A stretch of DNA of 44,407 nucleotides from Poseidonia sp. (GTDB lineage Archaea; Thermoplasmatota; Poseidoniia; Poseidoniales; Poseidoniaceae). The stretch spans positions 1 through 44,407 of the forward strand of contig JADHNB010000004.1 in the NCBI GenBank assembly GCA_016779705.1, read 5' to 3'. Positions 1-44,407 of this stretch are shown here, one piece after another. The position numbers were made by a program, and so were the translations under genes. Position 1 is the stretch's first letter, and each line of letters opens with the position of its first letter. The notes beneath the pieces were generated by a model. The model did not search any database, had not been told where the DNA came from, and was given only the letters and a program-made list of their open reading frames with translations.

Positions 1-406
1 GGACATCTGGCAAGGCTATACCGGCTCCAAGGCCATCATCAACGGTCAACTCAGACCACACGATCAAGTCTCGAACGATGTCCCAATTTTCAGGATAGCT
101 CTTGTGAAATGGGGGTGGAGGCAACATGCGTTGGAGAATGGAATTGCGACAATTATTGCAGTTCTTGCACAACTGAATCTTGTTGTTGACATCGTTGGTT
201 CCCCCAAGGGAACGCGGATGGATGTGCTCCGTGTTGTGGTTGGTCCCTTCAAAGACGACCCCACAGAGAGGGCAGTCGGCCCGGTGCTGAAGCAATTTCA
301 ACTGATTTGTTTGGCTGATGGCAGTGCCCTTCGCCGTTTTTTTCTTACCTTCAAGGAATAATTTAGCACGATCAATGGACGAAGCGTACCGAACATTGAG
401 GTCCAT
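1..406 (-). CDS. HNH endonuclease domain protein (3' end runs off window)
   Basis: Manual minus-strand translation from ATG at 406: MDLNVRYASS...ADCPLCGVVFEGTNHNTEHIHPRSLGGTNDVNNKIQLCKNCNNCRN. This is the CxxC / EHxxPxxxGG / N / LCxxCN HNH signature. GGAGAAGG lies upstream. An in-frame ATG at 490 is an alternative start. Not in ORF track. Confidence 0.85.
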   Translation of the reverse strand, partial: MDLNVRYASSIDRAKLFLEGKKKTAKGTAISQTNQLKLLQHRADCPLCGVVFEGTNHNTEHIHPRSLGGTNDVNNKIQLCKNCNNCRNSILQRMLPPPPFHKSYPENWDIVRDLIVWSELTVDDGLGAGIALPDV

Positions 407-522
407 CTTTGCCTTCTCCGGGAGTTTTTTGACCCACAGCGGGTTAATCAACCATCGCCAGAAATTTGGAAGGAAACGATGCGAAAACATTCCTTCAAAA
501 GGCAGTTGACGGACCTTCGGCC

Positions 523-3500
523 ATGAGCCGTCGCTACGACCGCCTTGCGGATTGGCTCTTGCCTCGCAAGCGGGGCGCTCACATCGCCGTGATGCTGCTC
601 ACGCTGCTGATGATTCCCGGCGCCATGACCGCGCTGCAGCCCATCGACATGGAATCCTACGAGATGGAGTCACCCGAACTTTCGGCCCAGACGCTGGTCA
701 ACGAGGAATTCCCCAATTCCGAAATCATTCTCGGCTTTCTCGTCTCCACCCGTGACCCCGTTTACGTACCCGAGGTGAACGACTGGACACCGGTTCCCCG
801 AATGGCGGACGGTTCGCCCGATTACGCCTCCCTTATCCCTCCATCCGAGATGCTGGAAGCCGGCGAGCCGTGGAGCGGCATTGACGCGCCCACGGGGGGT
901 ATCCTCAACCTCACCGTGCTTCAGGAACTGGACACCAAGCTGAATTTGGTGTTGGAACACCCGTTGGGACCGGCCCTCAAGCCGCTGGTGAACGACGTCA
1001 CGGGTCACCGCTCCAACGGTGCCATCTCCCTCTCCGACCACTTTCGGGGCTTCATGAACAACACCTCCATCCTCACCCAACCGGGCCTCACCCCGCTGGG
1101 CGTGGTGACCGACCCCCCGACCAACTGGACCGATTGCTTTCCCTTGGCCTGCTTGACCTTTGACGACCCCAACGTCACCCAAGCCCACATCGACATGGCG
1201 GCCGCCCGCATGGCCGAGGCTTCGGACAACAATTTCCTTCGATGGCTGTCGCTGGACCGTGGCTTCAAGGCCGACTACACGGCGTATCAAGACGGCCCGA
1301 TTTTCGGCCAACTCCAAGCAGACGGCTCGTGGGAAGGGGCGCTCTGGGGCAAAGGCCGCTGGACGGCCTCCTCCACCTGGCTGCTCGTGCAACTTGACCG
1401 CACGCAACTGGAGACGATGGGATGGGAAGTCGTGTGGAAGGACGCCCATCAAGAAAAGCAGGTTCAATTCACCGACGAAGGTTTCCGTGTGGGCGGCTAT
1501 CGTTTGGCGGACGGGCAACTCGTGCTCCATCCGCCCCAGTACACCGAAGCGCAATGCCTTGAACTTCAAGCCCAAGGCGAGGGGTGCGCCACCGAATGGA
1601 GTTACATGGACCTCGAGGGTCATCTTCGCAGCCACGACCGCACCACCGTCACGTTGCTCTTGGGCCAAGGCGTGAACGTGGAAGTGAACCGCGAACTGCA
1701 ATCCAGCGCCGGGCTCATCGCCTTGATGGGCTTGGCCATCGTCGTTTTGCTCTTCTTCAGCCTGCGCCGCTGGTCGGACGTCGTCATCGTGATGTTCGCG
1801 TTGGGCGCCGCGTTGCTTTGGATGCAAGGCCTCATCGGCCACTTCGCCAACCTCACGGGATGGTTGGGGTTGAGCCTCATCGCTCGGTCGCAATTTTCCA
1901 ACCTGCTGCCCATCCTCGTGCTGGCCCTGGGCATTGACGATTCCTTGCACGCGCTCCACCGCTACAAGGAGGAGCGCGCCAACGGCAAGTCCAGCCACGA
2001 AGCGGGCCACATCACGCTCGCTCGGGTCGGGCGAGCCATCACGCTGACCTCCATCACCACGATGGCGGCCTTCGCTGCCAACCTGTTCAGCGACATCGCT
2101 GCCTTGCGCTCCTTCGGCATCGAGGCGGCCTTGGGCATCTTGGCGGCGTTTTTGCTCACCGGTCTTTGGGCGCCGCTTCTGCGGGTCAGCGCCGACGATT
2201 GGCTGGACGCACGGGCGGCCAAACGCAACCACAAGGAGGTCAAATCGCTCGTGAACCCTGCGTGGTTGCGAAGCGTCACCCACGGCTCGGGTCAACGTCG
2301 CACCTCCACCGTCATCACCCTCATCGCCGTGTTGCTCACGGTGCCGGCCGCCGTTGGCATGGCCCAACTGGAAGGCGACTTCGCGGTGGAAGATTTTCTC
2401 GACGAGCGCTCCGATTTCGCCGTGGGCGTGGACGAATTGTCCAAGCGGTTTGCCGATGAGGGCGAGCCGGCCAACCTGCTCATCCTCGGGGACGTGCTGG
2501 ACCCGAGGGTGTTTGCGGCCATTGACACGTTCCGTCAGGACATGGACGCCTTGCCCGAAGGCGTGCCGGACAAGATCACTCGTCAGCCCGACGGCACCAT
2601 TGACATCCTGGCCTTGGACGAGATGGTCTTCGCGGCTCAGGGCAGTTTGGTGCTCGACAGCGCACCGTTTGAGGCGGCCGGTTGGCAGCCTGAGGTGGAC
2701 GGGTTTGGCATGAACTGCTCGTTGGCGGGCAACGGCCCGCTGGTCGATACCACGGACCGGGACTGTTTGGCCTTCTTTTACGGCTTCCTGTCCCTCAACG
2801 GCGTGCCCGGCGTCGGCCCGATTCCTGACATCCCCGCCAGCATCGTCCAGCTCTACATCATGCCCGAGGTGGACCTCGACCCGACCCGGCCGTGGTTGGA
2901 CGTGAACGGCGAGCCCGCCGCCTACGGCATGATGCAGATTCGGTTTGGCATGACGCAACCCGAGGACTTCCCCGGCATGCAAGGCGGCGTGGCCGAAGTG
3001 TGGCGCGATTTGGAGGTCTTCACCAACCTCTCCAGCGGCACCTACGAAGAACCGGGCGAAGAGGAAGCGGACAAACCCCTGACGTGGGTTATGCTGACGG
3101 GTCGACCCATCACCCGCTACACCGCTTCCACGGCCATGCAAGACGAAATGCAGTCCTCGCTGATTCTCGGCTCGCTGTTCGTCCTCGCCTCGCTGTCCAT
3201 CGGCTTCCGTTCGCCCAAGCAAGCGGTCGTCACCTTCGTGCCCATTCTGCTGGTCGTGATTTGGCTCTACGGCCTGATGTACGTGGCGGGCTCCTCGCTC
3301 AACATCGTCACGGTGACCATCGCCACCATTTCCCTTGGCGTCGGCATCGATTACTGCATTCACGTGACCGAACGGTACCGTGAGGGGCGGGAAAACGGGG
3401 AATCCCACAGCGACGCTTTGGCTGCGGTGGGCGGTGCGTGCGGCTTGGCCCTGCTCGGCTCGGCCACCTCCGACATCGCCGGTTTCCTCGTCATCGCCCT

Positions 3501-3666
3501 CTCGCCGATGGGGCTGTTCAGCAACTTTGGCATCTTCTCGGCCGCCATGATCGCCCTCTCCCTCGTCGCCAGTTTGGTGTTGACCACCGCCGCCCTTGGC
3601 CTCATCTCAAGCCACGAAGACCTGCCGCATCCCCCGACCTCCAGCCCAGCTGACGAGGAAGCCTGA
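523..3666 (+). CDS. MMPL/RND family transporter (archaeal HAE3-like)
   Basis: Two TM repeats with ALGIDDSLHALHRYKEE and GVGIDYCIHVTERYRE, each after a large extracytoplasmic domain. ATG 523 preferred over TTG 466. Confidence 0.9.
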   Translation: MSRRYDRLADWLLPRKRGAHIAVMLLTLLMIPGAMTALQPIDMESYEMESPELSAQTLVNEEFPNSEIILGFLVSTRDPVYVPEVNDWTPVPRMADGSPDYASLIPPSEMLEAGEPWSGIDAPTGGILNLTVLQELDTKLNLVLEHPLGPALKPLVNDVTGHRSNGAISLSDHFRGFMNNTSILTQPGLTPLGVVTDPPTNWTDCFPLACLTFDDPNVTQAHIDMAAARMAEASDNNFLRWLSLDRGFKADYTAYQDGPIFGQLQADGSWEGALWGKGRWTASSTWLLVQLDRTQLETMGWEVVWKDAHQEKQVQFTDEGFRVGGYRLADGQLVLHPPQYTEAQCLELQAQGEGCATEWSYMDLEGHLRSHDRTTVTLLLGQGVNVEVNRELQSSAGLIALMGLAIVVLLFFSLRRWSDVVIVMFALGAALLWMQGLIGHFANLTGWLGLSLIARSQFSNLLPILVLALGIDDSLHALHRYKEERANGKSSHEAGHITLARVGRAITLTSITTMAAFAANLFSDIAALRSFGIEAALGILAAFLLTGLWAPLLRVSADDWLDARAAKRNHKEVKSLVNPAWLRSVTHGSGQRRTSTVITLIAVLLTVPAAVGMAQLEGDFAVEDFLDERSDFAVGVDELSKRFADEGEPANLLILGDVLDPRVFAAIDTFRQDMDALPEGVPDKITRQPDGTIDILALDEMVFAAQGSLVLDSAPFEAAGWQPEVDGFGMNCSLAGNGPLVDTTDRDCLAFFYGFLSLNGVPGVGPIPDIPASIVQLYIMPEVDLDPTRPWLDVNGEPAAYGMMQIRFGMTQPEDFPGMQGGVAEVWRDLEVFTNLSSGTYEEPGEEEADKPLTWVMLTGRPITRYTASTAMQDEMQSSLILGSLFVLASLSIGFRSPKQAVVTFVPILLVVIWLYGLMYVAGSSLNIVTVTIATISLGVGIDYCIHVTERYREGRENGESHSDALAAVGGACGLALLGSATSDIAGFLVIALSPMGLFSNFGIFSAAMIALSLVASLVLTTAALGLISSHEDLPHPPTSSPADEEA

Positions 3667-3750
3667 GCGGCGACGTCATTCGTCCACCGCGGGTGAACCG
3701 GGCGCCGTTTCTTGGCCTTCGCTTCATTCAGGCGACGACCGTCGGGCTGC

Positions 3751-4503
3751 CTAGGACGGAATCAACAGCACATCGGTTGTGCGCGAGATGGACGTTTCGT
3801 CGATGGCCGACCCCTCCAAATCACAGAAGGTGTAGCCGATGGTTTTGAGTTCGTTGAAGACCGCCAATTCCTCGTCCCATTGGGGGTGAGAGGTTCCCCA
3901 GCCAACCTCGCACAAGATGACCGGGCGTTGGGGCCACGCCCTCAAGGAGTCCAGCATGCCACGAAGGACAAGGTATTCCGAGCCTTCGACGTCGATTTTG
4001 ATGAAGGTCGGGACGGCCTCCGGTTTGCAAGTTTCGAAATGTTTGAGTTGGATGCGAACACGTTCCATGTCGTCCGAGGCCTTCGATTGGATGATGGTGT
4101 TCCAGCCGAGGTTGCCGTTGCTGGCCACGAAAATATCGACCTCAGCGTCGCTATCGCTCAATCCATAGTTGAACACGTGGGCGTCGTAGGAAACGTCGCG
4201 AAACGTTTCCTCACAGAGGCTGGCGAGATGAGGAAGCGGTTCAAACAAGTACATTGACCCTTTGAAACCGATTTTCTCAGCCAGCAAACGAGAGAAGAAC
4301 CCCACGTTTGCACCGATATCGAACACCACCGCATCCTGGTTCACGTAGGGTGTCACGGCCGAAATCAACGCCTCGTAACTCTCCTTCCGAAGTTCGTACC
4401 ACTTCATGGCTTCCTGGTGGGAGACGGACATCGCCGACCGTCGTTTTTCCATGAAGAGGGCCAAGCGATGCTTGAAACGGGTGAAGACGGTGCCTTTGCC
4501 CAA
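3751..4503 (-). CDS. FkbM family SAM-dependent methyltransferase
   Basis: VFDIGANVG, FEP and FIKIDVEGSE motifs. Start uncertain (4503 or 4452). Confidence 0.9.
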   Translation of the reverse strand: MGKGTVFTRFKHRLALFMEKRRSAMSVSHQEAMKWYELRKESYEALISAVTPYVNQDAVVFDIGANVGFFSRLLAEKIGFKGSMYLFEPLPHLASLCEETFRDVSYDAHVFNYGLSDSDAEVDIFVASNGNLGWNTIIQSKASDDMERVRIQLKHFETCKPEAVPTFIKIDVEGSEYLVLRGMLDSLRAWPQRPVILCEVGWGTSHPQWDEELAVFNELKTIGYTFCDLEGSAIDETSISRTTDVLLIPS

Positions 4504-4643
4504 AAAATTCCACCCACCCGTTCCTCGGAACGCCCCCTTTTATTGATTCCGACGCACCGAGTGAAGGCCCCGTCGGTCCAATGGCGCATGACGAAACCGC
4601 TGTTGGCGTAAGCATCATACCTTTCCCAATTCAAGGCCCATCC

Positions 4644-5639
4644 ATGTCCGCCGCCCAAGACTATTACCAGCAGGTCCTCGCGATGGGTCACACGCCCGAA
4701 CATGCACTGGCTTACACCCGTCAGCATTACCCCGATTTCGTCCCCGGTGTTTCCGCACCCGTCGCCGCGCCGGCGCCCACGCCGATGTCCCAACAACCCG
4801 TTCCCGCCGTTCAACCGGCGGCCCAAGCGCCGATTCAAGCGACTCCCGCCCCGATGATGGGCGCCAGTTCTGCGGTAAGCGCCCCCATGGCGGCGCCCAG
4901 CGCCTACGCCCCGATGGGCGTCCCGGTCCCCGCCAGCGGACCCTCGACCATGGTGTGGGCTGCGGTGGGGTGCATCGTGGTCGCGCTGCTGCTGTCCATC
5001 ATCGGCCAGTTCAGTCATTCGTGGATCGTCAACAACGAAGATGAAGGGTTCACCACAGGACTCAACACCGTTCGGATCGATTGTTCATTTGAGGATACAG
5101 AGGTTGATGTGGAAACATGCAAATCGTTTGCGTATGCGTTCCTTTCAGATGACTATGAAACGGCCAGCCAAGAGGACACCTCCGATGCTGATGTGATTCA
5201 AGTCGGAAGATACACCGAGTATTGTGACAACACCTATACGTTCACGGTTCAACTGATTGAAGCGTTCACGACGGATGCGGAGGAGCGCCAATCCGATATG
5301 GCCAATGCATCTGACGCCCGAGACACCTGCCTTGAAACGCCTGCAGCCGGCTCAACCGGCGGCATGGTGCTGTGGGTCGGCTCGCTCGCCGGCCTGCTGG
5401 GTGCCGTGATGTTGGGCGCCGGGGCAACCGGTCGCGCCCTGCCCGCCAACCTTGAGAAGCACGGTCACTGGACGGCCATCGCCGCTGGGGCCCTGATGCT
5501 GCTCGCCGTGCTCGTGTGGTGGGTCTTGTTGCCCGATACGGAACTCGACACCAGCGCCGGCATGGGCGTGTGGATGACGGTGCTGGGCGGCCTTGCCGGC
5601 ATCGCCGCCGGCGTGATGACCCTGCTCGACCAAAAGTGA
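4644..5639 (+). CDS. Four-TM membrane protein, claudin/PMP22-like topology, with P/A-rich N-terminal linker
   Basis: Four hydrophobic helices. W...GL...C...C follows TM1, and the large first loop has 4 Cys. Start placed at ATG 4644. Confidence 0.7.
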   Translation: MSAAQDYYQQVLAMGHTPEHALAYTRQHYPDFVPGVSAPVAAPAPTPMSQQPVPAVQPAAQAPIQATPAPMMGASSAVSAPMAAPSAYAPMGVPVPASGPSTMVWAAVGCIVVALLLSIIGQFSHSWIVNNEDEGFTTGLNTVRIDCSFEDTEVDVETCKSFAYAFLSDDYETASQEDTSDADVIQVGRYTEYCDNTYTFTVQLIEAFTTDAEERQSDMANASDARDTCLETPAAGSTGGMVLWVGSLAGLLGAVMLGAGATGRALPANLEKHGHWTAIAAGALMLLAVLVWWVLLPDTELDTSAGMGVWMTVLGGLAGIAAGVMTLLDQK

Positions 5640-5730
5640 GCGGCGTTTTCGCATCGGTGGCTTCATCAAGGGTTGCGTCAGCGGAAGGGTTGCTGTCCCC
5701 GGGGTTGGCCCCAGGAGAGTGGTGAGGACG

Positions 5731-7464
5731 ATGACCGAAAACGAGGCGAAGCGACCTGACGACGAGGACGAAGACGACGACTGGATGAAGTACGCCACCG
5801 CCAGTTTCGGCGAGACGGATTATTCCCTCTGGGACGACGTTGAGCCCGTTGAAGAGGACGAAGCCCATGCGGCGGAAGTGGCCATGCAGTTGGGCACCCA
5901 CGTCGAGGAAATTCCTCGCGCCCCCTCCGCGGCCGGTCACAAACATCTGGTTCGCGAGGGCACCTGCGACGCCTGTTTGGGTCGCGTCGGTGGCAAGCGT
6001 ATCTACGGCCAATCCTTCGAAGACGCCGGGGCTGGTGTTCGGGCCAGCGTGGTGGAGCAAGACCAGCACATGGCCAACGCTCGCAAGGCGGCCCCGCTGT
6101 GTCCGTTTTGCGAAAACTTGTTTGAAGAAGTCGACCTGTTGGCCGATATCATTCACGACGCCGTTGGACCCTATGACCTCACTCGGCTCCAGTTGGGCGC
6201 TCGATTTCCGAAGGACCAAACGGACACGGAGGAAGACCTTCGAAAGCGCTTGGGCGCTGGCGGTTCTGAACCCTTGAAATCGGCCCTCGTCGACCAGATT
6301 GGCGCCCGACTCAAGGACCGTTTGGACGGGGTCGCGATGGTTAACGACAAGCCCGACATTCTGGCGCTCATCGACGTGTTAACGCTCACCGTTGAATTGG
6401 ACGTGCGAGCGGTCTACGTGTACGGGCGCTACCGAAAATTGGAGCGCGGCATTCCCCAGACCCGTTGGCCTTGCCGAGCCTGCAAAGGACGCGGGTGCGA
6501 GCGCTGCGACCAAACGGGGCTGCAATACAAACGCAGCGTCCAAGACCTCGTGGGCAACCCGATGTTGGCGATCTTTGAGGGGACCGAGCACGCCTTCCAC
6601 GGCATGGGTCGTGAGGACATCGACGTTCGGTGTCTGGGACGGGGTCGTCCCTTCGTGTTGGAAATCAAGGAGCCAAAAAAGCGGGCGTTCAACGCCGAGA
6701 AGTTAGCGGAAATCATCAACGAAGCCGCCAACGGCTCGGTGGAGGTGTCGTCCATCCGCCCTTCGAGCCGAAGCGAAGTGGTGCGCATCAAGGACACGCC
6801 CGCCGAGAAATCCTACACGATTCGTTTCACCATTGAGCCGATGAGCGAAGCCGAATACGCCGTGCTCACCGCCCCGGTGGACATGACGAAGGAGGACGTG
6901 CAGGAACGCAGCAAGAAGCGACGGCGACAGCGTCGCGGCGACAAGGATGAGGACCGAACCAAGCCGCTGGCCACGCCCATCGACGTGCCCGCCACCGGTC
7001 CTAGCGAAGCGGAACTCAAGAGCATGAAGAAACCCGAATTGGTGGCCCTTTGCGAGACCCACGGGCTTGCCAAGACGGGGACGAAGGACGAATTGATTCA
7101 ACGCATCGTGGAAGCCTTGCCCCCTGCTCCGGCGATGTTGGACCTGCCCGACGACGAGACCATCCTCAAGGTCATCGAGGGCTTGAACGGCATCAAGCTG
7201 GCCCAGCGCACGCCCGACCGGGTGGCGCACCGTCGCTCCGACCTCATCCGTAAGCGGACCGTGTTTGAAGCCCACACGCCCTTCATCGAAATCAACGAGG
7301 ACGGGCAGCGGGAAATCGAATTCACCCTGCGTTGCGAATCGGGGACCTACGTCAAAGAAACGGTGCACGGCGACAACGGCCGCACCCAACCTTGCGTGGC
7401 AGCGCTCATCAAAGCCAAGTGCAACGTCCTCTGGTTGGACGTGGGTGACATCCACGCCGATTGA
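5731..7464 (+). CDS. pus10: tRNA pseudouridine(54/55) synthase Pus10 with inserted SAP domain
   Basis: CDACLGR and CPFC Zn ligands, YGRYRKLERGIPQTRWPC, HGMGREDIDVR catalytic motif, ESGTYVKE..HGDNGRT.P. Lies upstream of rpl21e. Confidence 0.95.
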   Translation: MTENEAKRPDDEDEDDDWMKYATASFGETDYSLWDDVEPVEEDEAHAAEVAMQLGTHVEEIPRAPSAAGHKHLVREGTCDACLGRVGGKRIYGQSFEDAGAGVRASVVEQDQHMANARKAAPLCPFCENLFEEVDLLADIIHDAVGPYDLTRLQLGARFPKDQTDTEEDLRKRLGAGGSEPLKSALVDQIGARLKDRLDGVAMVNDKPDILALIDVLTLTVELDVRAVYVYGRYRKLERGIPQTRWPCRACKGRGCERCDQTGLQYKRSVQDLVGNPMLAIFEGTEHAFHGMGREDIDVRCLGRGRPFVLEIKEPKKRAFNAEKLAEIINEAANGSVEVSSIRPSSRSEVVRIKDTPAEKSYTIRFTIEPMSEAEYAVLTAPVDMTKEDVQERSKKRRRQRRGDKDEDRTKPLATPIDVPATGPSEAELKSMKKPELVALCETHGLAKTGTKDELIQRIVEALPPAPAMLDLPDDETILKVIEGLNGIKLAQRTPDRVAHRRSDLIRKRTVFEAHTPFIEINEDGQREIEFTLRCESGTYVKETVHGDNGRTQPCVAALIKAKCNVLWLDVGDIHAD

Positions 7465-7479
7465 CGCCCTGAAAGGGCG
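7465..7479 (+). terminator. GC-rich hairpin directly after pus10 stop (possible terminator or processing signal)
   Basis: CGCCCT-GAA-AGGGCG, a perfect 6-bp stem with no U-tract. Confidence 0.3.
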
Positions 7480-7499
7480 GTGGGTCATCGTCGCGGTGC

Positions 7500-7505
7500 T
7501 TATAT
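7500..7505 (+). promoter_or_regulatory. Archaeal TATA box for rpl21e operon
   Basis: TTATAT in a GC-rich intergenic region. Shine-Dalgarno AGGAGG at 7563-7568 precedes ATG 7577. Confidence 0.6.
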
Positions 7506-7576
7506 GGGGATGGTCAGTCGGCGAGTTGCTCCGAAGAGGCGCTTGCGCTGAATTGGGGAAAAAGGAGGCGAACCAA

Positions 7577-7867
7577 ATGAAGCGCTCAAAGGGTCAGCGA
7601 ATGGGCACCCGAAGCATTTTGCGACGACGGAAGACCGAACGAAGCCGTTTGAACATCCGCCGCGTCATGCACGAGTACGAAGAAGGCGACCGCGTGGCCA
7701 TCGTGTTGGACGGTGGCCAACAGGCCGGTATGCCTCACCGCCGCTTCCACGGCCGAACGGGTTTCATCCAGAAGCGCCAAGGCGTCGCTTGGATCGTTGC
7801 GGTTAAAGACGGTAACATGCAGAAGACCGTGATCGCTCGCCCCGAGCACCTCCGCCCACTCGAATGA
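7577..7867 (+). CDS. rpl21e: 50S ribosomal protein L21e
   Basis: MKRSKGQRMGTRSIL...GMPHRRFHGRTG...KTVIARPEHLRP, with strong SD. Confidence 0.97.
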   Translation: MKRSKGQRMGTRSILRRRKTERSRLNIRRVMHEYEEGDRVAIVLDGGQQAGMPHRRFHGRTGFIQKRQGVAWIVAVKDGNMQKTVIARPEHLRPLE

Positions 7868-7877
7868 GGGATTCACC

Positions 7878-8231
7878 ATGACCGAAGAAGAGAGATTCCT
7901 GGACTTTGCCACCGTTCGCGAGATGCTGTACGACGCTCAAGACCGTCGAGGCTCCCTGAAGTACGAGCAGAAGTGGGCCCTCCAGCACGCTGAATGGGCC
8001 GCCAGCGAGGCTCGCAACGGTATCAAGACCGACCCCGCCGTGTTCGAAGAACTCCGCACCAAACTCTTGGGCGTTGAGACCTGCGCCAAGCACCCCGACC
8101 TCGCCGCCAAGCTGGCCGAATTGATGCCCGCCGCACCCGAGGATGTTCGTGCCGTGTTTGGCTCCAAGCGCATCAAGATTGAGGACAGCGAAATCAACGC
8201 TGTGCTTGACATCGTGCGTCAAGTCATCTGA
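7878..8231 (+). CDS. rpo4: DNA-directed RNA polymerase subunit Rpo4 (RpoF/Rpb4)
   Basis: LKYEQKWALQHAE and AAKLAELMP..PEDVRAVF. Conserved position after rpl21e. Confidence 0.9.
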   Translation: MTEEERFLDFATVREMLYDAQDRRGSLKYEQKWALQHAEWAASEARNGIKTDPAVFEELRTKLLGVETCAKHPDLAAKLAELMPAAPEDVRAVFGSKRIKIEDSEINAVLDIVRQVI

Positions 8232-8265
8232 TGCGGTTTTCCGCACCCACCCACGGTGATGAAGC

Positions 8266-9099
8266 ATGACAGAACGGCGAAGGCGCTCCATCAAGGCTCC
8301 AAGCGGACCTCGTAAGAAGGAAGGGCTCGACCCGTCCAAGTTCAGAATGAACCCCCCTCCCATGGGCCGCACCGAAGTGCCCAAGCCCAAACCGAAACCC
8401 GAGCCGAACCAACCGCAGCAAAACCGAACGGACAGACAACCGTCCTCCGGTCGGCCGCAAGGTGGACGAGGGCAGGGCCGCGGAGGACGTGGCCAAGCCG
8501 GTCGGGGCCGACCACAAGGCGGGCGCCGAGACCAGCCTCGCCGAGAGCGCCCGGAGCAACTCAAGGGCGAAAACTGGGCCCGCGTCTTTGAGCACGACAC
8601 CACCACCGGCGTGGTCACCGCCCTCACCGAGAAGGGCATGAAGTGCTGCCGCTTGCACGTCAAGAGCAAGGAGATGCTTCCGCTCAACCACCGCCTCTAC
8701 ATCGGCACGGACGCCGCCCGCCGCCAAGAGGTGAAGGCGATTTTGGGCATGGCCCATTTCGACAAGATGTCCAACATGGCTCGTCACGATTTGCCCGTGA
8801 TGATCGAGCAATTCATTGAGGAGCACGGCCAATATTTTGTGGACGAATTTTACAACAAGGCCGGCCCCATTTCGTTGAAACAACATTCCTTTGAGTTGTT
8901 GCCCGACGTCGGCCCGGTGAAGGCTCGCAACATGGTCAAGGCTCGTGAAGACGTGGGCGTGTTCGCTTCGATGGCCGAACTCAACGCCCTCGCCAAAATC
9001 AAGGGCGCTGAACTCTTGGCCATGCGTTTTGTTGAAGAAATTCAAGACGTCAACCTTCAACCTCGCCTGATCGATTTCCTGCTTCCGGTGACCGCATGA
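8266..9099 (+). CDS. DUF655 family putative RNA-binding protein with RG-rich N-terminal extension
   Basis: FYNKAGPISLKQHSFELLPDVG HhH-type motif. Conserved synteny rpo4-DUF655-rsmA. Confidence 0.85.
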   Translation: MTERRRRSIKAPSGPRKKEGLDPSKFRMNPPPMGRTEVPKPKPKPEPNQPQQNRTDRQPSSGRPQGGRGQGRGGRGQAGRGRPQGGRRDQPRRERPEQLKGENWARVFEHDTTTGVVTALTEKGMKCCRLHVKSKEMLPLNHRLYIGTDAARRQEVKAILGMAHFDKMSNMARHDLPVMIEQFIEEHGQYFVDEFYNKAGPISLKQHSFELLPDVGPVKARNMVKAREDVGVFASMAELNALAKIKGAELLAMRFVEEIQDVNLQPRLIDFLLPVTA

Positions 9100-9971
9100 A
9101 GGGCGCTCGCCGATTGGTCGATGCGTTGCGCTCCCTCCAACCGGCGAACAAGAGCCTCGGACAGCACTTTCTCATCAACGACGAGGTGCTTGAACGCACC
9201 GTGGCGTGGGCGGAGGTGGACGTGGAGGACCACGTGCTCGAGGTGGGCCCGGGTCCGGGCGTCCTGACCGAAGTGTTGTTGGCGTCAGGTTGCAAGGTCA
9301 CCGCCGTTGAACTGGACAGCGGAGCGTGTGCTCATCTGCGAACCGAATTTGCCGAAGCGTTGGCCGAAGGGCGCTTGACGCTCATCGAAGGCGACGCCCT
9401 TCACGTCGCTTGGCCCGATGACGTCACCCGCATCGTGGCGAACATTCCCTACCAGATTTCCTCACCCCTCATCGACGTCATCACCCGCCACCACCGCAAC
9501 CCCAAGACCCTCCCCCTGGAGGACATCGTCCTGCTGGTGCAGGAGGAATTCGCTGAACGGGTCGTGATGGAATACGAAAGCGACGTCGGTTCACTGGGCA
9601 TGGTGGTCGCCTTGGATTTTGACGTGGAGATGGGGGAACGTGTTCCGCCCCACGTGTTCTCGCCCATGCCTCGCGTCCACTCCAGGTTGTTGCGCATGAC
9701 CCCGCACGACGAGGATTGGCCCTGCGACCGACGCTTGCTGGTGATGATGATTCAAGCGGCCTTTGCCAGCCGACGGAAGAAAATCAAACGCACCTTGCGC
9801 AGCCCCCCCCGTCGCATCGCACGCGTCCCTGGGTGGCACGCTTCTCGCTGGATGCGCGCCTACAACGCTCTGCAAAACGACCCACGTTTGGAGCGACGGC
9901 CCGAAACGTTCGAACTTGAGGAATGGGCTGAATTGGGCGTGGATTTCGCCTCGTGCGAAGAAGAGGCGTGA
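9096..9971 (+). CDS. rsmA: 16S rRNA adenine dimethyltransferase RsmA/KsgA
   Basis: KSLGQHFL, VLEVGPGPGVLT, VANIPYQISSP, FSPMPRVHS. ATGA overlap with upstream gene. Confidence 0.95.
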   Translation: MKGARRLVDALRSLQPANKSLGQHFLINDEVLERTVAWAEVDVEDHVLEVGPGPGVLTEVLLASGCKVTAVELDSGACAHLRTEFAEALAEGRLTLIEGDALHVAWPDDVTRIVANIPYQISSPLIDVITRHHRNPKTLPLEDIVLLVQEEFAERVVMEYESDVGSLGMVVALDFDVEMGERVPPHVFSPMPRVHSRLLRMTPHDEDWPCDRRLLVMMIQAAFASRRKKIKRTLRSPPRRIARVPGWHASRWMRAYNALQNDPRLERRPETFELEEWAELGVDFASCEEEA

Positions 9972-10060
9972 ACCTTCAAATCACGTCGTTTGATTGAACG
10001 CTTTGGGGAGAGACTTTTCTTAGGAGTGTCGGCTCGCCTTAACTTGTCGGGGGGAATGGG

Positions 10061-11149
10061 ATGGCAAAGAAGGACACCTATCTTGCACTGCTCCGCCGAG
10101 GTATCGACGATACCACGGCCAACCAACTCGCCGACGCCGGCCTCAAAATCGGCGACCTCAAGAAACTCGACAAGGCCATGCTCGTGGAGAACTACGGGCT
10201 CAAGGAAGAAATCGCTCAAGGCGTGATTGAGATCATCACCGCAGGCCCGCAATCCCACGGGAAAGAGCGCTTCCTGTCCAAGGTGTTGGCGCCCGAACGC
10301 AAGCAAGAGTCTCGCATCGAGGAAATGAAGTTCCAGCGCAAGCAAAAGGACGTCCTCACGGAGCTGGCCGAACAAAAAGAGCGCCTCAAGATCGCCAAGG
10401 TCGAAGCGTTCCGAGCCCAGAAGCTCATCATGAACCGGCTGGGCAAGACCGTTGAACTCATCGTCAAACTCGAAAACAGCCTGAACGACGAGGGGAAGGA
10501 CGACCAGAAGGTCAAGATCCGTGACCAACTCGAGACGCGCGGCCTTGAAGCCGCTCGCGATCACGAGATGTTGGAACTGGAAGGCACGCCCCAAGACATC
10601 GTCGACTTCCGTCGGCAGCACGTCCCCGCACTCATCTTCCACGCCTGCCCCGAGTGCGGCGATGAATTGGACCCCCGTCAATCCCGTGACCCGGACCAAC
10701 CCGAGGCGTGGGCCTTCATCTGTTGGGAATGCGAAACGAGTTTTACCCCGGCGTTGACCGAACGGGTGGAATCCCTCCTTGAGGGGAGTGGACGCATCAG
10801 CATCGACCCGGACAAGGCGCCTCGCAACCCCGTGCCACCCAAGCCCGCTTCGATGGACTACTCCTCGGTCAGCGACCTTATTCGGAAGGATTTGGAGCAG
10901 ACCGGTGCCAACGCCGACGAAATGACCCGTGCGGTCGAGGAGAGCGTCGTTGCCGGCGGCTTGATGGACATCAACGACTGGATTGACCAAACGCTCGCCG
11001 CCAAGGATTACATCCAGGCCCAAGAAGACCGTGAAGACTTCATTCTGCGCACCGGTGCCGGGGCAACCAAGTTCAACAAGTGGATGAAGAAAGCCGGTCT
11101 CTACTTCAACAAGCAAACCGGTCGATGGACGCGAGAAAAGGGACGATGA
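10061..11149 (+). CDS. Hypothetical protein: N-terminal helix-hairpin-helix-like domain, coiled coil, Zn ribbon
   Basis: RGIDDTTANQLADAG HhH-like segment, K/E-rich helix, CPEC...CWEC. Confidence 0.75.
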   Translation: MAKKDTYLALLRRGIDDTTANQLADAGLKIGDLKKLDKAMLVENYGLKEEIAQGVIEIITAGPQSHGKERFLSKVLAPERKQESRIEEMKFQRKQKDVLTELAEQKERLKIAKVEAFRAQKLIMNRLGKTVELIVKLENSLNDEGKDDQKVKIRDQLETRGLEAARDHEMLELEGTPQDIVDFRRQHVPALIFHACPECGDELDPRQSRDPDQPEAWAFICWECETSFTPALTERVESLLEGSGRISIDPDKAPRNPVPPKPASMDYSSVSDLIRKDLEQTGANADEMTRAVEESVVAGGLMDINDWIDQTLAAKDYIQAQEDREDFILRTGAGATKFNKWMKKAGLYFNKQTGRWTREKGR

Positions 11150-11158
11150 GGGCTGCTC

Positions 11159-11506
11159 ATGTCCGCAAGTCCGGCCGGCCTCACCCTTGACGAGAAGCCC
11201 CCGACGCGTACCCCACCTTCGCCGGTCATCCGTTTTCTCAAAGGACCTCACCTGCTCGGCCAAATCGCCGTCAATCCGGGTCAAACCATCGTTGAACACG
11301 CCGAAGCCTGCGGCATCACCTTGCCCACGAACTGCACGTCAGGCACCTGCGGCACCTGCATGGTGAGCCTCATTCTGGGCGAAGTCCCCTTGCCCGAGGA
11401 ATTGCCTCCGGGGCTCGACGATTTTCTGGTGGAGGAAGGCGCTCGTTTGGGTTGCATCGGCAAGCCGCGGGGGGACGTTGACATCGACATTCGCCCACCG
11501 ATCTGA
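11159..11506 (+). CDS. 2Fe-2S ferredoxin
   Basis: CTSGTCGTC...RLGC, the Cx4Cx2C..C pattern. Confidence 0.9.
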   Translation: MSASPAGLTLDEKPPTRTPPSPVIRFLKGPHLLGQIAVNPGQTIVEHAEACGITLPTNCTSGTCGTCMVSLILGEVPLPEELPPGLDDFLVEEGARLGCIGKPRGDVDIDIRPPI

Positions 11507-11515
11507 GGTGTTGCC

Positions 11516-11707
11516 GTGGTGGGGTCGTGGACGGTTTCCGATTGGCTCATTCTCGTCATTGATGTGGTGGCCATCGCCGTCGTGGTCGTCTTTTTGAAAC
11601 GGAAAATCCAACAAAAATTGAAGGAAGTGGAAGCCCGTCAAGCCCACGAACGCGTGATGCGGAAGCAAGCCGCCAGAGCCAATGAAAACGGCCCCCCTAC
11701 GGAGTGA
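11516..11707 (+). CDS. Small single-TM protein
   Basis: One hydrophobic helix followed by a basic coiled tail. GAGGTG SD upstream. Fills the operon gap with GTGA overlap into corA. Confidence 0.65.
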   Translation: MVGSWTVSDWLILVIDVVAIAVVVVFLKRKIQQKLKEVEARQAHERVMRKQAARANENGPPTE

Positions 11708-12741
11708 AACCATTAGAAGAAGAACGCCCAGCGCCGGCCATGGCCGAGTTCCGTTTGTACAGCACGGCCCAAGGTCGAATGGACACCACCGACCTCTCGC
11801 TCACGCAGGCGCTGGAAGCGGTCCAAGACCAAGGCTTGGCGTGGTTGGACATCGCCGAGGCCAGCGGCGAGGTCAAAACCTTCCTCGCCGAGACCGTGGC
11901 CGTTGACGAACTGGTCGTGGAGGACATTTTCGGCGAAGCCGCCACCGCCTCGTTGCGTTTTGAGGACCATCGCTTCTTTGCGGTTCGGGCCCGCAACAAC
12001 CAGGCACGACTGGACACCGAATTTGTTCACGCCATCGTGAAGGGCGACCTGCTCATCACCGTCCGCCACCACCCCATTCCGTCCTTCACCACGTTCGGAC
12101 GACGGTTCCTTCAAAGCGATGAGGAAGATTTGGCGCTCGGTGTTGATTACTTGTTGTATGAACTTCTTGACGCCATCGCTGACGATTGGACCCCCATCCT
12201 GGGTCGTTTTTCGGGCACCTTGGACGACCTCGAGTACCAGGTCTTTGACCCGACCAAAAAGTACGACAACCTCCTGGAGAGCCTGCACGGTCTGAAAGGT
12301 GACCTTCGTGAAGCCAACAAATCCATTGAATCCCTCAACACCATCACCATGCGCTCGCTCCAACCCGGTGAACGCTTGATCGGCACGAACGTCAAGCGCT
12401 ATTTCACCGACCTTCACCAACTCACCACCGCCATGGTCAAGCGCGTGTCCAACTACTCGTCGGGTGCCGCCTCCACCCGTGATTCCTACCTGAGCAACAT
12501 GAGCATGCAGTTGTCCGAGTCCAACGCCAAACTCACCGAGGTCATGACGACCCTCACCATGGTTGGCGCCATCATGCTCCCGTTGACCCTCATCGCTGGC
12601 ATCTTTGGCATGAACAACGACGACCTGCCCCAAGAGATGTTTGGTGGGTTTTGGGGCATCATGGGGTTCATGGGACTCTTCGCCGTGATCATGATGGCGT
12701 ACTTCTGGCGCAAAGGTTGGCTCAACCCGCCTCGATTGTGA
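11704..12741 (+). CDS. corA: CorA family Mg2+/Co2+ transporter
   Basis: LPLTLIAGIFGMN signature and two C-terminal TMs. Confidence 0.93.
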   Translation: MKPLEEERPAPAMAEFRLYSTAQGRMDTTDLSLTQALEAVQDQGLAWLDIAEASGEVKTFLAETVAVDELVVEDIFGEAATASLRFEDHRFFAVRARNNQARLDTEFVHAIVKGDLLITVRHHPIPSFTTFGRRFLQSDEEDLALGVDYLLYELLDAIADDWTPILGRFSGTLDDLEYQVFDPTKKYDNLLESLHGLKGDLREANKSIESLNTITMRSLQPGERLIGTNVKRYFTDLHQLTTAMVKRVSNYSSGAASTRDSYLSNMSMQLSESNAKLTEVMTTLTMVGAIMLPLTLIAGIFGMNNDDLPQEMFGGFWGIMGFMGLFAVIMMAYFWRKGWLNPPRL

Positions 12742-12796
12742 CGGCGAAACCGTCTTGCCCGATGCTTCAAGAACCCTTGACGGCCGTTGGGTGAAC

Positions 12797-14059
12797 ATGT
12801 CAGCGGGTCACGAAACGACGACCGGCCCGTTGCCCATCGGTCAATTCGCCCGTTTGGTTCAGCAAACGGTGAAGAGCGACCCGTTGTTTCAACACCAAGC
12901 CCTTCAGGGCGAGGTCTCGTCGTGGAACGTTCACAACGGCAACGTCTACTTCACGCTCCGGGACGATGAGGGGCAAATGGACTGCGTGATTTGGCGCAAC
13001 GCCCGGCTCTCGGTTGACCCTCGCATCGCCGTTGGCAGCGAAGTTGTCATCATTGGCAGCGTTGACCTTTGGCCCAAGAGAGGACGGTTGCAAATCGTCG
13101 TCGCCCGCATCCAACCGGTGCAAACGCTTGGCGCCATGGAGGAAGCCAAGCGGCAACTCATCGAGACGCTGCGGGCGGAAGGGGCGCTTGACCTCCCTTC
13201 GCGCCCCTTGCCGAAATTACCCAAGCACGTGGCCATCGTGACCGGGGCGGATTCGGCCGCTCTCTCGGACATGAAACGGTTGATGGCCGACCGCTGGCCG
13301 GAGATGCGAACCACCGTCATCGAAGTGCTCGTTCAGGGCGAGCACGCTGCGCAGCAGATCGTTCGCGGGTTGGCCGTGACGCGACAGCTCGCCCAACCCG
13401 ACATCGCCCAACGCCTCGGCCTGCCGCCGGTGGACGTGGTCATCGTGGGCCGAGGCGGGGGCTCGCCCGAAGACCTCTGGGCGTTCAACCTCGAACCGGT
13501 GGCCCGGGCCATCCTTGCCAGCACCGTCCCGGTCATTTCAGCCGTCGGCCACGAACAAGACCACCTCGTCTCGGACTTGGTGGCCGACGTTCGCGCCTCC
13601 ACGCCCTCGAACGCCATTGAACGGTTGGTGCCGGTGCGCCACGAGGTGGAGCAATGGTTTGACGAACTCGATGGACGCCTTTCCGCCGCCGTCAAACGTC
13701 GGTTGACCGAATGGCGTCAGCACCTCTCGCTGCTCACCAACCGCCTCAAGCACGCCCCGTCAAAGGGGTTGTTCCGTGCCAAAGAAGACCTTGGGCGGCT
13801 GAATCATCGCCTCCACCGAAGCCTTGAGTCGCGCATGGCGCAGGAACATCAGCGGCTGGCTCGCCTCCAAGCCACGCTGACCGCCGCCCACCCCAAACGG
13901 GTGTTGGAACGCGGCTACACCATGGCCCAGGACCACGAAGGACGCGTGGTGGCCAACATCGCTGGGCTCAGCGAAGGGCAAACCATCAGCCTTCAGTTCG
14001 CTGACGGGAGCGCTCACGCCGACATTCACACCATTGAACCAAAGGAGGACCCCGCATGA
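12797..14059 (+). CDS. xseA: Exodeoxyribonuclease VII large subunit
   Basis: N-terminal OB fold (GEVS...YFTLRD), GRGGGSPEDLWAFN, SAVGHEQD, ASTPS, VLERGY. Confidence 0.95.
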   Translation: MSAGHETTTGPLPIGQFARLVQQTVKSDPLFQHQALQGEVSSWNVHNGNVYFTLRDDEGQMDCVIWRNARLSVDPRIAVGSEVVIIGSVDLWPKRGRLQIVVARIQPVQTLGAMEEAKRQLIETLRAEGALDLPSRPLPKLPKHVAIVTGADSAALSDMKRLMADRWPEMRTTVIEVLVQGEHAAQQIVRGLAVTRQLAQPDIAQRLGLPPVDVVIVGRGGGSPEDLWAFNLEPVARAILASTVPVISAVGHEQDHLVSDLVADVRASTPSNAIERLVPVRHEVEQWFDELDGRLSAAVKRRLTEWRQHLSLLTNRLKHAPSKGLFRAKEDLGRLNHRLHRSLESRMAQEHQRLARLQATLTAAHPKRVLERGYTMAQDHEGRVVANIAGLSEGQTISLQFADGSAHADIHTIEPKEDPA

Positions 14060-14274
14060 CCGAAGAAATGACCTACGATGAAGCCCTACGACGACTGGAA
14101 GAACTGGTGAGCCAACTGGAGCGAGGTGGAAAAAACCTCGACGAAACGTTGGCCATGTTTGAAGAGGGCACGGCCCTGCTCAAGCGTTGTCAAAGCGAAC
14201 TGAGCGAAGTGGAAGGGCGACTGGCCGAATTGAACTTGGACGAAGCCGAAGCCTTGGTGAACGACGACCAATGA
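14056..14274 (+). CDS. xseB: Exodeoxyribonuclease VII small subunit
   Basis: TYDEALRRLEELVSQLE.G...LDETLAMFEEG..L.K.C. ATGA overlap with xseA. Confidence 0.93.
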   Translation: MTEEMTYDEALRRLEELVSQLERGGKNLDETLAMFEEGTALLKRCQSELSEVEGRLAELNLDEAEALVNDDQ

Positions 14275-14283
14275 GGGTTGACC

Positions 14284-14583
14284 ATGGGCGGCCGCAAGCA
14301 TGTTGCGCTTCAACGACGCGTCGCCCGATTGCTCGCCTCGTGGAAGGACCCCCACGATGTTCGCCCGTACCCCGAACTCAACATCGTTCAGCGCGTGGAC
14401 ATCGCCGAAGACGGTGAGGTCAACCTCACCGTTCGACCTCCTCGCCCTCACTGCCCGTGCTGCTTGCTGGATCTTGACGAGTTGCGAAAGCGGATCGGGG
14501 AAATCAAAGGCGTGACCTTCGTCCACCTTGAGGTGGTCGACATTCCCGCTGCTCCAAGGTGGACCCGCGCCATCAACCGTTGA
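14284..14583 (+). CDS. DUF59 / MIP18-SufT-like Fe-S cluster assembly protein
   Basis: DP....YPELNIV and VNLTVRPPRPHCP match the DPE..G/TxxxCP pattern. Confidence 0.7.
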   Translation: MGGRKHVALQRRVARLLASWKDPHDVRPYPELNIVQRVDIAEDGEVNLTVRPPRPHCPCCLLDLDELRKRIGEIKGVTFVHLEVVDIPAAPRWTRAINR

Positions 14584-14652
14584 GCCGTTTCACCCCCTGA
14601 TGTGAGGCAACCGGTGCCCGGGCGCACCCTGGAACGACCCATGGGCGCCCGC

Positions 14653-15495
14653 TCATGCCACCGGCTGGACACGGGCGTGCACCGCCCGAAGCACGGCAAA
14701 GGCCGGCAACGACCAGCCAACCACCGCTACCAACCAAGCGATGAGGGAACCGAGCAGGACGCCAAAGGCGGGCAGCGACCACATGGCGACGTTGGCGTAG
14801 ACCGCCACGCTGGCGCCGCCCAACATCATCGGACCCGCTGCACCACGGGGGACGGTGGGGCCTTGGGCCAACCACAACGCCACCATGCTCGTGAGGAAAA
14901 TCGCTGGGAACACGCTGGCCAGTCCAGCGAGCAAGGGCTCGCCCAGGCCCGACAACCAAACGGCGACCCCGATGGCCAGCGCCGCCATCACCCCGCGTGC
15001 GAGCAGCACCTGTTTGGAAACCGATTTGCTCCCCTTGGGGGCGGGTTGGGGGCGAGCGTTGAACAACGCCACGACCACGAAGAGAAGGGCGAAGCCGGCC
15101 ACGGCAAGACGTCGTTCGGAGAGGTGAGCGTTGAGCACGTTCTCCACCGTCCAGAGCATCGTCAAACCCATCGCCACCCACAGCCCAAGCGCTGAGACGG
15201 TGGTGAACAGGAGCGGGTGAGACGATGTTTCGAACCAACGCGGCAGCACGAGCCAGGCGCCCAAAAACAAGGCGTTGAGCAACATCCCCAGCGGAACCAC
15301 CGACATGCTCGAGACAAGCGCTTCCTCGCCTCCCGCCAGGTACATGCCGATGCCGGCGGGAACAATGGTGGACGGGGCCGTGCCGAGCAGCCCGCCGATG
15401 AGGCCGCCCCACTTTTCGATGGCCACCGTCACCGCCGTGGCCACCACGCCGGCGAGGACCGCCGAGATCAGAATTGAGGTCAGCGCCAACCTCAA
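14653..15495 (-). CDS. Multi-pass membrane protein (DUF3147-like, internally duplicated)
   Basis: Very hydrophobic. The halves share GGLLGTAP and AGLASVFP motifs. Confidence 0.65.
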   Translation of the reverse strand: MRLALTSILISAVLAGVVATAVTVAIEKWGGLIGGLLGTAPSTIVPAGIGMYLAGGEEALVSSMSVVPLGMLLNALFLGAWLVLPRWFETSSHPLLFTTVSALGLWVAMGLTMLWTVENVLNAHLSERRLAVAGFALLFVVVALFNARPQPAPKGSKSVSKQVLLARGVMAALAIGVAVWLSGLGEPLLAGLASVFPAIFLTSMVALWLAQGPTVPRGAAGPMMLGGASVAVYANVAMWSLPAFGVLLGSLIAWLVAVVGWSLPAFAVLRAVHARVQPVA

Positions 15496-15824
15496 CCCTC
15501 CAACGCTTCCAACCGCTGCTCGAGCCGTTCCAGACGTTCTCCCGTCCAGTGCTCAACCGGTTCCCCGTTCACATAGAGCACGTTGAACGGAATGAAGTCG
15601 ATGTGCTCGGTCCAGGCATTCGCCGCTTTGAAGGCCGTGCCTTCTGGCGTGGTCAGGTCCAGCGTGTGGATGTCGAGCGGGCGAGGGGGTTGCCAGGCGG
15701 ACAAGGCGGCGTACCACGCCACGCAATCATCGCACGAAGGACGCCCGAGGACGAGAAGAGCCGGGCGTTCGGTGCCCAACGACCGTTCGATGTCGTCAAG
15801 CGGCGTCAGCAGCATGAGGCTCAC
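15492..15824 (-). CDS. Thioredoxin-fold protein
   Basis: RPSCDDC (CxxC) and FIPFNVLYVNGEPV cis-Pro/beta-hairpin pattern. Confidence 0.8.
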   Translation of the reverse strand: MSLMLLTPLDDIERSLGTERPALLVLGRPSCDDCVAWYAALSAWQPPRPLDIHTLDLTTPEGTAFKAANAWTEHIDFIPFNVLYVNGEPVEHWTGERLERLEQRLEALEG

Positions 15825-16619
15825 CTAAGCGTAGGATTGGCTGTTGATGACGTCTTGGAGCTCGATGACCTTGGCGTCACGACCTTTGGCATGGTCCGCT
15901 GCTCGGTTGAGGCGAGAACGCATCCAACCCAGCGTCATCATGCCTTTCATGGCGTTGATGGACTCGATGAAATGCATCGGGTTGCTGCCCAATTGGGCAT
16001 GGCTGCGGATGTCTTCCTCAAGGTCTTCCAGCACTTCGGCATAGAGGTCGAGCAACTCGTCCAACGCTTCCCGCGTGACGCCCATGCCGGCGATGCTTTT
16101 GGCCATGGACAACAAGGCCGTGGGAGTCAACAACCCTCCCGCCTGACTCGCCACAAATTCCTCGGCAGCGCTGGCCTCACCACCGTCTTGGCCTGCCTCA
16201 TCGTCCTCGGTGGGTTGGGTGTTGAGCACGGCTCGGTCCAGGTGGCGGGGTTTGATGGTGGCGACACGGTCGCGTTCGGCGGCTTCGGCGGCGTGACGAA
16301 GCAACTGGGCCAAATGCTGTTCGAGATGGTCAATGCCCGCTTGAACGGCGGCGGAGCCGACGGATTCCACGTGTGCGATGCGGTCGATCATCAATTCACG
16401 GGTCCGGTTGTAGTTCAACCGACTGCGCTGCGGGTCGTCAAGGGTCTTGCGTTCAGGGTCTTGGGACAGCGTTTGGGATTCCATCTGAGGCACCAATCGG
16501 TCAAGTTCCTCGCACAACAAGGTCACCAGCCGCTCCTTCACGTCACCGGAAAGACGCATGGTGGTGTAGTGGGCGGCCACCGCTGCGATGTGACTGGCGG
16601 AATAGGGCTTGGCGACCAT
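15825..16619 (-). CDS. Tandem histone-fold protein (at least two, probably three folds)
   Basis: L1/L2 motifs: RLSGDV...RKTLD, SVGSAA...AERDRVATIKPRHL, GVTREA...AKGRDAKVIELQDV. Confidence 0.75.
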   Translation of the reverse strand: MVAKPYSASHIAAVAAHYTTMRLSGDVKERLVTLLCEELDRLVPQMESQTLSQDPERKTLDDPQRSRLNYNRTRELMIDRIAHVESVGSAAVQAGIDHLEQHLAQLLRHAAEAAERDRVATIKPRHLDRAVLNTQPTEDDEAGQDGGEASAAEEFVASQAGGLLTPTALLSMAKSIAGMGVTREALDELLDLYAEVLEDLEEDIRSHAQLGSNPMHFIESINAMKGMMTLGWMRSRLNRAADHAKGRDAKVIELQDVINSQSYA

Positions 16620-16671
16620 GCGCCCCGTTGACCTCCTGCCGCCCTTGAATGATGTGGTGGGCAGACATGGC

Positions 16672-16935
16672 TCACTCGGTCAGGCCGTCGTCCCGACCCA
16701 AGACTTGGTTGAACTCCCAAGCATGGAGGCATTCGTGTCCGCCCAAAAAGCCGCCCGCTTCACGGGATGGCCCAATAAATTCGGCGCCGCACATGGAGCA
16801 GAACACGTTCACGATGAGTTCGTTGAAGTAGGTCCCGTTGGGGGTCTCCCGCTTTGGAATGCGTTTGCCCACGTCCTCGTGGGTCCACCCCGAAGTCTTC
16901 TCGCACACGTCTTCGCCTTGAACATCCTGTGTCAT
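16672..16935 (-). CDS. Small putative zinc-binding protein (CxxC...HxxxH)
   Basis: VFCSMCGAEF...GHECLH. Its ATG overlaps the TGA of the upstream peptidase (ATGA). Confidence 0.65.
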   Translation of the reverse strand: MTQDVQGEDVCEKTSGWTHEDVGKRIPKRETPNGTYFNELIVNVFCSMCGAEFIGPSREAGGFLGGHECLHAWEFNQVLGRDDGLTE

Positions 16936-18218
16936 GCATCCCACTCCATCACCCAAGGCAAGGCGCCGTCGGCCGTGATCGGGCGCATGCCGTCCTCATC
17001 TCGAACCCACGTGTCTTCGGTGCCCACGCTGCCTTCGCCGTAGACCACCTTCGGTTCAATGGCCATCGTCCCGCCCACCGGAAGCGGGCGGTCAAAGCCC
17101 ATTGCCACCACCGGCGACTCGTCCAGTTGCAAACCAATGGAATGGCCGAGGAAGCGACTTTGGTCGGGTTTGGTTCCCATCAGGTGGTCTTCGTAACCCA
17201 GGTCCTTGGCCAGCGCAAACCCGGCCTCCCAAGCTCGGCTGCAGTGCAACCCTTGGTCGAGCACGTCCACCACCTCTTCTTTGATGGTCAGCATGTCATC
17301 GAGGCGTTCTTGCCAAGCATCGCTTAGACGACCGGCCACGAACATGCGGGTGGTGTCCACCATGTACCCTCGATGGGCATGAACAAGGTCGACCAGCACG
17401 GGTTCACCCGCTTTGACCTTGGAAAAACCCGAACCCATGCCGCTGAGCGGATGGGGACCGGTGCCGCCGATGGCCGAGTCAAAGAACGATGGAATTCCAC
17501 CGGCGCGACCCGCGACGATGACGCCTCGGTCGCACTGAAGTGGGTAGCGGCGCATTTGGACCGTGCCGCCAAAGCCTTCGCTTCGGCTCACGGCTTCGGC
17601 CGCCGCCACCATGTCCAATTCGCTCACGCCCTCGCCGCCAACGGCCTGAACCGCCTCGAACATCCGAATTTGAATAGAGGCCCCGGTGTCCATTTGGTCA
17701 AGTTCCCACGCGGATTTGACTTCGCGCTGACGGTGCACGACGCCCGTGGCGTCGCCCGCCTCGCCCAACGAGGAAAGAGCGGCGGCGAACCGAGCGGAGA
17801 ACGAGGCCGGCGCTTCACCCAATTGCAGGGCTGGAGCTTCGGTCACGCCCTTGCTCTGGAGATGCTCGGCGAAGACGGAGAGTCGGGGAAAAGCCTCGAT
17901 GAGGTGCGGGGCATCGTCGTCACCGGCTTCCCAAACGGCTCGCTTGAGCGAGCGACGGACAAAGGCCACGGGGCCATCGCCGCCCGCCTCAACGCTGCCA
18001 CCCGCTCCCTTGGCGGGAACGAACAGCGTCCCGTCTTGGCGGCCGCCGGCGTAGTAGTAGAGGTCAACGGGGTGCTGGATGAGGGCCCCGGGCAAACCTG
18101 CTTCCTCGAGCATCTCGGCCAAACGAGCCTGACGAGCAGCCAACTCGGAGACCGGCACGCGCCAGTCCTCCCCTTCGGGGCCGATGAGATCGGTGGGCGC
18201 CCACTCGGTCATGTTCAT
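16932..18218 (-). CDS. Xaa-Pro peptidase (M24B family)
   Basis: LVDL, GYMVDTTR, GHSIGLQLDE, MAIEP and GTEDT metal ligands. Start 18218 or 18212. Confidence 0.92.
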   Translation of the reverse strand: MNMTEWAPTDLIGPEGEDWRVPVSELAARQARLAEMLEEAGLPGALIQHPVDLYYYAGGRQDGTLFVPAKGAGGSVEAGGDGPVAFVRRSLKRAVWEAGDDDAPHLIEAFPRLSVFAEHLQSKGVTEAPALQLGEAPASFSARFAAALSSLGEAGDATGVVHRQREVKSAWELDQMDTGASIQIRMFEAVQAVGGEGVSELDMVAAAEAVSRSEGFGGTVQMRRYPLQCDRGVIVAGRAGGIPSFFDSAIGGTGPHPLSGMGSGFSKVKAGEPVLVDLVHAHRGYMVDTTRMFVAGRLSDAWQERLDDMLTIKEEVVDVLDQGLHCSRAWEAGFALAKDLGYEDHLMGTKPDQSRFLGHSIGLQLDESPVVAMGFDRPLPVGGTMAIEPKVVYGEGSVGTEDTWVRDEDGMRPITADGALPWVMEWDA

Positions 18219-18262
18219 CGGTGACGGGCAACCGTTCAAAACCCGTTCGGCGGCACAGACCC

Positions 18263-19219
18263 TCAAGTGCGCATCGTCTCAAGTTGCCCTTGAGGGGTGG
18301 CGGCCAAGCGTTCCTCGGCGATGGCGCAATACTCGGGTGAAAGGTCCACACCAACGTAATGCCGTCCGTGCAATTTGGCCGCCACGCAGGTGGTGCCCGA
18401 GCCGTTGAAGGGGTCAAGGACGATGTCGCCGGCAAAGGTGTACATCTCAATGCAGCGTTTGGGCAATTCCACCGGGAAAGGCGCTGGGTGATTGACTCGA
18501 GACGCTCGTTCAGTGGCAAACGACCAGATGGACTTCGTGTGCTGAATGAAATCATCCCGTGGAATGGTATCCAGGCGCCCCGCTTCACGTTCATTTTTGC
18601 TACGGGGCAGTTTGTAGTCGCCTTTGGAGAACACGAGCAAATATTCGTGAACATCTCGCAAGCAGGGATTGGACGCCGATTGGAAGGACCCCCAAGCGCA
18701 CGACGAACCGGCGCTGGCGGATTTGTCCCAAACGATCTCCCCGCGCATCAAGAACCCGATTTCGGCCATGATGATGTTGATGTGGGACGACAACGGGATG
18801 TACGGCTTGCGGCCCAGGTTGGCCACGTTCACCACCATCCGCCCACCAGGGGTCAACACTCGGTAGCATTCTGCAAAGACCTCGTGGAGCAGGGTGAGGT
18901 ACTCCTTGAGCGAGAGGTCATCGTCGTATTCCTTCGAAGCGTTGTACGGGGGAGAGGTGACGACCAAGTGAACACAGTTGTCAGGAAGCGGCAGCGCCCG
19001 TGCATCGCCGCACACAACCGTGTCCAACCGTTCCTGGGGGAGGCCTTGGGCGGGGCCGACCTCGCGAGAACTGACCAAGCCTTCGTTGAGTCGGCTGGTG
19101 TAGTACAGGCTCGCATCGTGACCCTCTCGCCTTGACACGCCGAACGCTGAGGTCGCGGTTGAGGCACGCCGACGGGCCCCCTCCAGAGGAGCCTTGTCGT
19201 TTGGCGGTGCATCGGCCAT
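18263..19219 (-). CDS. Site-specific DNA methyltransferase, N4-C/N6-A beta class
   Basis: LVVTSPPY catalytic motif comes before HPAPFP and VLDPFNGSGTT. Confidence 0.93.
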   Translation of the reverse strand: MADAPPNDKAPLEGARRRASTATSAFGVSRREGHDASLYYTSRLNEGLVSSREVGPAQGLPQERLDTVVCGDARALPLPDNCVHLVVTSPPYNASKEYDDDLSLKEYLTLLHEVFAECYRVLTPGGRMVVNVANLGRKPYIPLSSHINIIMAEIGFLMRGEIVWDKSASAGSSCAWGSFQSASNPCLRDVHEYLLVFSKGDYKLPRSKNEREAGRLDTIPRDDFIQHTKSIWSFATERASRVNHPAPFPVELPKRCIEMYTFAGDIVLDPFNGSGTTCVAAKLHGRHYVGVDLSPEYCAIAEERLAATPQGQLETMRT

Positions 19220-19360
19220 GGGGACGAAGGGCTTCGCGGGCCTTATCACCTTTCGCGCCCTTCACCGGCCGGTGACGCGCGTTGTGCGACCCCACGCCGA
19301 CGAGCGCGCCCCATGAACTCGGAGCGAGGAATCAAAAACCGTGCGCTCGTGGGGAGGCCA

Positions 19361-20620
19361 ATGGCGAAGGTCCTGTCCTTGGACGACGTCAACGTCGACG
19401 GCAAAACCGTGTTGTTGCGCGTGGACATCAACAGCCCGCTCGACCCGGCCACCAAGACCTTCCTCGACGACACCCGCATCCGTGCGATTCTCCCGACCCT
19501 CAGGAAACTGTCGAAAGCCAAGGTCATCCTCTTGGCCCACCAATCTCGGCCCGGCCGCTACGACTTCACCAGCACGTTGGGTCACGCCCGTGAACTTGGA
19601 CGACTCCTTGGACGCCCGGTGAAGTGGGTCAACGACATTCACGGCCCGAAAGCGATGCAAGCCATCGAGGCCATGAAACCTGGCCAATTGTTGATGCTCA
19701 ACAACGTCCGCATGGACGAAGACGAGGCCACGATGAAGGGCGACATCGCCGCCATGGCCGACACCCAACTCGTCCAGCGCCTCTCGAGCGTGGCCGACAT
19801 GTACGTCAACGACGCTTTTGCTTGCGCCCATCGCTCTGCGCCCTCCGTGGTTGGTTTTGCCAGCACCTTGCCGTGCGTGGCGGGTGAATTGATGAACAAC
19901 GAGTTGAGCAAGTTGGACCAAGCCCTTGAAACACCAAAGCGCCCTTGTTTGGCGGTCTTGGGAGGCGTGAAGGTGGACGATTCCATCGAGGTTGCCGAAA
20001 ACATGTTGCGAAACAACATCGCTGACGCCCTGTGGCCCACCGGCGGTGTGGCCAACCTGTTGCTGGACTTGGCCGGATACGACATCGGTGAAGGCAATCG
20101 AGAATTTCTCAAAAGTCAACTTGGCGACCAATGGCAAGCCACCGTCAAGCGAGCCAAGGAACTCGTCAACGACCACGGCAACAAGATCCATCTTCCCGTG
20201 GATTTAGCCGCCAACATCGAAGGCAACCGCGTGGACGTTTCCATCGATGATTTCCCCTTGGAAGCCCCGTTCCACGACCTTGGCATTCAATCCGTCCGCC
20301 ACCTCTCCACGGCCATCAAGGGGGCCGGCACCATCATTCTCAATGGCCCAGCGGGCGTGTTTGAGAACAACGACTTCGCCTTGGGCACCATCGAGATGCT
20401 CAACGCCTGCGCTGAATCCTCGGGCTTTTCCGTGATGGGCGGCGGCCACACGGCCACCCTCGTGGCCAAGCGAGGTTTGGCCGACAAAATGGGCCATGTT
20501 TCCACGGGCGGGGGGGCTTGCCTGGACTACATCGCTGGACGTCCGTTGCCCGGCGTGGTGGCGCTGGAACAAAGTGCGGTGGCCTTCGGCGTTGACATCA
20601 AGGTCAAGCACGACGCATGA
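19361..20620 (+). CDS. pgk: Phosphoglycerate kinase
   Basis: LRVDINSP, AHQSRPG, VNDAFACAHRS, GGGHT, HVSTGGGA. GGAGG SD before ATG 19361. Confidence 0.97.
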   Translation: MAKVLSLDDVNVDGKTVLLRVDINSPLDPATKTFLDDTRIRAILPTLRKLSKAKVILLAHQSRPGRYDFTSTLGHARELGRLLGRPVKWVNDIHGPKAMQAIEAMKPGQLLMLNNVRMDEDEATMKGDIAAMADTQLVQRLSSVADMYVNDAFACAHRSAPSVVGFASTLPCVAGELMNNELSKLDQALETPKRPCLAVLGGVKVDDSIEVAENMLRNNIADALWPTGGVANLLLDLAGYDIGEGNREFLKSQLGDQWQATVKRAKELVNDHGNKIHLPVDLAANIEGNRVDVSIDDFPLEAPFHDLGIQSVRHLSTAIKGAGTIILNGPAGVFENNDFALGTIEMLNACAESSGFSVMGGGHTATLVAKRGLADKMGHVSTGGGACLDYIAGRPLPGVVALEQSAVAFGVDIKVKHDA

Positions 20621-20623
20621 AGG

Positions 20624-20696
20624 AGCCACTGGGGAGACTCGAACTCCCGACCTTCTGATTACGAATCAGATGCTCTACCAACTAAGCCACAGTGGC
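20624..20696 (-). tRNA. tRNA-Thr(CGT)
   Basis: GCCACTG acceptor stem, TCTGA-TTCGTAA-TCAGA anticodon arm, GTTCGAGTC T-arm. CCA not encoded. Confidence 0.95.
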
Positions 20697-20779
20697 GGCA
20701 ACCTGCCGCTGTCCCAATCAAACATAAGACCCTCGGTTCAAACCTCAGCGTTCTTGAAGCATGGACAGCAGGCCTCACC

Positions 20780-22039
20780 ATGAGCGAAGCCCCTCCCGTG
20801 CGCTACCGCAACACGGTCCTCTACGACCGTGGAGGGCAGCGCACCACGGGAGACATCCTGCTCCACGCCGACGGTTCGTGGACCCCGTCAAACGGGGACG
20901 AAGACGTCATGGAAGACCTTGACGGTTCGAAACGCCTCATCACGCGCAGCTTCCAAAACTGGCACACGCACCTTGCCATGCAGTTGAACGCCCGAGATTT
21001 CAGCGACGGGTTTCCGTTGCACCGCTGGCTGAACGAGGCCATCTTCCCCACCGAATCGCGCATTACGCCCGAGTATGTTCGCATGGGCAGCCGTTGCGCA
21101 GCGGCCGAAATGATTCGAACCGGAAGCAGTTTTGCGGCGGACATGTACTTCTTCCCCCACGTGACGGGGCAGGTCCTCAACGACGCAGGGTTGCGTGGTT
21201 TGGTCGGTGGCCCGGTCAGCGATTCGGCCTTGCCCAGTCACCCCGATGCGGCCTCGGCGCTGGGCGAATTGGACGGTTTGCTGGCGGACAACGATGCCGA
21301 TGCGTTGGTCCAGTACGCCATCGCTACCCATTCGGTCTACTTGTGCAGCGAAGAAACGCTTCGCAAAGCCTCCGACTTGGCTGAAAAGCGGCAAGCACGT
21401 TTGCACATCCATGTCAGCGAAACGCGCAAAGAAGTGGCCGATTGCCACGCCAAGACCGGTTTGTACCCGGTGGAGTACCTCGACAGCCTTGATTTCTTCC
21501 AACCGGGCACGATTTGCGCCCACGCCTCCTGGGTGAAGAAGAACGAAATCCGGTTGCTCAAAGAACACGAAGCCACCGCCGTCCACTGCCCGTCGTCAAA
21601 CATGAAACTGGCGTGCGGCGGAACCTTATCGCTCCCGGCCTACCTGGAAGCCGGCGTAGACGTGCGTTTGGGAACGGACGGTGCAGCCTCGTCGGGCAAC
21701 GGCCTGAACATGCAAGGCGAGGCTCGCTTGGCCACCCTCGTTCAACGGCACGATCATTGGGACCCCACGCTGTTGCCGGCGGTTGAGGCCATGGACCTCG
21801 CCACGAAAGGTAGCCGCGACTGGGCCGTGTGGAACCTCGACGATGTCCGCATGCGGCCACGGGGCCGTTCGGACAATCGCCATTTGGCCAACCTCATCTT
21901 CAACGGGGCGGAGTGCCTTGACCTGTGGGTCAACGGGCAGGCGCTGCGAAGGAACGGTACCACCCTTACCGTGGACGAAACGGCCATCCTCGACGAGATC
22001 GACGAGGCCGTGGCGACGTATTATGACGGTGTGGAGTGA
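20780..22039 (+). CDS. Amidohydrolase, MTA/SAH deaminase-like
   Basis: WHTHL, HIHVSE, AH, HCPSSNMKL and LGTDG motifs. Confidence 0.85.
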   Translation: MSEAPPVRYRNTVLYDRGGQRTTGDILLHADGSWTPSNGDEDVMEDLDGSKRLITRSFQNWHTHLAMQLNARDFSDGFPLHRWLNEAIFPTESRITPEYVRMGSRCAAAEMIRTGSSFAADMYFFPHVTGQVLNDAGLRGLVGGPVSDSALPSHPDAASALGELDGLLADNDADALVQYAIATHSVYLCSEETLRKASDLAEKRQARLHIHVSETRKEVADCHAKTGLYPVEYLDSLDFFQPGTICAHASWVKKNEIRLLKEHEATAVHCPSSNMKLACGGTLSLPAYLEAGVDVRLGTDGAASSGNGLNMQGEARLATLVQRHDHWDPTLLPAVEAMDLATKGSRDWAVWNLDDVRMRPRGRSDNRHLANLIFNGAECLDLWVNGQALRRNGTTLTVDETAILDEIDEAVATYYDGVE

Positions 22040-22040
22040 T

Positions 22041-22586
22041 TCACTCCACGCGTGAATACGCCAAGCCACCGACGCCGATGAGGGCGAAAATGAAGTAGGT
22101 TGCAAACCCTGCCTGCAAGTCAACGCTGTACGCCAAATCGACCACCGTTCCCTCGGGCAGGCCGCCTTGGTTGAGCGTGCCGATGCCAGCGAAGTACGTG
22201 CCTTCCTGAACCTCCCAAACCAAGCCATCTTGGCCGTTGCTGCCCGAAGCCACCAGGTCGGTGTCAAACGGTCCGCACGAGTTGGACCCGCCTTCGTTAA
22301 AGATCCCGGTGGGCTGAGATTCACAGGTGTTCTTTTCATCCTCATCGGCGATGACGACGTAGATATCGTCCCGGTCCCACGTCAAGGTCAGGGTGGCGGA
22401 CACAAACACGGCAAAGCTCTGCTCGGGAAGCGGGTCGTCGGCAAAGAAGGTACGTTCAGGGACGGTGGGCGTGGTGATGTTGGTCAGTTCGCCTTCGACG
22501 GTGAAACCCACCGTTCCCAAGAGCACCAGCACCACCGCGAGACCCACCATGGCGTAGCCGATGGTCTCCTGTTTTCGCACCTTCAC
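22041..22586 (-). CDS. Hypothetical membrane protein (N- and C-terminal TM, beta-rich external domain)
   Basis: Hydrophobic termini. GAGGT SD overlaps the cax stop. Confidence 0.7.
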   Translation of the reverse strand: MKVRKQETIGYAMVGLAVVLVLLGTVGFTVEGELTNITTPTVPERTFFADDPLPEQSFAVFVSATLTLTWDRDDIYVVIADEDEKNTCESQPTGIFNEGGSNSCGPFDTDLVASGSNGQDGLVWEVQEGTYFAGIGTLNQGGLPEGTVVDLAYSVDLQAGFATYFIFALIGVGGLAYSRVE

Positions 22587-22590
22587 GACC

Positions 22591-23742
22591 TCACATGAAG
22601 AAGAAGGCGATGCCCAAGATGGCGTAACACGCCAGCAACATCACGCCTTCCAACCAGTTGGTTTTCCCATCGGCGAGGATGGCGATGGTGATGAACACCG
22701 AGACGAAGGTGGCGGCCGTCTCCAACAAGCCAAATTCAAGCGGCAAGCCGACGCCGAGAACCCACCCCAGGAGAACCATGACCGGAGCGACGAACAAGGC
22801 GATTTGGACGCTGCTGCCAATGGCGATGGCGATGGAGAGGTCCATCTTGTCTTTCCCGGCCACCAGAACCGCCGTGAAATGCTCCGCCGCATTGCCGAAG
22901 AAGGGAAGCAGCACCACGCCGATGAACAATTCCGGGAGGTGCCATGCCTCGACGGTGGTCTCCAAACTGTGCACGAGAACGTGGGCCATCCACCCCACGA
23001 AGACGGTGGCGAGGATGAGCAAACTCCAGGCGTCCTTCACGCTGAGTTGGGGGTCTTCGTGGTGACCGTGCCCGCCCGATTCAAAGGAGGCGGCGTGTGT
23101 TTTGAGTTGGAACAACAACGAGCAGCCGTAGATGACAAGCAGAATCAAGGCGGTTGCGTAGGACAACCTCAGAACATCGTCGCTTGAGCCCCCGCTGTGA
23201 TGGAAGGCTGAGGGAACGATGAGGGCCACGAAGGCCATCACCAACAACGCCCCGTTCATCTGCCCGCTTTGAGAGGCAAAATCTTGCTCGGTGTGCTTGA
23301 GTCCGCCGTAAAGCATCGCCAATCCCAACACCAGCAGCAAGTTTCCGAGGATGGAGCCGATGAGGGAGGCTTGCGTGACGGTCACCATCGTTTCGACCAA
23401 ATCGGGGTTTTGGGAGGCGGCGTAAAGCGCCATGCCGGCGATGATCATCTCCACGGCGTTGCCAAACGTGGCGTTGAGCAAGCCCCCCACGGCTTCACCG
23501 GTTCGCAGCGCGATCTCCTCGGTTGCCTTGCCCATCAGGAAGGCCAAGGGGGCAATCGCCACCATCGAGAACACAAACGCCATCTGCAGGTTGTGGCTGA
23601 ATTCAAAGTAAAGGGTCATGGGGACGGCGAGGAGCAACCAGTTGAGCTTGTTCTGCAACGGATTCAAACTGTCGAGCAGGGTTTGAGGATACACCTCGTT
23701 TGGGGTGTCTTGATGCTCGCCAACAACGGTGGATTCGCTCAT
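22591..23742 (-). CDS. cax: Ca2+/H+ exchanger (CAX/ChaA family)
   Basis: GGLLNATFGNAVE, GSILGNLLLVLG, GNAAEH, GSSVQIALFVAP. Confidence 0.95.
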   Translation of the reverse strand: MSESTVVGEHQDTPNEVYPQTLLDSLNPLQNKLNWLLLAVPMTLYFEFSHNLQMAFVFSMVAIAPLAFLMGKATEEIALRTGEAVGGLLNATFGNAVEMIIAGMALYAASQNPDLVETMVTVTQASLIGSILGNLLLVLGLAMLYGGLKHTEQDFASQSGQMNGALLVMAFVALIVPSAFHHSGGSSDDVLRLSYATALILLVIYGCSLLFQLKTHAASFESGGHGHHEDPQLSVKDAWSLLILATVFVGWMAHVLVHSLETTVEAWHLPELFIGVVLLPFFGNAAEHFTAVLVAGKDKMDLSIAIAIGSSVQIALFVAPVMVLLGWVLGVGLPLEFGLLETAATFVSVFITIAILADGKTNWLEGVMLLACYAILGIAFFFM

Positions 23743-23780
23743 GGTGGCCGGGGCTCCTTGGAGGTGAAGACGGTGAAACC

Positions 23781-26700
23781 TCAGTCCTCATCAGACGTTC
23801 GCTTCACGGCCCGACGCTTGACGGGCGCCTTGCGGGGTGCCGGTCGACGACCAACGGCTCGACGGACAGGCTTCTTCGTTGCCTCATCGTCGTCATCATC
23901 GTCGTCGTCATCTGCGTCGTCGTCGTCATCGTCGTCGTCGTCGTCATCGTCGTCATCCGGTTCCTCATCCTTCTTCTTGCGGCGGCGTTCTTTACGCTGA
24001 ACAATGTTGATGGCGAAGGGGTCGTCATCGTCCTCTTTTGGAGCCGATTTCGCCTCCTCCTTCTTTTCCTCGTTTTCGGCAGGGGCTGCGGCGGCACCGG
24101 TTCCGGTGACGGCGTCCATGTCAAGGTCTTGGCTGGTGCCAATGAATTCCGACATCCACGATTCATCGTCTTCATCATCGTCGCCCCGCTTCTTCTTCTT
24201 TGGCCCCGACATGCCCACTTGGATGATCATCAAGGAAACGACGATGGCCAAGAGGTTCACCACAGCGATGACCCACACGATCACGTACGGCGGGTCGGCA
24301 AAGCCTGGCGTGATGGTCTCGGGTTCCACCGGAGGCTTGAGGTCCTCCTCGTAATTGCAGACGGTGGTCCCGTCCAAGCGGTTTCGGCAGAAATCCACGA
24401 TGAATTCCACGCGCTTCTGAACTTCGTTGCCGGCACCGTCGGTGGCTCGTACGGTGATGGCGTGCTTGCCGGCCTCAAAGTTCCCGGCGGTCACCTCCAT
24501 GTTGGCGGACAAGGAGCGGTTGTTGCCTTCCAAGTCGGTGATGCCGGTCAAGTCGGCCCAAGGCGTGGACACGGGCGAACCCGTCAAGCCGCCGTAGTGG
24601 TAGGTGAACCGGTACTGGAACGAGGTGATGACAACGTCGTCGGTGGCGCCCGCCAGCACGTTGATTCGGTTACCGTAGAGGTACTTCGAGCCGTCAGAAG
24701 CCGGCGTGGGCGAGAAGATGTTCACCACGGGGAGTTGGGCATCGATGGAGAGGTGTCCCCAGGATTGGACAACCACGTTGCTGGACTCGTCTTCCATGGT
24801 AACCCGAACGACCATGTCGCCCGCATCGGTGTTGGCGAGGATGCTGAAATCGTAGGTGTAAAGTGGCCCGATGTTGGGGTTGTTGCGGTTGTCGTTGAGC
24901 ACCGCCAGCGGTTCTTCGTCGTTGGTCAGAACGCCGCCGGTCAAGGTGGTGATGTTGATGGTGGGGGTGGTGCCGAGGTCCTCGTTGACCTGGACGCGGA
25001 GGCTGTATTGTCCGGCCACCAGCGTGGTGCTGTCATACGGAGCACCGTCACCATCCACCACGGTCAGGGTGGCGTTGGGCAGGAGCGTGTCCTCAGCGAC
25101 CTTGAAGGCGTTTCCACCAAAGCCAGCAAAGATTTCACCGTTGAAATTGCCCCATTCGTCGGTGATGGTCACAGCGTACCACACGTTTCGGTCAACATCG
25201 CTGGGGATGGTGAACTCACGGGTGATGGTATCGCCGGTTTCCACGGTGGTTTCGATGGTGTCAAGCACCGATTCCCATCCGTCCGATTCAATGGTGGACA
25301 AGTCGTTCTCATCCTCACCAAAGGGCGCCCCGTAATGGCGCCAAATGGCGTATGTTTCGTTGGCTTCGTCCTCGTTAAACCACTCGAGGCTCACGAGGTT
25401 CATCGAACCGATGGAATAGGCGTTCTTGATCCGGGGAGGATTGGGAGCCAAGGTGTCTTCAAACGGCACTTGGAAATAATTCTGAATGAGGTTGGTGTAG
25501 TGATAGGTCCCGTTAACGTTGCCATAAAGGGCTTCAGACGTGACCCAATAGAAGGAGTTCGTCCGGTACACATCGGCGGGGACTTCGGCGTCGAAGTAAC
25601 CAACGCCGTCGCTCACGGTTCCCAAATAAATGAGGGTCTCGTTTTCAACGAACTGACCGGTGTTGACGCGGTAGGTGGAATACCAAACGTGGTAGATCTC
25701 ACCTTCAATGCCCAGCTGGTCGTTCCAGGTGACGCGGGTGGTGCGGTCACCGATGAATTCAGCGTGGACGTTGGTTGGCTCGGCGACCCAACCGTAGAAG
25801 GCGTTCTCCTCGATGGCGTTGGTGCAAGAATCACCGGTGGTGTCGGTGTTGATGACGCCGGTGGCGTCCACCGTCACCACGCAGTAGTACGAATAGCCGA
25901 GGAAGCCTTGCGGAACCTGGACTTGGTAGGAGTTGATGCCTTCCAGAATGCCAGACACGACCAGTTCAACGTCGTTGCGCAAGACCGTGACAAAGGGTTG
26001 GTCCGAGCGGTAGACGCGATAGGTTTCACCCGTTTCGGCGGCGACATCGCCCCAACTGATGTTGGTGTACCCCGTGCCATCGAGTGGGTTGGGCACGAAT
26101 TCCGCCGAAAGCAGGATGGGTTGGTCAGGAGGATTGTTGTCTTCGGTCACCGGACCGACCGTGTTCTGGCCTACGAACCGAAGGTCCTCGTAATCTTGCC
26201 CGGCGCCAAACCAATTTGGTAGGTAGTACGTGATGGAATAGTAACTCTCCTGTTGGGTGCTGGGCGGAATGTCAACGACGTAGGACGTGTTGGTGGCGTC
26301 CACCACGGCGATGGGTGTTGCGGTGATGGGCAGGAACACGCCGTTGCTGCGGTCAATGGGGTAAGACGTCTGCCAAATCCGAATTTGCAAGGCATCGGGG
26401 CCAGTCGTGGGGTGGACCGCCTGGATGGAGTTGTAATTCAACCAGTTCAGCGTGGTTTGGCTCGTTGTAGGGTCAAAAAGAGCCGAGATGATGAAGGGCG
26501 TTTGAACCGGCTGGGTGATTTCCTGAACCGGCGTGTAGAGGTGCGACCCGTTGAAGAGGAATTCAGCGGCTTCCGTACCGTTGGACAACGAGGTCGTGAT
26601 GGCGTAGTAAAACGAGCCGTTGGTGCCCGGGGAGACGGGATATTCCACGATGTGTCCCGGATGGGCGTTTTCGTCACAGTTCATCGGGTTGCCACCGGCC

Positions 26701-27035
26701 GATCCCGAATCGCAGGCCGCCACCGTCATGAAGGGCGTCAACGAAGCGAGGTTTGAAGCGTTGATGATGGAGGTGTGGCGGTAGACGTTGTAGGTGGCGC
26801 TGAACAAGGCGTTGAGCACGTTGATGTTGGTGGATTCCAGATTCGTCCACGTGATGGTGGTGGTTTCCGTGGCGACATCAAAGGTGGCGTTGATGTGTTG
26901 CGCTTGCAAGTTGGAGGGTGTGCCGAGGTTTGCATCGGCCGCTGAGGGGGTGACCGGCGCCAAGGCGAGCAGCATCACCGCAACGAGAAAGACGGCGCGC
27001 AAAGTTCCGTTTTGTTCAGCCGTAGGACTACCCAT
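23781..27035 (-). CDS. Large cell-surface protein: signal peptide, about 5 FN3-like and Ig-like domains, C-terminal TM, charged tail
   Basis: Repeated xxxW...Y.(V/I)(Y/W)...YY.(I/V)T pattern, GKHAITVRATDGAGN Ig motif, many N-x-S/T sequons. Confidence 0.85.
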   Translation of the reverse strand: MGSPTAEQNGTLRAVFLVAVMLLALAPVTPSAADANLGTPSNLQAQHINATFDVATETTTITWTNLESTNINVLNALFSATYNVYRHTSIINASNLASLTPFMTVAACDSGSAGGNPMNCDENAHPGHIVEYPVSPGTNGSFYYAITTSLSNGTEAAEFLFNGSHLYTPVQEITQPVQTPFIISALFDPTTSQTTLNWLNYNSIQAVHPTTGPDALQIRIWQTSYPIDRSNGVFLPITATPIAVVDATNTSYVVDIPPSTQQESYYSITYYLPNWFGAGQDYEDLRFVGQNTVGPVTEDNNPPDQPILLSAEFVPNPLDGTGYTNISWGDVAAETGETYRVYRSDQPFVTVLRNDVELVVSGILEGINSYQVQVPQGFLGYSYYCVVTVDATGVINTDTTGDSCTNAIEENAFYGWVAEPTNVHAEFIGDRTTRVTWNDQLGIEGEIYHVWYSTYRVNTGQFVENETLIYLGTVSDGVGYFDAEVPADVYRTNSFYWVTSEALYGNVNGTYHYTNLIQNYFQVPFEDTLAPNPPRIKNAYSIGSMNLVSLEWFNEDEANETYAIWRHYGAPFGEDENDLSTIESDGWESVLDTIETTVETGDTITREFTIPSDVDRNVWYAVTITDEWGNFNGEIFAGFGGNAFKVAEDTLLPNATLTVVDGDGAPYDSTTLVAGQYSLRVQVNEDLGTTPTINITTLTGGVLTNDEEPLAVLNDNRNNPNIGPLYTYDFSILANTDAGDMVVRVTMEDESSNVVVQSWGHLSIDAQLPVVNIFSPTPASDGSKYLYGNRINVLAGATDDVVITSFQYRFTYHYGGLTGSPVSTPWADLTGITDLEGNNRSLSANMEVTAGNFEAGKHAITVRATDGAGNEVQKRVEFIVDFCRNRLDGTTVCNYEEDLKPPVEPETITPGFADPPYVIVWVIAVVNLLAIVVSLMIIQVGMSGPKKKKRGDDDEDDESWMSEFIGTSQDLDMDAVTGTGAAAAPAENEEKKEEAKSAPKEDDDDPFAINIVQRKERRRKKKDEEPDDDDDDDDDDDDDDADDDDDDDDDEATKKPVRRAVGRRPAPRKAPVKRRAVKRTSDED
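23886..23957 (-). repeat. Imperfect (GAY)n trinucleotide tract encoding D14-A-D9
   Basis: 24 codons read directly: 23 GAC/GAT and one GCA. Confidence 0.95.
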
Positions 27036-27122
27036 CAACGCATATGTAGCCTTCGTCCGTTATGACTATGTCGCTTTGAGGGTGTCAAAAATCCCGATAC
27101 ACGGCCGTTTTTGAGGTCGCCA

Positions 27123-27839
27123 TCAAGCCGTGGAATCCGTTTCGTTGGTGACGTCGGGTTGAGGCAACGGGTCGGCTTGGTCCAGCGCCTGAATTTCACC
27201 GCGCGCTTGGGCAAAACGAACCAAAAACGTCCAGATGCCTCCTAGAGCAGAAATGAACACGATGAGGCTCATCGGGTTGACGTTGATGTGGTCGTAAGGG
27301 GCAGGGTAGGCGGCCGAAGTGGACCAACCGGCAATCAGCATCACGCCCATCACCACCAATGAAAGCAGGGTCAACACGGTCCGATCCGCTCGCGAGAAAC
27401 CGCGATAGTTTCGTGCACCCGCCACGGCCTGCGCTTGCGTGCCCATGTAGGAACCGAGCAGGGTCATGAACGCTGCAGCGAAACCCAAGGTGATGTCGCC
27501 CACGAAGACCGAGGCGCTGATGCAAACCACCCACGTGGCGTCGAGCAAACGGTCAATGGTGTGGTCAAGATAATCCCCCCATCGAGTGACCTCTCCTTTG
27601 GCTCGAGCAAGCGACCCGTCCAACCCGTCAAACAGCATGGCCAAGGCGATCATCAACGCACCGCCCAACAACCACCCGCCGCCTGAGGCGTTTTCGGGAG
27701 CGTACATGGCCAACACGCCGCCAGCCACGCCAAACGGCAAAGCCAGCCAGGTGATGGTGGCCGGGGAAAATCGGTGAAACGCGCGCAACACGGGTTGAAG
27801 CCCCGCTTCCCACTGGCGGCGCATCTTCTCAAGAGCCAT
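27123..27839 (-). CDS. CDP-alcohol phosphatidyltransferase (archaetidyl-inositol/glycerol phosphate synthase-like)
   Basis: DGLDGSLARAKGEVTRWGDYLDHTIDR matches DxxDGxxAR...GxxLDxxxD. Confidence 0.93.
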   Translation of the reverse strand: MALEKMRRQWEAGLQPVLRAFHRFSPATITWLALPFGVAGGVLAMYAPENASGGGWLLGGALMIALAMLFDGLDGSLARAKGEVTRWGDYLDHTIDRLLDATWVVCISASVFVGDITLGFAAAFMTLLGSYMGTQAQAVAGARNYRGFSRADRTVLTLLSLVVMGVMLIAGWSTSAAYPAPYDHINVNPMSLIVFISALGGIWTFLVRFAQARGEIQALDQADPLPQPDVTNETDSTA

Positions 27840-27888
27840 GGGGCAACCACCTGCGAAGGGGTGTTATGGTTTGTGGAGCCGTTGAGGT

Positions 27889-28440
27889 TCACGGTGGCGA
27901 TTGTTCAAGCCAATCGATGGCGCTGAGGGCGGCTTCTTCGAGGGGTTCGCTCACCAACCCGCCATCTACCCAGTCGATGACCGTAGCGAGGAGTGAGGCG
28001 GTGTCCTGAACGCCGGCATCCAATTCCAAAACGGGGACATCCAACTCAAACTCGAGCAGTTCGGACCAATGACCGGCCATCAACTCCCATTCAACGTTGG
28101 CCTGCACTTTGGAAGGCGGATAGCGACGCCCTTCCAACCGTTGGCGGAGCGTTTCGGGATGACAGCGCAACAACACCACGCCATCAACGTCAAGGAAATG
28201 GGCGAGGTGCCCGTCAACCGCATGCAGCCCCGTCTCGGGCCCTTCCCACTCGTCGGCAAGCCGGTGAATATCGATGGGAGCGGCTCCGTCCACCTCGTCC
28301 GTGTCGCCCAAACACCCGTGTTCCTCGGCCAAGGCAGCCAACGAACGGACCGCCCAACCCGCTTGCTCAAGTCGCTGGCAGAGTTGCGTTTTCCCAACGC
28401 CGGGGGTGCCGCTGACGGCGAGGAGATGGCGCTTGGTCAT
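27889..28440 (-). CDS. Adenylate kinase AK6/Fap7-type P-loop NTPase
   Basis: SGTPGVGKT, VDGHLAH, RLEGRRYPPSKVQANVE. Lies upstream of the CDP-alcohol transferase, as is common in archaea. Confidence 0.88.
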   Translation of the reverse strand: MTKRHLLAVSGTPGVGKTQLCQRLEQAGWAVRSLAALAEEHGCLGDTDEVDGAAPIDIHRLADEWEGPETGLHAVDGHLAHFLDVDGVVLLRCHPETLRQRLEGRRYPPSKVQANVEWELMAGHWSELLEFELDVPVLELDAGVQDTASLLATVIDWVDGGLVSEPLEEAALSAIDWLEQSPP

Positions 28441-28543
28441 GGCCACGGGTCGGTGGCGCTGGTATCTAAAGGGCGGCGAAGGTTCTCGGCCGCAAATCAG
28501 CAAAGGCTCCATAGCCACCCGCCTGCTCTCACCGCCTGTTCCC

Positions 28544-29293
28544 ATGTTCGGCATGCAAGACCCGTCCCAAACCCTGCTCCAAATCGAGCGGTACATGGAC
28601 GAAGGGCGGCTCGAACTGTCCGAGGTGATGGCCACGCAGTTTTGCGACCTCATGCTGTCCAACAAAAAACGGGACCCGCAACAACAAATCTTCCTCCTCA
28701 AAGGTCTGCGTTTGATGTGCGATGTTTACCTCTTGCGCAACAAAGCCGACCAGAGCATGAAGGCCATCAAACGCATGCACGGCGAGCGAAAGGCGTTGGT
28801 GAAGGTGCTTGAGAAGCATGCTCCACAGATGTTGGCCACCATGCAGCCCGAACACGAAGACCACCTTCGTGCTGGGCGATTGTTGGCGGCCGCCGGGAAG
28901 ACCAAGGCGGCGGCCAAAGCCTTTGCTCGGTGCGAAAAACTCGCTCCGGGTCACCTCGCCGCAGCGCAGGCTGCCGTGGAAGCCCAGCCGACCAAAGCGC
29001 ATGTTCAACGCTTGCTCGCAGCGATTGACGCAGCAGGGAACGTCATCTCGACCAACGGTCGCTTTGTCCTCCAACCCACGGCCTCGCCTGAGGTGGAGCT
29101 CGAGCGCGTGGTGGCCACGCTCAGCACGGCCGCATCAACCGTGAGCGGTCTGGCTTCATCATGCGAGCAAGCGGCGCAGCAACTTCAGGCCCAGCAAGCC
29201 GCCATCATGGCCGGCGAACAGGCGGCGAACGCTCGCCTTCAATCAGCGTTGGACAGCCTGCAACCAAAACACGATTACTATCAGTATGGTTGA
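28544..29293 (+). CDS. Hypothetical helical protein with TPR-like repeat
   Basis: AGRLLAAAGKTKAAAKAFARCEKLAPGH TPR-like segment. Confidence 0.7.
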   Translation: MFGMQDPSQTLLQIERYMDEGRLELSEVMATQFCDLMLSNKKRDPQQQIFLLKGLRLMCDVYLLRNKADQSMKAIKRMHGERKALVKVLEKHAPQMLATMQPEHEDHLRAGRLLAAAGKTKAAAKAFARCEKLAPGHLAAAQAAVEAQPTKAHVQRLLAAIDAAGNVISTNGRFVLQPTASPEVELERVVATLSTAASTVSGLASSCEQAAQQLQAQQAAIMAGEQAANARLQSALDSLQPKHDYYQYG

Positions 29294-29371
29294 TGGTAGC
29301 GAGGGATGGATTTGAACCATCGATCTCCGGGTTATGAGCCCGACGGGATATCCAGACTACCCCACCTCGCT
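29294..29371 (-). tRNA. tRNA-Met(CAT), initiator type, CCA encoded
   Basis: AGCGAGG...CGGG-CTCATAA-CCCG...GGTTCAAATCC...CCTCGCTACCA. A1-U72 pair and three G-C pairs in the anticodon stem. Confidence 0.95.
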
Positions 29372-29439
29372 AAACCAACGCCCACGGTTCACCGTTTTCA
29401 AACCACCGTTGATGAAATCATCCAAAAACGGGTGGTTTC

Positions 29440-30324
29440 ATGAGGAGGAAGCCCCCACCGAGTTCCATGGGAGCAGGTCAAGCCCAATCCATTGGCCTGT
29501 TCGCCGTGCTGGTCTTGGGCAGCCTCGCTGGTTGCCTCGCCCCGTTGGAGGACGACGGCAACGGACAACCCATCACCATGAACGTCCACTACGACGCCAC
29601 CTCCGGCACCATCACCGAGCGGGTACAAAACAACGCCGTCATCTCCCAAACGGGCGTTGAATTGGCGTTTGATTTCGCCAGGGTCACGTCCAAGGCCGGC
29701 GCGATGAAAACGTTCACGCTTGACCCCGGTGACGATGAGGACGGTTCCAACGCCGTCACCGTTAACGCCAACGACCAGGCCGAACTCACCTACACCTATC
29801 TCACCCACGGGTTGTTCACCGCCGTGCTCAGCGCCACGGACGAAAGCGACAACACCGCTTCCATCGACGTGACCATCCGTATCGACAAGCAGATCGATTG
29901 GACCCAAACCAACACCGACGACCCTTCCCCGATGACCCTCTCAACCGTGCCTGATTGCCGGTGCGACGCTCCAGAGAAAATCGTCATCGAATCCACCATC
30001 ACCAATCCCAACGAATTGGTTCCCGGAACGCAAGTCACGGTCACCTGGCACCTCAACGACCCCGACGGTGAACAACAAGCCTTTCACACCGAACAAATCG
30101 GAGACGGGCAAGAAGCAGCGTGGTCGCACAATCAGTACAACCTCGTTAAAGGCGCCTGGAGTTTGGAAGTCAGCATCGATTCGGGCAACGATTCCATCAA
30201 CCTTCACCACATGGTGAGCATCCTCTACGAGACCGTTGAATCGGAACCCAACCCGCTTGCGCTAGAGGACCACGATGGGGTTGCCGATTCACTTTCAGTT
30301 TCGAAAAATCAAAACGAAAAGTGA
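29440..30324 (+). CDS. Putative lipoprotein with PKD/Ig-like domain
   Basis: Hydrophobic stretch ending in LAGC lipobox; TYTYLTHGLFTAVLSATD PKD-like motif. Confidence 0.75.
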   Translation: MRRKPPPSSMGAGQAQSIGLFAVLVLGSLAGCLAPLEDDGNGQPITMNVHYDATSGTITERVQNNAVISQTGVELAFDFARVTSKAGAMKTFTLDPGDDEDGSNAVTVNANDQAELTYTYLTHGLFTAVLSATDESDNTASIDVTIRIDKQIDWTQTNTDDPSPMTLSTVPDCRCDAPEKIVIESTITNPNELVPGTQVTVTWHLNDPDGEQQAFHTEQIGDGQEAAWSHNQYNLVKGAWSLEVSIDSGNDSINLHHMVSILYETVESEPNPLALEDHDGVADSLSVSKNQNEK

Positions 30325-30405
30325 AAAAACGATTCGCTGCGAGCCACCTTCCGCTCAATGACACCTCCGCTGATGCCAGATTCACGGCGAGCCCTCCTTC
30401 GTTCG

Positions 30406-30413
30406 TTCATATA
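30406..30413 (+). promoter_or_regulatory. TATA-box candidate for radA
   Basis: TTCATATA, 44 nt upstream of the ATG. Confidence 0.5.
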
Positions 30414-30449
30414 GGGAGGGCCGATGAGATGGGGATTGAGGGATGAAGA

Positions 30450-31484
30450 ATGCCGACCAAAGCGAAAACAAACGTGAACATCGAAGTTGAAAAGAATGAA
30501 GCACCTGAGGAAGAGGTGGCTCCTCCAATGACGGAGGAAGAGGAGGTCGAACTGACCATCGAAGACCTGCCCGGTGTGGGGCCTGCTACCGCCGAGAAAC
30601 TCCGAGAAGCCGGTTTTGAGGAACTCCTTGCGCTCGCCGTGATGTCGCCCGGCGACCTGGCCGAAGAAGCTGAGCTGGGCGAAGCGGTCTCTGCTAAGAT
30701 CATCGCCGCAGCCAAGAAGATGGCCAACATTGGAGGCTTCGTTTCCGGCGATGCCTTGCTCGAGCGCCGCCGAGAGGTGCAAAAGCTCTCCTCCAAGGTG
30801 CAATCCATCGATGACCTCTTGGGCGGCGGTTTTGAAACCCAAGCCTTGGTCGAAGTGTACGGTGAATTCGGAAGCGGCAAGACCCAAATCGGCCACCAAC
30901 TCGCCGTCAACTGCACCCTGCCCGTGGACCAAGGCGGTTTGGATGGCGACGTGTTCTACATCGACACCGAAGACACCTTCCGCCCCGAGCGCATCACCCA
31001 GATGGCCCGAGGTCACGGACTTGACCCTGAATACGTGCTCTCTCGCATCCACGTCGCCCGGGCGTACAATTCCGCCCACCAGATGCTCTTGGCTGACGAG
31101 ATCAAGCGCATGAGCAAGGGGCTCAACGTCAAGATGATCATCGTTGATTCGCTGACCAGCCATTTCCGTGCTGAATTCATTGGCCGAGGCATGCTCGCAC
31201 GCCGCCAACAAAAGCTCAACAGCCACCTGAAGGACTTGAAGCAACTGGCCGATGTCAACAACGCTCTGGTGCTGGTGACCAATCAAGTGCACTCGAAACC
31301 CGATGCCATGTGGGGCGACCCCACCAAGCCGATCGGCGGTCACATTTTGGCTCACGCCAGCACCTTCCGCCTCTACCTCCGCAAGGCCAAGGGCGGCCGT
31401 CGAATCGCTCGACTGGTCGACTCGCCCAACTTGCCCGACGGTGAATGCGTCTACCAGGTCACCGAAGAAGGCCTCCGGGACTGA
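30450..31484 (+). CDS. radA: DNA repair and recombination protein RadA
   Basis: [12 protein letters not shown] Hh[35 protein letters not shown]. Confidence 0.98.
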
Positions 31485-31572
31485 TTCGGCGCAAACGAAG
31501 CGGTTGCCAAACCGCCGGCTCGTCCAGCGAATGGTGCGGCAGGTTGAAAATGTCAACAAGGGAACTTCACCC

Positions 31573-32700
31573 ATGCGCCACCTGATTGAACGTGTCCTTG
31601 AGCTCTCCGAGGAGGAACAACGACTCCCTCCTCGCGAACCGGCACCCGACCAGGGAAGCGATGAGGAATTGCTTGCCTTGTTGGAATCGCTCCAACCGCG
31701 TATCCGTGTCTACGGTGTTGGCGGAGCGGGATGCAACGCCGTCAACCGACTGTTCGACGAGTCCTTGTTCGAATCGTCCTACGTGACGGGTTACGCCATC
31801 AACACGGACGCCCAAGCGTTGCTTCAATCGCCGATCAAGGAAAAGGTGCTCATCGGCCGTACGGCGAGAGGCCGTGGCGCAGGAGGCGACCCCACCAAGG
31901 GCGAAGCCGCCGCACTCGAATCGGAAATGGTGTTGCGCAGAATCACCAACGACACTCAACTGGCCATCATCACCGCCGGCATGGGCGGCGGTTCGGGAAC
32001 CGGTGCAGCGGGCCACATCGCCCGATTGGCGAAGGCTCAGGGCGCCCTCACCATTGCGGTGGTGACCTACCCGTTCAAGTCCGAAGGTTCGCTTCGCCGG
32101 CAAAACGCCGAATGGGGACTTGAACGCTTGAGGGAACATTGCGATACCATTTTGGTGATTCCAAACGAACGTCTGTTGGAAATTGAGGGCGTCAAGGACC
32201 TTCCCCTCGCCAGTGCCTTCAGGGTCGGTGACGAACTGTTGGTGCGCTCCATCACCGGCGTGACGGAGATGCTCAACAGCGACGGCATGGTGAACCTTGA
32301 CTTTGAGGACTTGAAAGCCATCATCAGTTCGGGTGGTGGCGTCGCCATGATCGGCCTTGGGGCCGCCAAGGGCCCAGGTCGTGCGGAGGCCGCCGTAATG
32401 GAAGCGCTCCACTCACCGCTTCTCGAAATGGACATGAGCGACGCTCGAGGCGCCCTCATCAACGTCATCGGGGGCCAAAGCTTGACGCTTGGGGAAGCCG
32501 AACGTTGCGCTCAACTCATCAGCGAACAGATTTCACCCAACGCCAAAATCATCTGGGGGGCCGACGCCAAACCTGAACACGGTGATGACCTTCGAGTGAT
32601 GGTCGTCATCACCGGCGTCAAAAGCCCGCAGATTCACGGCTCGATGGAAAACCGTCAGTTGAGAGCGTTGCGAAATCGCCAAATCGAATTCGTGAACTGA
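31573..32700 (+). CDS. ftsZ: Cell division protein FtsZ
   Basis: GVGGAGCNAV, INTDAQ, GAGGDP, GMGGGSGTG tubulin signature, NLDFED T7 loop, IIWGA. Confidence 0.95.
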   Translation: MRHLIERVLELSEEEQRLPPREPAPDQGSDEELLALLESLQPRIRVYGVGGAGCNAVNRLFDESLFESSYVTGYAINTDAQALLQSPIKEKVLIGRTARGRGAGGDPTKGEAAALESEMVLRRITNDTQLAIITAGMGGGSGTGAAGHIARLAKAQGALTIAVVTYPFKSEGSLRRQNAEWGLERLREHCDTILVIPNERLLEIEGVKDLPLASAFRVGDELLVRSITGVTEMLNSDGMVNLDFEDLKAIISSGGGVAMIGLGAAKGPGRAEAAVMEALHSPLLEMDMSDARGALINVIGGQSLTLGEAERCAQLISEQISPNAKIIWGADAKPEHGDDLRVMVVITGVKSPQIHGSMENRQLRALRNRQIEFVN

Positions 32701-33312
32701 TCACGGTCGCACGCTGTACCAAAGCAACGCGCCCAAGACCACCAAACCGGCGACGAGCAGCACGCGGTCAAGGGTGTCCACACCATCAAGACCTTCGTTG
32801 GGTATCAGGTCCCCGGAATGCTCAACGCCCGGTAACACCACCTCAAGGGTGGACCACGCATCATCGGTGTTGGCCAAATTTCCGTTGACCACGTTGCCAT
32901 GAACCGTGAACGTGGTCCGACTGGCGTTGTCCTCTGGCGAGGTCCATACAACGGTCCACGATCGATGGTGGCTTCCCGCTTCGGTATGGGTCAATCCACC
33001 TTCCAGCATCTGCATCAAGGTGGTGTTGAAGGCCAACGTTCCGTTGGAAATCACCATCCTGAAACCCCCTTGTGACCGGTTCTCCACCGGGTCTACGGTG
33101 CCCGAGACGGTCAACGTCAGGTTGTAGGACGTGTTGCCTTCATACGCTTCGGGAAGGCCGGAGAGAACCACTTTGGTGGCGTCCGCGTAGGTGTGACAAA
33201 AGCACCCGTCATTGGCTTCTCTTCCAACACCGTCCGGTCGAGAAGAGCCCAAGCCGGGCAACAGAAGCGCAACGAGGAGCACGGAGACAAGAAGCCCTCG
33301 AAACTCCCCCAT
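32701..33312 (-). CDS. Secreted, membrane-anchored Reeler-like (choice-of-anchor V-like) protein
   Basis: Signal peptide, GCFCH, P..Y....Y...L, GGF, W...W.SP, C-terminal TM. Confidence 0.7.
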   Translation of the reverse strand: MGEFRGLLVSVLLVALLLPGLGSSRPDGVGREANDGCFCHTYADATKVVLSGLPEAYEGNTSYNLTLTVSGTVDPVENRSQGGFRMVISNGTLAFNTTLMQMLEGGLTHTEAGSHHRSWTVVWTSPEDNASRTTFTVHGNVVNGNLANTDDAWSTLEVVLPGVEHSGDLIPNEGLDGVDTLDRVLLVAGLVVLGALLWYSVRP

Positions 33313-33423
33313 GCTCCCACCTCTTCGGAGGTTCCGTATGAGGGTTGCTTCATCCCAATCGGTGATGCAAGTCGGTGCATGGAAAACCCACCATTAAGTA
33401 GGATAAGCGCGACATTCTTCCTC

Positions 33424-33951
33424 ATGATGGACGGTTTTGAACTGCCTGAAGACGATGACGAAGACGTGGACATCTACGCCGCGTTGGGACTGAACACGCC
33501 CGTTGACAGCGATGCACCCCCGGTTGGGGACGTTTACGACCCGCTCGCCGCCTTCATGGATGACGAAGAGGATGCTCCGGAGTTTGAACCCTTTACCGTT
33601 CAAACGGACGAGCCCCTCGGCATGGCATCGCAGACCGTTGAAGAACTGCTGGCCACCCTCGCCCGAGAACTCCTTGATGAAGAACGGTTGATGGCTTGTT
33701 TGGACGGCGGTCATGCCGATTTAGGGAGCCTCACGATTCAACGTGACCGTGACGCCTACCACCTCTCTCTCATCATCGACATGGGCGGTGAACAGATCAA
33801 GCCGTTCGCCACCGTGGTGGCCGCCGATGATGATTGGAAACCGCTGACCGCTCCCAAAGGATTGCACGCCCGTTGGAAGCCGCTTTACGATTCGCTTTGC
33901 CAGGCCCTCACCAACGCCTTGGCCCAACAGGGTCGGCCTTCAAGCCTCTGA
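33424..33951 (+). CDS. Acidic hypothetical protein
   Basis: Fills the gap between neighbouring genes with genome-like codon usage. ATTAAGTA lies 31 nt upstream. Confidence 0.65.
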   Translation: MMDGFELPEDDDEDVDIYAALGLNTPVDSDAPPVGDVYDPLAAFMDDEEDAPEFEPFTVQTDEPLGMASQTVEELLATLARELLDEERLMACLDGGHADLGSLTIQRDRDAYHLSLIIDMGGEQIKPFATVVAADDDWKPLTAPKGLHARWKPLYDSLCQALTNALAQQGRPSSL

Positions 33952-34335
33952 GGGAGCGTGAAGTTCCACCCGCCAATCGATCGTGATGCCAGGGTCCAGC
34001 GAATTTGACACGCTGCAGTATTTTTCGTGGCTCTTTTCCACCACACGTTCAACGAGTTTCAACGGGACATCGCCCACCACATGGTAGACCATCGTCATGG
34101 ACGTAAAACGGCGAGGCGTGGTCTCCGCTCTCGTGGAATCCAACTCAACCCAGACTTTGGAGAAGGAACGCTCCTTCAACCCGACGACCACGTCCACAAG
34201 GGAACACGCACCCACCATTTGCAAGGTTAACTGCATGGGCGACGGGCCGTTTTCCCAGTCCATCTCAATTCGTTGACCGGCGGCGTTGATGCCTACCATG
34301 CCCGTGCCTTGGGTCCATTCAACGCGTCCCTGCAT
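33940..34335 (-). CDS. OsmC/YhfA family protein
   Basis: GPSPMQL...GACS...KYCSVS. Confidence 0.9.
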   Translation of the reverse strand: MQGRVEWTQGTGMVGINAAGQRIEMDWENGPSPMQLTLQMVGACSLVDVVVGLKERSFSKVWVELDSTRAETTPRRFTSMTMVYHVVGDVPLKLVERVVEKSHEKYCSVSNSLDPGITIDWRVELHAPSEA

Positions 34336-34393
34336 GGACGGAGGAGAGGCGGTTCATTCTTGAAGGAGATGCTTGTCGCTCAAAGCGAGAGAC

Positions 34394-35620
<1,227 letters not shown>

Positions 35621-35634
35621 GTGGGGATAGAGCC

Positions 35635-36000
35635 ATGTCCCGCTCCTACGACGCCCGTTGGGTCAGCATCAAGGGGGCCCAAGAACGGAAATGGTGGATT
35701 CGAGCCAAGGCCAAAATTGACACGGGAGCCAAGCGTTGCTCCATTGACCAAGGCCTCGCTGAAGCCTTGGGATTGCCCGTCGTGGGCGAAGTCAAGGTTC
35801 GAAACGCCATGGGAAGCCAGGAGCGAAACGTCGTGTTGGCCAACGTTCGCGTGGGACGCATCACCTACAAAGTTGAGATGACTGTGGCCGACCGGAGCCA
35901 GTTGAAATGCCCCATGCTGTTGGGCAAAACCTTCCTCGATGAATTGGCCAAGCAACCGCTGAAACCCAACCGAAAAGGCGGCGTGCCTCAGTTCGTTTGA
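35635..36000 (+). CDS. Retropepsin-like aspartic protease (RimK/LysX-associated family)
   Basis: AKIDTGAKRCSID and ADRSQLKCPMLLGKTFL. Confidence 0.85.
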   Translation: MSRSYDARWVSIKGAQERKWWIRAKAKIDTGAKRCSIDQGLAEALGLPVVGEVKVRNAMGSQERNVVLANVRVGRITYKVEMTVADRSQLKCPMLLGKTFLDELAKQPLKPNRKGGVPQFV

Positions 36001-39000
36001 GAGCCAAGCCACGGCTTCAACGTTCGGTTGTTCTTGGTGACGCCAAAGCCAAACCGCTCTTCGATGGCCCGGTCAAGCAACGTGAAATCGCCGTCCATCG
36101 TGGCGACCAGCACGGCGCCGATATCGGGCAACGGCAACGAGGAAAGGTGCATGGCAAGCCGGTAGATGTCAAGATCGGTGGACTCGGGATAGATGGCTTG
36201 GCCTTCGAGTTCGGTTCGGACGGTGACGGAACGCAATTCCTTGAGTTGCGTGAGCTCCTCAAACACCTCGCTGTGATGCAGGAGGAACGCTTCAAGCGCT
36301 TGGGAGGACTCGGGAACATCGGCCAACATTTCGCTGGTCGGCGTCCACGTGGTGAACTCGTTGAGCACGTCCTTCACCAATTCACTCATGACCTCCGAGT
36401 TGAGGGTTTGTTCGATGCTTGCCATGTCGATCATTGCCCCCTTGAACCGATGCATCAAGCGTTGGTCCTTGGCGATCAAGCGGAGTTCACCCCGAACGTC
36501 GTCAGGGATCATCAAATGGAGACGCTTCGCTTTGGCGTGGTGAAGCAAAATGTGGTGGAACCGATTCGAACCCATCATCGTCAAATTGGTTTCAAAGATG
36601 AGGTTCATGCGCTGGAACATCTTCTCCACCAAGGCGTCGACGAGGACGTTCGTGTCCATGATCACCAAAGGCTTGAGCGAAAGGTTGTGGAGGAAACGAC
36701 GCTTCGAGGTGGGAATCTCGTCTTTGTACATCGAAAACAAGGACTGCTCCACCATCGAAAGGCGCTTGAGGGACGTGATGGAAAATTTCGGTGAATTTTG
36801 AGCTCGTTCCAAGTACATCAAGCCCTCGAAGGCGCCGTCTTCGGCGGCGTTCTTGGCGATCTCGTACACTTCGTCAAGCGAGGGAGACAGGCTCATCATG
36901 GCTTGTCGGAATTGATGTTCGAACTGGGTCCGAGTGCGGCGCAGGTCCCGACTGATGTGGGTTGAGGCAGCCGTCACCCGTCCAAGGAACGGCTCTGGAG
37001 GCAACAAATGGGCTTGCTCGAAGGGATAATTGCGGAGCAAATCCAATTCTTCTTCGTTGTACACCGTCTTGGTGCGTTCAACAAGGTTGCCCTCCACGTC
37101 TTCTTCGGTGACGGTGATGCGTTGTTGAACGTGCTTACGAATCAATCGAGCGGCTTCATTGGTGTCCTCGGAGGCTTTGTGACACACTCGGAGGTAGAGT
37201 TTGAACCGCTCCGTGATGGCGGTTTTGAGAGAGGGCACCTTGTCGAGCAGGTCCACCGCTTCGGCCCATGACGTGGCGTGGGCGTAATGAATCAAGGATT
37301 TTCGATAAAGGGCCAGCGGGAGAGCCAGGGCGGAGTCGTCATCGTCGGATTCCACCGCCACGTCGGAGCGTTCGGCGGTTTCGCCTCGGACCTTGGTGAA
37401 CACTTCAGCCGCTCGGGAGTATTCCCGGGCTGAATTGAGCTCATCCCCGTTGGCCGCATAGAGGGCGGCACGGGTCAGCGGCGCCCAAGGAGAAAGCGGG
37501 TCGTGTTGTTGGTACCACATCACCAGATTGGGGAGCCCCAAATCGTGTTCCATCACGAGATGTGACACGGAACTCACCAGTCGGAGCGGGAAGCCGGACC
37601 GTGCGACAAGGTCGTCGAGTTGGGTCGCACGCTCAGGGTTGGCCATGCCGATGCTGTACGCCTGCAGGTGACCGTTCACGGACAAGGTCATGATCATCAC
37701 CTCAAACAAGCGACGTTCGACGGCCGACAGGTCAAGGTCATCAAGGCCGTTGCTCAGATTGTTCAGATGCGTTTCACTGACCACACCGCCTTCAGCAATC
37801 GCCCGGCTGATGGGTGAGAAAGCCTTCAACGCACTCTTGTTCAACACCTCGACCAGTTCAGGCGTTTCCTTGTAAATGCCTTCCATCAACAACAGAAGGT
37901 GCTCGGCCACGGGCGAGAGGACTTCAGGAAGTTCGGCACCGTGAATGGCTTGCAAGGCCTGACGACGGCTGTTGAAAATGTTCGAGCGATGCTTGGCACC
38001 CACCGAGGAGGGCGCCAACTGAGCGATCAAGAGCGCCGCATACGGATGCTGCATGGCCAGCATGCTGTCGTTGGAAAACACGGTCGCCAAGCGTTCGATG
38101 TCCAGGGCATCGAGCAGAAGGGTGAGCACCGATGATTTGATCTCGTCCCAAAAAGACCCGGGTTCATCGCACAGGCGGCGTGCAGCGGTCAACCGAAGCG
38201 AGGCCTCCAGTTCAGGAGTTTGAACGACACGGAGCAGCGCCTGCTCGTCCACGTCGTTCATAAAACCCATCAACCAAGCGTTGGCTCGATCATCGTTCAT
38301 GGAAACGACCAGCGGCAGCAAATCGGTCACGTCAGAAGAACCGTCCAAGCGCAGGCCACCGAGAACCTCCATGGCTCCATCTTGCTCGCCTTCTCGGAGC
38401 AGGGCGGTCAGTCGCCACCACGTCAATCGGTCTCTACCTTCGTGCACGTTGGCGGCCTTGAGCAGCGCAAGTCCCTTTTCCAGTTCAGCCGAAGGAGACG
38501 CTTCGGCCTCGGCGGGCGCATGTTGCCAAGCCAGCGTTTGGAGAGCGACCGTGAGCGAATCGTCTTTCGAACTCGCCACAAGGTTGGACCAATCGTTGAT
38601 TTGCCCCAATTGCAGCGCTTGGAAATTCATCAGTGCAGCGCAAAGGTCTGCGTCTTCGCCTTCGCACGCCTTCACGACGGAAGCCGGAGGCTCATCCCGG
38701 TTGTGAACATGAAGCAGATAGGTCACGAAGGCCAGCGGTCCTTTGAGTTGAAGCAACGAGTCGTCCAAGGTGACGGACCGGCCGCCCGTGAGTTGCTTGG
38801 TCGCCTTCTGCAACGCCACCTTGGTATCGGGGTCGTCCACCCCGGCGGTGGCCAATTTCAAGACGGTGGCCAGCGCTTCTCGATCTCGTGGGTCGACCCA
38901 GAAAAATTCGGTTGAGAGTTGGCTTTTGGTAGTGGACTTGGCAACCTTCGCTTTGGGGAACGCCAAAAACTGGCCCAACAGGGGCGTCTTTTCACCGATC

Positions 39001-39449
39001 AAATGCCATACCGGATGGACGCCTTTGGCCATGCAGGTCTCTCGGAGCGTCGTTTCGTTGACGTTCCATGCCTCGTCCCAATCATCAGCGTTCAACTGTT
39101 TGTGAATCAAGAGGGTGGCCAACTGGTAGGCGGTGGTGTAGGGAGCCTCGTTGACGATCTCCTCGGGTTTATGCAGCCAGGTCATGTACGACGGCCCGGA
39201 ACTCCGACCGGTCCGCCGAGCACGTCCGCGAGGGCGAGCCATGGCGGGTCGTCGCTGATTGGAACCGTCATCATCGTCTTCGGCGGCTGGTGGCTCCAAC
39301 TCATGGGCTGCAACGCACAACACCGCCATGAGCGGTTTGTCAAACATTTTTGAGGCCGCTTCTCGGTTCATCGTGGCGACCCGCGCATTACCCGCCATGG
39401 GCTTGGAAAACGCTGCCTTGAGACAGGTTTCCATGTGCGTTTCGTCCAA
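35988..39449 (-). CDS. Large alpha-helical protein with C-terminal PIN domain
   Basis: LVIMDTNVLVD, V.GEL, ESTDLDIY, LVATMDGDF. Start uncertain (39449 or 39434). Confidence 0.8.
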   Translation of the reverse strand: MDETHMETCLKAAFSKPMAGNARVATMNREAASKMFDKPLMAVLCVAAHELEPPAAEDDDDGSNQRRPAMARPRGRARRTGRSSGPSYMTWLHKPEEIVNEAPYTTAYQLATLLIHKQLNADDWDEAWNVNETTLRETCMAKGVHPVWHLIGEKTPLLGQFLAFPKAKVAKSTTKSQLSTEFFWVDPRDREALATVLKLATAGVDDPDTKVALQKATKQLTGGRSVTLDDSLLQLKGPLAFVTYLLHVHNRDEPPASVVKACEGEDADLCAALMNFQALQLGQINDWSNLVASSKDDSLTVALQTLAWQHAPAEAEASPSAELEKGLALLKAANVHEGRDRLTWWRLTALLREGEQDGAMEVLGGLRLDGSSDVTDLLPLVVSMNDDRANAWLMGFMNDVDEQALLRVVQTPELEASLRLTAARRLCDEPGSFWDEIKSSVLTLLLDALDIERLATVFSNDSMLAMQHPYAALLIAQLAPSSVGAKHRSNIFNSRRQALQAIHGAELPEVLSPVAEHLLLLMEGIYKETPELVEVLNKSALKAFSPISRAIAEGGVVSETHLNNLSNGLDDLDLSAVERRLFEVMIMTLSVNGHLQAYSIGMANPERATQLDDLVARSGFPLRLVSSVSHLVMEHDLGLPNLVMWYQQHDPLSPWAPLTRAALYAANGDELNSAREYSRAAEVFTKVRGETAERSDVAVESDDDDSALALPLALYRKSLIHYAHATSWAEAVDLLDKVPSLKTAITERFKLYLRVCHKASEDTNEAARLIRKHVQQRITVTEEDVEGNLVERTKTVYNEEELDLLRNYPFEQAHLLPPEPFLGRVTAASTHISRDLRRTRTQFEHQFRQAMMSLSPSLDEVYEIAKNAAEDGAFEGLMYLERAQNSPKFSITSLKRLSMVEQSLFSMYKDEIPTSKRRFLHNLSLKPLVIMDTNVLVDALVEKMFQRMNLIFETNLTMMGSNRFHHILLHHAKAKRLHLMIPDDVRGELRLIAKDQRLMHRFKGAMIDMASIEQTLNSEVMSELVKDVLNEFTTWTPTSEMLADVPESSQALEAFLLHHSEVFEELTQLKELRSVTVRTELEGQAIYPESTDLDIYRLAMHLSSLPLPDIGAVLVATMDGDFTLLDRAIEERFGFGVTKNNRTLKPWLGSQTN

Positions 39450-39576
39450 CCCTTCATCCCCTCGTTTCCCCCCACGACGAGAGCCCTTTCAATCCACCGA
39501 TGAGCGGACATGGCCGATTTTTCGTCAAAACACATACTTCCTTGAACCAACGACCTCTCCGCCGCGACGAGACTCC

Positions 39577-40047
39577 ATGGACATCGTGCCGCTGACCGTC
39601 CTGCTCTTGCACCCCATTCTCGCCTCAGGCCTGGTCGCTTGGGTGTGGTGGCAGTACGCATGGCGAAAGAAGTCGTACGAACTCAAAGGCGCTGAGCGAG
39701 CGGCCCATTTGGCCCGCCATGAGGCGAACGGCGAACGCCTGCTTTGGGCCACCGGAGGCGTCATCCTGCTGGCCTTTGCCGCTCGGGGGTTCACCGGTTG
39801 GTACAACGGCGAGGACGTGGTGGCGGCCCTCGTCCCCCAATCGCTTCACGGTTTCATGGGTCCGGTGGGCTTTGCCCTGATGGTGGTGATGACGAGGTAC
39901 GGTAAACAGGCTCGAGCGCAGCGGGAAGCAGGAGAATCCTTCGCCACGACCAAACTCAAGCACGGACGAGCCGCTGACCTGATCGTTTACCTCGTGTTCA
40001 TCCACGCCTTCTTGGGCTTCATCTACACCTTCGACGTGCTCGTGTGA
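39577..40047 (+). CDS. Four-TM His-rich membrane protein (DUF4079 / cytochrome b561-like)
   Basis: LLHP, RHE..G, SLHG, KHG and IHAFLG, with His at TM boundaries. Confidence 0.7.
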   Translation: MDIVPLTVLLLHPILASGLVAWVWWQYAWRKKSYELKGAERAAHLARHEANGERLLWATGGVILLAFAARGFTGWYNGEDVVAALVPQSLHGFMGPVGFALMVVMTRYGKQARAQREAGESFATTKLKHGRAADLIVYLVFIHAFLGFIYTFDVLV

Positions 40048-40108
40048 GCCAGCCTCTGGCCGGCCCAACAACACCTCACGCCGTCAACTTCACAACGCCT
40101 TGCGGTGC

Positions 40109-41566
40109 TCAGAAGATGGTGTTGAACAACCAACCGAAGGTCGACTCGTTGCCAGGTCCAAGGTAGAACATCAACATGAACACGGCAATACCGTACATGA
40201 TGGGGCTTGGCTCGTCGGCCTTGCCCATGCCCAACTTGATGGCCACGTAGGAGATGACACCCCAAGCGATACCGTCAGCGATGGAGTAGGTGAACGGCAT
40301 CAAGACCATGGTCAAGAAAGCGGGCAACACCATTTCCTTGTCGTCCCAGTCGATTTCGGTGGCTTGCTTCATCATCATGCCGCCGATGATCACGAGGGCG
40401 CAGGCGGCAGCGAAGGTGGGGATGGCCTTGAACAGGCCGGAAAGGAACAAACCGGAGAGCATCAACACACCGACGGTGATGGCGGTCAGGCCGGTCTTGC
40501 CGCCTTCTTCCACACCCGCAGCGGACTCGATGTAGGTGGTGGTGGTGCTGGTACCGCAGATGGCACCGGCGATGGTGGCAGCGGCATCGGACATAAAGGC
40601 CTCTTCCGAGTTCTGGAGTTCGTCGTCCTCGTTGACGTAGCCGGCTTGGCGACCCACGGAGTAGAGGGTTCCAGCGGTGTCGAAGATGTCAACAAAGAGG
40701 AAGGCGATCATGACCAGCATGAAGTCGGCGAGGTTGTCACCAACGTCCCCAAGGGCCCCGAAGGCGGCCCCAAGCGATTCGTCGGGCATCCCGACAAATC
40801 CGAAGATTTCCTCAGGCCAGGTGGCTTCTGGAGAACCCCAACCTGCGCCGCCAGCGACGAAGTCGTTGTAGGGGTCGTACGCACCCACAAGCCAGCCGAA
40901 GAGGGAGGCACCGAGGATACCGTAGATGATAGCACCCTTGATGCCACGGGCCATCATCACGGCAATGGCGATGAGAGCGACCATGGAAATCACGGCACCG
41001 TGCTGGTAGATGGCGTACCCACCAGCACCCCACGCTTCGGTGTTGGCAAGATTGACGAGCGTTGCACCGTCGTCTTGAATCCAGCCCATCTCACGCAGAC
41101 CGATGATGGCGAGGAACATACCGATACCGGCGCCCGTTGCAATCTTCAGGTCCTTGGGGATGGCGTTGATCATCTTGGTTCGCCATCCGATTTGAGGAAT
41201 CGAGATGATGAGGAAGATGATACCTTCAACCAACACAGCGGCGAGGGCAATCTTCCAGTCGATGCCCATGCCGAGCACGACAGCGAACGTGAAGTAGGCG
41301 TTCAGGCCCATGCCGGGTGCCAGGGCAAAGGGAAGGTTGGCCCAAAGCCCCATGACCACACAACCAACAAAGGCGGCGATGGCCGTTGCAAACAACGCAT
41401 CGTCAAACGGAATACCACCGACGCTCAGCATGGCTGGGTTCACCAGCAGGATGTACGCCATCGTCAGGAAGGTCGTCAATCCGGCTCTCAGTTCGCCGTT
41501 TAAGGTGGCACCTCGTTCTTCAAACTTGAAGTAATTTCCAATATCTTGCTCAAATCCCATGTTCAT
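40109..41566 (-). CDS. NCS2 family purine permease (AzgA/PbuG-like)
   Basis: AGLTTFLTMAYI, LAPGMGLNAYF, DIFDTAGT, YIESAAGVEEGGKTGL, PFTYSIA. Confidence 0.95.
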   Translation of the reverse strand: MNMGFEQDIGNYFKFEERGATLNGELRAGLTTFLTMAYILLVNPAMLSVGGIPFDDALFATAIAAFVGCVVMGLWANLPFALAPGMGLNAYFTFAVVLGMGIDWKIALAAVLVEGIIFLIISIPQIGWRTKMINAIPKDLKIATGAGIGMFLAIIGLREMGWIQDDGATLVNLANTEAWGAGGYAIYQHGAVISMVALIAIAVMMARGIKGAIIYGILGASLFGWLVGAYDPYNDFVAGGAGWGSPEATWPEEIFGFVGMPDESLGAAFGALGDVGDNLADFMLVMIAFLFVDIFDTAGTLYSVGRQAGYVNEDDELQNSEEAFMSDAAATIAGAICGTSTTTTYIESAAGVEEGGKTGLTAITVGVLMLSGLFLSGLFKAIPTFAAACALVIIGGMMMKQATEIDWDDKEMVLPAFLTMVLMPFTYSIADGIAWGVISYVAIKLGMGKADEPSPIMYGIAVFMLMFYLGPGNESTFGWLFNTIF

Positions 41567-41604
41567 TTCTCCTGTAGGGTTGTATCACCTTAGTCTTAGA
41601 GGGG

Positions 41605-41612
41605 TTAATATA
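41605..41612 (-). promoter_or_regulatory. TATA box for NCS2 permease
   Basis: Minus-strand CCCGAAG-TATATTAA (BRE-like plus TATA). AGGAG SD before ATG 41566. Confidence 0.6.
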
Positions 41613-41669
41613 CTTCGGGTGCCAAAAAAGCCCCTTGGAGCCTAAAATTGAATCATTTCTGGACCACCG

Positions 41670-42185
41670 TTAGGCGTCGTAGGCCACCAGTGCATGAACC
41701 GGTGCGTTTACCGCATCCCGCCCGTTGAGGAAAGGGAGGTCGATCACCACACCGCAACCAACCACCTCAGCTCCAGTCTGTTCGCACAACGTCACCGAAG
41801 CGGCCAAGGTACCTCCCGTCGCCAACAAATCATCGAGAATCACCACGCGCTGGCCCGGTTGCAAAGCGTCGGCTTGAATTTCAACGGTGTCGGTGCCGTA
41901 TTCCAGGTCGTAGGTGAGGGAACGCGTATCGCCGGGCAACTTCCCGGCCTTCCGAATCATCATCATGGGCAGATTGAGGCGTTGAGCCAAGGGCACCGCA
42001 AAGAGAAAACCGCGGCTCTCAATGCCGGCGATCACATCGGGTCGCCATGCCTTGACGGCGTGTTCGAGTTGGTCCAGACATGCAGCCATCGCCGAAGGTT
42101 CCCGAAGAAGGGTCGAAATATCGTAGAACAAAATGCCCTCGATGGGAAAATCGGGGATGCCTCGGATGTGGTCCTTGAGATTCAT
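41670..42185 (-). CDS. apt: Adenine phosphoribosyltransferase
   Basis: IPDFPIEGILFYDI, GIESRGF, IRKAGKLP, YDLEYG, ILDDLLATGGT. Confidence 0.96.
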   Translation of the reverse strand: MNLKDHIRGIPDFPIEGILFYDISTLLREPSAMAACLDQLEHAVKAWRPDVIAGIESRGFLFAVPLAQRLNLPMMMIRKAGKLPGDTRSLTYDLEYGTDTVEIQADALQPGQRVVILDDLLATGGTLAASVTLCEQTGAEVVGCGVVIDLPFLNGRDAVNAPVHALVAYDA

Positions 42186-42302
42186 GCAACCCCTGTCCCC
42201 CACCCAGTCCTTGAACGTGCCCACCACCTCCACCAACAAGGCCTGACGCTGTGTGGGCATCCAAGACGCCGATTGAAATACTCATGATTTTCCGAATGAA
42301 GC

Positions 42303-44407
42303 ATGGAGGGTGCGACCGACCCCGAGATGCTCAAGAAACGAGCCTTCTTTCGGCTTGGCTTGTTCATCCACGACCACCGAAAAGCGATGATGGCGTTTGG
42401 TCTCGTTTCGTGCATCCTCATGACCGGCCTCATGTCCATGGGCGCTGATTGGGCAGAGGGCTTTGGGGAAGACGATGTTGAATCGGTCAACGCCGGCCGA
42501 CTCATTTCAGAACGCTTTGCCACCGACAGCGACGACGGAGGCCAAACCCTTCGCTACGTGGTCCACCATCCAAGCCTGAACGATTCGAGTGATGAGTGGC
42601 AACGTGCGGTGCAAGAGGCGCTGAACTCGTTTGAATCGCATCCCGACGTCACCATCGAGTATTCGTGGCAGGTGGAAGAGGTGGACCGAAGCGATGTGTT
42701 CGTCACCGGTGAGGACGGTTCGTACGCCATCAACACCGTTCATTTCCTCACCGACCGAAAACAGGCCAAAGCCATCATGTCCGACCTTCACGAATCGGTA
42801 ACGATCGAGGGGGAGTTTGACGGCTGGATGACCGACGGCATCGCCATTGATTGGACCTTTGACGAGCGCATCAAGAACGACCTCATCAAAGCCGAATTGG
42901 TTTCAGGCCCCTTGTCGGTGCTCATCTTGGGCATCGTCTTCGGTTCGTTGGTGGCCGCCCTCTTGCCCGTGGGCGTGGGCGTCGGGACCGTCCTTGCGGC
43001 CATCGGCATGACCATTTGGCTCTCCAACGTCACCGATGTAACGGTTTATGCGACCAACATCATCTCGCTCATCGGCATCGGGGTGTCCATCGATTACTCG
43101 CTCTTTTTGGTGAACCGGTTCCGAGAAGAACTGGCTCGAGGCCACGACGTGCGAACGGCCACCGCCATGAGTTGTGCAACGGCCGGCAAAGCCGTGTTCT
43201 ATTCCGGCATCACCGTCGCCATCGGCTTGATGGGAATGCTCTTCTTCACCAACACATCCCTGCCTTCCCTCGGCATCGGCGGCACCATCGCCGTGAGCAT
43301 CGCCATGGTGTATTCCACGATCGTCCTGCCGGCCGTGATGGCGTGGTTGGGCCCTCGGGTCAACAAAGGAAAAATCCCCTTTGCACTGGACATGTCGGCC
43401 AAGGACGACGGGATGTGGGCACGCATCGCCAAGCGAGTGATGGACCGTCCCTGGGCGGTGCTCATTCCAACCTTGGTGTTGCTCATCGGCGCCGGCCTTC
43501 CGTTTGCCTACGCTGAATTCTCCCTGTCATCGTGGAAGGCCCTCCCTCCCGACGATGAATCGCGCATGGGCATGGAAATCATCGACGAAGAGTGGCCTGA
43601 CCAAGCGGCGAACTCCATCTTCCTCGTCATCGACACCGACGGCGCCGACCCGCTTTCAGAGACGAACCTGAGAACGCAGCACGCCTACATCGTTGGCTTG
43701 CTCAACGATTCAAGGGCCTCCGGAGGCATCGGCGTCGGCTTGCCGTCACCGAACATGAGTGCTGACGAAGTGGTCCAATTCTGGCAAGCGGAGGACGAAT
43801 GGTTGCCTGCTGAACAGGTCGCCATGCGTGAAAGCCTCCGAGCGGCCTTGGTGGGCGACAACGCCACCATGATCACGTTGCAGCTTGTCGGCGCCCAAAC
43901 CAACGTCGATTCGCGCATGATGGTGGAAGACATCCGAGACCAACGAGACGCATTCCTGGACGACTTCACCGGGGAAAACGACCGATTGCTCGTGGCCGGC
44001 TTTGCCGCCTACAACGCCGATAACCTCGACGCCATCGCCGACAACCTTCCTCGAGCCCTGGCCTTCATCCTCATCGCTACCATTCTGTTGATTTTCCTCC
44101 AAGTTCGTTCAGTCATCATTCCAATCAAGGCCATCGCCATGAACATCCTGTCCATTTCCGCCTCGTTCGGCATGTTGGTCTGGGTATTCCAGTGGGGCTA
44201 CGGCGAGTCGCTGCTCAACTTTACCGCCCAACCCATTGATTCAGGCAACCCCGTCATCATGTTCTGCATCGTCTTTGGCTTGTCCATGGATTACGAGGTG
44301 CTGATGCTCTCGCGCATTCATGAGGAATGGGAACGAACGGGGGACAACACCCTGGCGGTGGCCAACGGCTTGCAAAAGACCGGTGGACTCATCACGGGCG
44401 CCGCCGC
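42303..44407 (+). CDS. MMPL family transporter, MmpL/YdfJ type (3' end runs off window)
   Basis: Manual translation: MEGATDPEMLKKRAFFRLGLFIHDHRK...GIGVSIDYSLFLVNRFREEL...FGLSMDYEVLMLSRIHEEW...TGGLITGAA. Not in ORF track. Start 42303 or 42327. Confidence 0.92.
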   Translation, partial: MEGATDPEMLKKRAFFRLGLFIHDHRKAMMAFGLVSCILMTGLMSMGADWAEGFGEDDVESVNAGRLISERFATDSDDGGQTLRYVVHHPSLNDSSDEWQRAVQEALNSFESHPDVTIEYSWQVEEVDRSDVFVTGEDGSYAINTVHFLTDRKQAKAIMSDLHESVTIEGEFDGWMTDGIAIDWTFDERIKNDLIKAELVSGPLSVLILGIVFGSLVAALLPVGVGVGTVLAAIGMTIWLSNVTDVTVYATNIISLIGIGVSIDYSLFLVNRFREELARGHDVRTATAMSCATAGKAVFYSGITVAIGLMGMLFFTNTSLPSLGIGGTIAVSIAMVYSTIVLPAVMAWLGPRVNKGKIPFALDMSAKDDGMWARIAKRVMDRPWAVLIPTLVLLIGAGLPFAYAEFSLSSWKALPPDDESRMGMEIIDEEWPDQAANSIFLVIDTDGADPLSETNLRTQHAYIVGLLNDSRASGGIGVGLPSPNMSADEVVQFWQAEDEWLPAEQVAMRESLRAALVGDNATMITLQLVGAQTNVDSRMMVEDIRDQRDAFLDDFTGENDRLLVAGFAAYNADNLDAIADNLPRALAFILIATILLIFLQVRSVIIPIKAIAMNILSISASFGMLVWVFQWGYGESLLNFTAQPIDSGNPVIMFCIVFGLSMDYEVLMLSRIHEEWERTGDNTLAVANGLQKTGGLITGAA

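Follow-up and report, generated by a model that had tools for sequence, protein, structure and literature searches.

The window, which is the whole stretch of 44,407 nucleotides of Poseidonia sp. analysed here (contig JADHNB010000004.1), begins inside the gene of a 560-residue HNH nuclease. The reading preferred here, held at a probability of about 0.55, is that this intact accessory nuclease was acquired as a one-gene cassette at a hotspot between a transporter gene and an MscS-like channel gene, and that it acts against invading elements; its nuclease activity, its target, its role in defence and its sparing of self are all inferred. Under the preferred reading, nucleic acid would be cut by the HNH domain, in which H61 would act as the general base and N84 would bind the metal while four cysteines hold zinc. 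The substrate would be chosen by interchangeable winged-helix modules and would come from viruses or other invading elements; recognition would depend on a feature peculiar to the invader, so that the DNA of the host would escape. The features of the window that bear on this reading are as follows.

1 to 406, minus strand: 5' part of the HNH nuclease gene (codons 1-135 of 560), with its ATG at 406-404, running off the contig end.
2 to 154, minus strand: start of a family-specific helical extension (residues 85-135), placed by alignment and extending to about residue 175 on contig C30.
155 to 274, minus strand: Zn-binding HNH (beta-beta-alpha-metal) core, C45-x2-C48...H61...N75...C80-x2-C83-N84, placed by Pfam and alignment.
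407 to 469, minus strand: cassette-specific stretch ahead of the nuclease gene, presumably its promoter and 5' leader; it belongs to the insert and is absent from empty-site alleles.
470 to 505, no strand: intergenic element on the side of the transporter, conserved and marking the insert's left boundary (CGCCTTTTGAAGGAATGTTT... when read along the nuclease gene).
523 to 3666, plus strand: RND-superfamily (HAE3/MMPL-like) transporter gene, a core flank divergent from the nuclease gene, matching NCBIfam TIGR00921 and TIGR00833.

An ORF search permitting open ends finds a minus-strand frame at 2 to 490 that is open up to the window edge; since this frame is listed only under that setting, an ordinary ORF list misses the HNH gene, as the preliminary description had remarked. 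That description had also followed the frame past the HNH core into non-HNH sequence, which is borne out by the extension seen within the window, by the lack of a stop codon just outside it and by 425 further codons on contig C30 of the same assembly, where the remainder of the gene occupies positions 58 to 1334, including the stop. The two parts are joined by an exact reverse overlap of 57 bases between window positions 1 to 57 and C30, across which the reading frame carries on, and the joined product is one single database protein, P0001, of 560 residues. A 3017-base contig from the public run X10 contains window positions 1 to 700 without a difference, together with 671 bases past position 1. 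None of the public runs listed as containing the sequence is of RNA, which carries no information on expression. The HNH gene encodes an intact 560-residue protein and is split by a contig break. Homologues begin at the residues encoded from ATG 406; the ATG at 490 was rejected as the start codon of the nuclease gene, because it lies inside the conserved intergenic element that is also kept at empty sites.

With the residues of the 560-residue protein numbered from ATG 406, the metal-binding and catalytic motif comprises C45 (positions 272-274), C48 (263-265), H61 (224-226), N75 (182-184), C80 (167-169), C83 (158-160) and N84 (155-157), every one of which is invariant in an alignment of 16 family members. 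The complete Zn-binding HNH motif reported earlier on the minus strand is confirmed by the Pfam models HNH_5 and HNH, which score above their cut-offs on the 163-residue piece encoded in the window (36.0 bits against 27.5 and 31.6 against 21.4, at residues 73-116 of that piece) and above their gathering scores on the full protein (33.1 and 29.4 bits). In the helical extension, W117 is invariant and D123 and G125 are nearly so, and the structure model places helices at residues 81-144 with a pLDDT of about 88-94 (about 88 for residues 1-175). A search of 1.84 billion representatives gave 41 matching clusters at E<=1e-30, most of them aligned to no more than query residues 1-180. By these sequence matches, the protein is assigned to the HNH endonuclease superfamily (PF01844, PF14279), with which it shares the beta-beta-alpha-metal core, two CxxC pairs, a catalytic His and conserved Asn residues.

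Sequence and fold both point to the Gme HNH nicking endonuclease of Geobacter metallireducens (4h9d) as the closest solved relative (phmmer E 3.3e-4; Foldseek probability 0.94-0.96; VIA Z 5.8, rmsd 4.5, 92 residues aligned), and so modest a fold score is to be expected for a small domain inside a 560-residue model. The Gme enzyme has 112 residues and lacks both the roughly 90 additional conserved residues that form the helical extension here and the roughly 385 residues of linker and winged-helix modules; moreover, the last metal ligand of the present nuclease is Asn (N84), not His. A Foldseek search of the whole model against the PDB gave no match at E<=0.001, and the NCBIfam search of the nuclease returned only a piece of an IscB HNH model, far below threshold at 30 bits against a cut-off of 175.

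The nuclease gene is compositionally foreign, and its GC content is low beyond chance. The 25 G+C among the 60 bases at 121-180, counted by hand in the preliminary description, are exact, and the whole ORF has a GC of 0.482 compared with 0.582 on average for the genome (sd 0.023, z = -4.3), a level as low being found in 0.03% of 3396 genome windows, each of ORF length. GC3 is 0.52 in the nuclease gene and 0.82 and 0.80 in the flanking genes. The GC trough coincides with the ORF, and the insert, of about 1.8 kb, holds one gene. It had been proposed that the nuclease was recently acquired and marks the edge of an island. Recent acquisition is supported by the foreign composition, by the finding of relatives in 15 of 59 other species and by the empty state of the site in 17 of 24 loci, so that the gene is not core across related genomes; a large island was rejected, given that flank-level GC resumes directly after the ORF on C30, where the conserved MscS-like gene follows, and what had been taken for an edge is a single-gene islet with conserved core genes and intergenic elements on both sides. 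The nuclease is best read as a horizontally acquired accessory gene of an archaeal family not yet described, carried in a one-gene cassette or islet.

The islet is set between a conserved divergent pair of genes. The RND/MMPL-like transporter (TIGR00921 at E 2.9e-59 and TIGR00833 at E 2.7e-41, neither of which reaches its curated cut-off) is present in 33 of 40 other genus genomes at 70-91% identity, while the MscS-like channel gene, which lies directly downstream of the nuclease in the same orientation, is present in 32 of the 40. One conserved element borders the insert on the transporter side and another separates the stop codon of the nuclease gene from the start of MscS, both being found in empty as well as occupied sites (8 + 8 spacers compared). 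The boundaries of the insert are tight, as seen from these elements and from an allele break at 470 in two runs, X7 and X9, whose contigs match the window from 470 on and differ before it. A 20-base motif from the loose end of this alternative X7/X9 allele matches neither the compared loci nor the genome, and visual inspection and short-word blastn of the spacers revealed neither direct repeats nor a target-site duplication at the ends of the insert.

Twenty-four loci of the genus carry the transporter and MscS on one contig, and these comprise 17 empty sites, 4 with a diverged nuclease relative and 3 with an unrelated gene of 183 amino acids. The empty spacers are 134-214 bp long in the 8 that were measured, with gaps of 114-199 bp by coordinates in the other 9, and their flank elements stand 30-110 bp apart with variable sequence between them. 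The site is a variable hotspot between two conserved divergent genes and is best read as one of the defence type. As far as the available portions of PMC10250203 describe them, the core defence hotspots of Pseudomonas aeruginosa are similar, being fixed sites flanked by core genes, varying in content among strains and species and holding known defence genes, a role taken here by the prokaryotic viperin pVip. The present case differs from the bacterial hotspots in its host, an uncultured marine archaeon, in a very small cargo of 0 to 3 genes dominated by one nuclease family and in showing no integrase or mobile-element hallmarks at the transporter/MscS site.

Such a distribution could also be produced by a free-standing homing endonuclease, a selfish gene that would cut the empty transporter/MscS spacer and be copied into it by repair, sometimes together with neighbours such as pVip. 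Presence and absence vary at one precise intergenic site, which accounts for 36 of the 66 related loci (a further 27 have no recognised flank, many of them on short contigs), and the tight boundaries with conserved elements around them agree with homing. So do the empty and occupied alleles within one genome bin (G020, contigs C49 and C88), the alternative alleles within single runs, and the combination of an HNH nuclease, likely DNA-binding winged-helix modules and foreign GC. A hotspot filled mostly by one family, and not by many kinds of system, fits a site-specific selfish gene equally well. Free-standing HNH homing endonucleases are known from phages, where they carry out intronless homing, and they too are single HNH genes between conserved genes with presence/absence polymorphism. 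Recent homing, however, would be expected to leave near-identical copies, whereas same-site alleles share only about 40-50% identity (38-66% in the N-terminal module) between flanks that are 80-94% identical, or about 45% against about 90%, and their presumed DNA-binding modules differ. Because the flank elements of empty sites vary in distance and in the sequence between them, no fixed target extends across the insertion point; the unrelated 183-residue gene occupies the same site, and family members elsewhere stand in other contexts. One scan of viral contigs yielded 35 pattern matches and no relative, and since PHROGs matches are also limited to the HNH core (best E 2.6e-06), a viral origin was rejected. 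Deeply diverged and modular alleles, no viral relative and other cargo at the same site thus distinguish the family from the phage enzymes, and homing is considered unlikely.

The position of the gene directly upstream of MscS, in the same orientation, could instead point to a housekeeping nuclease of DNA repair or recombination, or to a regulator co-expressed with the channel, and two relatives do have weak Endonuclease_7 matches in Pfam (E 0.0023 and 0.17). This explanation is extremely unlikely: relatives were not found in 44 of the 59 other genus species at E<=1e-8, the 17 empty loci of 24 keep MscS intact, and the composition of the nuclease gene is foreign. Furthermore, since the MscS-side element is present at empty sites too, MscS retains an upstream region of its own.

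Beyond the HNH module and its extension (residues 1-175), the protein consists of a disordered linker, three winged-helix modules at residues 262-360, 361-452 and 467-556, and an acidic EEE tail. The first and last modules resemble LOTUS/OST-HTH domains by fold only, while the middle one matches generic winged helices at a VIA Z of about 6. The top VIA matches are the LOTUS domains of TDRD7 (Z 6.8, rmsd 2.9, 70 of 76 residues aligned) and Tejas (Z 6.8, rmsd 3.1, 75 of 75), with Oskar and TDRD5 both at Z 6.3. LOTUS domains thus hold ranks 1, 2, 4 and 5 of 48161 chains (3rco 6.8, 8wxs 6.8, 5cd8 6.3 and 3s93 6.3), aligned over nearly whole chains, at a Z below 8 that is common for unrelated folds. 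The nearest named clusters in the atlas are OST-HTH, their scores of 0.80-0.81 being below the bar of 0.9 and hence leads only, and its structure neighbours include MARF1_LOTUS and NYN + OST-HTH clusters. Pfam OST-HTH (PF12872) had no match at E<=5 in 10 family members, and a last-module profile of 11 sequences, searched against the sequences of solved structures, found no LOTUS domain, its best match being a designed coiled coil at E 0.029. The LOTUS likeness suggested by the model is therefore one of fold, of middling strength (Z under 8). Sequence comparison shows the modules to be swapped between alleles of the nuclease: P0007 is like P0002 in its N-terminus (97-100% identical) and like P0008 in its C-terminus (88-100%).

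If the modules are LOTUS-like in function as well, the protein might be an RNA-directed or toxin-like nuclease of the abortive-infection or addiction type, in which they would bind structured RNA or a helicase and triggered cleavage of host or viral RNA or DNA would stop the infected cell. LOTUS domains in eukaryotes bind structured RNA or a helicase. According to the available passages of PMC2848206, LOTUS/OST-HTH domains are predicted RNA binders that occur fused to NYN-type RNases, both bacterial and eukaryotic, characteristically contain an additional helical segment between helices 2 and 3 of the winged helix, and are very rare in archaea; HNH goes unmentioned in these passages. NYN/LK-nuclease proteins with tandem OST-HTH/LOTUS domains, of the MARF1/Limkain-b1 type or bacterial NYN-OST-HTH proteins, likewise join a nuclease domain to several LOTUS-like winged-helix modules, although the nuclease domain here is HNH, not NYN/PIN-like, and PF12872 has no match at the sequence level. 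The top fold matches and the atlas neighbours speak for an RNA-directed enzyme, as does a small HTH gene found upstream, in translational coupling, at 6 loci of low-GC lineages, in the manner of toxin-antitoxin or controller pairs, and the conserved linker helix and acidic tail could serve autoinhibition. On the other hand, HNH domains are mainly DNases, LOTUS homology finds no support in sequence, the window gene has no HTH or antitoxin-like partner, and toxicity is conjecture only. An RNA-directed or toxin-like role is accordingly judged improbable.

Relatives were detected in 15 of 59 other genus species at E<=1e-8, none of them more than 66% identical in the N-terminal module. In 11 of the 66 related loci, all at the transporter/MscS site, pVip lies directly upstream of the nuclease (PADLOC E 2.8e-73 to 7.6e-75), with pVip identities of 58-100%; on contig C88 of bin G020, pVip overlaps the nuclease by 4 bp. 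One nuclease subfamily among the relatives is thus the downstream partner of prokaryotic viperin, while the nuclease of the window stands alone. The window genome (G000) has no pVip at E<=1e-20, its only radical-SAM match being 25% identical and located on contig C68, and the window protein falls in a clade of 6 rows (support 100/98) that is sister to the pVip-adjacent clade, so that its link to viperin is indirect. Viperins have a nucleotide kinase as their known partner. A 2023 survey of viperin neighbourhoods (bioRxiv 10.1101/2023.09.13.557418), in its available parts, mentions neither HNH nor any nuclease.

Elsewhere, family members are accompanied by PDC-S69 with two D12 methyltransferases, by a serine recombinase with a C5 methylase, by MksE with an SMC-like ATPase, by an HD dNTPase-like gene or by the coupled small HTH gene. 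The earlier claim of a defence or mobile nuclease finds support in relatives that adjoin pVip, DNA methyltransferases, a recombinase and a PADLOC candidate gene, although activity and defence role remain at the level of what we infer. This defence context, drawn from metagenome contigs, amounts to guilt by association.

The methylases could point to a restriction-modification system with this nuclease as its endonuclease, or else to a type IV (McrA-like) enzyme that depends on modification. Two relatives do lie beside DNA methyltransferases, two D12 at locus L084 and one C5 at L090 (PADLOC MTase_II E 2e-36 and 1.2e-61), a solitary HNH nuclease without a methylase is the usual type IV layout, and Foldseek gives weak rows to ScoMcrA at E 0.37-0.43. 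These rows are, however, far from significant, DNA methyltransferases occur near two distant relatives only, and the 1.8-kb insert has no methyltransferase, HTH or other partner gene in or beside it, its neighbours being the transporter and MscS. The FkbM-family methyltransferase at window positions 3751-4503 lies beyond the transporter and does not belong to a DNA methylase family. Domain searches found no SRA, SBD or other known reader of modified bases, and a restriction enzyme is very unlikely.

Against a defence role in general, no known defence family matches the protein, the best PADLOC-DB 2.0 match among five family members being only DpdF at E 0.0065 and 13 bits over residues 44-88, and the window genome holds no partner gene. 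A bolder proposal, which we regard as quite doubtful, is that the family would represent undescribed archaeal immune nucleases combining HNH with interchangeable LOTUS-like sensors, one branch of which would act with prokaryotic viperin as its effector partner. The modules would then recognise viral nucleic acid, or transcripts stalled by the chain-terminating nucleotides of viperin, and switch the HNH domain on, and the stand-alone long form in the window would be a self-sufficient version of the effector. Relatives with pVip directly upstream resemble pVip systems in this arrangement, from which the window nuclease, with no adjoining pVip, differs.

Marine Group II archaea, to which this Poseidonia belongs, rank with the most abundant microbes in surface ocean waters. 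To our knowledge, they have never been cultured, so their resistance to viruses is known almost only from genomes. The transporter/MscS site is easily recognised, and the cassettes exchanged there include nothing at all, a modular HNH nuclease, viperin with a nuclease, and an unknown gene of 183 amino acids. In metagenomic time series, the site can be used to mark arms races at the level of strains. Two traits of the family were not found in the literature searched: a common catalytic domain joined to shuffled LOTUS-like modules, and a recurrent coupling to viperin. If nuclease activity is confirmed, the family would constitute an archaeal branch of defence nucleases and a new partner of viperin. 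Should the viperin-effector proposal be true, it would be the first two-gene system of viperin and nuclease, and the site would be the first defence hotspot defined in Marine Group II archaea.

The minus-strand frame at window 2..490 is open up to base 1 of the window, and the ordinary ORF list misses it because it appears only if run-off ORFs are permitted. It matches Pfam HNH_5 (36.0 bits, cut-off 27.5) and HNH (31.6 bits, cut-off 21.4), which bears out the complete Zn-binding motif that the preliminary description had read on this strand. In real-protein numbering, the motif lies as follows:

window 155-274, minus strand: HNH motif, C45-x2-C48 ... H61 ... N75 ... C80-x2-C83-N84

All seven motif residues stay unchanged across 16 aligned members of the family, which comprises the nuclease and its relatives. 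As a start, the in-frame ATG at 490 was rejected because it falls within an intergenic element conserved also in genomes without the nuclease and because homologues all begin at residues encoded from the ATG at 406.

The window opens contig C105 of an assembly of 106 contigs (1.51 Mb, 68% complete). The first bases of contig C30 (6403 bp) from the same assembly are an exact reverse-complement copy of window 1-57, a 57-mer that the assembly has at no third place. Beyond the window edge, the frame runs on along C30 for 425 further codons, and its stop codon ends at C30 1334. This join has independent support. The database protein P0001 (560 aa), reported from two contigs, the longest of 4646 bp, is the joined product from ATG 406; a 3017-base contig of public run X10, a run that may itself be the source of this DNA, carries window 1-700 without difference and 671 bases past position 1, and run X11, which belongs to a different study, has a contig that reaches 132 bases past it. 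Thirteen contig-end pairs overlap exactly in this assembly, seven of them by 139 bp, probably the assembler word size; the C30/C105 overlap is 57 bp.

Two genes flank the nuclease, and the site between them is referred to here as the hotspot:

window 523-3666, divergent from the nuclease: RND-superfamily (HAE3/MMPL-like) transporter
C30 1430-2731, co-oriented with the nuclease after a 95-bp gap: MscS-like channel

The HNH ORF has a GC of 0.482 and a GC3 of 0.52, against 0.63 and 0.82 in the transporter gene and 0.58 and 0.80 in the MscS gene; the low GC relative to neighbouring genes that had been reported is thereby confirmed, and the hand count for bases 121-180, 25 G+C, proved correct. Compared with 3396 same-length genome windows (mean 0.582, sd 0.023), the ORF stands at z = -4.3, and 0.03% of these windows have GC as low. 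The GC trough matches the extent of the ORF and ends where it ends. Real and intact, with conserved catalytic residues, the gene is foreign in composition. In Poseidonia, nuclease GC lies 3-14 points under its flanks, whereas in low-GC lineages it equals them (e.g. 0.36 vs 0.36), a pattern that fits import from a lower-GC pool. Just past the transporter, in a GC dip (0.52-0.56), lies an FkbM-family methyltransferase gene (window 3751-4503, minus strand; NCBIfam TIGR01444, E 7.2e-22), which may be another acquired gene. At window ~4900-5300, GC falls to 0.48 within a 352-aa ORF (4581-5639, plus strand) whose product has a proline-rich N-terminal part and hydrophobic stretches.

Among 40 other genomes of the genus, the transporter was detected in 33 and the MscS-like gene in 32, and the two stand head to head on one contig at 24 loci in 23 genomes. 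The hotspot is empty at 17 of the 24, with spacers of 134-214 bp measured in eight and gaps of 114-199 bp between matches in nine more. It holds a nuclease relative in the same orientation at four (G023, G024, G036, G029) and, at three (G064, G032, G014:C58), a gene unrelated to the nuclease; genome G030 carries a nuclease relative in a like arrangement at a contig edge. The unrelated gene is represented by:

L018:605-1153, plus strand: 183-aa gene, G064 locus

Its best Pfam hit, DUF7434 (E 0.086), is not significant, and PADLOC models do not match it; at locus L073, it (1626-1904) comes after a nuclease gene. Two conserved elements are kept in both empty and occupied sites:

window 470-505: conserved element, transporter side
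~50 bp ahead of the MscS start: conserved element, MscS side

In the window's own genome, the insert runs from window 469 to ~C30 1370 and replaces nothing but the variable middle. Contigs of public runs X7 and X9 share window 470-700, agreeing with it from 470 on and diverging before 470. Those samples thus also contain a different allele that breaks at precisely this point; its sequence has no match among the loci compared here. Contig word-depth in both runs is lower over the nuclease gene than over the transporter gene (X7: 5 vs 13.5), no more than a hint that the nuclease gene is missing from some of the population. Two alleles occur in genome bin G020, an empty one (C49) and one with prokaryotic viperin (pVip) plus nuclease (C88), the latter beginning with the transporter start codon region and the conserved element. 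Such polymorphism is probably why the assembly broke here.

Contrary to what a core, syntenic gene would show, relatives were found at E<=1e-8 in 15 out of 59 other congeneric species, a distribution that, with the 17 of 24 empty hotspots, supports calling the gene accessory. The no-match genomes are 55-94% complete, so relatives are better called not found there than absent; among genomes at least 90% complete, relatives occur in 5 of 10, the window's own included. The closest relative in the genus has 66% identity over the N-terminal module. A separate genome draw gave 8/36 in the genus and 0/2 and 1/22 in further families of the order, and all ten related loci in named genome records belong to metagenome-assembled genomes of Poseidonia, Poseidoniaceae or Marine Group II. 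A library of 1.84 billion representative proteins gives 148 matches at E<=0.001, a number that falls to 66 at E<=1e-10 and to 41 at E<=1e-30, with coverage mostly confined to residues 1-180; a word-index search yielded 10 proteins. Near-identical DNA of the window's allele occurs in runs from 12 studies of sea and estuary water. Two distant paralogues lie at other genomic sites: L012:220-1950 (minus strand, G033:C1; 577 aa, 29% N-terminal identity), adjoining a radical-SAM gene with a match to the PADLOC candidate PDC-M51A (E 1.2e-12), and L011:1477-3057 (plus strand, G003:C55; 527 aa, 38%).

Across 66 related loci (10 genomic and 56 metagenomic, not de-replicated), a transporter and/or MscS flank is present at 36, with both at 17 of these; the 183-aa gene is downstream of the nuclease at one, and 27, many of them short contigs, have none of the flanks, pVip or the 183-aa gene. 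At 11 of the 66, pVip lies immediately upstream of the nuclease (PADLOC E 2.8e-73 to 7.6e-75; viperins 58-100% identical to one another's reference), and the two ORFs overlap by 4 bp in G020:C88. In the genus, pVip was found in 3 of 59 genomes: two copies sit immediately upstream of the nuclease, and the third is a contig-end fragment. The site is strain-variable and also home to a genuine antiviral gene. A maximum-likelihood tree built from 53 distinct N-terminal modules (midpoint rooting only; modules under 140 residues omitted) groups every one of the 11 viperin-adjacent genes in a single 17-member clade (support 95/92) and places the window's protein in another of six (100/98), with L045, L044, L046, L047 and the second nuclease copy of L034. 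At locus L034, from one Poseidonia genome, the order at the hotspot is transporter, pVip, short nuclease, long nuclease, the last three in tandem at 4955-7644; the long copy has 65% identity to the window's nuclease, and its visible part is identical to the N-terminus of database protein P0008.

Away from the hotspot, relatives lie near PDC-S69 (E 8.4e-79) and two D12 methyltransferases (L084), a serine recombinase and a C5 methylase (L090), MksE and an SMC-like ATPase (L079), an HD/HD-associated protein and a DEAD-box helicase (L074), or a PLD-like protein (L096). The L079 cluster (2673-8460), which holds a six-repeat DUF4379 treble-clef protein, MksE (E 2.2e-23), an AAA_23 SMC-like ATPase and a 418-aa protein without any match, may be Mks/Wadjet-like; PADLOC models gave no match to it. 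At six loci of low-GC lineages, a 92-100-aa HTH gene (weak matches to HTH_20, MarR and Sigma70_r4) directly adjoins the nuclease start or overlaps it, which looks like a two-gene regulator-nuclease cassette:

L069:264-539, small HTH gene
L068:218-493, small HTH gene
L072:295-591, small HTH gene
L081:1064-1363, small HTH gene
L092:226-519, small HTH gene
L093:1816-2094, small HTH gene

An AlphaFold2 model from 16 aligned sequences (mean pLDDT 75.4) is confident over residues 1-175 (~88) and over three alpha/beta C-terminal modules (~262-360, 361-452, 467-556; ~80-90), with residues 177-259 disordered except for a helix at 200-213. Foldseek with the whole model returned nothing at E<=0.001, the weak rows being HNH enzymes and tandem winged-helix proteins. 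In a Foldseek-independent aligner, whose own note cautions that Z below 8 can reflect a common arrangement, LOTUS domains took ranks 1, 2, 4 and 5 of 48161 chains; for the middle module the matches were generic winged helices (Z ~6), and the HNH structure 4h9d matched at Z 5.8.

LOTUS-domain matches to the nuclease model
model 279-360: TDRD7, 3rco; Z 6.8, rmsd 2.9, 70/76 aligned
model 469-556: Tejas, 8wxs; Z 6.8, rmsd 3.1, 75/75 aligned
model 467-558: Oskar, 5cd8; Z 6.3, rmsd 3.3, 75/76 aligned
model 464-556: TDRD5, 3s93; Z 6.3, rmsd 4.7, 81/81 aligned

In the protein atlas, the three nearest named clusters are OST-HTH (0.80-0.81, under the 0.9 bar), and among the structure neighbours (TM ~0.3) are clusters of MARF1-LOTUS and of NYN plus OST-HTH. 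PF12872 had no match at E<=5 in 10 family members, and a profile of the last module found no LOTUS among solved structures. Since the sequence-level link fails, the modules are named predicted winged helices, LOTUS-like by fold, and not OST-HTH members. No PADLOC, NCBIfam or PHROGs family covers the protein beyond the HNH core, and 31 of 54 complete family ORFs end in EEE. The nuclease alleles are mosaics: P0007 joins the N-terminus of P0002 (97-100%, in 40-residue steps) to the C-terminus of P0008 (88-100%), and P0003 and P0008 have common ends and differing middles. A homing endonuclease at the hotspot would account for the fixed site but not for how deeply same-site alleles have diverged and exchanged modules, for the unrelated cargo there or for the family's other genomic contexts, and is an unlikely reading.

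The titles and abstracts searched contain nothing on this nuclease family or the viperin-HNH pair; supplements and further papers may differ. The accessible text of the OST-HTH paper PMC2848206 does not mention HNH and describes the domain as very uncommon among archaea, that of PMC8195603 places OST-HTH only with S1 domains, and the main text of PMC3710099 lacks the term OST-HTH. The available part of a 2023 viperin evolution preprint describes kinase neighbours, with no mention of HNH or nuclease.

The preliminary observation holds and its interpretation is partly borne out: acquisition of the HNH nuclease is supported, and its defence role is one we infer, the protein being a putative defence-type nuclease whose winged-helix modules would select the substrate. 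An HNH gene acquired into a variable region is ordinary in kind; its form and setting here are unusual and so far undescribed.

Follow-up and report, generated by a model that had tools for sequence, protein, structure and literature searches.

Claudin-type tetraspans (claudins, PMP22, MP20, TARPs, calcium-channel gamma subunits and DUOXA) are regarded as eukaryotic parts of junctions and channel complexes. The 44,407-nucleotide stretch of Poseidonia sp. DNA analysed here (the window) contains a reading frame on the forward strand whose product, P0001, looks like such a protein, raising the question of whether an archaeon carries this fold, whether the likeness is due to descent and what the protein might do. 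We consider it likely that P0001, taken as a whole, is an archaeal tetraspan of the claudin/PMP22/TARP/DUOXA fold that would be exposed at the cell surface and serve as an accessory subunit or as an organiser of the membrane.

The frame encodes 331 amino acids and a stop codon, with no internal stops. The start at 4644 is supported by the orthologues, since 21 of 23 in alignment A1 begin at the same MSA; the frame is also open from an upstream ATG at 4581. The parts of the gene and the protein are as follows.

4644..5639, + strand: whole CDS, predicted claudin-fold tetraspan with cytoplasmic N-terminal module, 331 aa and stop
4644..4751, + strand: residues 1-36, predicted two-helix cytoplasmic module YY..L..MGH..E.AL.YT.QHYP.F (identity, pLDDT)
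4752..4943, + strand: residues 37-100, P/A/Q-rich linker, predicted disordered (pLDDT 42-59; identity 0.65 among 23 orthologues)
4944..5012, + strand: residues 101-123, TM1 (hydropathy and AF2 model)
5013..5363, + strand: residues 124-240, extracellular loop 1 (hydropathy, AF2 model, alignments)
5364..5429, + strand: residues 241-262, TM2 (W244 invariant), running on from an extracellular helix that begins at 212
5430..5468, + strand: residues 263-275, short cytoplasmic loop (hydropathy and AF2 model)
5469..5531, + strand: residues 276-296, TM3 (hydropathy and AF2 model; identity 0.90)
5532..5561, + strand: residues 297-306, extracellular loop 2, source of the fifth strand, 303-305 (AF2 model; identity 0.88)
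5562..5636, + strand: residues 307-331, TM4 and a short C-terminus ..LLDQK (hydropathy and AF2 model)

The hydropathy scan gave four hydrophobic segments, and four long helices (102-122, 212-262, 267-295 and 307-330) were found in an AF2 model computed from 33 sequences and no templates, both in agreement with the four transmembrane segments of the claudin/PMP22 superfamily. The model reached a mean pLDDT of 84.4, with ten-residue blocks of the core at 84-98. It consists of a four-helix bundle capped by a five-stranded sheet, to which loop 1 contributes four strands and loop 2 one, all within ten-residue blocks of mean pLDDT 84-97. A first-pass annotation, made from the letters of the sequence, had proposed a claudin/PMP22-like protein with four transmembrane segments and AGMGVWM..GG at TM4, and had named an AlphaFold model searched with Foldseek as one way to check it. 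The motif is present just ahead of TM4 (A305-G-M-G-V-W-M..G315-G316), and the check yielded both the bundle and the cap.

Foldseek placed DUOXA1 first (E 6.1e-4), followed, among the matches listed, by TARPs and claudins only. After alignment of the Foldseek candidates with VIA-align, the best 50 rows listed were all claudin-superfamily chains, in line with the proposal, with MP20 at Z 17.0 (rmsd 2.2 A, 155 of 166 residues) and claudin-15 at Z 16.2 (164 of 181 residues). Together, MP20 (9cbv), claudin-15 (4p79), claudin-19 (3x29), claudin-4 (8u4v) and claudin-3 (6akf) gave Z 15.6-17.0 over 147-164 residues, covering most of each target. The same fold was seen in TARP gamma-2/3/5/7/8, GSG1L, the Cav1.1 gamma subunit and GARLH4/LHFPL4 at Z 13.9-16.0 and 7-16% identity, 3jbr_E being taken as the gamma subunit and 9faj_L as GARLH4 from their entry titles. 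In a search of 48,161 PDB chains that was independent of Foldseek, the best 11 were all of the claudin fold (MP20, TARPs, claudins and DUOXA1; Z 13.3-17.0), the longest alignment being that to DUOXA1 (184 residues, 23% identity). Unrelated soluble four-helix bundles reached at most Z 12.4 over about 120 aligned residues, so that the structural match stands above those of unrelated folds. As far as the predicted model goes, the identification of P0001 as a claudin/PMP22-like tetraspan is supported.

The claudin/PMP22 signature in loop 1 is W-GLW-C-C. In P0001, TM1 is followed by S124-H-S-W127, x11, G139-L140, x6, C147, x11 and C159, exactly the SHSW-x11-GL-x6-C-x11-C read by the first-pass annotation, and alignment A2, a diverse set of 33 sequences, shows the pattern to be conserved: every sequence has W127, while L140 is found in 32, G139 in 29, C159 in 31 and C147 in 24, and the spacing GL-x6-C is constant in all 24 sequences with C147. 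At the level of sequence, the motif in P0001 is more than chance. P0001 resembles the PMP22/EMP/MP20/claudin family (PF00822) in its four transmembrane helices, its predicted internal termini, its modelled five-stranded sheet with a single strand from loop 2 and the other four from loop 1, the Trp right after TM1 and the Gly-Leu ahead of strand 3 that is then followed by a Cys; the Trp at the boundary of TM1 and strand 1 and the Gly-Leu before strand 3 occupy what we take to be claudin-like positions. It differs from the family in scoring below threshold, in being archaeal and accessory rather than universal, and in having a 100-residue, predicted cytoplasmic N-terminal extension and almost no C-terminal tail. 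The signature itself also departs from the family's: the residue after Gly-Leu is N instead of W, a caveat that was correctly given at the outset, and the second Cys, C159, sits in the model on an inserted helix and not on a strand.

Loop 1 is about 117 residues long, about twice the length in claudins, and acidic, with 26 D/E vs 5 K/R. In the model it holds helices at 156-167, 171-176 and 190-208 in addition to the strands 128-130, 136-138, 142-146 and 185-189, and a near-invariant C229-LETPAAGSTGG lies within it. The long loop that had been described as following the signature does exist, but it is a part of loop 1 itself, which has four cysteines (147, 159, 194 and 229) rather than two. Exactly four loop-1 cysteines were counted in 142 of 144 full-length cores, many of them close relatives of one another, and they probably form two disulfides in the helical insert. 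The first-pass annotation had passed over this double-length, acidic, four-cysteine loop, the N-terminal 100 residues and the variable genomic slot described below.

Whether the shared shape reflects common descent is a separate question, as a bundle with a sheet could have been reached independently, weak Pfam matches arising from the composition of transmembrane segments. P0001 alone gave no significant match among Pfam, NCBIfam or PDB sequences: the NCBIfam search returned nothing, the only Pfam match in the direct search, Herpes_U47 (E 0.16), was noise, as was the only PDB-sequence match, a haloalkane dehalogenase aligned to the Pro/Ala linker (E ~1). The best claudin-related Pfam match was DuoxA (PF10204) at E 8.4 and 5.8 bits, below the gathering cut-off of 23.3 bits, and PMP22_Claudin (PF00822; cut-off 26.7 bits) did not match. 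Convergence is further favoured by profile-to-PDB E values of 0.047-0.9, by the 7-23% identity to solved claudin-fold chains and by the inserts and differing Cys pattern of loop 1.

The relatives of P0001 provide intermediates. Single-unit proteins passed the DuoxA cut-off with 33.2 (P0205), 35.4 (P0211), 33.3 (P0213) and 30.9 bits (P0208), 30.9 and 30.7 bits (two paralogues in genome G165) and 31.8 bits (L033, a compact protein of another Thermoplasmatota family), as did P0174 (36.6 bits) and P0165 (46.4 bits). These matches cover only profile positions ~152-263, the part from before TM2 to TM4, which also speaks for convergence; hydrophobic segments can match by composition. Among the 120 matches listed, PF10204 was attached to eight as a precomputed database tag. 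Among the relatives, only the tandem protein P0165 also passed PMP22_Claudin, at 27.7 vs 26.7 bits and over profile positions 7-160 of 161, a borderline pass that sums two stretches of a two-unit protein; one G165 frame was similarly borderline, with 26.4 bits for its own stretch and 26.8 with its neighbours in frame. L033 covered a claudin-type profile over positions 6-161 of 161, and matches to PF00822 at E<=1e-3 were found in 5 of the 401 genomes of the phylum. In 14 control genomes neither PF10204 nor PF00822 had a match (0/14 for each), which argues that the two models are not promiscuous.

Several independent claudin-type models recur across the relatives (DuoxA, PMP22_Claudin, Claudin_2, Claudin_3, Clc-like, GSG-1 and SUR7), some over their full profile. 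DUOXA1 was the single top match among 177,635 PDB sequences for two different family profiles (E 0.9 and E 0.047). Both results, with the clean controls and the placement of W and GL, weigh against convergence. At permissive E values, the commonest model in A2 was SLATT_fungal, an unrelated family matched over a 25-residue stretch (17 of 33 sequences), ahead of DuoxA (14 of 33). The alignment of the P0001 orthologues, A1, was joined by hhalign to that of the DuoxA-positive subfamily, A4, with 99.8% probability and E 5e-28 over 220 columns. The case for descent rests on such intermediates, the sister subfamilies that pass DuoxA together with P0165, all linked by hhalign to the P0001 group. On these sequence comparisons, homology of P0001 with the eukaryotic families is probable rather than analogy, and we regard an independent origin of the shape as rather unlikely.

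The prominence of DUOXA1 allows a narrower reading, that P0001 is a true DUOXA-type maturation factor escorting a NOX/DUOX-like oxidase. DUOXA1 was the best Foldseek match and gave the structural alignment of greatest length and highest identity, and DuoxA is the only claudin-type Pfam cut-off passed by single-unit relatives. For DUOXA1/2 (PF10204; 7d3e_B, 6wxr_B), the AG..LW motif with which TM2 begins can also be aligned. According to the accessible text of Wu et al. 2021 (PMC7794343), four helices of DUOXA1 and their loops resemble claudins, and its loop domain consists of four strands and two helices; like that of P0001, it mixes strands with helices. In the same text, DUOX is bound by the five transmembrane helices of DUOXA and by its N-terminal peptide (PMC7794343). 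In contrast, P0001 has four helices, without the extra N-terminal one. The ferric-reductase domain (PF01794) was not found in the six genomes searched, namely its own (0/1; 68% complete) and five gene-carrying relatives (0/5; 88-93% complete), while the same search was positive in 5 of 14 control genomes. As no oxidase partner was found in the genomes searched, this reading is largely refuted, and we hold it to be extremely improbable.

The N-terminal extension connects P0001 to other proteins of its genome. Residues 1-36 have a mean pairwise identity of 0.90 among 23 orthologues and form two helices in the model (3-13 and 18-28, pLDDT 90-96). Two giant single-pass proteins of the same genome, repeat-rich and adhesin-like in appearance, end in this same module, preceded in one C-terminal tail by TM-RRRGGG and in the other by TM-RKGGEKE. 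The position of the module after a transmembrane segment and basic residues places it, and the N-terminus of P0001, on the cytoplasmic side, and from this we infer an N-in/C-in topology for P0001. Pfam searches with the module and with a giant tail-bearing protein returned no match, and the ESM Atlas held no usable match to the module.

The neighbouring genes in the window are as follows.

466..3666, + strand: MMPL/RND-type transporter with sterol-sensing-like domain (Pfam MMPL E 2e-27)
3751..4503, - strand: FkbM-type methyltransferase (Pfam Methyltransf_21 E 8e-14)
5719..7464, + strand: archaeal Pus10 with SAP domain, an archaeal marker (Pfam Pus10_C E 4e-61)

By synteny, Pus10 is the conserved downstream neighbour of the claudin-like gene, and the MMPL gene is its upstream neighbour in relatives, though no obligate partner. 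The order MMPL, claudin-like, Pus10 on one strand was found in 7 of 15 related loci, picked as best family matches and not a random sample, with ~50-180 bases between the first two genes; an eighth locus stops inside the claudin-like gene. This order is what one would expect if P0001 were a dedicated accessory subunit of the transporter, as MmpS is with MmpL. Against it, two genomes of the same genus (G051 and G288) have MMPL and Pus10 only ~93-164 bases apart with no claudin-like gene between them, the slot in G127 holds a 105-aa remnant and that in G219 a different membrane ORF of 344 aa. Such natural absence in sister genomes suggests that the transporter functions without the claudin-like protein. 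Across the loci MMPL is 70-89% identical where the claudin-like protein is 32-59%, paralogues of the latter occur in unrelated contexts, and in this window the opposite-strand FkbM gene separates the two. The FkbM gene is inserted between them in this genome only, with no tblastn match in 15+5 related loci. We judge the dedicated-subunit reading to be very unlikely. A scan for sigma-70 promoters and intrinsic terminators found none and is uninformative here, as its model excludes archaeal promoters.

The claudin-like core was present in 12 of the 20 genomes of its own genus and, across Poseidoniales, in 59 of 151. The gene is a strain-variable accessory gene in a variable slot, with a fast-evolving exposed insert, and not a housekeeping component. 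The exposed insert of loop 1 is the least conserved part of P0001, with an identity of 0.47 vs 0.84-0.98 for the flanking parts. This pattern, the patchy presence among close species and the module shared with the giant adhesin-like proteins would fit a role in adhesion to or recognition of cells or particles through trans contacts of the variable cap, as in claudins proper and MP20, the cap perhaps being a virus receptor under diversifying pressure. Claudins proper polymerise into strands in cis and trans and carry a C-terminal PDZ-binding tail, with a YV motif for scaffold binding, and Poseidoniales archaea are free-living planktonic cells. P0001, by contrast, ends in DQK without the YV motif, which, with the planktonic lifestyle, makes adhesion or recognition unlikely. 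P0001 is probably not a paracellular barrier.

The auxiliary-subunit tetraspans of this fold serve as lateral partners of other membrane proteins, which is the mode we propose; for P0001, nothing points to a channel as the partner. Among the relatives, the core is fused to an SNF/NSS transporter (L055), to a Ser/Thr kinase (P0189) and, in 6 of 8 long frames examined, to a long cytoplasmic proline-rich tail, and we count these fusions as support for an accessory or organiser role. P0001 would then be a four-helix, N-in/C-in protein whose loops 1 and 2 form a five-stranded extracellular sheet, topped by an acidic helical insert with two predicted disulfides, and whose flexible P/A/Q linker would hold the conserved two-helix module on the cytoplasmic side. 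By analogy with MP20, TARPs, Cav-gamma and DUOXA, the bundle and cap may contact other envelope or membrane proteins, and the N-terminal module may dock P0001 to a cytoplasmic partner that it would share with the giant surface proteins.

A broader reading, which we put forward tentatively, is that the claudin/DUOXA/TARP fold is no eukaryotic invention and that P0001 represents an old, diversified Thermoplasmatota branch that serves as a plug-in membrane module, either as a single unit or in tandem, or joined to a kinase, an NSS transporter or long proline-rich cytoplasmic tails, and that is wired in Poseidoniales through the small shared tail module into the cytoplasmic docking system of the giant surface proteins. 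If true, archaea would have their own equivalent of the surface complexes that tetraspans organise in eukaryotes. A search of the literature outside subscription journals turned up, in the text covered, no description of a claudin fold in archaea or other prokaryotes, and the accessible part of PMC8327215 is silent on archaeal DUOXA. Were a claudin-fold family firmly established in planktonic archaea, the origin or exchange of this architecture would move outside eukaryotes, and small, simple members would become available for study of the bare fold. The shared cytoplasmic tail module may hint at an undescribed tie between surface proteins and the cell interior in abundant ocean archaea.

Two minor observations concern the wider family. 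A second AF2 model, of the DuoxA-positive subfamily (12 sequences), had a mean pLDDT of 53.7, too poor for use, and an order of elements similar to that of the P0001 model. In the ESM Atlas, the clusters nearest to the core are archaeal and without names; the closest cluster that has a name, Amastin (0.75), counts as a lead only.

The frame of P0001, the claudin-like protein with four transmembrane segments (TM1 to TM4), is open for 331 codons (window 4644-5639, + strand). An in-frame ATG upstream at 4581 would add 21 residues; because 21 of the 23 orthologues aligned as A1 begin at the same Met-Ser-Ala, the likely start codon is at 4644. The first-pass annotation had proposed a claudin/PMP22-like tetraspan protein here, and its observations agree with the translation: a hydropathy scan gives four hydrophobic segments, the motif reads exactly S-H-S-W127, x11, G139-L140, x6, C147, x11, C159, and AGMGVWM..GG precedes TM4. 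A2, a diverse family alignment, holds 33 sequences, some as little as 23% identical to P0001; among them W127 is found in 33, G139 in 29, L140 in 32, C147 in 24 and C159 in 31, and the GL-x6-C spacing is constant in every sequence having C147. The motif is kept far past the close relatives.

We built a template-free AlphaFold2 model of P0001 on A2. The mean pLDDT was 84.4, with residue blocks over 101-331 at 84-98 and a linker below 60. The predicted elements are, by residue number:

102-122, TM1
128-130, 136-138, 142-146 and 185-189, loop-1 strands
156-167, 171-176 and 190-208, loop-1 helices
212-262, long helix continuing into TM2
267-295, TM3
303-305, loop-2 strand
307-330, TM4

The model thus has the four-helix bundle and strand cap anticipated from the claudin proposal; loop 1 supplies four of the five strands and loop 2 the fifth. 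The expected resemblance to claudin structures was likewise borne out, as claudin-type chains lead in three agreeing fold searches. With Foldseek against the PDB, the best match was DUOXA1 (7d3e_B, E 6.1e-4, the one match at E<=0.001), followed among the rows listed only by TARPs, claudin-15 and claudin-3. When the Foldseek candidates were aligned with VIA-align, all 50 rows listed belonged to the claudin superfamily: MP20 reached Z 17.0 with 155 of 166 residues aligned at an rmsd of 2.2 A, claudin-15 Z 16.2 (164 of 181 residues), and TARPs, claudin-4, claudin-19, claudin-3 and GSG1L Z 15-16. The third search, independent of Foldseek, aligned all 48,161 representative chains, and its top eleven were all claudin-fold: MP20, four TARP entries, claudin-19, claudin-4, a designed 'claudin fold', a Cav1.1 complex chain, a GARLH4 complex chain and DUOXA1 (184 residues aligned, 23% identity). 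Soluble four-helix bundles came next, from Z 12.4 with about 120 residues aligned; according to the tool's own caution, helical bundles may score Z ~13 through arrangement alone. The claim of a claudin fold is based on three things: the scores reach well above this level, up to Z 17, the targets are covered almost completely, and the top rows are uniformly of one kind.

P0001 itself is below every Pfam threshold, its best claudin-related match being DuoxA at E 8.4. At E<=10, 14 of the 33 A2 members touch DuoxA, 8 Claudin_3 and 3 PMP22_Claudin, and 17 touch the unrelated SLATT_fungal over a 25-residue TM4 stretch. Among 33 further or overlapping relatives (E<=0.05), DuoxA was matched by 10, three of them above the 23.3-bit cut-off: P0165 (46.4 bits) and P0174 (36.6 bits), both two-unit proteins whose scores add two stretches, and P0205 (33.2 bits, a single stretch). 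PMP22_Claudin was matched by four of these relatives and passed at its 26.7-bit cut-off by one, P0165 (27.7 bits from two stretches, the best spanning profile positions 7-160 of 161). Six further single-unit proteins stand above the DuoxA cut-off (30.7-35.4 bits). One of these six, a compact protein at locus L033 from a different Thermoplasmatota family outside Poseidoniales, scores 31.8 bits with DuoxA and covers positions 6-161 of 161 of PMP22_Claudin (E 0.0033); it is a bona fide compact four-helix relative. Whole-genome scans show both Pfam models to be selective: PF10204 matched 1 of 151 Poseidoniales genomes (G165, two tandem paralogues), and of 401 Thermoplasmatota genomes PF00822 matched 5 (E<=1e-3), one above cut-off, each with 0 of 14 controls. 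PF10204 is also among the protein database's precomputed tags for 8 of 120 listed matches of the core profile.

Profile comparison by hhalign connects A1 with A4, the DuoxA-positive subfamily, at 99.8% probability (E 5e-28, 220 columns). DUOXA1 is the top PDB sequence for the A2 profile, at only E 0.9, and for the core-only profile A3, at only E 0.047. Every DuoxA match covers profile positions ~152-263, from the pre-TM2 segment through TM4. According to Wu et al. 2021 (PMC7794343), four of the five DUOXA1 helices and the loops are claudin-like and the loop domain has four strands and two helices, the same strand and helix mix as predicted for loop 1 of P0001. Together, profiles and model point to a probable remote homology of P0001 to claudin-type families, nearest to DUOXA, not proven for loop 1. 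A specific DUOXA-like role is unlikely on sequence grounds: a search for ferric-reductase domains found none in G000, the genome of the window, and five gene-carrying relatives, whereas 5 of 14 controls matched.

Three features of P0001 had escaped mention in the first-pass annotation. The first is the character of loop 1, which is ~117 residues long and strongly acidic (26 D/E vs 5 K/R). Its four cysteines, 147, 159, 194 and 229, are invariant among the A1 orthologues, and 142 of 144 full-length cores have exactly four loop-1 cysteines (one has two and one three), although many of these cores are closely related and are not independent observations. The count of four holds also in subfamilies with C147 swapped for a cysteine elsewhere. 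As the number is even and constant, two disulfides fit, and we infer the pairing C147-C159 and C194-C229. Mean pairwise identity among orthologues is lowest in the loop-1 insert 148-228 (0.47) and highest in the N-terminal module (0.90), C229-G240 (0.98), TM3 (0.90) and loop 2 (0.88).

The second is this module, residues 1-36, almost invariant, and the third is the P/A/Q-rich linker that follows it. The module consists of ~30 residues in two helices with the pattern YY..L(I/V)aQGY....A..Yt.QY (window 4644-4751), and has no match in Pfam or NCBIfam models and no named Atlas cluster. A profile search of G000 (68% complete) with residues 1-36 found it in three frames: at the N-terminus of P0001 and, at the C-terminal end, once in a 1156-aa frame (contig C39; L002 1495-1596, L032) and twice in a 1688-aa frame (contig C72; L031). 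Both giant proteins have a long repeat-rich part, presumably outside, with many D-x-D-G-D-G repeats in the C39 protein. A single hydrophobic helix follows, then RRRGGG in one and RKGGEKE in the other, and the module comes last, after a P/A/Q-rich stretch. This order identifies the module as a cytoplasmic tail piece, which would place the N-terminus of P0001 inside and loop 1 outside. For many Poseidoniaceae genomes of the phylum sample, the A2 profile is matched at positions 4-40 only, in frames of ~1150-1220 aa, so the giant tail-bearing protein is the commoner of the two.

The surroundings of the gene read as archaeal, and the window contains:

3751-4503, - strand, FkbM-type methyltransferase, between the MMPL gene and the claudin-like gene
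5719-7464, + strand, Pus10 with archaeal THUMP domain (Pfam scan)
8266-9099, DUF655
9096-9971, KsgA
18263-19249, - strand, DNA N6/N4 methylase
31303-32700, FtsZ
42303-44405, + strand, second MMPL-family transporter, running off the window end (PF03176, E 2.2e-55)

The Pus10 homologue also has an acidic N-terminal extension and, in its C-terminal part, a SAP domain (PF02037, E 3.2e-10, residues 433-467). Two long open frames on the - strand, 23781-27038 (1085 aa) and 35988-39449 (1153 aa), both overlap long opposite-strand frames and had no Pfam match at E<=1e-5.

With the A3 profile (E<=1e-5), the family was found in 59 of 151 Poseidoniales genomes: 40 of 74 in family f1, 18 of 74 in f2, 12 of 20 in the genus of P0001 (G000 not counted) and 17 of 58 among genomes at least 90% complete; G165 has seven matches. 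Outside the order, the 401-genome phylum sample gave weaker, mostly partial matches only. Around the best matches we fetched 15 loci. MMPL, the claudin-like gene and Pus10 were consecutive on the same strand in seven, one more adjoined Pus10 but stopped within the claudin-like gene, and seven had different contexts. We also inspected the MMPL-Pus10 slot in five same-genus genomes without a full-length match. MMPL directly adjoins Pus10 in G051 and G288; G219 has an unrelated membrane ORF of 344 aa and G045 other small ORFs. G127 carries a 105-aa remnant (L038 3325-3639, - strand, contig G127:C21) in which residues 1-45 are fused to 288-331, an in-frame internal deletion that left the tail module and TM4. 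The FkbM methyltransferase, seen only in G000, was in none of these 20 related loci. An obligate partnership with the MMPL transporter was rejected, since the slot is variable and the gene missing in G051 and G288. Identity across loci is 32-59% for the claudin-like protein vs 70-89% for MMPL and 62-86% for Pus10. The variable slot, this low identity and the variable loop-1 insert mark it, by comparative sequence evidence, as an accessory, fast-evolving surface gene. Adhesion or recognition via the variable cap is a possible role.

A word-seeded search with P0001 gave 171 proteins (E<=1e-3), of which the best 120 are full-length orthologues of ~335 aa, 55-94% identical and none Pfam-tagged. 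Of 1.84 billion cluster representatives searched exhaustively with phmmer, 87 reached E<=1e-3, and 48 of these E<=1e-10. The nearest relative among the matches listed (94% identical) is a hypothetical protein of Poseidonia sp., and further relatives carry the source name Candidatus Poseidoniales archaeon (Marine Group II). Some proteins are core only (about 210-290 aa) and others are tandems of two cores. A subfamily with Gln-rich C-terminal tails ending PDPYQQW (..QQPDPYQQW) passes Pfam DuoxA and comprises P0158, P0160, P0205, P0208-P0214 and two G165 copies, which lie in tandem on G165:C108 (L014 1372-2244 and 2303-3130, both - strand). In the metagenomic P0189 (1008 aa), a core at 21-232 precedes additional hydrophobic helices and a coiled coil, and residues 731-943 form a Ser/Thr kinase domain (PF00069, E 1.8e-26). 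A stop-free 738-aa frame at L055 1651-3867 (- strand, G165:C91), with part of its N-terminus masked, joins a sodium symporter of the SNF/NSS type (PF00209, E 4.7e-32) to a C-terminal core that spans residues 570-724 and matches Claudin_3 over profile positions 8-154 of 163 (E 0.0018). Of 8 fetched long frames, 6 (616-782 aa; L049-L053 and L056, from G165, G258, G390, G282, G270 and G444) belong to a widespread class without a match in a Pfam scan. Behind the core, these proteins carry a conserved cytoplasmic region (..RMRANGVR..EFVLKES.. and ..TGFSHQR.DWLD..) that contains two more helices. Next come a coiled coil and a long stretch rich in proline, and an acidic motif is conserved at the C-terminus (..AAPRE..LS.DE.D.LL..L).

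Claudins and MP20 self-assemble in the membrane, and TARPs, GSG1L and DUOXA are lateral partners of membrane proteins. We favour the broader reading that P0001 would act as such a lateral partner, because the cores of relatives are fused to a transporter (L055) and a kinase (P0189) or precede conserved cytoplasmic, coiled-coil, proline-rich and acidic parts in the long frames, and because P0001 shares its docking-type tail module with giant surface proteins. In the literature searched we found no archaeal or bacterial protein described as having a claudin fold; the link is partly present in databases, as the Pfam DuoxA model tags some sister proteins. P0001 probably extends a known fold, and a probable superfamily, to a domain of life that is new for them. 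Its architecture, a tail module with an enlarged, putatively double-disulfide cap, is new as predicted from model and sequence.

Follow-up and report, generated by a model that had tools for sequence, protein, structure and literature searches.

The Poseidoniales (Marine Group II, MG-II) are uncultured and are among the most abundant planktonic archaea. MG-II was stated in 2014, on the basis of comparative genomics, to lack eukaryotic-like histones (PMC4153887), and MC1 (PMC7613761) and Alba (PMC4153887) are reported as its nucleoid proteins. The Thermoplasmatales with their HU-like protein, which an earlier note on this DNA had taken as background, are the wrong comparison, the organism not being one of them. 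The closest described system is found in Laursen & Luger (Nat Commun 2026;17:5254, PMC13260811; preprint 10.1101/2025.06.26.661778), who describe 'acidic quadruplets' (their cluster 5) as exclusive to Poseidoniales. According to that paper, the members of cluster 5 have medians of 262 aa, pI 5.2 and GRAVY -0.35 (Table 1 of PMC13260811), the published representative is DUJJ01000204.1_9, and the quadruplet is the sole histone gene in Poseidoniales genomes.

The window (the whole stretch of DNA that was analysed, 44,407 nucleotides) contains a member of this family. The gene (see the table below) has a codon-position GC of 0.65/0.42/0.74, like adjacent genes, and its 264-aa product has a pI of 5.15 and a GRAVY of -0.38, computed from sequence, in agreement with the cluster 5 medians. 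The product shares 159 of 263 residues (60 %, E 2e-113) with a 262-aa ORF on contig DUJJ01000204.1 that, judging by the contig accession, would be gene _9 itself. Since cluster 5 was found only with liberal thresholds (PMC13260811), Pfam scores below the gathering cut-offs are to be expected: the whole protein matches PF00125 at E 0.0034 (18.1 bits) and PF00808 at E 0.046, within the range of liberal stringency, and all single-sequence scores, for the whole protein and for its segments, lie under those cut-offs. The chain also has the four predicted histone-fold motifs that mark cluster 5, of which only unit 2 is complete. The 264-aa protein belongs, as an orthologue, to the acidic quadruplets specific to Poseidoniales and is already known; family, taxon and four-motif acidic chain are the same, and nothing essential differs. 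The surmise that such multiplets already figure in surveys was correct (PMC13260811), and since the discovery is in print, the window adds one orthologue and anatomical detail but no new kind of system. NCBIfam has no family for the whole 264-aa protein. Of the window's other ORFs, 57 were scanned, and none matches a histone, MC1 or Alba model; the other genes of the window are archaeal (Pus10, PGK, FtsZ).

Features of the quadruplet gene; positions are those of the window
Feature	Position	Strand	Description or basis
Gene for acidic quadruplet histone-fold protein, 264 aa	15825..16619	-	ORF list, homologues, dN/dS
Start and stop codons of the gene for the 264-aa protein	ATG 16619-16617; TAG 15827-15825	-	
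Conserved upstream element	16643..16658	-	ACCACATCATTCAAGG; TTCAA ~30 nt before ATG; aligned upstream regions
Unit 1 (aa 1-62)	16434..16619	-	alpha1 8-15, L1, alpha2 25-53, L2 with canonical R57-K58-T59; no alpha3 in AF2 model
Junction and unit 2 (aa 63-135)	16215..16433	-	alpha1 70-80, alpha2 89-116, alpha3 124-134; complete histone fold
Acidic linker (aa 136-162)	16134..16214	-	predicted disordered, pLDDT < 50
Unit 3 (aa 163-212)	15984..16133	-	alpha1 166-177, L1 beta bridge 180-181, alpha2 183-209
Unit 4 (aa 213-264), truncated fold	15828..15983	-	helix 214-246, L2 beta bridge 251-252, alpha3 254-259

Homologues fall into 350 protein clusters, with lengths kept at ~260-280 aa, and of 344 candidate stretches from species-representative genomes, 261 encode a relative. 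The 80 loci that were kept for comparison out of these 261 relatives are all at least 57 % identical; 55 of them are titled Poseidonia, Poseidoniaceae or Poseidoniales, 25 have only 'Euryarchaeota', 'Methanobacteriota archaeon' or 'uncultured euryarchaeote' as title, and no other order is named in the titles of the 80. For ten distant relatives the only names in the cluster listings are 'Poseidoniaceae' and 'histone H3/H4'. A phmmer search with the whole protein against 1.84 billion representatives gave 73 proteins at E <= 0.001, which look, by length and matched range, like whole members or fragments of the quadruplet family. Selection is strongest on the N-terminal doublet (dN/dS ~0.07), followed by the C-terminal doublet (0.11) and the linker (~0.32).

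Unit 2 is the sole statistically detectable histone fold of the four, by the measure of sequence profiles. By itself (aa 67-135) it matches Pfam PF00125 at E 5.7e-4 (20.6 bits, under the cut-off of 26.4), and per-segment Pfam comparison yields nothing for unit 1 or the C-terminal units. A profile of 33 family sequences finds H2A/H2A.Z and archaeal HmvA in the PDB at E 5e-7 to 1e-3; these histone matches lie only over query aa 57-146, with the best stretches at 71-136, and unit 2 aligns with these single histone folds across alpha1 to alpha3. Among the 33 family members, 29 match PF00125 and 25 match PF00808 at E <= 1. Foldseek places unit 2 close to HPhA (TMt 0.89, rmsd 1.4) and aligns it with H2A at 32-33 % identity over 64-66 columns. 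The L2/alpha3 segment RVATIKPRHL is H2A-like, the alpha3 start I-x-P-R-H-L being common to H2A. The HmvA domain, at 32.4 bits, nevertheless scores on par with any of the H2A domains (23.8-31 bits), and no specific eukaryotic (H2A) ancestry of unit 2 is thereby shown; viral ancestry was rejected as well, the viral structure library yielding no match at E <= 0.001. In the HMMER alignment of unit 2 with HmvA the R-K of L2 is replaced by V119-A120 (followed by T121) and the clamp Asp by H126. As a result, no unit combines a complete fold with the R-K-T of L2 and the Arg-Asp clamp: unit 1 has the RKT without alpha3, and unit 2 is complete with V119-A120-T121 and H126. The names of these motifs are as in PMC13260811.

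The other three units are beyond the reach of such searches. Against the PDB the best match of the unit 1 profile (E 0.31) and that of the C-terminal profile (E 0.23) are to unrelated proteins, with no histone match for either. Their histone nature is argued from internal homology, the helix patterns of the AF2 models and weak Foldseek matches. Alignment of unit 1 with unit 3 by hhalign gives 92.8 % and alignment of the N half with the C half 93.6 %, with a score of 44.4, compared with 12.0 for a reversed control; the highest score among 40 column shuffles was 21.0, and among 40 block shuffles it was 41.2; with 128 sequences the two halves score 43.9 against a maximum of 18.8 in 30 shuffles. 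By this computation the two halves are paralogous, a single doublet having been duplicated to give the two pseudo-dimers. Conservation within the protein is highest in the N-terminal doublet (aa 1-135), and unit 1 is also backed by invariant alignment columns. Of the two copies, the C-terminal doublet (aa 163-260) is the one that has shrunk. In unit 3 the RKT-type L2 is deleted, leaving an 8-aa gap relative to unit 1, and the model has no alpha3; in unit 4 the long helix is alpha1 fused to the C-terminal half of alpha2, and the hhalign gap of ~20 aa corresponds to L1 and the N-terminal half of alpha2 of unit 2. With these deletions one of the two L1-L2 ends, and nearly all of the conserved basic residues, are gone from the C-terminal doublet, which is nevertheless under purifying selection.

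The internal duplication, the AF2 models and the weak Foldseek matches together give a picture of two pseudo-dimers in tandem, with a disordered acidic linker between them. In the N half the order of helices in AF2 fits two paired histone folds. The AF2 model of the full-length protein (pLDDT 76, pTM 0.40) does not pack the two halves confidently; the model of the C domain (pLDDT 78.6, pTM 0.67) finds as its best Foldseek matches the single-chain histone doublets 1F1E, 1Q9C and 7vcl (H2A-H2B), all of them weak (E 0.08-0.4). Both AF2 monomer models contain, within the C domain, an L1-L2 beta bridge between residues 180-181 and 251-252; this intrachain bridge differs from the pairing of C termini between chains that is described in PMC13260811. 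In the ESM Atlas, aa 160-264 matches its own family at 0.91-0.92, and a match at 0.84 to a cluster of 145-aa archaeal histone-domain proteins is a lead only. The anatomy that had been read from the letters survives in part. The motifs lie where they had been placed (RKTLD at aa 57-61, RVATIKPRHL at 118-127, AKVIELQDV at 249-257), the protein is acidic and atypical, and the 'long insertion' suspected of being a degenerate fourth fold is, by AF2 and hhalign, a truncated fourth unit; the count of three units gives way to four. A single-chain pseudo-tetramer holds in the form of two tandem pseudo-dimers, with the canonical three-helix fold confined to unit 2, and the proposed comparison of AlphaFold monomer models by Foldseek recovered histone-like helix patterns, with weak matches of which none, for unit 2, the C domain or the viral library, reaches E <= 0.001.

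Upstream of the gene, 55 of the 77 usable loci have the sequence TTCAA at -31 to -29, and the element ACCACATCATTCAAGG that contains it is a putative TATA/BRE-like promoter, probably of a leaderless or near-leaderless transcript. A GGAGGT 12 nt upstream of the ATG was considered as a Shine-Dalgarno sequence; it is unconserved in 22 other loci inspected, and the conserved TTCAA at -30 is preferred for that reason. The neighbourhood is syntenic, with an M24 peptidase in 77 of the 80 loci, a 280-aa membrane protein in 71, XseB in 71 and XseA in 69; in 61 of the 80 the gene for a conserved 87-aa Cys/His protein lies 52-58 nt upstream. With all 80 loci so closely related, and with the histone gene and its neighbours diverging equally fast, this linkage is uninformative, and the attempt to derive a function from it was abandoned.

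What the protein does has to be argued from the distribution of its charges and the state of its folds. That fold 2 is followed by an acidic linker, as the earlier note had it, is correct: aa 136-160 contain no K or R and eight D or E, for a net charge of -8, and in 128 homologues the linker has 20-36 aa, a net charge of -2 to -11 (median -8) and a majority fraction of 0.43. Fourteen positions are K or R in at least 90 % of the 128 homologues; 12 of the 14 are within aa 1-125 and two are in the C half. By comparison with HMfB and nucleosome structures, we take the basic residues to lie at DNA-contact sites (L1, L2 and alpha1 N termini). The reading that we prefer, with our confidence evenly balanced for and against it, is that of an acidic quadruplet orthologue, a duplicated doublet, in which the N-terminal doublet binds DNA without polymerising and is modulated by the linker and the degenerate C doublet. 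The N-terminal doublet would bind DNA like one histone dimer, its contacts being R22 (L1), R57-K58-T59 (L2), R65/R67/R72/R74 before alpha1 of unit 2, and R118/T121/K123/R125. Since unit 1 has no alpha3, polymerisation via four-helix bundles at both ends would not be expected, and the protein would act as a local, non-wrapping binder or bender of DNA, or as a regulator. Binding may be tuned by a folding back of the acidic linker onto the basic ridge, and the C-terminal doublet could serve self-association or the binding of a partner. The confinement of 12 of the 14 conserved K/R to the N doublet, the pI of unit 2 (9.95) and the low dN/dS of the N doublet, the lowest of any part, speak for binding of DNA. 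Against it are the acidity of the whole protein and the replacement of the L2 R-K and the clamp Asp in unit 2, and PMC13260811 reports no nucleosome-like complex with DNA from AlphaFold3 and remarks that cluster 5 histones 'might not bind DNA'. If the N doublet does bind DNA, the protein would be a natural example of a non-polymerising, self-regulated histone, with a bearing on the evolution of histone doublets and obligate heterodimers.

A role away from DNA, as suggested in print (PMC13260811), is a serious alternative, although we lean away from it. The folds would then have been co-opted as a protein scaffold or adaptor, in the manner of the SOS histone domain or of TAF-like pairs, with the acidic surface binding basic partners such as MC1, Alba or the product of a neighbouring gene. 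The pI of 5.15, which ranges from 4.75 to 6.17 across 128 homologues, speaks for such a role, and 1Q9C, the SOS histone domain, is among the C-domain Foldseek matches, as are AAA+ lid domains. MC1 and Alba, being reported as MG-II nucleoid proteins (PMC7613761, PMC4153887), offer candidate partners, and so does the conserved 87-aa Cys/His protein; however, synteny general to close relatives singles out no partner, and the 87-aa gene is absent from the upstream position in MGIIa-L1-like loci, which retain the histone gene. The basicity of unit 2, and the conserved basic residues of the N doublet, including a canonical RKT cluster at what are presumably DNA-contact positions, also argue against a purely protein-binding role.

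A bolder form of the DNA-binding reading would make the chain a self-contained, auto-regulated mini-chromatin unit, in which the N doublet binds DNA, the C doublet docks on it or on a second chain in a tetramer-like manner, and the linker, as DNA mimic or chaperone, gates binding. We hold this to be unlikely. If it were true, there would be a working histone in a lineage related to the Thermoplasmata that includes MG-II, described in 2014 as being without eukaryotic-like histones (PMC4153887), and viral histone quadruplets would have in it their cellular counterpart, one that arose independently by doublet duplication.

Still more doubtful, to the point of being improbable, is a builder of chromatin, each chain a pre-assembled histone tetramer, or dimer of pseudo-dimers, that wraps ~60 bp by itself or in stacks and is the principal DNA packager of Poseidoniales. 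Four histone-fold-derived units per chain would suit it, as would an order-wide occurrence (the 261 relatives among 344 candidate stretches) and the report that no other histone gene is present in Poseidoniales genomes (PMC13260811); viral quadruplets, moreover, are reported to assemble nucleosomes (PMC13088155). However, unit 1 is without alpha3 and unit 4 without L1 and half of alpha2, the C half holds only two of the 14 conserved K/R, the halves are not confidently packed (pTM 0.40), AF3 as reported in PMC13260811 found neither four-helix-bundle assemblies nor nucleosome-like particles, and likeness to viral doublets is not significant (best E 0.012, 10-18 % identity and no match at E <= 0.001 in the BFVD viral structure library). 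Finally, the idea that the gene is a chance or shadow ORF in GC-rich DNA, the real gene being the longer 385-aa ORF that overlaps it on the opposite strand (15474-16631, +), is refuted by the conservation data: 350 homologous clusters keep length and start (M-x-AKPY), dN/dS is ~0.1 in the minus-strand frame, the histone profile matches are those of the minus-strand protein, and the plus-strand ORF is without a Pfam match and has the mirror pattern of codon-position GC that is typical of a shadow frame.

Compared with known systems, the protein is far from a canonical archaeal histone of HMfB type: it scores 14.4 bits against the PF00808 cut-off of 21.4, and with its 264 aa and pI of 5.15 it is not a basic singlet of ~70 aa. 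HMk of Methanopyrus kandleri (1F1E), which puts two folds in one chain as an intramolecular pseudo-dimer, is the best C-domain Foldseek match (TMq 0.67), albeit a weak one (E 0.078, 12 % identity, rmsd 7.7); here there are two tandem doublets, each incomplete. The SOS (Son of Sevenless) histone domain 1Q9C, a single-chain pseudo-dimer with a non-chromatin role, comes second (TMq 0.58-0.67), but it belongs to a eukaryotic signalling protein and matches weakly (E 0.09-0.37, 13-15 % identity), and we do not argue for homology. The viral histones of Marseilleviridae and relatives likewise fuse several folds, and the top matches in the viral structure library are Marseillevirus histone-like proteins, but the viral histones join H2B-H2A and H4-H3 types, whereas the halves here are paralogues of each other. 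The halophile doublets HpyA and HstA share with the quadruplet an acidic, multi-fold chain and, as far as reported, the position of sole histone of the genome; they are reported to be low-abundance, non-essential proteins that bind DNA at discrete sites and are not packagers (PMC10128011). They are doublets of ~143 aa in a salt-in cytoplasm, in contrast to a 264-aa quadruplet of marine plankton; reasoning from their likeness, they would be the functional model that we favour.

It is with cluster 5 itself that the comparison is closest. PMC13260811 calls its sequences 'not well conserved', in contrast to the strong purifying selection found here, and the words 'duplication' and 'MC1' do not occur in its main text. 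The present analysis adds that the halves are duplicates of each other and that the C half has undergone coordinated deletions, that conserved basic residues are nearly confined to the N half, that selection is strong on both halves (dN/dS ~0.07-0.11), and that an upstream element and a gene neighbourhood are conserved. The acidic quadruplets are a much-modified histone-fold protein, kept throughout Poseidoniales under strong purifying selection.

The ATG-started ORF that encodes the histone-fold protein (264 aa, 29.1 kDa, pI 5.15, GRAVY -0.38) is a real, conserved gene. It lies in DNA of 59.6 % G+C among archaeal genes that include Pus10 with an archaeal THUMP domain, phosphoglycerate kinase (PGK) and FtsZ. 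An antisense 385-aa ORF overlapping it and its downstream neighbour finds nothing in Pfam and shows a codon-position G+C that is the mirror image of the real frame's, as in a shadow frame; it is accordingly discarded as one of the shadow ORFs that GC-rich DNA typically contains. A word-indexed search of 5.8 billion proteins gave 350 homologous clusters at E <= 0.001 from 3426 candidates. Among the best 120 of these, 113 are 259-281 aa long, the remaining seven (153-241 aa) cover 58-69 % of the query, and the few source names are Poseidonia, Poseidoniaceae and Euryarchaeota, some entries being called 'histone H3/H4' per JGI. Exhaustive phmmer comparison with 1.84 billion 50 %-cluster representatives yielded 73 matches at E <= 0.001, which, to judge from lengths and matched ranges, appear to be members of the family, either full-length or fragmentary; no canonical singlet histone is shown among them. 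A relative is encoded in 261 of 344 candidate stretches (GTDB, one genome per species), and the 80 loci kept from these are titled Poseidonia, Poseidoniaceae or Poseidoniales (55) or carry phylum-level names only (25). Over these 80 loci the protein diverges at a rate resembling that of its housekeeping neighbours (median identities: this protein 68 %, PGK 67 %, M24 peptidase 75 %). Rough Nei-Gojobori estimates of dN/dS, with synonymous sites near saturation (45 pairs from 10 sequences), put aa 1-135 at ~0.07, the linker at ~0.32 and aa 163-260 at ~0.11.

The earlier note had described a single-chain protein of three histone folds with a possible degenerate fourth, and its interpretation is largely right on architecture: several histone-fold units are indeed fused, but there are four of them, in two pseudo-dimers (units 1 and 2, aa 1-62 and 63-135; units 3 and 4, aa 163-212 and 213-264), rather than three. 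The motifs that it singled out are in place (RKTLD at 57-61, RVATIKPRHL at 118-127, AKVIELQDV at 249-257), as is the acidic character that it ascribed to protein and linker (eight D/E and no K/R in aa 136-160); aa 63-135, in contrast, are basic (pI 9.95).

By sequence, the histone signal resides in unit 2. The whole protein matches PF00125 (E 0.0034) and PF00808 (E 0.046), both at aa 67-131 and below cut-offs, and has no match in NCBIfam. The segment-by-segment recognition by histone models that the earlier note envisaged holds for unit 2, the sole Pfam match (PF00125, aa 63-136, E 5.7e-4), but not for units 1, 3 and 4, which, searched singly, matched no histone model. Built from 33 family members that share 21-89 % identity with the query, a profile picks out PDB histones, always in the unit 2 region, with an H2B-H2A.Z chimera first (E 5.3e-7), archaeal HmvA next (E 6.9e-7) and others at weaker E values; at E <= 1, PF00125 is found in 29 of the 33 members and PF00808 in 25. 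Profiles of unit 1 and of the C-terminal domain (units 3 and 4) recovered no histone from the PDB, their best matches being unrelated proteins at E 0.31 and 0.23.

The AlphaFold2 model of the full-length protein (33-member alignment; mean pLDDT 76, pTM 0.40) has helices at 8-15, 25-53, 70-80, 89-116 and 124-134 in the N half and at 166-177, 183-209, 214-228, 231-246 and 254-259 in the C half, with beta bridges at 180-181 and 251-252 and pLDDT below 50 at residues 136-162. This pattern makes unit 2 a complete alpha1-L1-alpha2-L2-alpha3 fold and leaves unit 1 without alpha3. Modelled alone (23 sequences; pLDDT 78.6, pTM 0.67), the C domain repeats the 180-181/251-252 bridge and has a single long helix, 214-246. 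Foldseek gave no PDB match at E <= 0.001 with either model. The full-length model comes closest to H2A chains, at 32-33 % identity across 64-66 columns, and to the archaeal histone HPhA (TMt 0.89, rmsd 1.4). The C domain comes closest to histone pseudo-dimers formed by one chain, namely HMk 1F1E (TMq 0.67, E 0.078), the SOS histone domain 1Q9C and single-chain H2A-H2B 7vcl (TMq 0.72), followed by AAA+ lid domains. A viral structure library gave nothing significant (Marseillevirus histone-like doublets, E 0.012-0.03, 10-18 % identity).

That the two halves are copies of one doublet is argued by hhalign, which aligns aa 1-136 with aa 160-264 at 93.6 % probability (score 44.4, 94 columns). Reversed alignments score 12.0, 40 column shuffles 12.1 +/- 2.7 (maximum 21.0) and 40 seven-column block shuffles 18.0 +/- 4.5 (maximum 41.2); with 128 sequences aligned, the score is 43.9 and the highest of 30 shuffles 18.8. 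Units 1 and 3 align at 92.8 % probability. Two stretches of the N half have no counterpart in the C half, one of 8 residues with the RKT loop of unit 1 and one of ~20 residues that matches L1 and the first half of alpha2 in unit 2. Both deletions would sit at one end of a histone pseudo-dimer, which suggests that an entire L1-L2 site, one of the two in the C-terminal doublet, was lost.

Histone gene, its neighbours and other features of the window
Feature	Coordinates	Strand	Remarks
Pus10 pseudouridine synthase	5719-7464	+	SAP domain at aa 433-467
XseA/XseB	12755-14274	+	divergent, adjoining histone gene cluster
Six-gene run	14653-19249	-	co-directional; 4-nt overlaps or abutting, one 52-nt gap
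280-aa membrane protein	14653-15495	-	last of six
Antisense 385-aa ORF	15474-16631	+	rejected
110-aa CxxC protein	15492-15824	-	fifth of six; C-D-D-C (thioredoxin-like CxxC) motif
Histone-fold gene	15825-16619	-	fourth of six
87-aa Cys/His protein	16672-16935	-	third of six; CxxC...HxCxH pattern
M24 peptidase	16932-18266	-	second of six
N6/N4 DNA methylase	18263-19249	-	first of six
tRNA-Thr (CGT)	20622-20696	-	
1085-aa ORF	23781-27038	-	very large
tRNA-Met (CAT)	29294-29371	-	
1153-aa ORF	35988-39449	-	very large

The order of the six genes is kept across Poseidoniaceae loci. Despite this run, the histone gene carries its own conserved upstream element: the gap ahead of it contains the block ACCACATCATTCAAGG, and 55 of the 77 usable loci have TTCAA at positions -31 to -29 relative to the ATG. 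We read this as a probable TATA-like element of a leaderless transcript. A GGAGGT upstream of the gene in the window is not conserved in the 22 other loci inspected. The M24 peptidase (77/80), the membrane protein (71/80), XseB (71/80) and XseA (69/80) accompany the histone gene, but synteny is general among close relatives and therefore says little on function. (XseA and XseB are the large and small subunits of exonuclease VII, a mainly bacterial system.) The 87-aa ORF starts with an ATG that overlaps the M24 peptidase stop (ATGA) and finishes 52 nt short of the histone gene; a relative (70-99 % identity) lies 52-58 nt upstream in 61 of the 80 loci and is missing there from MGIIa-L1-like loci. 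The protein has no Pfam match, its 87 database clusters (Poseidoniaceae or Euryarchaeota) are all named 'hypothetical', and it may be a small zinc-binding protein. The GTG start of the 110-aa ORF, present in 49 of the 80 loci, directly abuts the histone gene stop codon; Pfam gives nothing for its product at E <= 0.05. Elsewhere in the window, Pus10 carries, as an insertion or an appendage, a SAP domain (PF02037, E 3e-10), a DNA/RNA-binding motif that is mostly eukaryotic, and the two very large ORFs, with no Pfam match or sub-threshold Ig-like matches only, may encode surface proteins.

The family is already in print, as the earlier note had guessed. [quoted passage not shown] Their representative is DUJJ01000204.1_9; a 262-aa ORF on that contig (locus L063 of our 80) is 60 % identical to our protein (E 2e-113), which by this sequence match is an orthologue of cluster 5. 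The term 'Poseidon' is absent from the main texts of a 2024 prokaryotic histone survey (PMC11390915) and a 2026 double histone fold review (PMC13088155). For Marine Group II (Poseidoniales), older comparative genomics records Alba and no eukaryotic-like histones in the text available (PMC4153887), and the corresponding text of Hocher et al. (PMC7613761) places MC1 in most members. In the AF3 models of Laursen & Luger, histone folds dimerise within a chain at the N termini and between chains at the C termini; four-helix-bundle assemblies and nucleosome-like models with DNA were not obtained, and they conclude that cluster 5 'might not bind DNA'. A family without DNA binding, as they suggest, is a serious alternative to the reading that we prefer.

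We favour a DNA-binding N-terminal doublet, a tuning linker and an associating C-terminal doublet. Across 128 full-length homologues (pI 4.75-6.17), 14 positions are K or R in at least 90 %, and 12 of these are in the N-terminal doublet (K4, R22, K28, R57, K58, R65, R67, R72, R74, R118, K123, R125), with only K174 and R234 in the C half. They sit in L1, L2 and ahead of alpha1, which we take to be the DNA-contact sites of the histone dimer, as in HMfB and nucleosome structures. The linker (20-36 aa) is acidic in all 128 (net -2 to -11) and variable (majority fraction 0.43). The N-terminal doublet would thus be a DNA-binding pseudo-dimer that could not polymerise at both ends, because unit 1 lacks alpha3; the linker would perhaps shield or tune its basic ridge, and the C-terminal doublet, conserved and stripped of basic residues, would serve self-association or partner binding.

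The protein is unusual, but the window contributes no new kind of system. For a sole histone acting in the way that we favour there is precedent in the acidic doublets of halophiles, HpyA and HstA, which the available text of PMC10128011 describes as sparse, discrete-site binders and not packagers.

Follow-up and report, generated by a model that had tools for sequence, protein, structure and literature searches.

A giant helical protein with a predicted C-terminal PIN-type nuclease domain in Poseidoniales archaea

The window analysed here is a 44,407-nucleotide stretch of Poseidonia sp. DNA (contig JADHNB010000004.1, positions 1 to 44,407), and it contains a gene at 35988..39449 on the reverse strand, with 1153 codons and a stop, a TTG start and an alternative ATG at 39434; all positions given below for parts of this gene are likewise on the reverse strand. 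Full-length matches free of internal stops occur in 181 of the 201 genomes of the order, so the frame is coding beyond chance, and the open reading frame noted in a preliminary description of this DNA is a real gene. The close homologues, 135 in number, are about 1050-1170 aa long; shorter matches are high-identity pieces, mostly on short contigs with a few on long ones. Homologues at the genus level start at the ATG five codons in, whereas remoter ones start 'MQET..L..CL', consistent with the TTG start, and the start is thus uncertain by five residues.

An AlphaFold2 (AF2) model of the whole protein has a pLDDT of 83.0 and a pTM of 0.65, and DSSP assigns residues 1 to ~920 to helix throughout, except for a beta-hairpin at 775-797, in agreement with the helical N-terminal part of about 920 aa described previously. 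An N-terminal helical cap (residues 1-50; 39300..39449) has AF2 helices at 3-48 with pLDDT about 78-85, and is followed by a disordered acidic tract and then an Arg-rich motif (residues 57-85; 39195..39281; pLDDT below 50). These residues read EDDDDGSNQRRPAMARPRGRARRTGRSSG, with the family consensus R...RRGGR; R78 and R79 are at least 90% conserved, and the N-terminal Arg-rich loop of the preliminary description is thus recovered. The alpha-solenoid body (residues 88-692; 37374..39188) is all helix by DSSP with pLDDT mostly 80-95, and includes the conserved motif LRxxCxxxGVHPVW (residues 135-148; nt 39006-39047), in which R136 and G143 are invariant and C139, H145 and W148 are at least 90% conserved. 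A TPR-like stretch (residues 652-840; 36930..37496) has VIA matches to TPR domains; the segment proposed to be TPR-like, RAALYAANGDELNSAREYSRAA, does lie within it at 660-681, but the Z scores of 8-9.7 are within the background for helical models. This stretch includes an acidic variable linker (693-704) with pLDDT below 50, which is an indel region in most homologues, and, shortly before the PIN domain, the conserved motif YPxE....LPxEPFxGRVxAA (residues 808-828; 36966..37028), where Y808, L816, P817, G823 and R824 are invariant in an alignment of 35 sequences. Foldseek with the whole model returns only generic solenoids (CRM1, RRP12 and Naa15, at E about 1e-3 and TM about 0.1).

The PIN domain, previously placed at about 36000-36670, spans residues 926-1151 (35997..36674), as judged by fold match and invariant acidic residues. 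The AF2 domain model (pLDDT 83.3, pTM 0.84) has strands at 926-931, 978-980, 1079-1086, 1110-1116 and 1136-1138 alternating with helices, and the predicted structure is a three-layer alpha/beta/alpha PIN fold with a central parallel sheet. The top VIA match to the domain model is 3zvk_A (Z 9.7, rmsd 3.1, 134 of 134 residues aligned), and the whole model matches 6a7v_A (Z 10.1, rmsd 2.8, 132 aligned). Titles naming VapC, VapBC, FitAB or a toxin-antitoxin account for 14 of the best 20 rows of a wide VIA search; the rows at Z at least 5 are mostly PIN entries, and include the PIN domains of SMG6, SMG5, Rrp44, Utp23, Utp24, Nob1 and HARP. No PDB match to the domain is found by Foldseek at E 0.001 or better.

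The candidate catalytic residues are D932 (36654-36656), E988 (36486-36488), E1089 and D1092 (36174-36185), and D1119 and D1121 (36087-36095). D932-T933-N934, E1089, D1092, D1119 and D1121 are unchanged in all 141 full-length homologues and E988 in 140 of them, so that the acids reported as D(TN), E, D and D.D are indeed retained. They lie at the end of beta1, in the helix after beta2, in the strand and helix before beta4 and in the loop after beta4, corresponding to the PIN-superfamily pattern of an Asp after beta1, a Glu in the next helix region, an Asp near beta3 and an Asp after beta4; from these secondary-structure positions alone we infer that the acidic residues cluster in space. A helical insert of ~80 residues (995-1075; 36225..36467), with helices at 996-1073 in the models, separates the E988 helix from the strand before E1089 and shows the lowest conservation within the domain (mean top-residue frequency 0.36 for 1001-1050). 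Two findings that would have refuted the preliminary reading, a C-terminus without a PIN fold and acidic residues that vary, were looked for and not seen: the PIN fold is predicted and the acids are invariant. A PIN-type nuclease domain at the C-terminus of a helical scaffold is therefore reasonably established.

In sequence searches no significant match is found to any curated Pfam, NCBIfam or PADLOC model or to any PDB sequence, and the hits of the window protein among PIN models, to TIGR00305 (E 0.07) and PIN_3 (E 0.15-0.2), are not significant. When 17 member domain sequences are searched against Pfam, weak hits recur, but no PIN model matches more than five of them (PIN 5/17, best 7.8e-4; PIN_12 3/17, best 1.1e-4; all below cut-offs). 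By these searches the family lies outside current PIN sequence models. An exhaustive phmmer search of 1.84 billion representatives gives 159 matches, all of them family members or their fragments, and a literature search found no paper on the family.

The closest fold is that of VapC and FitB (PDB 3zvk, 6a7v, 4chg and 2bsq; Z 9.7-10.1, rmsd 2.8-3.2 Å, 131-134 residues). The match spans the whole VapC chain, with a common D-T-N motif after beta1 and four acidic positions, although identity in the structural alignments is 10-19% and only about 134 of the 252 domain residues align to VapC. VapC stands alone, at ~130 aa and with VapB encoded upstream, whereas the PIN domain here is the last fifth of 1153 aa, carries the 80-residue helical insert, fails the PF01850 cut-off and belongs to a single-copy, near-core gene; the protein is thus not a small stand-alone toxin, and it has no adjacent co-transcribed antitoxin. 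The absence of a neighbouring antitoxin, which had been noted before, holds up: the upstream neighbour is a divergently transcribed 156-aa membrane protein (39577..40047, forward strand), outside the PIN gene, with a weak cytochrome b561-like match (Pfam Ni_hydr_CYTB, E 0.0013, below cut-off). A 52-aa co-directional upstream ORF (39454-39612) is missing from other genera, and its frame is not kept even among members of the genus; no VapB-like gene or domain was found. In the five Poseidoniales genomes checked there is no PF01850-type PIN besides the Nob1 locus, and there is thus no local pool of VapBC modules.

Among the genomes searched the family occurs only in Poseidoniales (marine group II archaea). 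The check for a core or a patchy distribution gives a near-core gene at a fixed locus: 181 of the order's 201 genomes have one full-length copy, and 56 of the 61 high-quality genomes have the gene; by family it is present, as one copy each, in 98 of 99 (f1), 2 of 2 (f2) and 80 of 99 (f3). A phylum-wide profile search, which was a stricter first look, detects it in 59 of the 301 genomes, which belong without exception to f1 (42/42) and f3 (16/21), with none of eight in the sister family f4 and none in every other family searched. Identity follows taxonomy, at 56-83% within a genus, 33-42% within a family and 27-33% to the other family. In two families the gene holds a fixed position among housekeeping genes, which include an adjacent IDH gene and those for OsmC, FtsZ, NUDIX, cobalamin adenosyltransferase, SPOUT methyltransferase and acyl-CoA functions. 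The 156-aa membrane-protein gene adjoins the PIN gene in both families (62% identity to the L013 counterpart) and stays put where the PIN gene is lost. The window also encodes exonuclease VII and a DNA methylase, 17-23 kb from the PIN gene. Two genera (g12 and g19) have a clean loss at the syntenic site, so the protein is dispensable in some lineages and not essential. These losses are probably independent, since in a neighbour-gene tree (a single gene, midpoint-rooted) g19 nests among gene-bearing genera and g12 falls outside that clade, with support 100/99.

On balance, we lean towards an order-specific, vertically inherited, scaffold-tethered and metal-dependent endonuclease, probably acting on RNA, with an accessory housekeeping role, and being neither a toxin-antitoxin module nor a mobile defence system. 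In PIN-superfamily members such as VapC, Nob1 and SMG6 the acidic cluster binds Mg2+ or Mn2+ and cleaves phosphodiester bonds in RNA, and by analogy the cluster here would bind the same metals and cut phosphodiester bonds, most likely of RNA. The solenoid may dock the nuclease to a partner, whether protein or ribonucleoprotein, or gate access to it, and the conserved basic RRGGR loop after the acidic tract could contact nucleic acid or regulate the protein from within. In the cell the enzyme would have an accessory part in RNA processing, turnover or quality control. Of the undescribed scaffolded RNase put forward in the preliminary description, the undescribed helical scaffold and a PIN domain predicted to be catalytically intact both stand, and RNA as the substrate is an assumption.

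No obvious vacancy was found among RNA-processing roles. RNase P RNA scores above the Rfam cut-off in all five genomes tested, the source genome included, exosome RNase PH subunits are present in five of five, and 40 of 41 Poseidoniales genomes, among them members of genera lacking the giant protein, carry a gene of their own for Nob1 (about 165-240 aa); with all three present, the giant PIN protein replaces none of them. Archaeal Nob1 (PIN_6 plus a zinc ribbon), the 16S rRNA 3'-end endonuclease, is a housekeeping PIN protein and a fold match (2lcq, Z 6.7), but identity with Nob1, or replacement of it, is ruled out by the separate gene. HARP (PIN_5) also appears among the fold matches (7f3e_E at Z 5.8, also 8kd9 and 7og5), more weakly than VapC; for a protein-only RNase P there is no opening given the archaeal RNase P RNA in all five genomes.

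An unlikely competing reading makes the protein an immunity or conflict effector fixed in the chromosome: its solenoid or TPR-like part would detect a signal from a virus or from stress and free the PIN domain, which would cut RNA of the host or the virus in an abortive-infection manner, resembling bacterial TPR-PIN conflict proteins. The protein diverges fast relative to its neighbours (27-39% identity, versus 82-90% for IDH, 78-81% for FtsZ and 45-71% for OsmC in the same genome pairs), which would also fit an arms-race gene, and the two clean and probably independent losses and the VapC-type toxins as nearest structural matches point the same way. A further lead comes from PF20698 (PIN-TPR-GreABC) and PF24407, prokaryotic PIN plus TPR proteins whose clusters are bacterial and which are the nearest named Atlas clusters by protein-language-model features, although the score of 0.78 is within chance. 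Their existence in Pfam also makes incomplete the view taken previously, that prokaryotic PIN proteins are mostly VapC and that helical repeats plus a PIN domain is the SMG5/SMG6 layout. Neither model matches the protein or four pieces of it by hmmscan at E up to 10, with HMMER filters discarding most matches above E about 0.1, or any of 35 members at E up to 0.1; moreover the PIN domain is C-terminal here, and the PF20698 name suggests an N-terminal one. Against an immunity effector are also the near-core, single-copy occurrence in fixed synteny among housekeeping genes in two families, the lack of any PADLOC-DB 2.0 family match at E up to 1, of defence-type neighbours and of homologues on viral contigs, and the fact that no transfer outside the order is seen. 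Together with an identity that tracks taxonomy, these observations weigh against the ligand-triggered antiviral defence originally envisaged.

We regard as improbable a structure-specific DNA nuclease, held by the scaffold for repair or recombination and cutting flaps or junctions. The PIN-like superfamily does include DNA nucleases of the FEN1/EXO1 type, the matches include an archaeal RuvB-like helicase that carries a PIN domain at its N-terminus (5f4h_A, Z 5.7), and exonuclease VII and the DNA methylase share the window, albeit 17-23 kb away. However, the RNA-cleaving VapC-type PINs are clearly better matches (Z 8-10) than the helicase-associated one, FEN/XPG entries are absent among the matches listed, and no DNA-repair genes conservedly adjoin the locus.

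A parallel with eukaryotic SMG6 and SMG5, also drawn in the preliminary description, is one of architecture only: the order of parts is the same, with a long helical N-terminal region and then a C-terminal PIN, and the PIN fold is common to them. The SMG PINs fit less well than VapC (SMG6 2dok_A Z 6.8 and SMG5 2hwy_B Z 5.4, versus 9.7), no SMG5/6/7 N-terminal domain is among the listed Foldseek and VIA whole-model matches, where single domains can be missed at such length, and single and profile PDB searches find no SMG sequence homology, with phmmer returning only the family and the host being archaeal. As the family is confined to one archaeal order, the likeness is convergent. It is a long shot that the protein is an independently evolved archaeal counterpart of SMG6, whose solenoid docks on ribosomes or RNPs, whose Arg loop grips RNA and whose PIN cuts aberrant or surplus transcripts; were it so, a dedicated RNA-surveillance endonuclease would have been invented within marine group II archaea.

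A domesticated VapC, with the antitoxin function taken over by the fused N-terminal part to give a single-chain toxin-antitoxin, is very improbable: the PIN core is most like VapC, and the N-terminal acidic tract and basic loop could mask the active site, but no VapB-like gene or domain was found, PF01850-type PINs are limited to the Nob1 locus in the five genomes checked, and the protein is single-copy, vertically inherited and about 1150 aa in all members. Hardly credible is a non-catalytic scaffold whose PIN domain, like those of SMG5 or Utp23, only binds RNA or protein. Inactive PIN domains serving as binding modules are known, and those of SMG5 and Utp23 are among the structural matches, but inactive PINs lose their acids, and here these are kept in 141 of 141 homologues (E988 in 140) despite 27-39% identity.

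Poseidoniales, still uncultured, rank with the most abundant archaea in the plankton of the surface ocean, and a protein of ~1150 residues that nine in ten of their genomes encode, and that lacks any annotation, Pfam family or outside homologue, is a sizeable blank in their biology. Helical repeats are joined to a PIN-like metallonuclease also in PRORP, which combines PPR repeats with an NYN domain, and the scaffold-tethered endonuclease that we favour would be a third independent design of this kind beside SMG6 and PRORP. An intact predicted PIN domain on a helical scaffold gives a definite activity to test for and point mutants to test it with, and the two genera that lack the gene are natural knock-outs, through which its partners and substrate can be sought by comparison.

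The gene at 35988-39449 (reverse strand) of the window encodes 1153 residues without a stop codon and is the longest open reading frame of the region. Its start is ambiguous by five codons, with genus-level homologues using an ATG at 39434 and distant ones beginning 'MQET..L..CL', which is consistent with the TTG start. Among 5.8 billion proteins, a word-indexed search picked out 135 homologues, almost all of 1050-1170 aa with 92-100% query coverage and 37-96% identity; none of the 135 has a precomputed Pfam domain, and the few that are named are each called 'hypothetical protein' of Poseidoniales, Poseidoniaceae or 'Euryarchaeota archaeon' MAGs. An exhaustive phmmer search of 1.84 billion cluster representatives gave only 159 proteins at E <=0.001, comprising fragments and full-length members down to 24-25% identity. 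Shorter relatives of the PIN domain, sought with a profile among proteins of 92-534 aa, amount to 104 matches, all of them fragments of this one family with high scores, most on short contigs and a few on long ones; JGI labels some of them 'LabA/DUF88 family' or 'PAS domain-containing', names that Pfam scans here did not confirm. No significant match was found in Pfam, NCBIfam, the defence-protein models of PADLOC or PDB sequences, either with the single protein or with profiles, and the sole PDB profile match below 1e-3, the repeat-containing lectin neck 3jqh, was discarded because it consists of a short low-complexity match repeated weakly four times. Atlas, a protein-language-model cluster look-up, returned only the family's own clusters, at 0.97-0.98, and otherwise sub-threshold TPR or PIN-TPR leads; one of these, to the bacterial PIN-TPR-GreABC Pfam family, is at chance level (0.78) and has no HMM match, and that identity was rejected. 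Nothing relevant was found in the literature, as judged on search listings. The preliminary description called the protein undescribed, and we found no name, curated family or paper for it; its architecture and sequence family are new and confined to one order, and its catalytic domain belongs to the well-known PIN superfamily.

Structural evidence comes from predicted models throughout. The AlphaFold2 model of the whole protein, built with an alignment of 35 sequences, is confident (mean pLDDT 83.0, pTM 0.65) and begins with a helical cap (residues 1-50), followed by a disordered stretch (residues 57-85, pLDDT <50) in which an acidic tract precedes the Arg-rich motif EDDDDGSNQRRPAMARPRGRARRTGRSSG. 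This is the Arg-rich N-terminal loop noticed from the sequence alone, and it proves to be a family feature with the consensus R...RRGGR, R78 and R79 being at least 90% conserved in the 35-sequence alignment. The body (residues 88-920) is nearly all helical, broken by a variable acidic linker (residues 693-704) and a beta-hairpin (residues 775-797), and the alignment reveals two conserved solenoid motifs, LRxxCxxxGVHPVW (residues 135-148) and YPxE....LPxEPFxGRVxAA (residues 808-828). With the whole model, Foldseek finds generic solenoids only (CRM1, RRP12, Naa15, Ski3; E ~1e-3, TM ~0.1). Residues 652-840 align to TPR domains in VIA, a structure-alignment search scored by Z, with Z of 8-9.7, but this lies within the background of the tool for helical proteins, so that the earlier term 'TPR-like' is a fair description and not a family assignment.

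The C-terminal domain (residues 926-1151) has a predicted PIN fold. Folded alone as residues 902-1153, with 17 sequences (11 excised from genomes of the two families, plus six natural fragments), it gives a model with pLDDT 83.3 and pTM 0.84, and an all-against-all VIA comparison with 48,161 PDB representatives yields 10 chains with Z >=8 and 41 with Z >=5. The top match is VapC of Rickettsia felis VapBC2 (3zvk_A, Z 9.7, rmsd 3.1 Å, 134/134 residues), and 14 of the best 20 rows are, by title, VapC, VapBC, FitAB or toxin-antitoxin entries; residues 927-1142 of the whole-protein model match 6a7v_A with Z 10.1 (rmsd 2.8 Å, 132 residues). The lower matches include the PIN domains of SMG6/EST1A (Z 6.8), Rrp44, Nob1 (6.7), Utp23, Utp24, HARP (5.8) and SMG5 (5.4), and with these values the parallel drawn earlier to SMG5/SMG6 appears to be one of layout alone. 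Foldseek gives no match of the domain at E <=0.001, with PIN entries recurring in the weak rows, the best being 3zvk_C (probability 0.90, TM on target 0.67). Curated sequence models barely detect the domain: the window's protein reaches E 0.15-0.2 with PIN_3 and 0.07 with TIGR00305, and of the 17 domain sequences five match PF01850 (best 7.8e-4), three PIN_12 (best 1.1e-4) and one PIN_3.

The acidic residues lie at the expected kind of positions in alignment and model alike, with D932-T933-N934 after beta1, E988 in the helix after beta2, P1088-E1089-x-x-D1092 at the start of the helix before beta4, and D1119-x-D1121-F1122 after beta4. The acidic residues were first noticed in one sequence; all of these positions are unchanged in 141/141 homologues of >=1000 aa, apart from E988 in 140/141. 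The two outcomes that would have refuted the preliminary description, a C-terminus without a PIN fold and acidic residues that vary, were thus both looked for, and neither was seen. Between catalytic segments two and three lies a helical insert of 80 residues (995-1075), where conservation within the domain is lowest. An uncontrolled homodimer prediction for the domain scored 0.00 (mark 0.42) and counts neither for nor against a dimer.

The gene is vertically inherited and near-core in one archaeal order. It was matched in 181 of 201 genomes sampled across the order (98/99 in family f1, 2/2 in f2 and 80/99 in f3), almost always as a single copy over the whole query, and in 56 of the 61 high-quality genomes; the window's own genome (1.5 Mb, 68% complete) carries it on contig C105. 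When 301 genomes of the phylum were searched with a profile, using a stricter first look that weak matches may escape, it was found only in f1 (42/42) and f3 (16/21), with none in the sister family of the same class (0/8) or in the other families. An absence here means that the genomes searched yielded no match, and many of them are incomplete MAGs. Within the order it was not matched in genera g19 (0/14) and g12 (0/2) or in one g9 genome, and a profile of the PIN domain alone, run at E up to 1, found nothing in five g19 and g12 genomes. The locus was examined in three g19 genomes and one g12 genome. In the g12 genome and two of the g19 genomes, the genes on either side, encoding a nitronate-monooxygenase-like protein and a small membrane protein, abut with a gap of ~45 bp exactly at the site of the PIN gene in sister genera, and the absence is a clean deletion; the remaining g19 genome (G019) has a different arrangement here and lacks both the PIN gene and the membrane-protein gene. 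A tree of a conserved neighbouring 350-aa protein (one gene, 13 rows, midpoint root) places g19 inside the clade of gene-bearing genera and g12 outside it (support 100/99), which suggests two independent losses. DNA near-identical to the PIN gene (65-99% of sampled words) occurs in 20 sequencing runs from 12 studies labelled as aquatic, estuary, seawater and freshwater metagenomes, with no RNA run among those listed, and the window's population apparently inhabits brackish to fresh water besides the sea.

Ordinary chromosomal genes surround it. In f1, IDH and OsmC lie downstream, the gene of a 156-aa membrane protein lies upstream in divergent orientation, and FtsZ is a neighbour too, with NUDIX, cobalamin adenosyltransferase and SPOUT methyltransferase genes further out; in f3 acyl-CoA metabolism genes lie downstream. 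No conserved operon partner was seen among the neighbourhoods examined, and the statement that no antitoxin gene is adjacent holds: no small co-directional upstream ORF is conserved, and a 52-aa upstream ORF was rejected as an antitoxin since its frame is not conserved. The membrane protein (39577-40047, forward strand; weak cytochrome b561-like match, E 0.0013) is a conserved divergent neighbour in both families, and a two-gene system with it was rejected because it stays put where the PIN gene is deleted. A conserved ~350-aa protein without a Pfam family (10012-11064, reverse strand, at locus L013) lies two genes upstream in most genera of both families, and in the window's genome is on a separate contig (C59, 1111-2079). 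Between IDH and the PIN gene the window has an ORF of 121-127 aa (35635-36000, forward strand) with retropepsin-like aspartyl-protease matches (Zn_protease 3.9e-12, gag-asp_proteas 8.7e-10), convergent with the PIN gene, whose final 13 nt it overlaps; elsewhere among the genera examined, IDH directly adjoins the PIN gene or a different ORF takes this place. Elsewhere in the window are a second giant ORF (23781-27038, reverse strand; 1085 aa, no Pfam family at E <=1e-5), where the local GC skew reaches an unusually high 0.22 (26001-27000), and a Pus10 pseudouridine synthase (5719-7464, forward strand) with an unusual addition, a SAP domain (residues 433-467, E 3.2e-10) placed after the best-matching Pus10_C stretch.

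Several known identities can be set aside. VapC has the closest fold, but a VapBC module is ruled out by the size of the protein, the missing antitoxin and fixed single-copy inheritance; five Poseidoniales genomes checked contain no PF01850-type PIN beyond a weak signal at the Nob1 locus. The protein is not a protein-only RNase P substitute (RNase P RNA is present in 5/5 genomes), a Nob1 replacement (PIN_6 is found in 40/41 genomes, including genera without the PIN gene) or a stand-in for a missing exosome (RNase PH genes in 5/5). Of five genomes searched for RNB (RNase R-type) genes, the three of f1 (G000, G003, G056) gave matches and the two of f3 (G027, G023) did not, and the RNA-decay toolkit may differ between these families.

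For a long helical scaffold that ends in a confidently predicted PIN fold, its acidic set fully conserved, we lean towards a housekeeping or accessory RNA endonuclease. An unlikely alternative is an immunity effector that has become fixed, and it is kept alive by rapid divergence, the protein retaining 27-39% identity in comparisons where IDH retains 82-90%, FtsZ 78-81% and OsmC 45-71%; such divergence is also compatible with a solenoid scaffold. Against it, and against the ligand-triggered antiviral defence proposed at the outset, PADLOC has no match for the protein, none of 17 pattern matches on viral contigs was confirmed as a relative, and the gene is near-core at an ordinary chromosomal site. 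That the conserved acidic set serves a DNA nuclease is improbable, a toxin and antitoxin joined in this single chain is more so, and a scaffold without catalysis is the least credible of all.

VapC, Nob1 and SMG6 are metal-dependent RNA-cutting PIN nucleases, and by analogy the acidic set of the favoured RNA endonuclease would bind a divalent metal and cut RNA. The scaffold would anchor the nuclease to a protein or RNP partner or gate it there, and the conserved basic loop may contact nucleic acid or, with the acidic prelude, regulate access.
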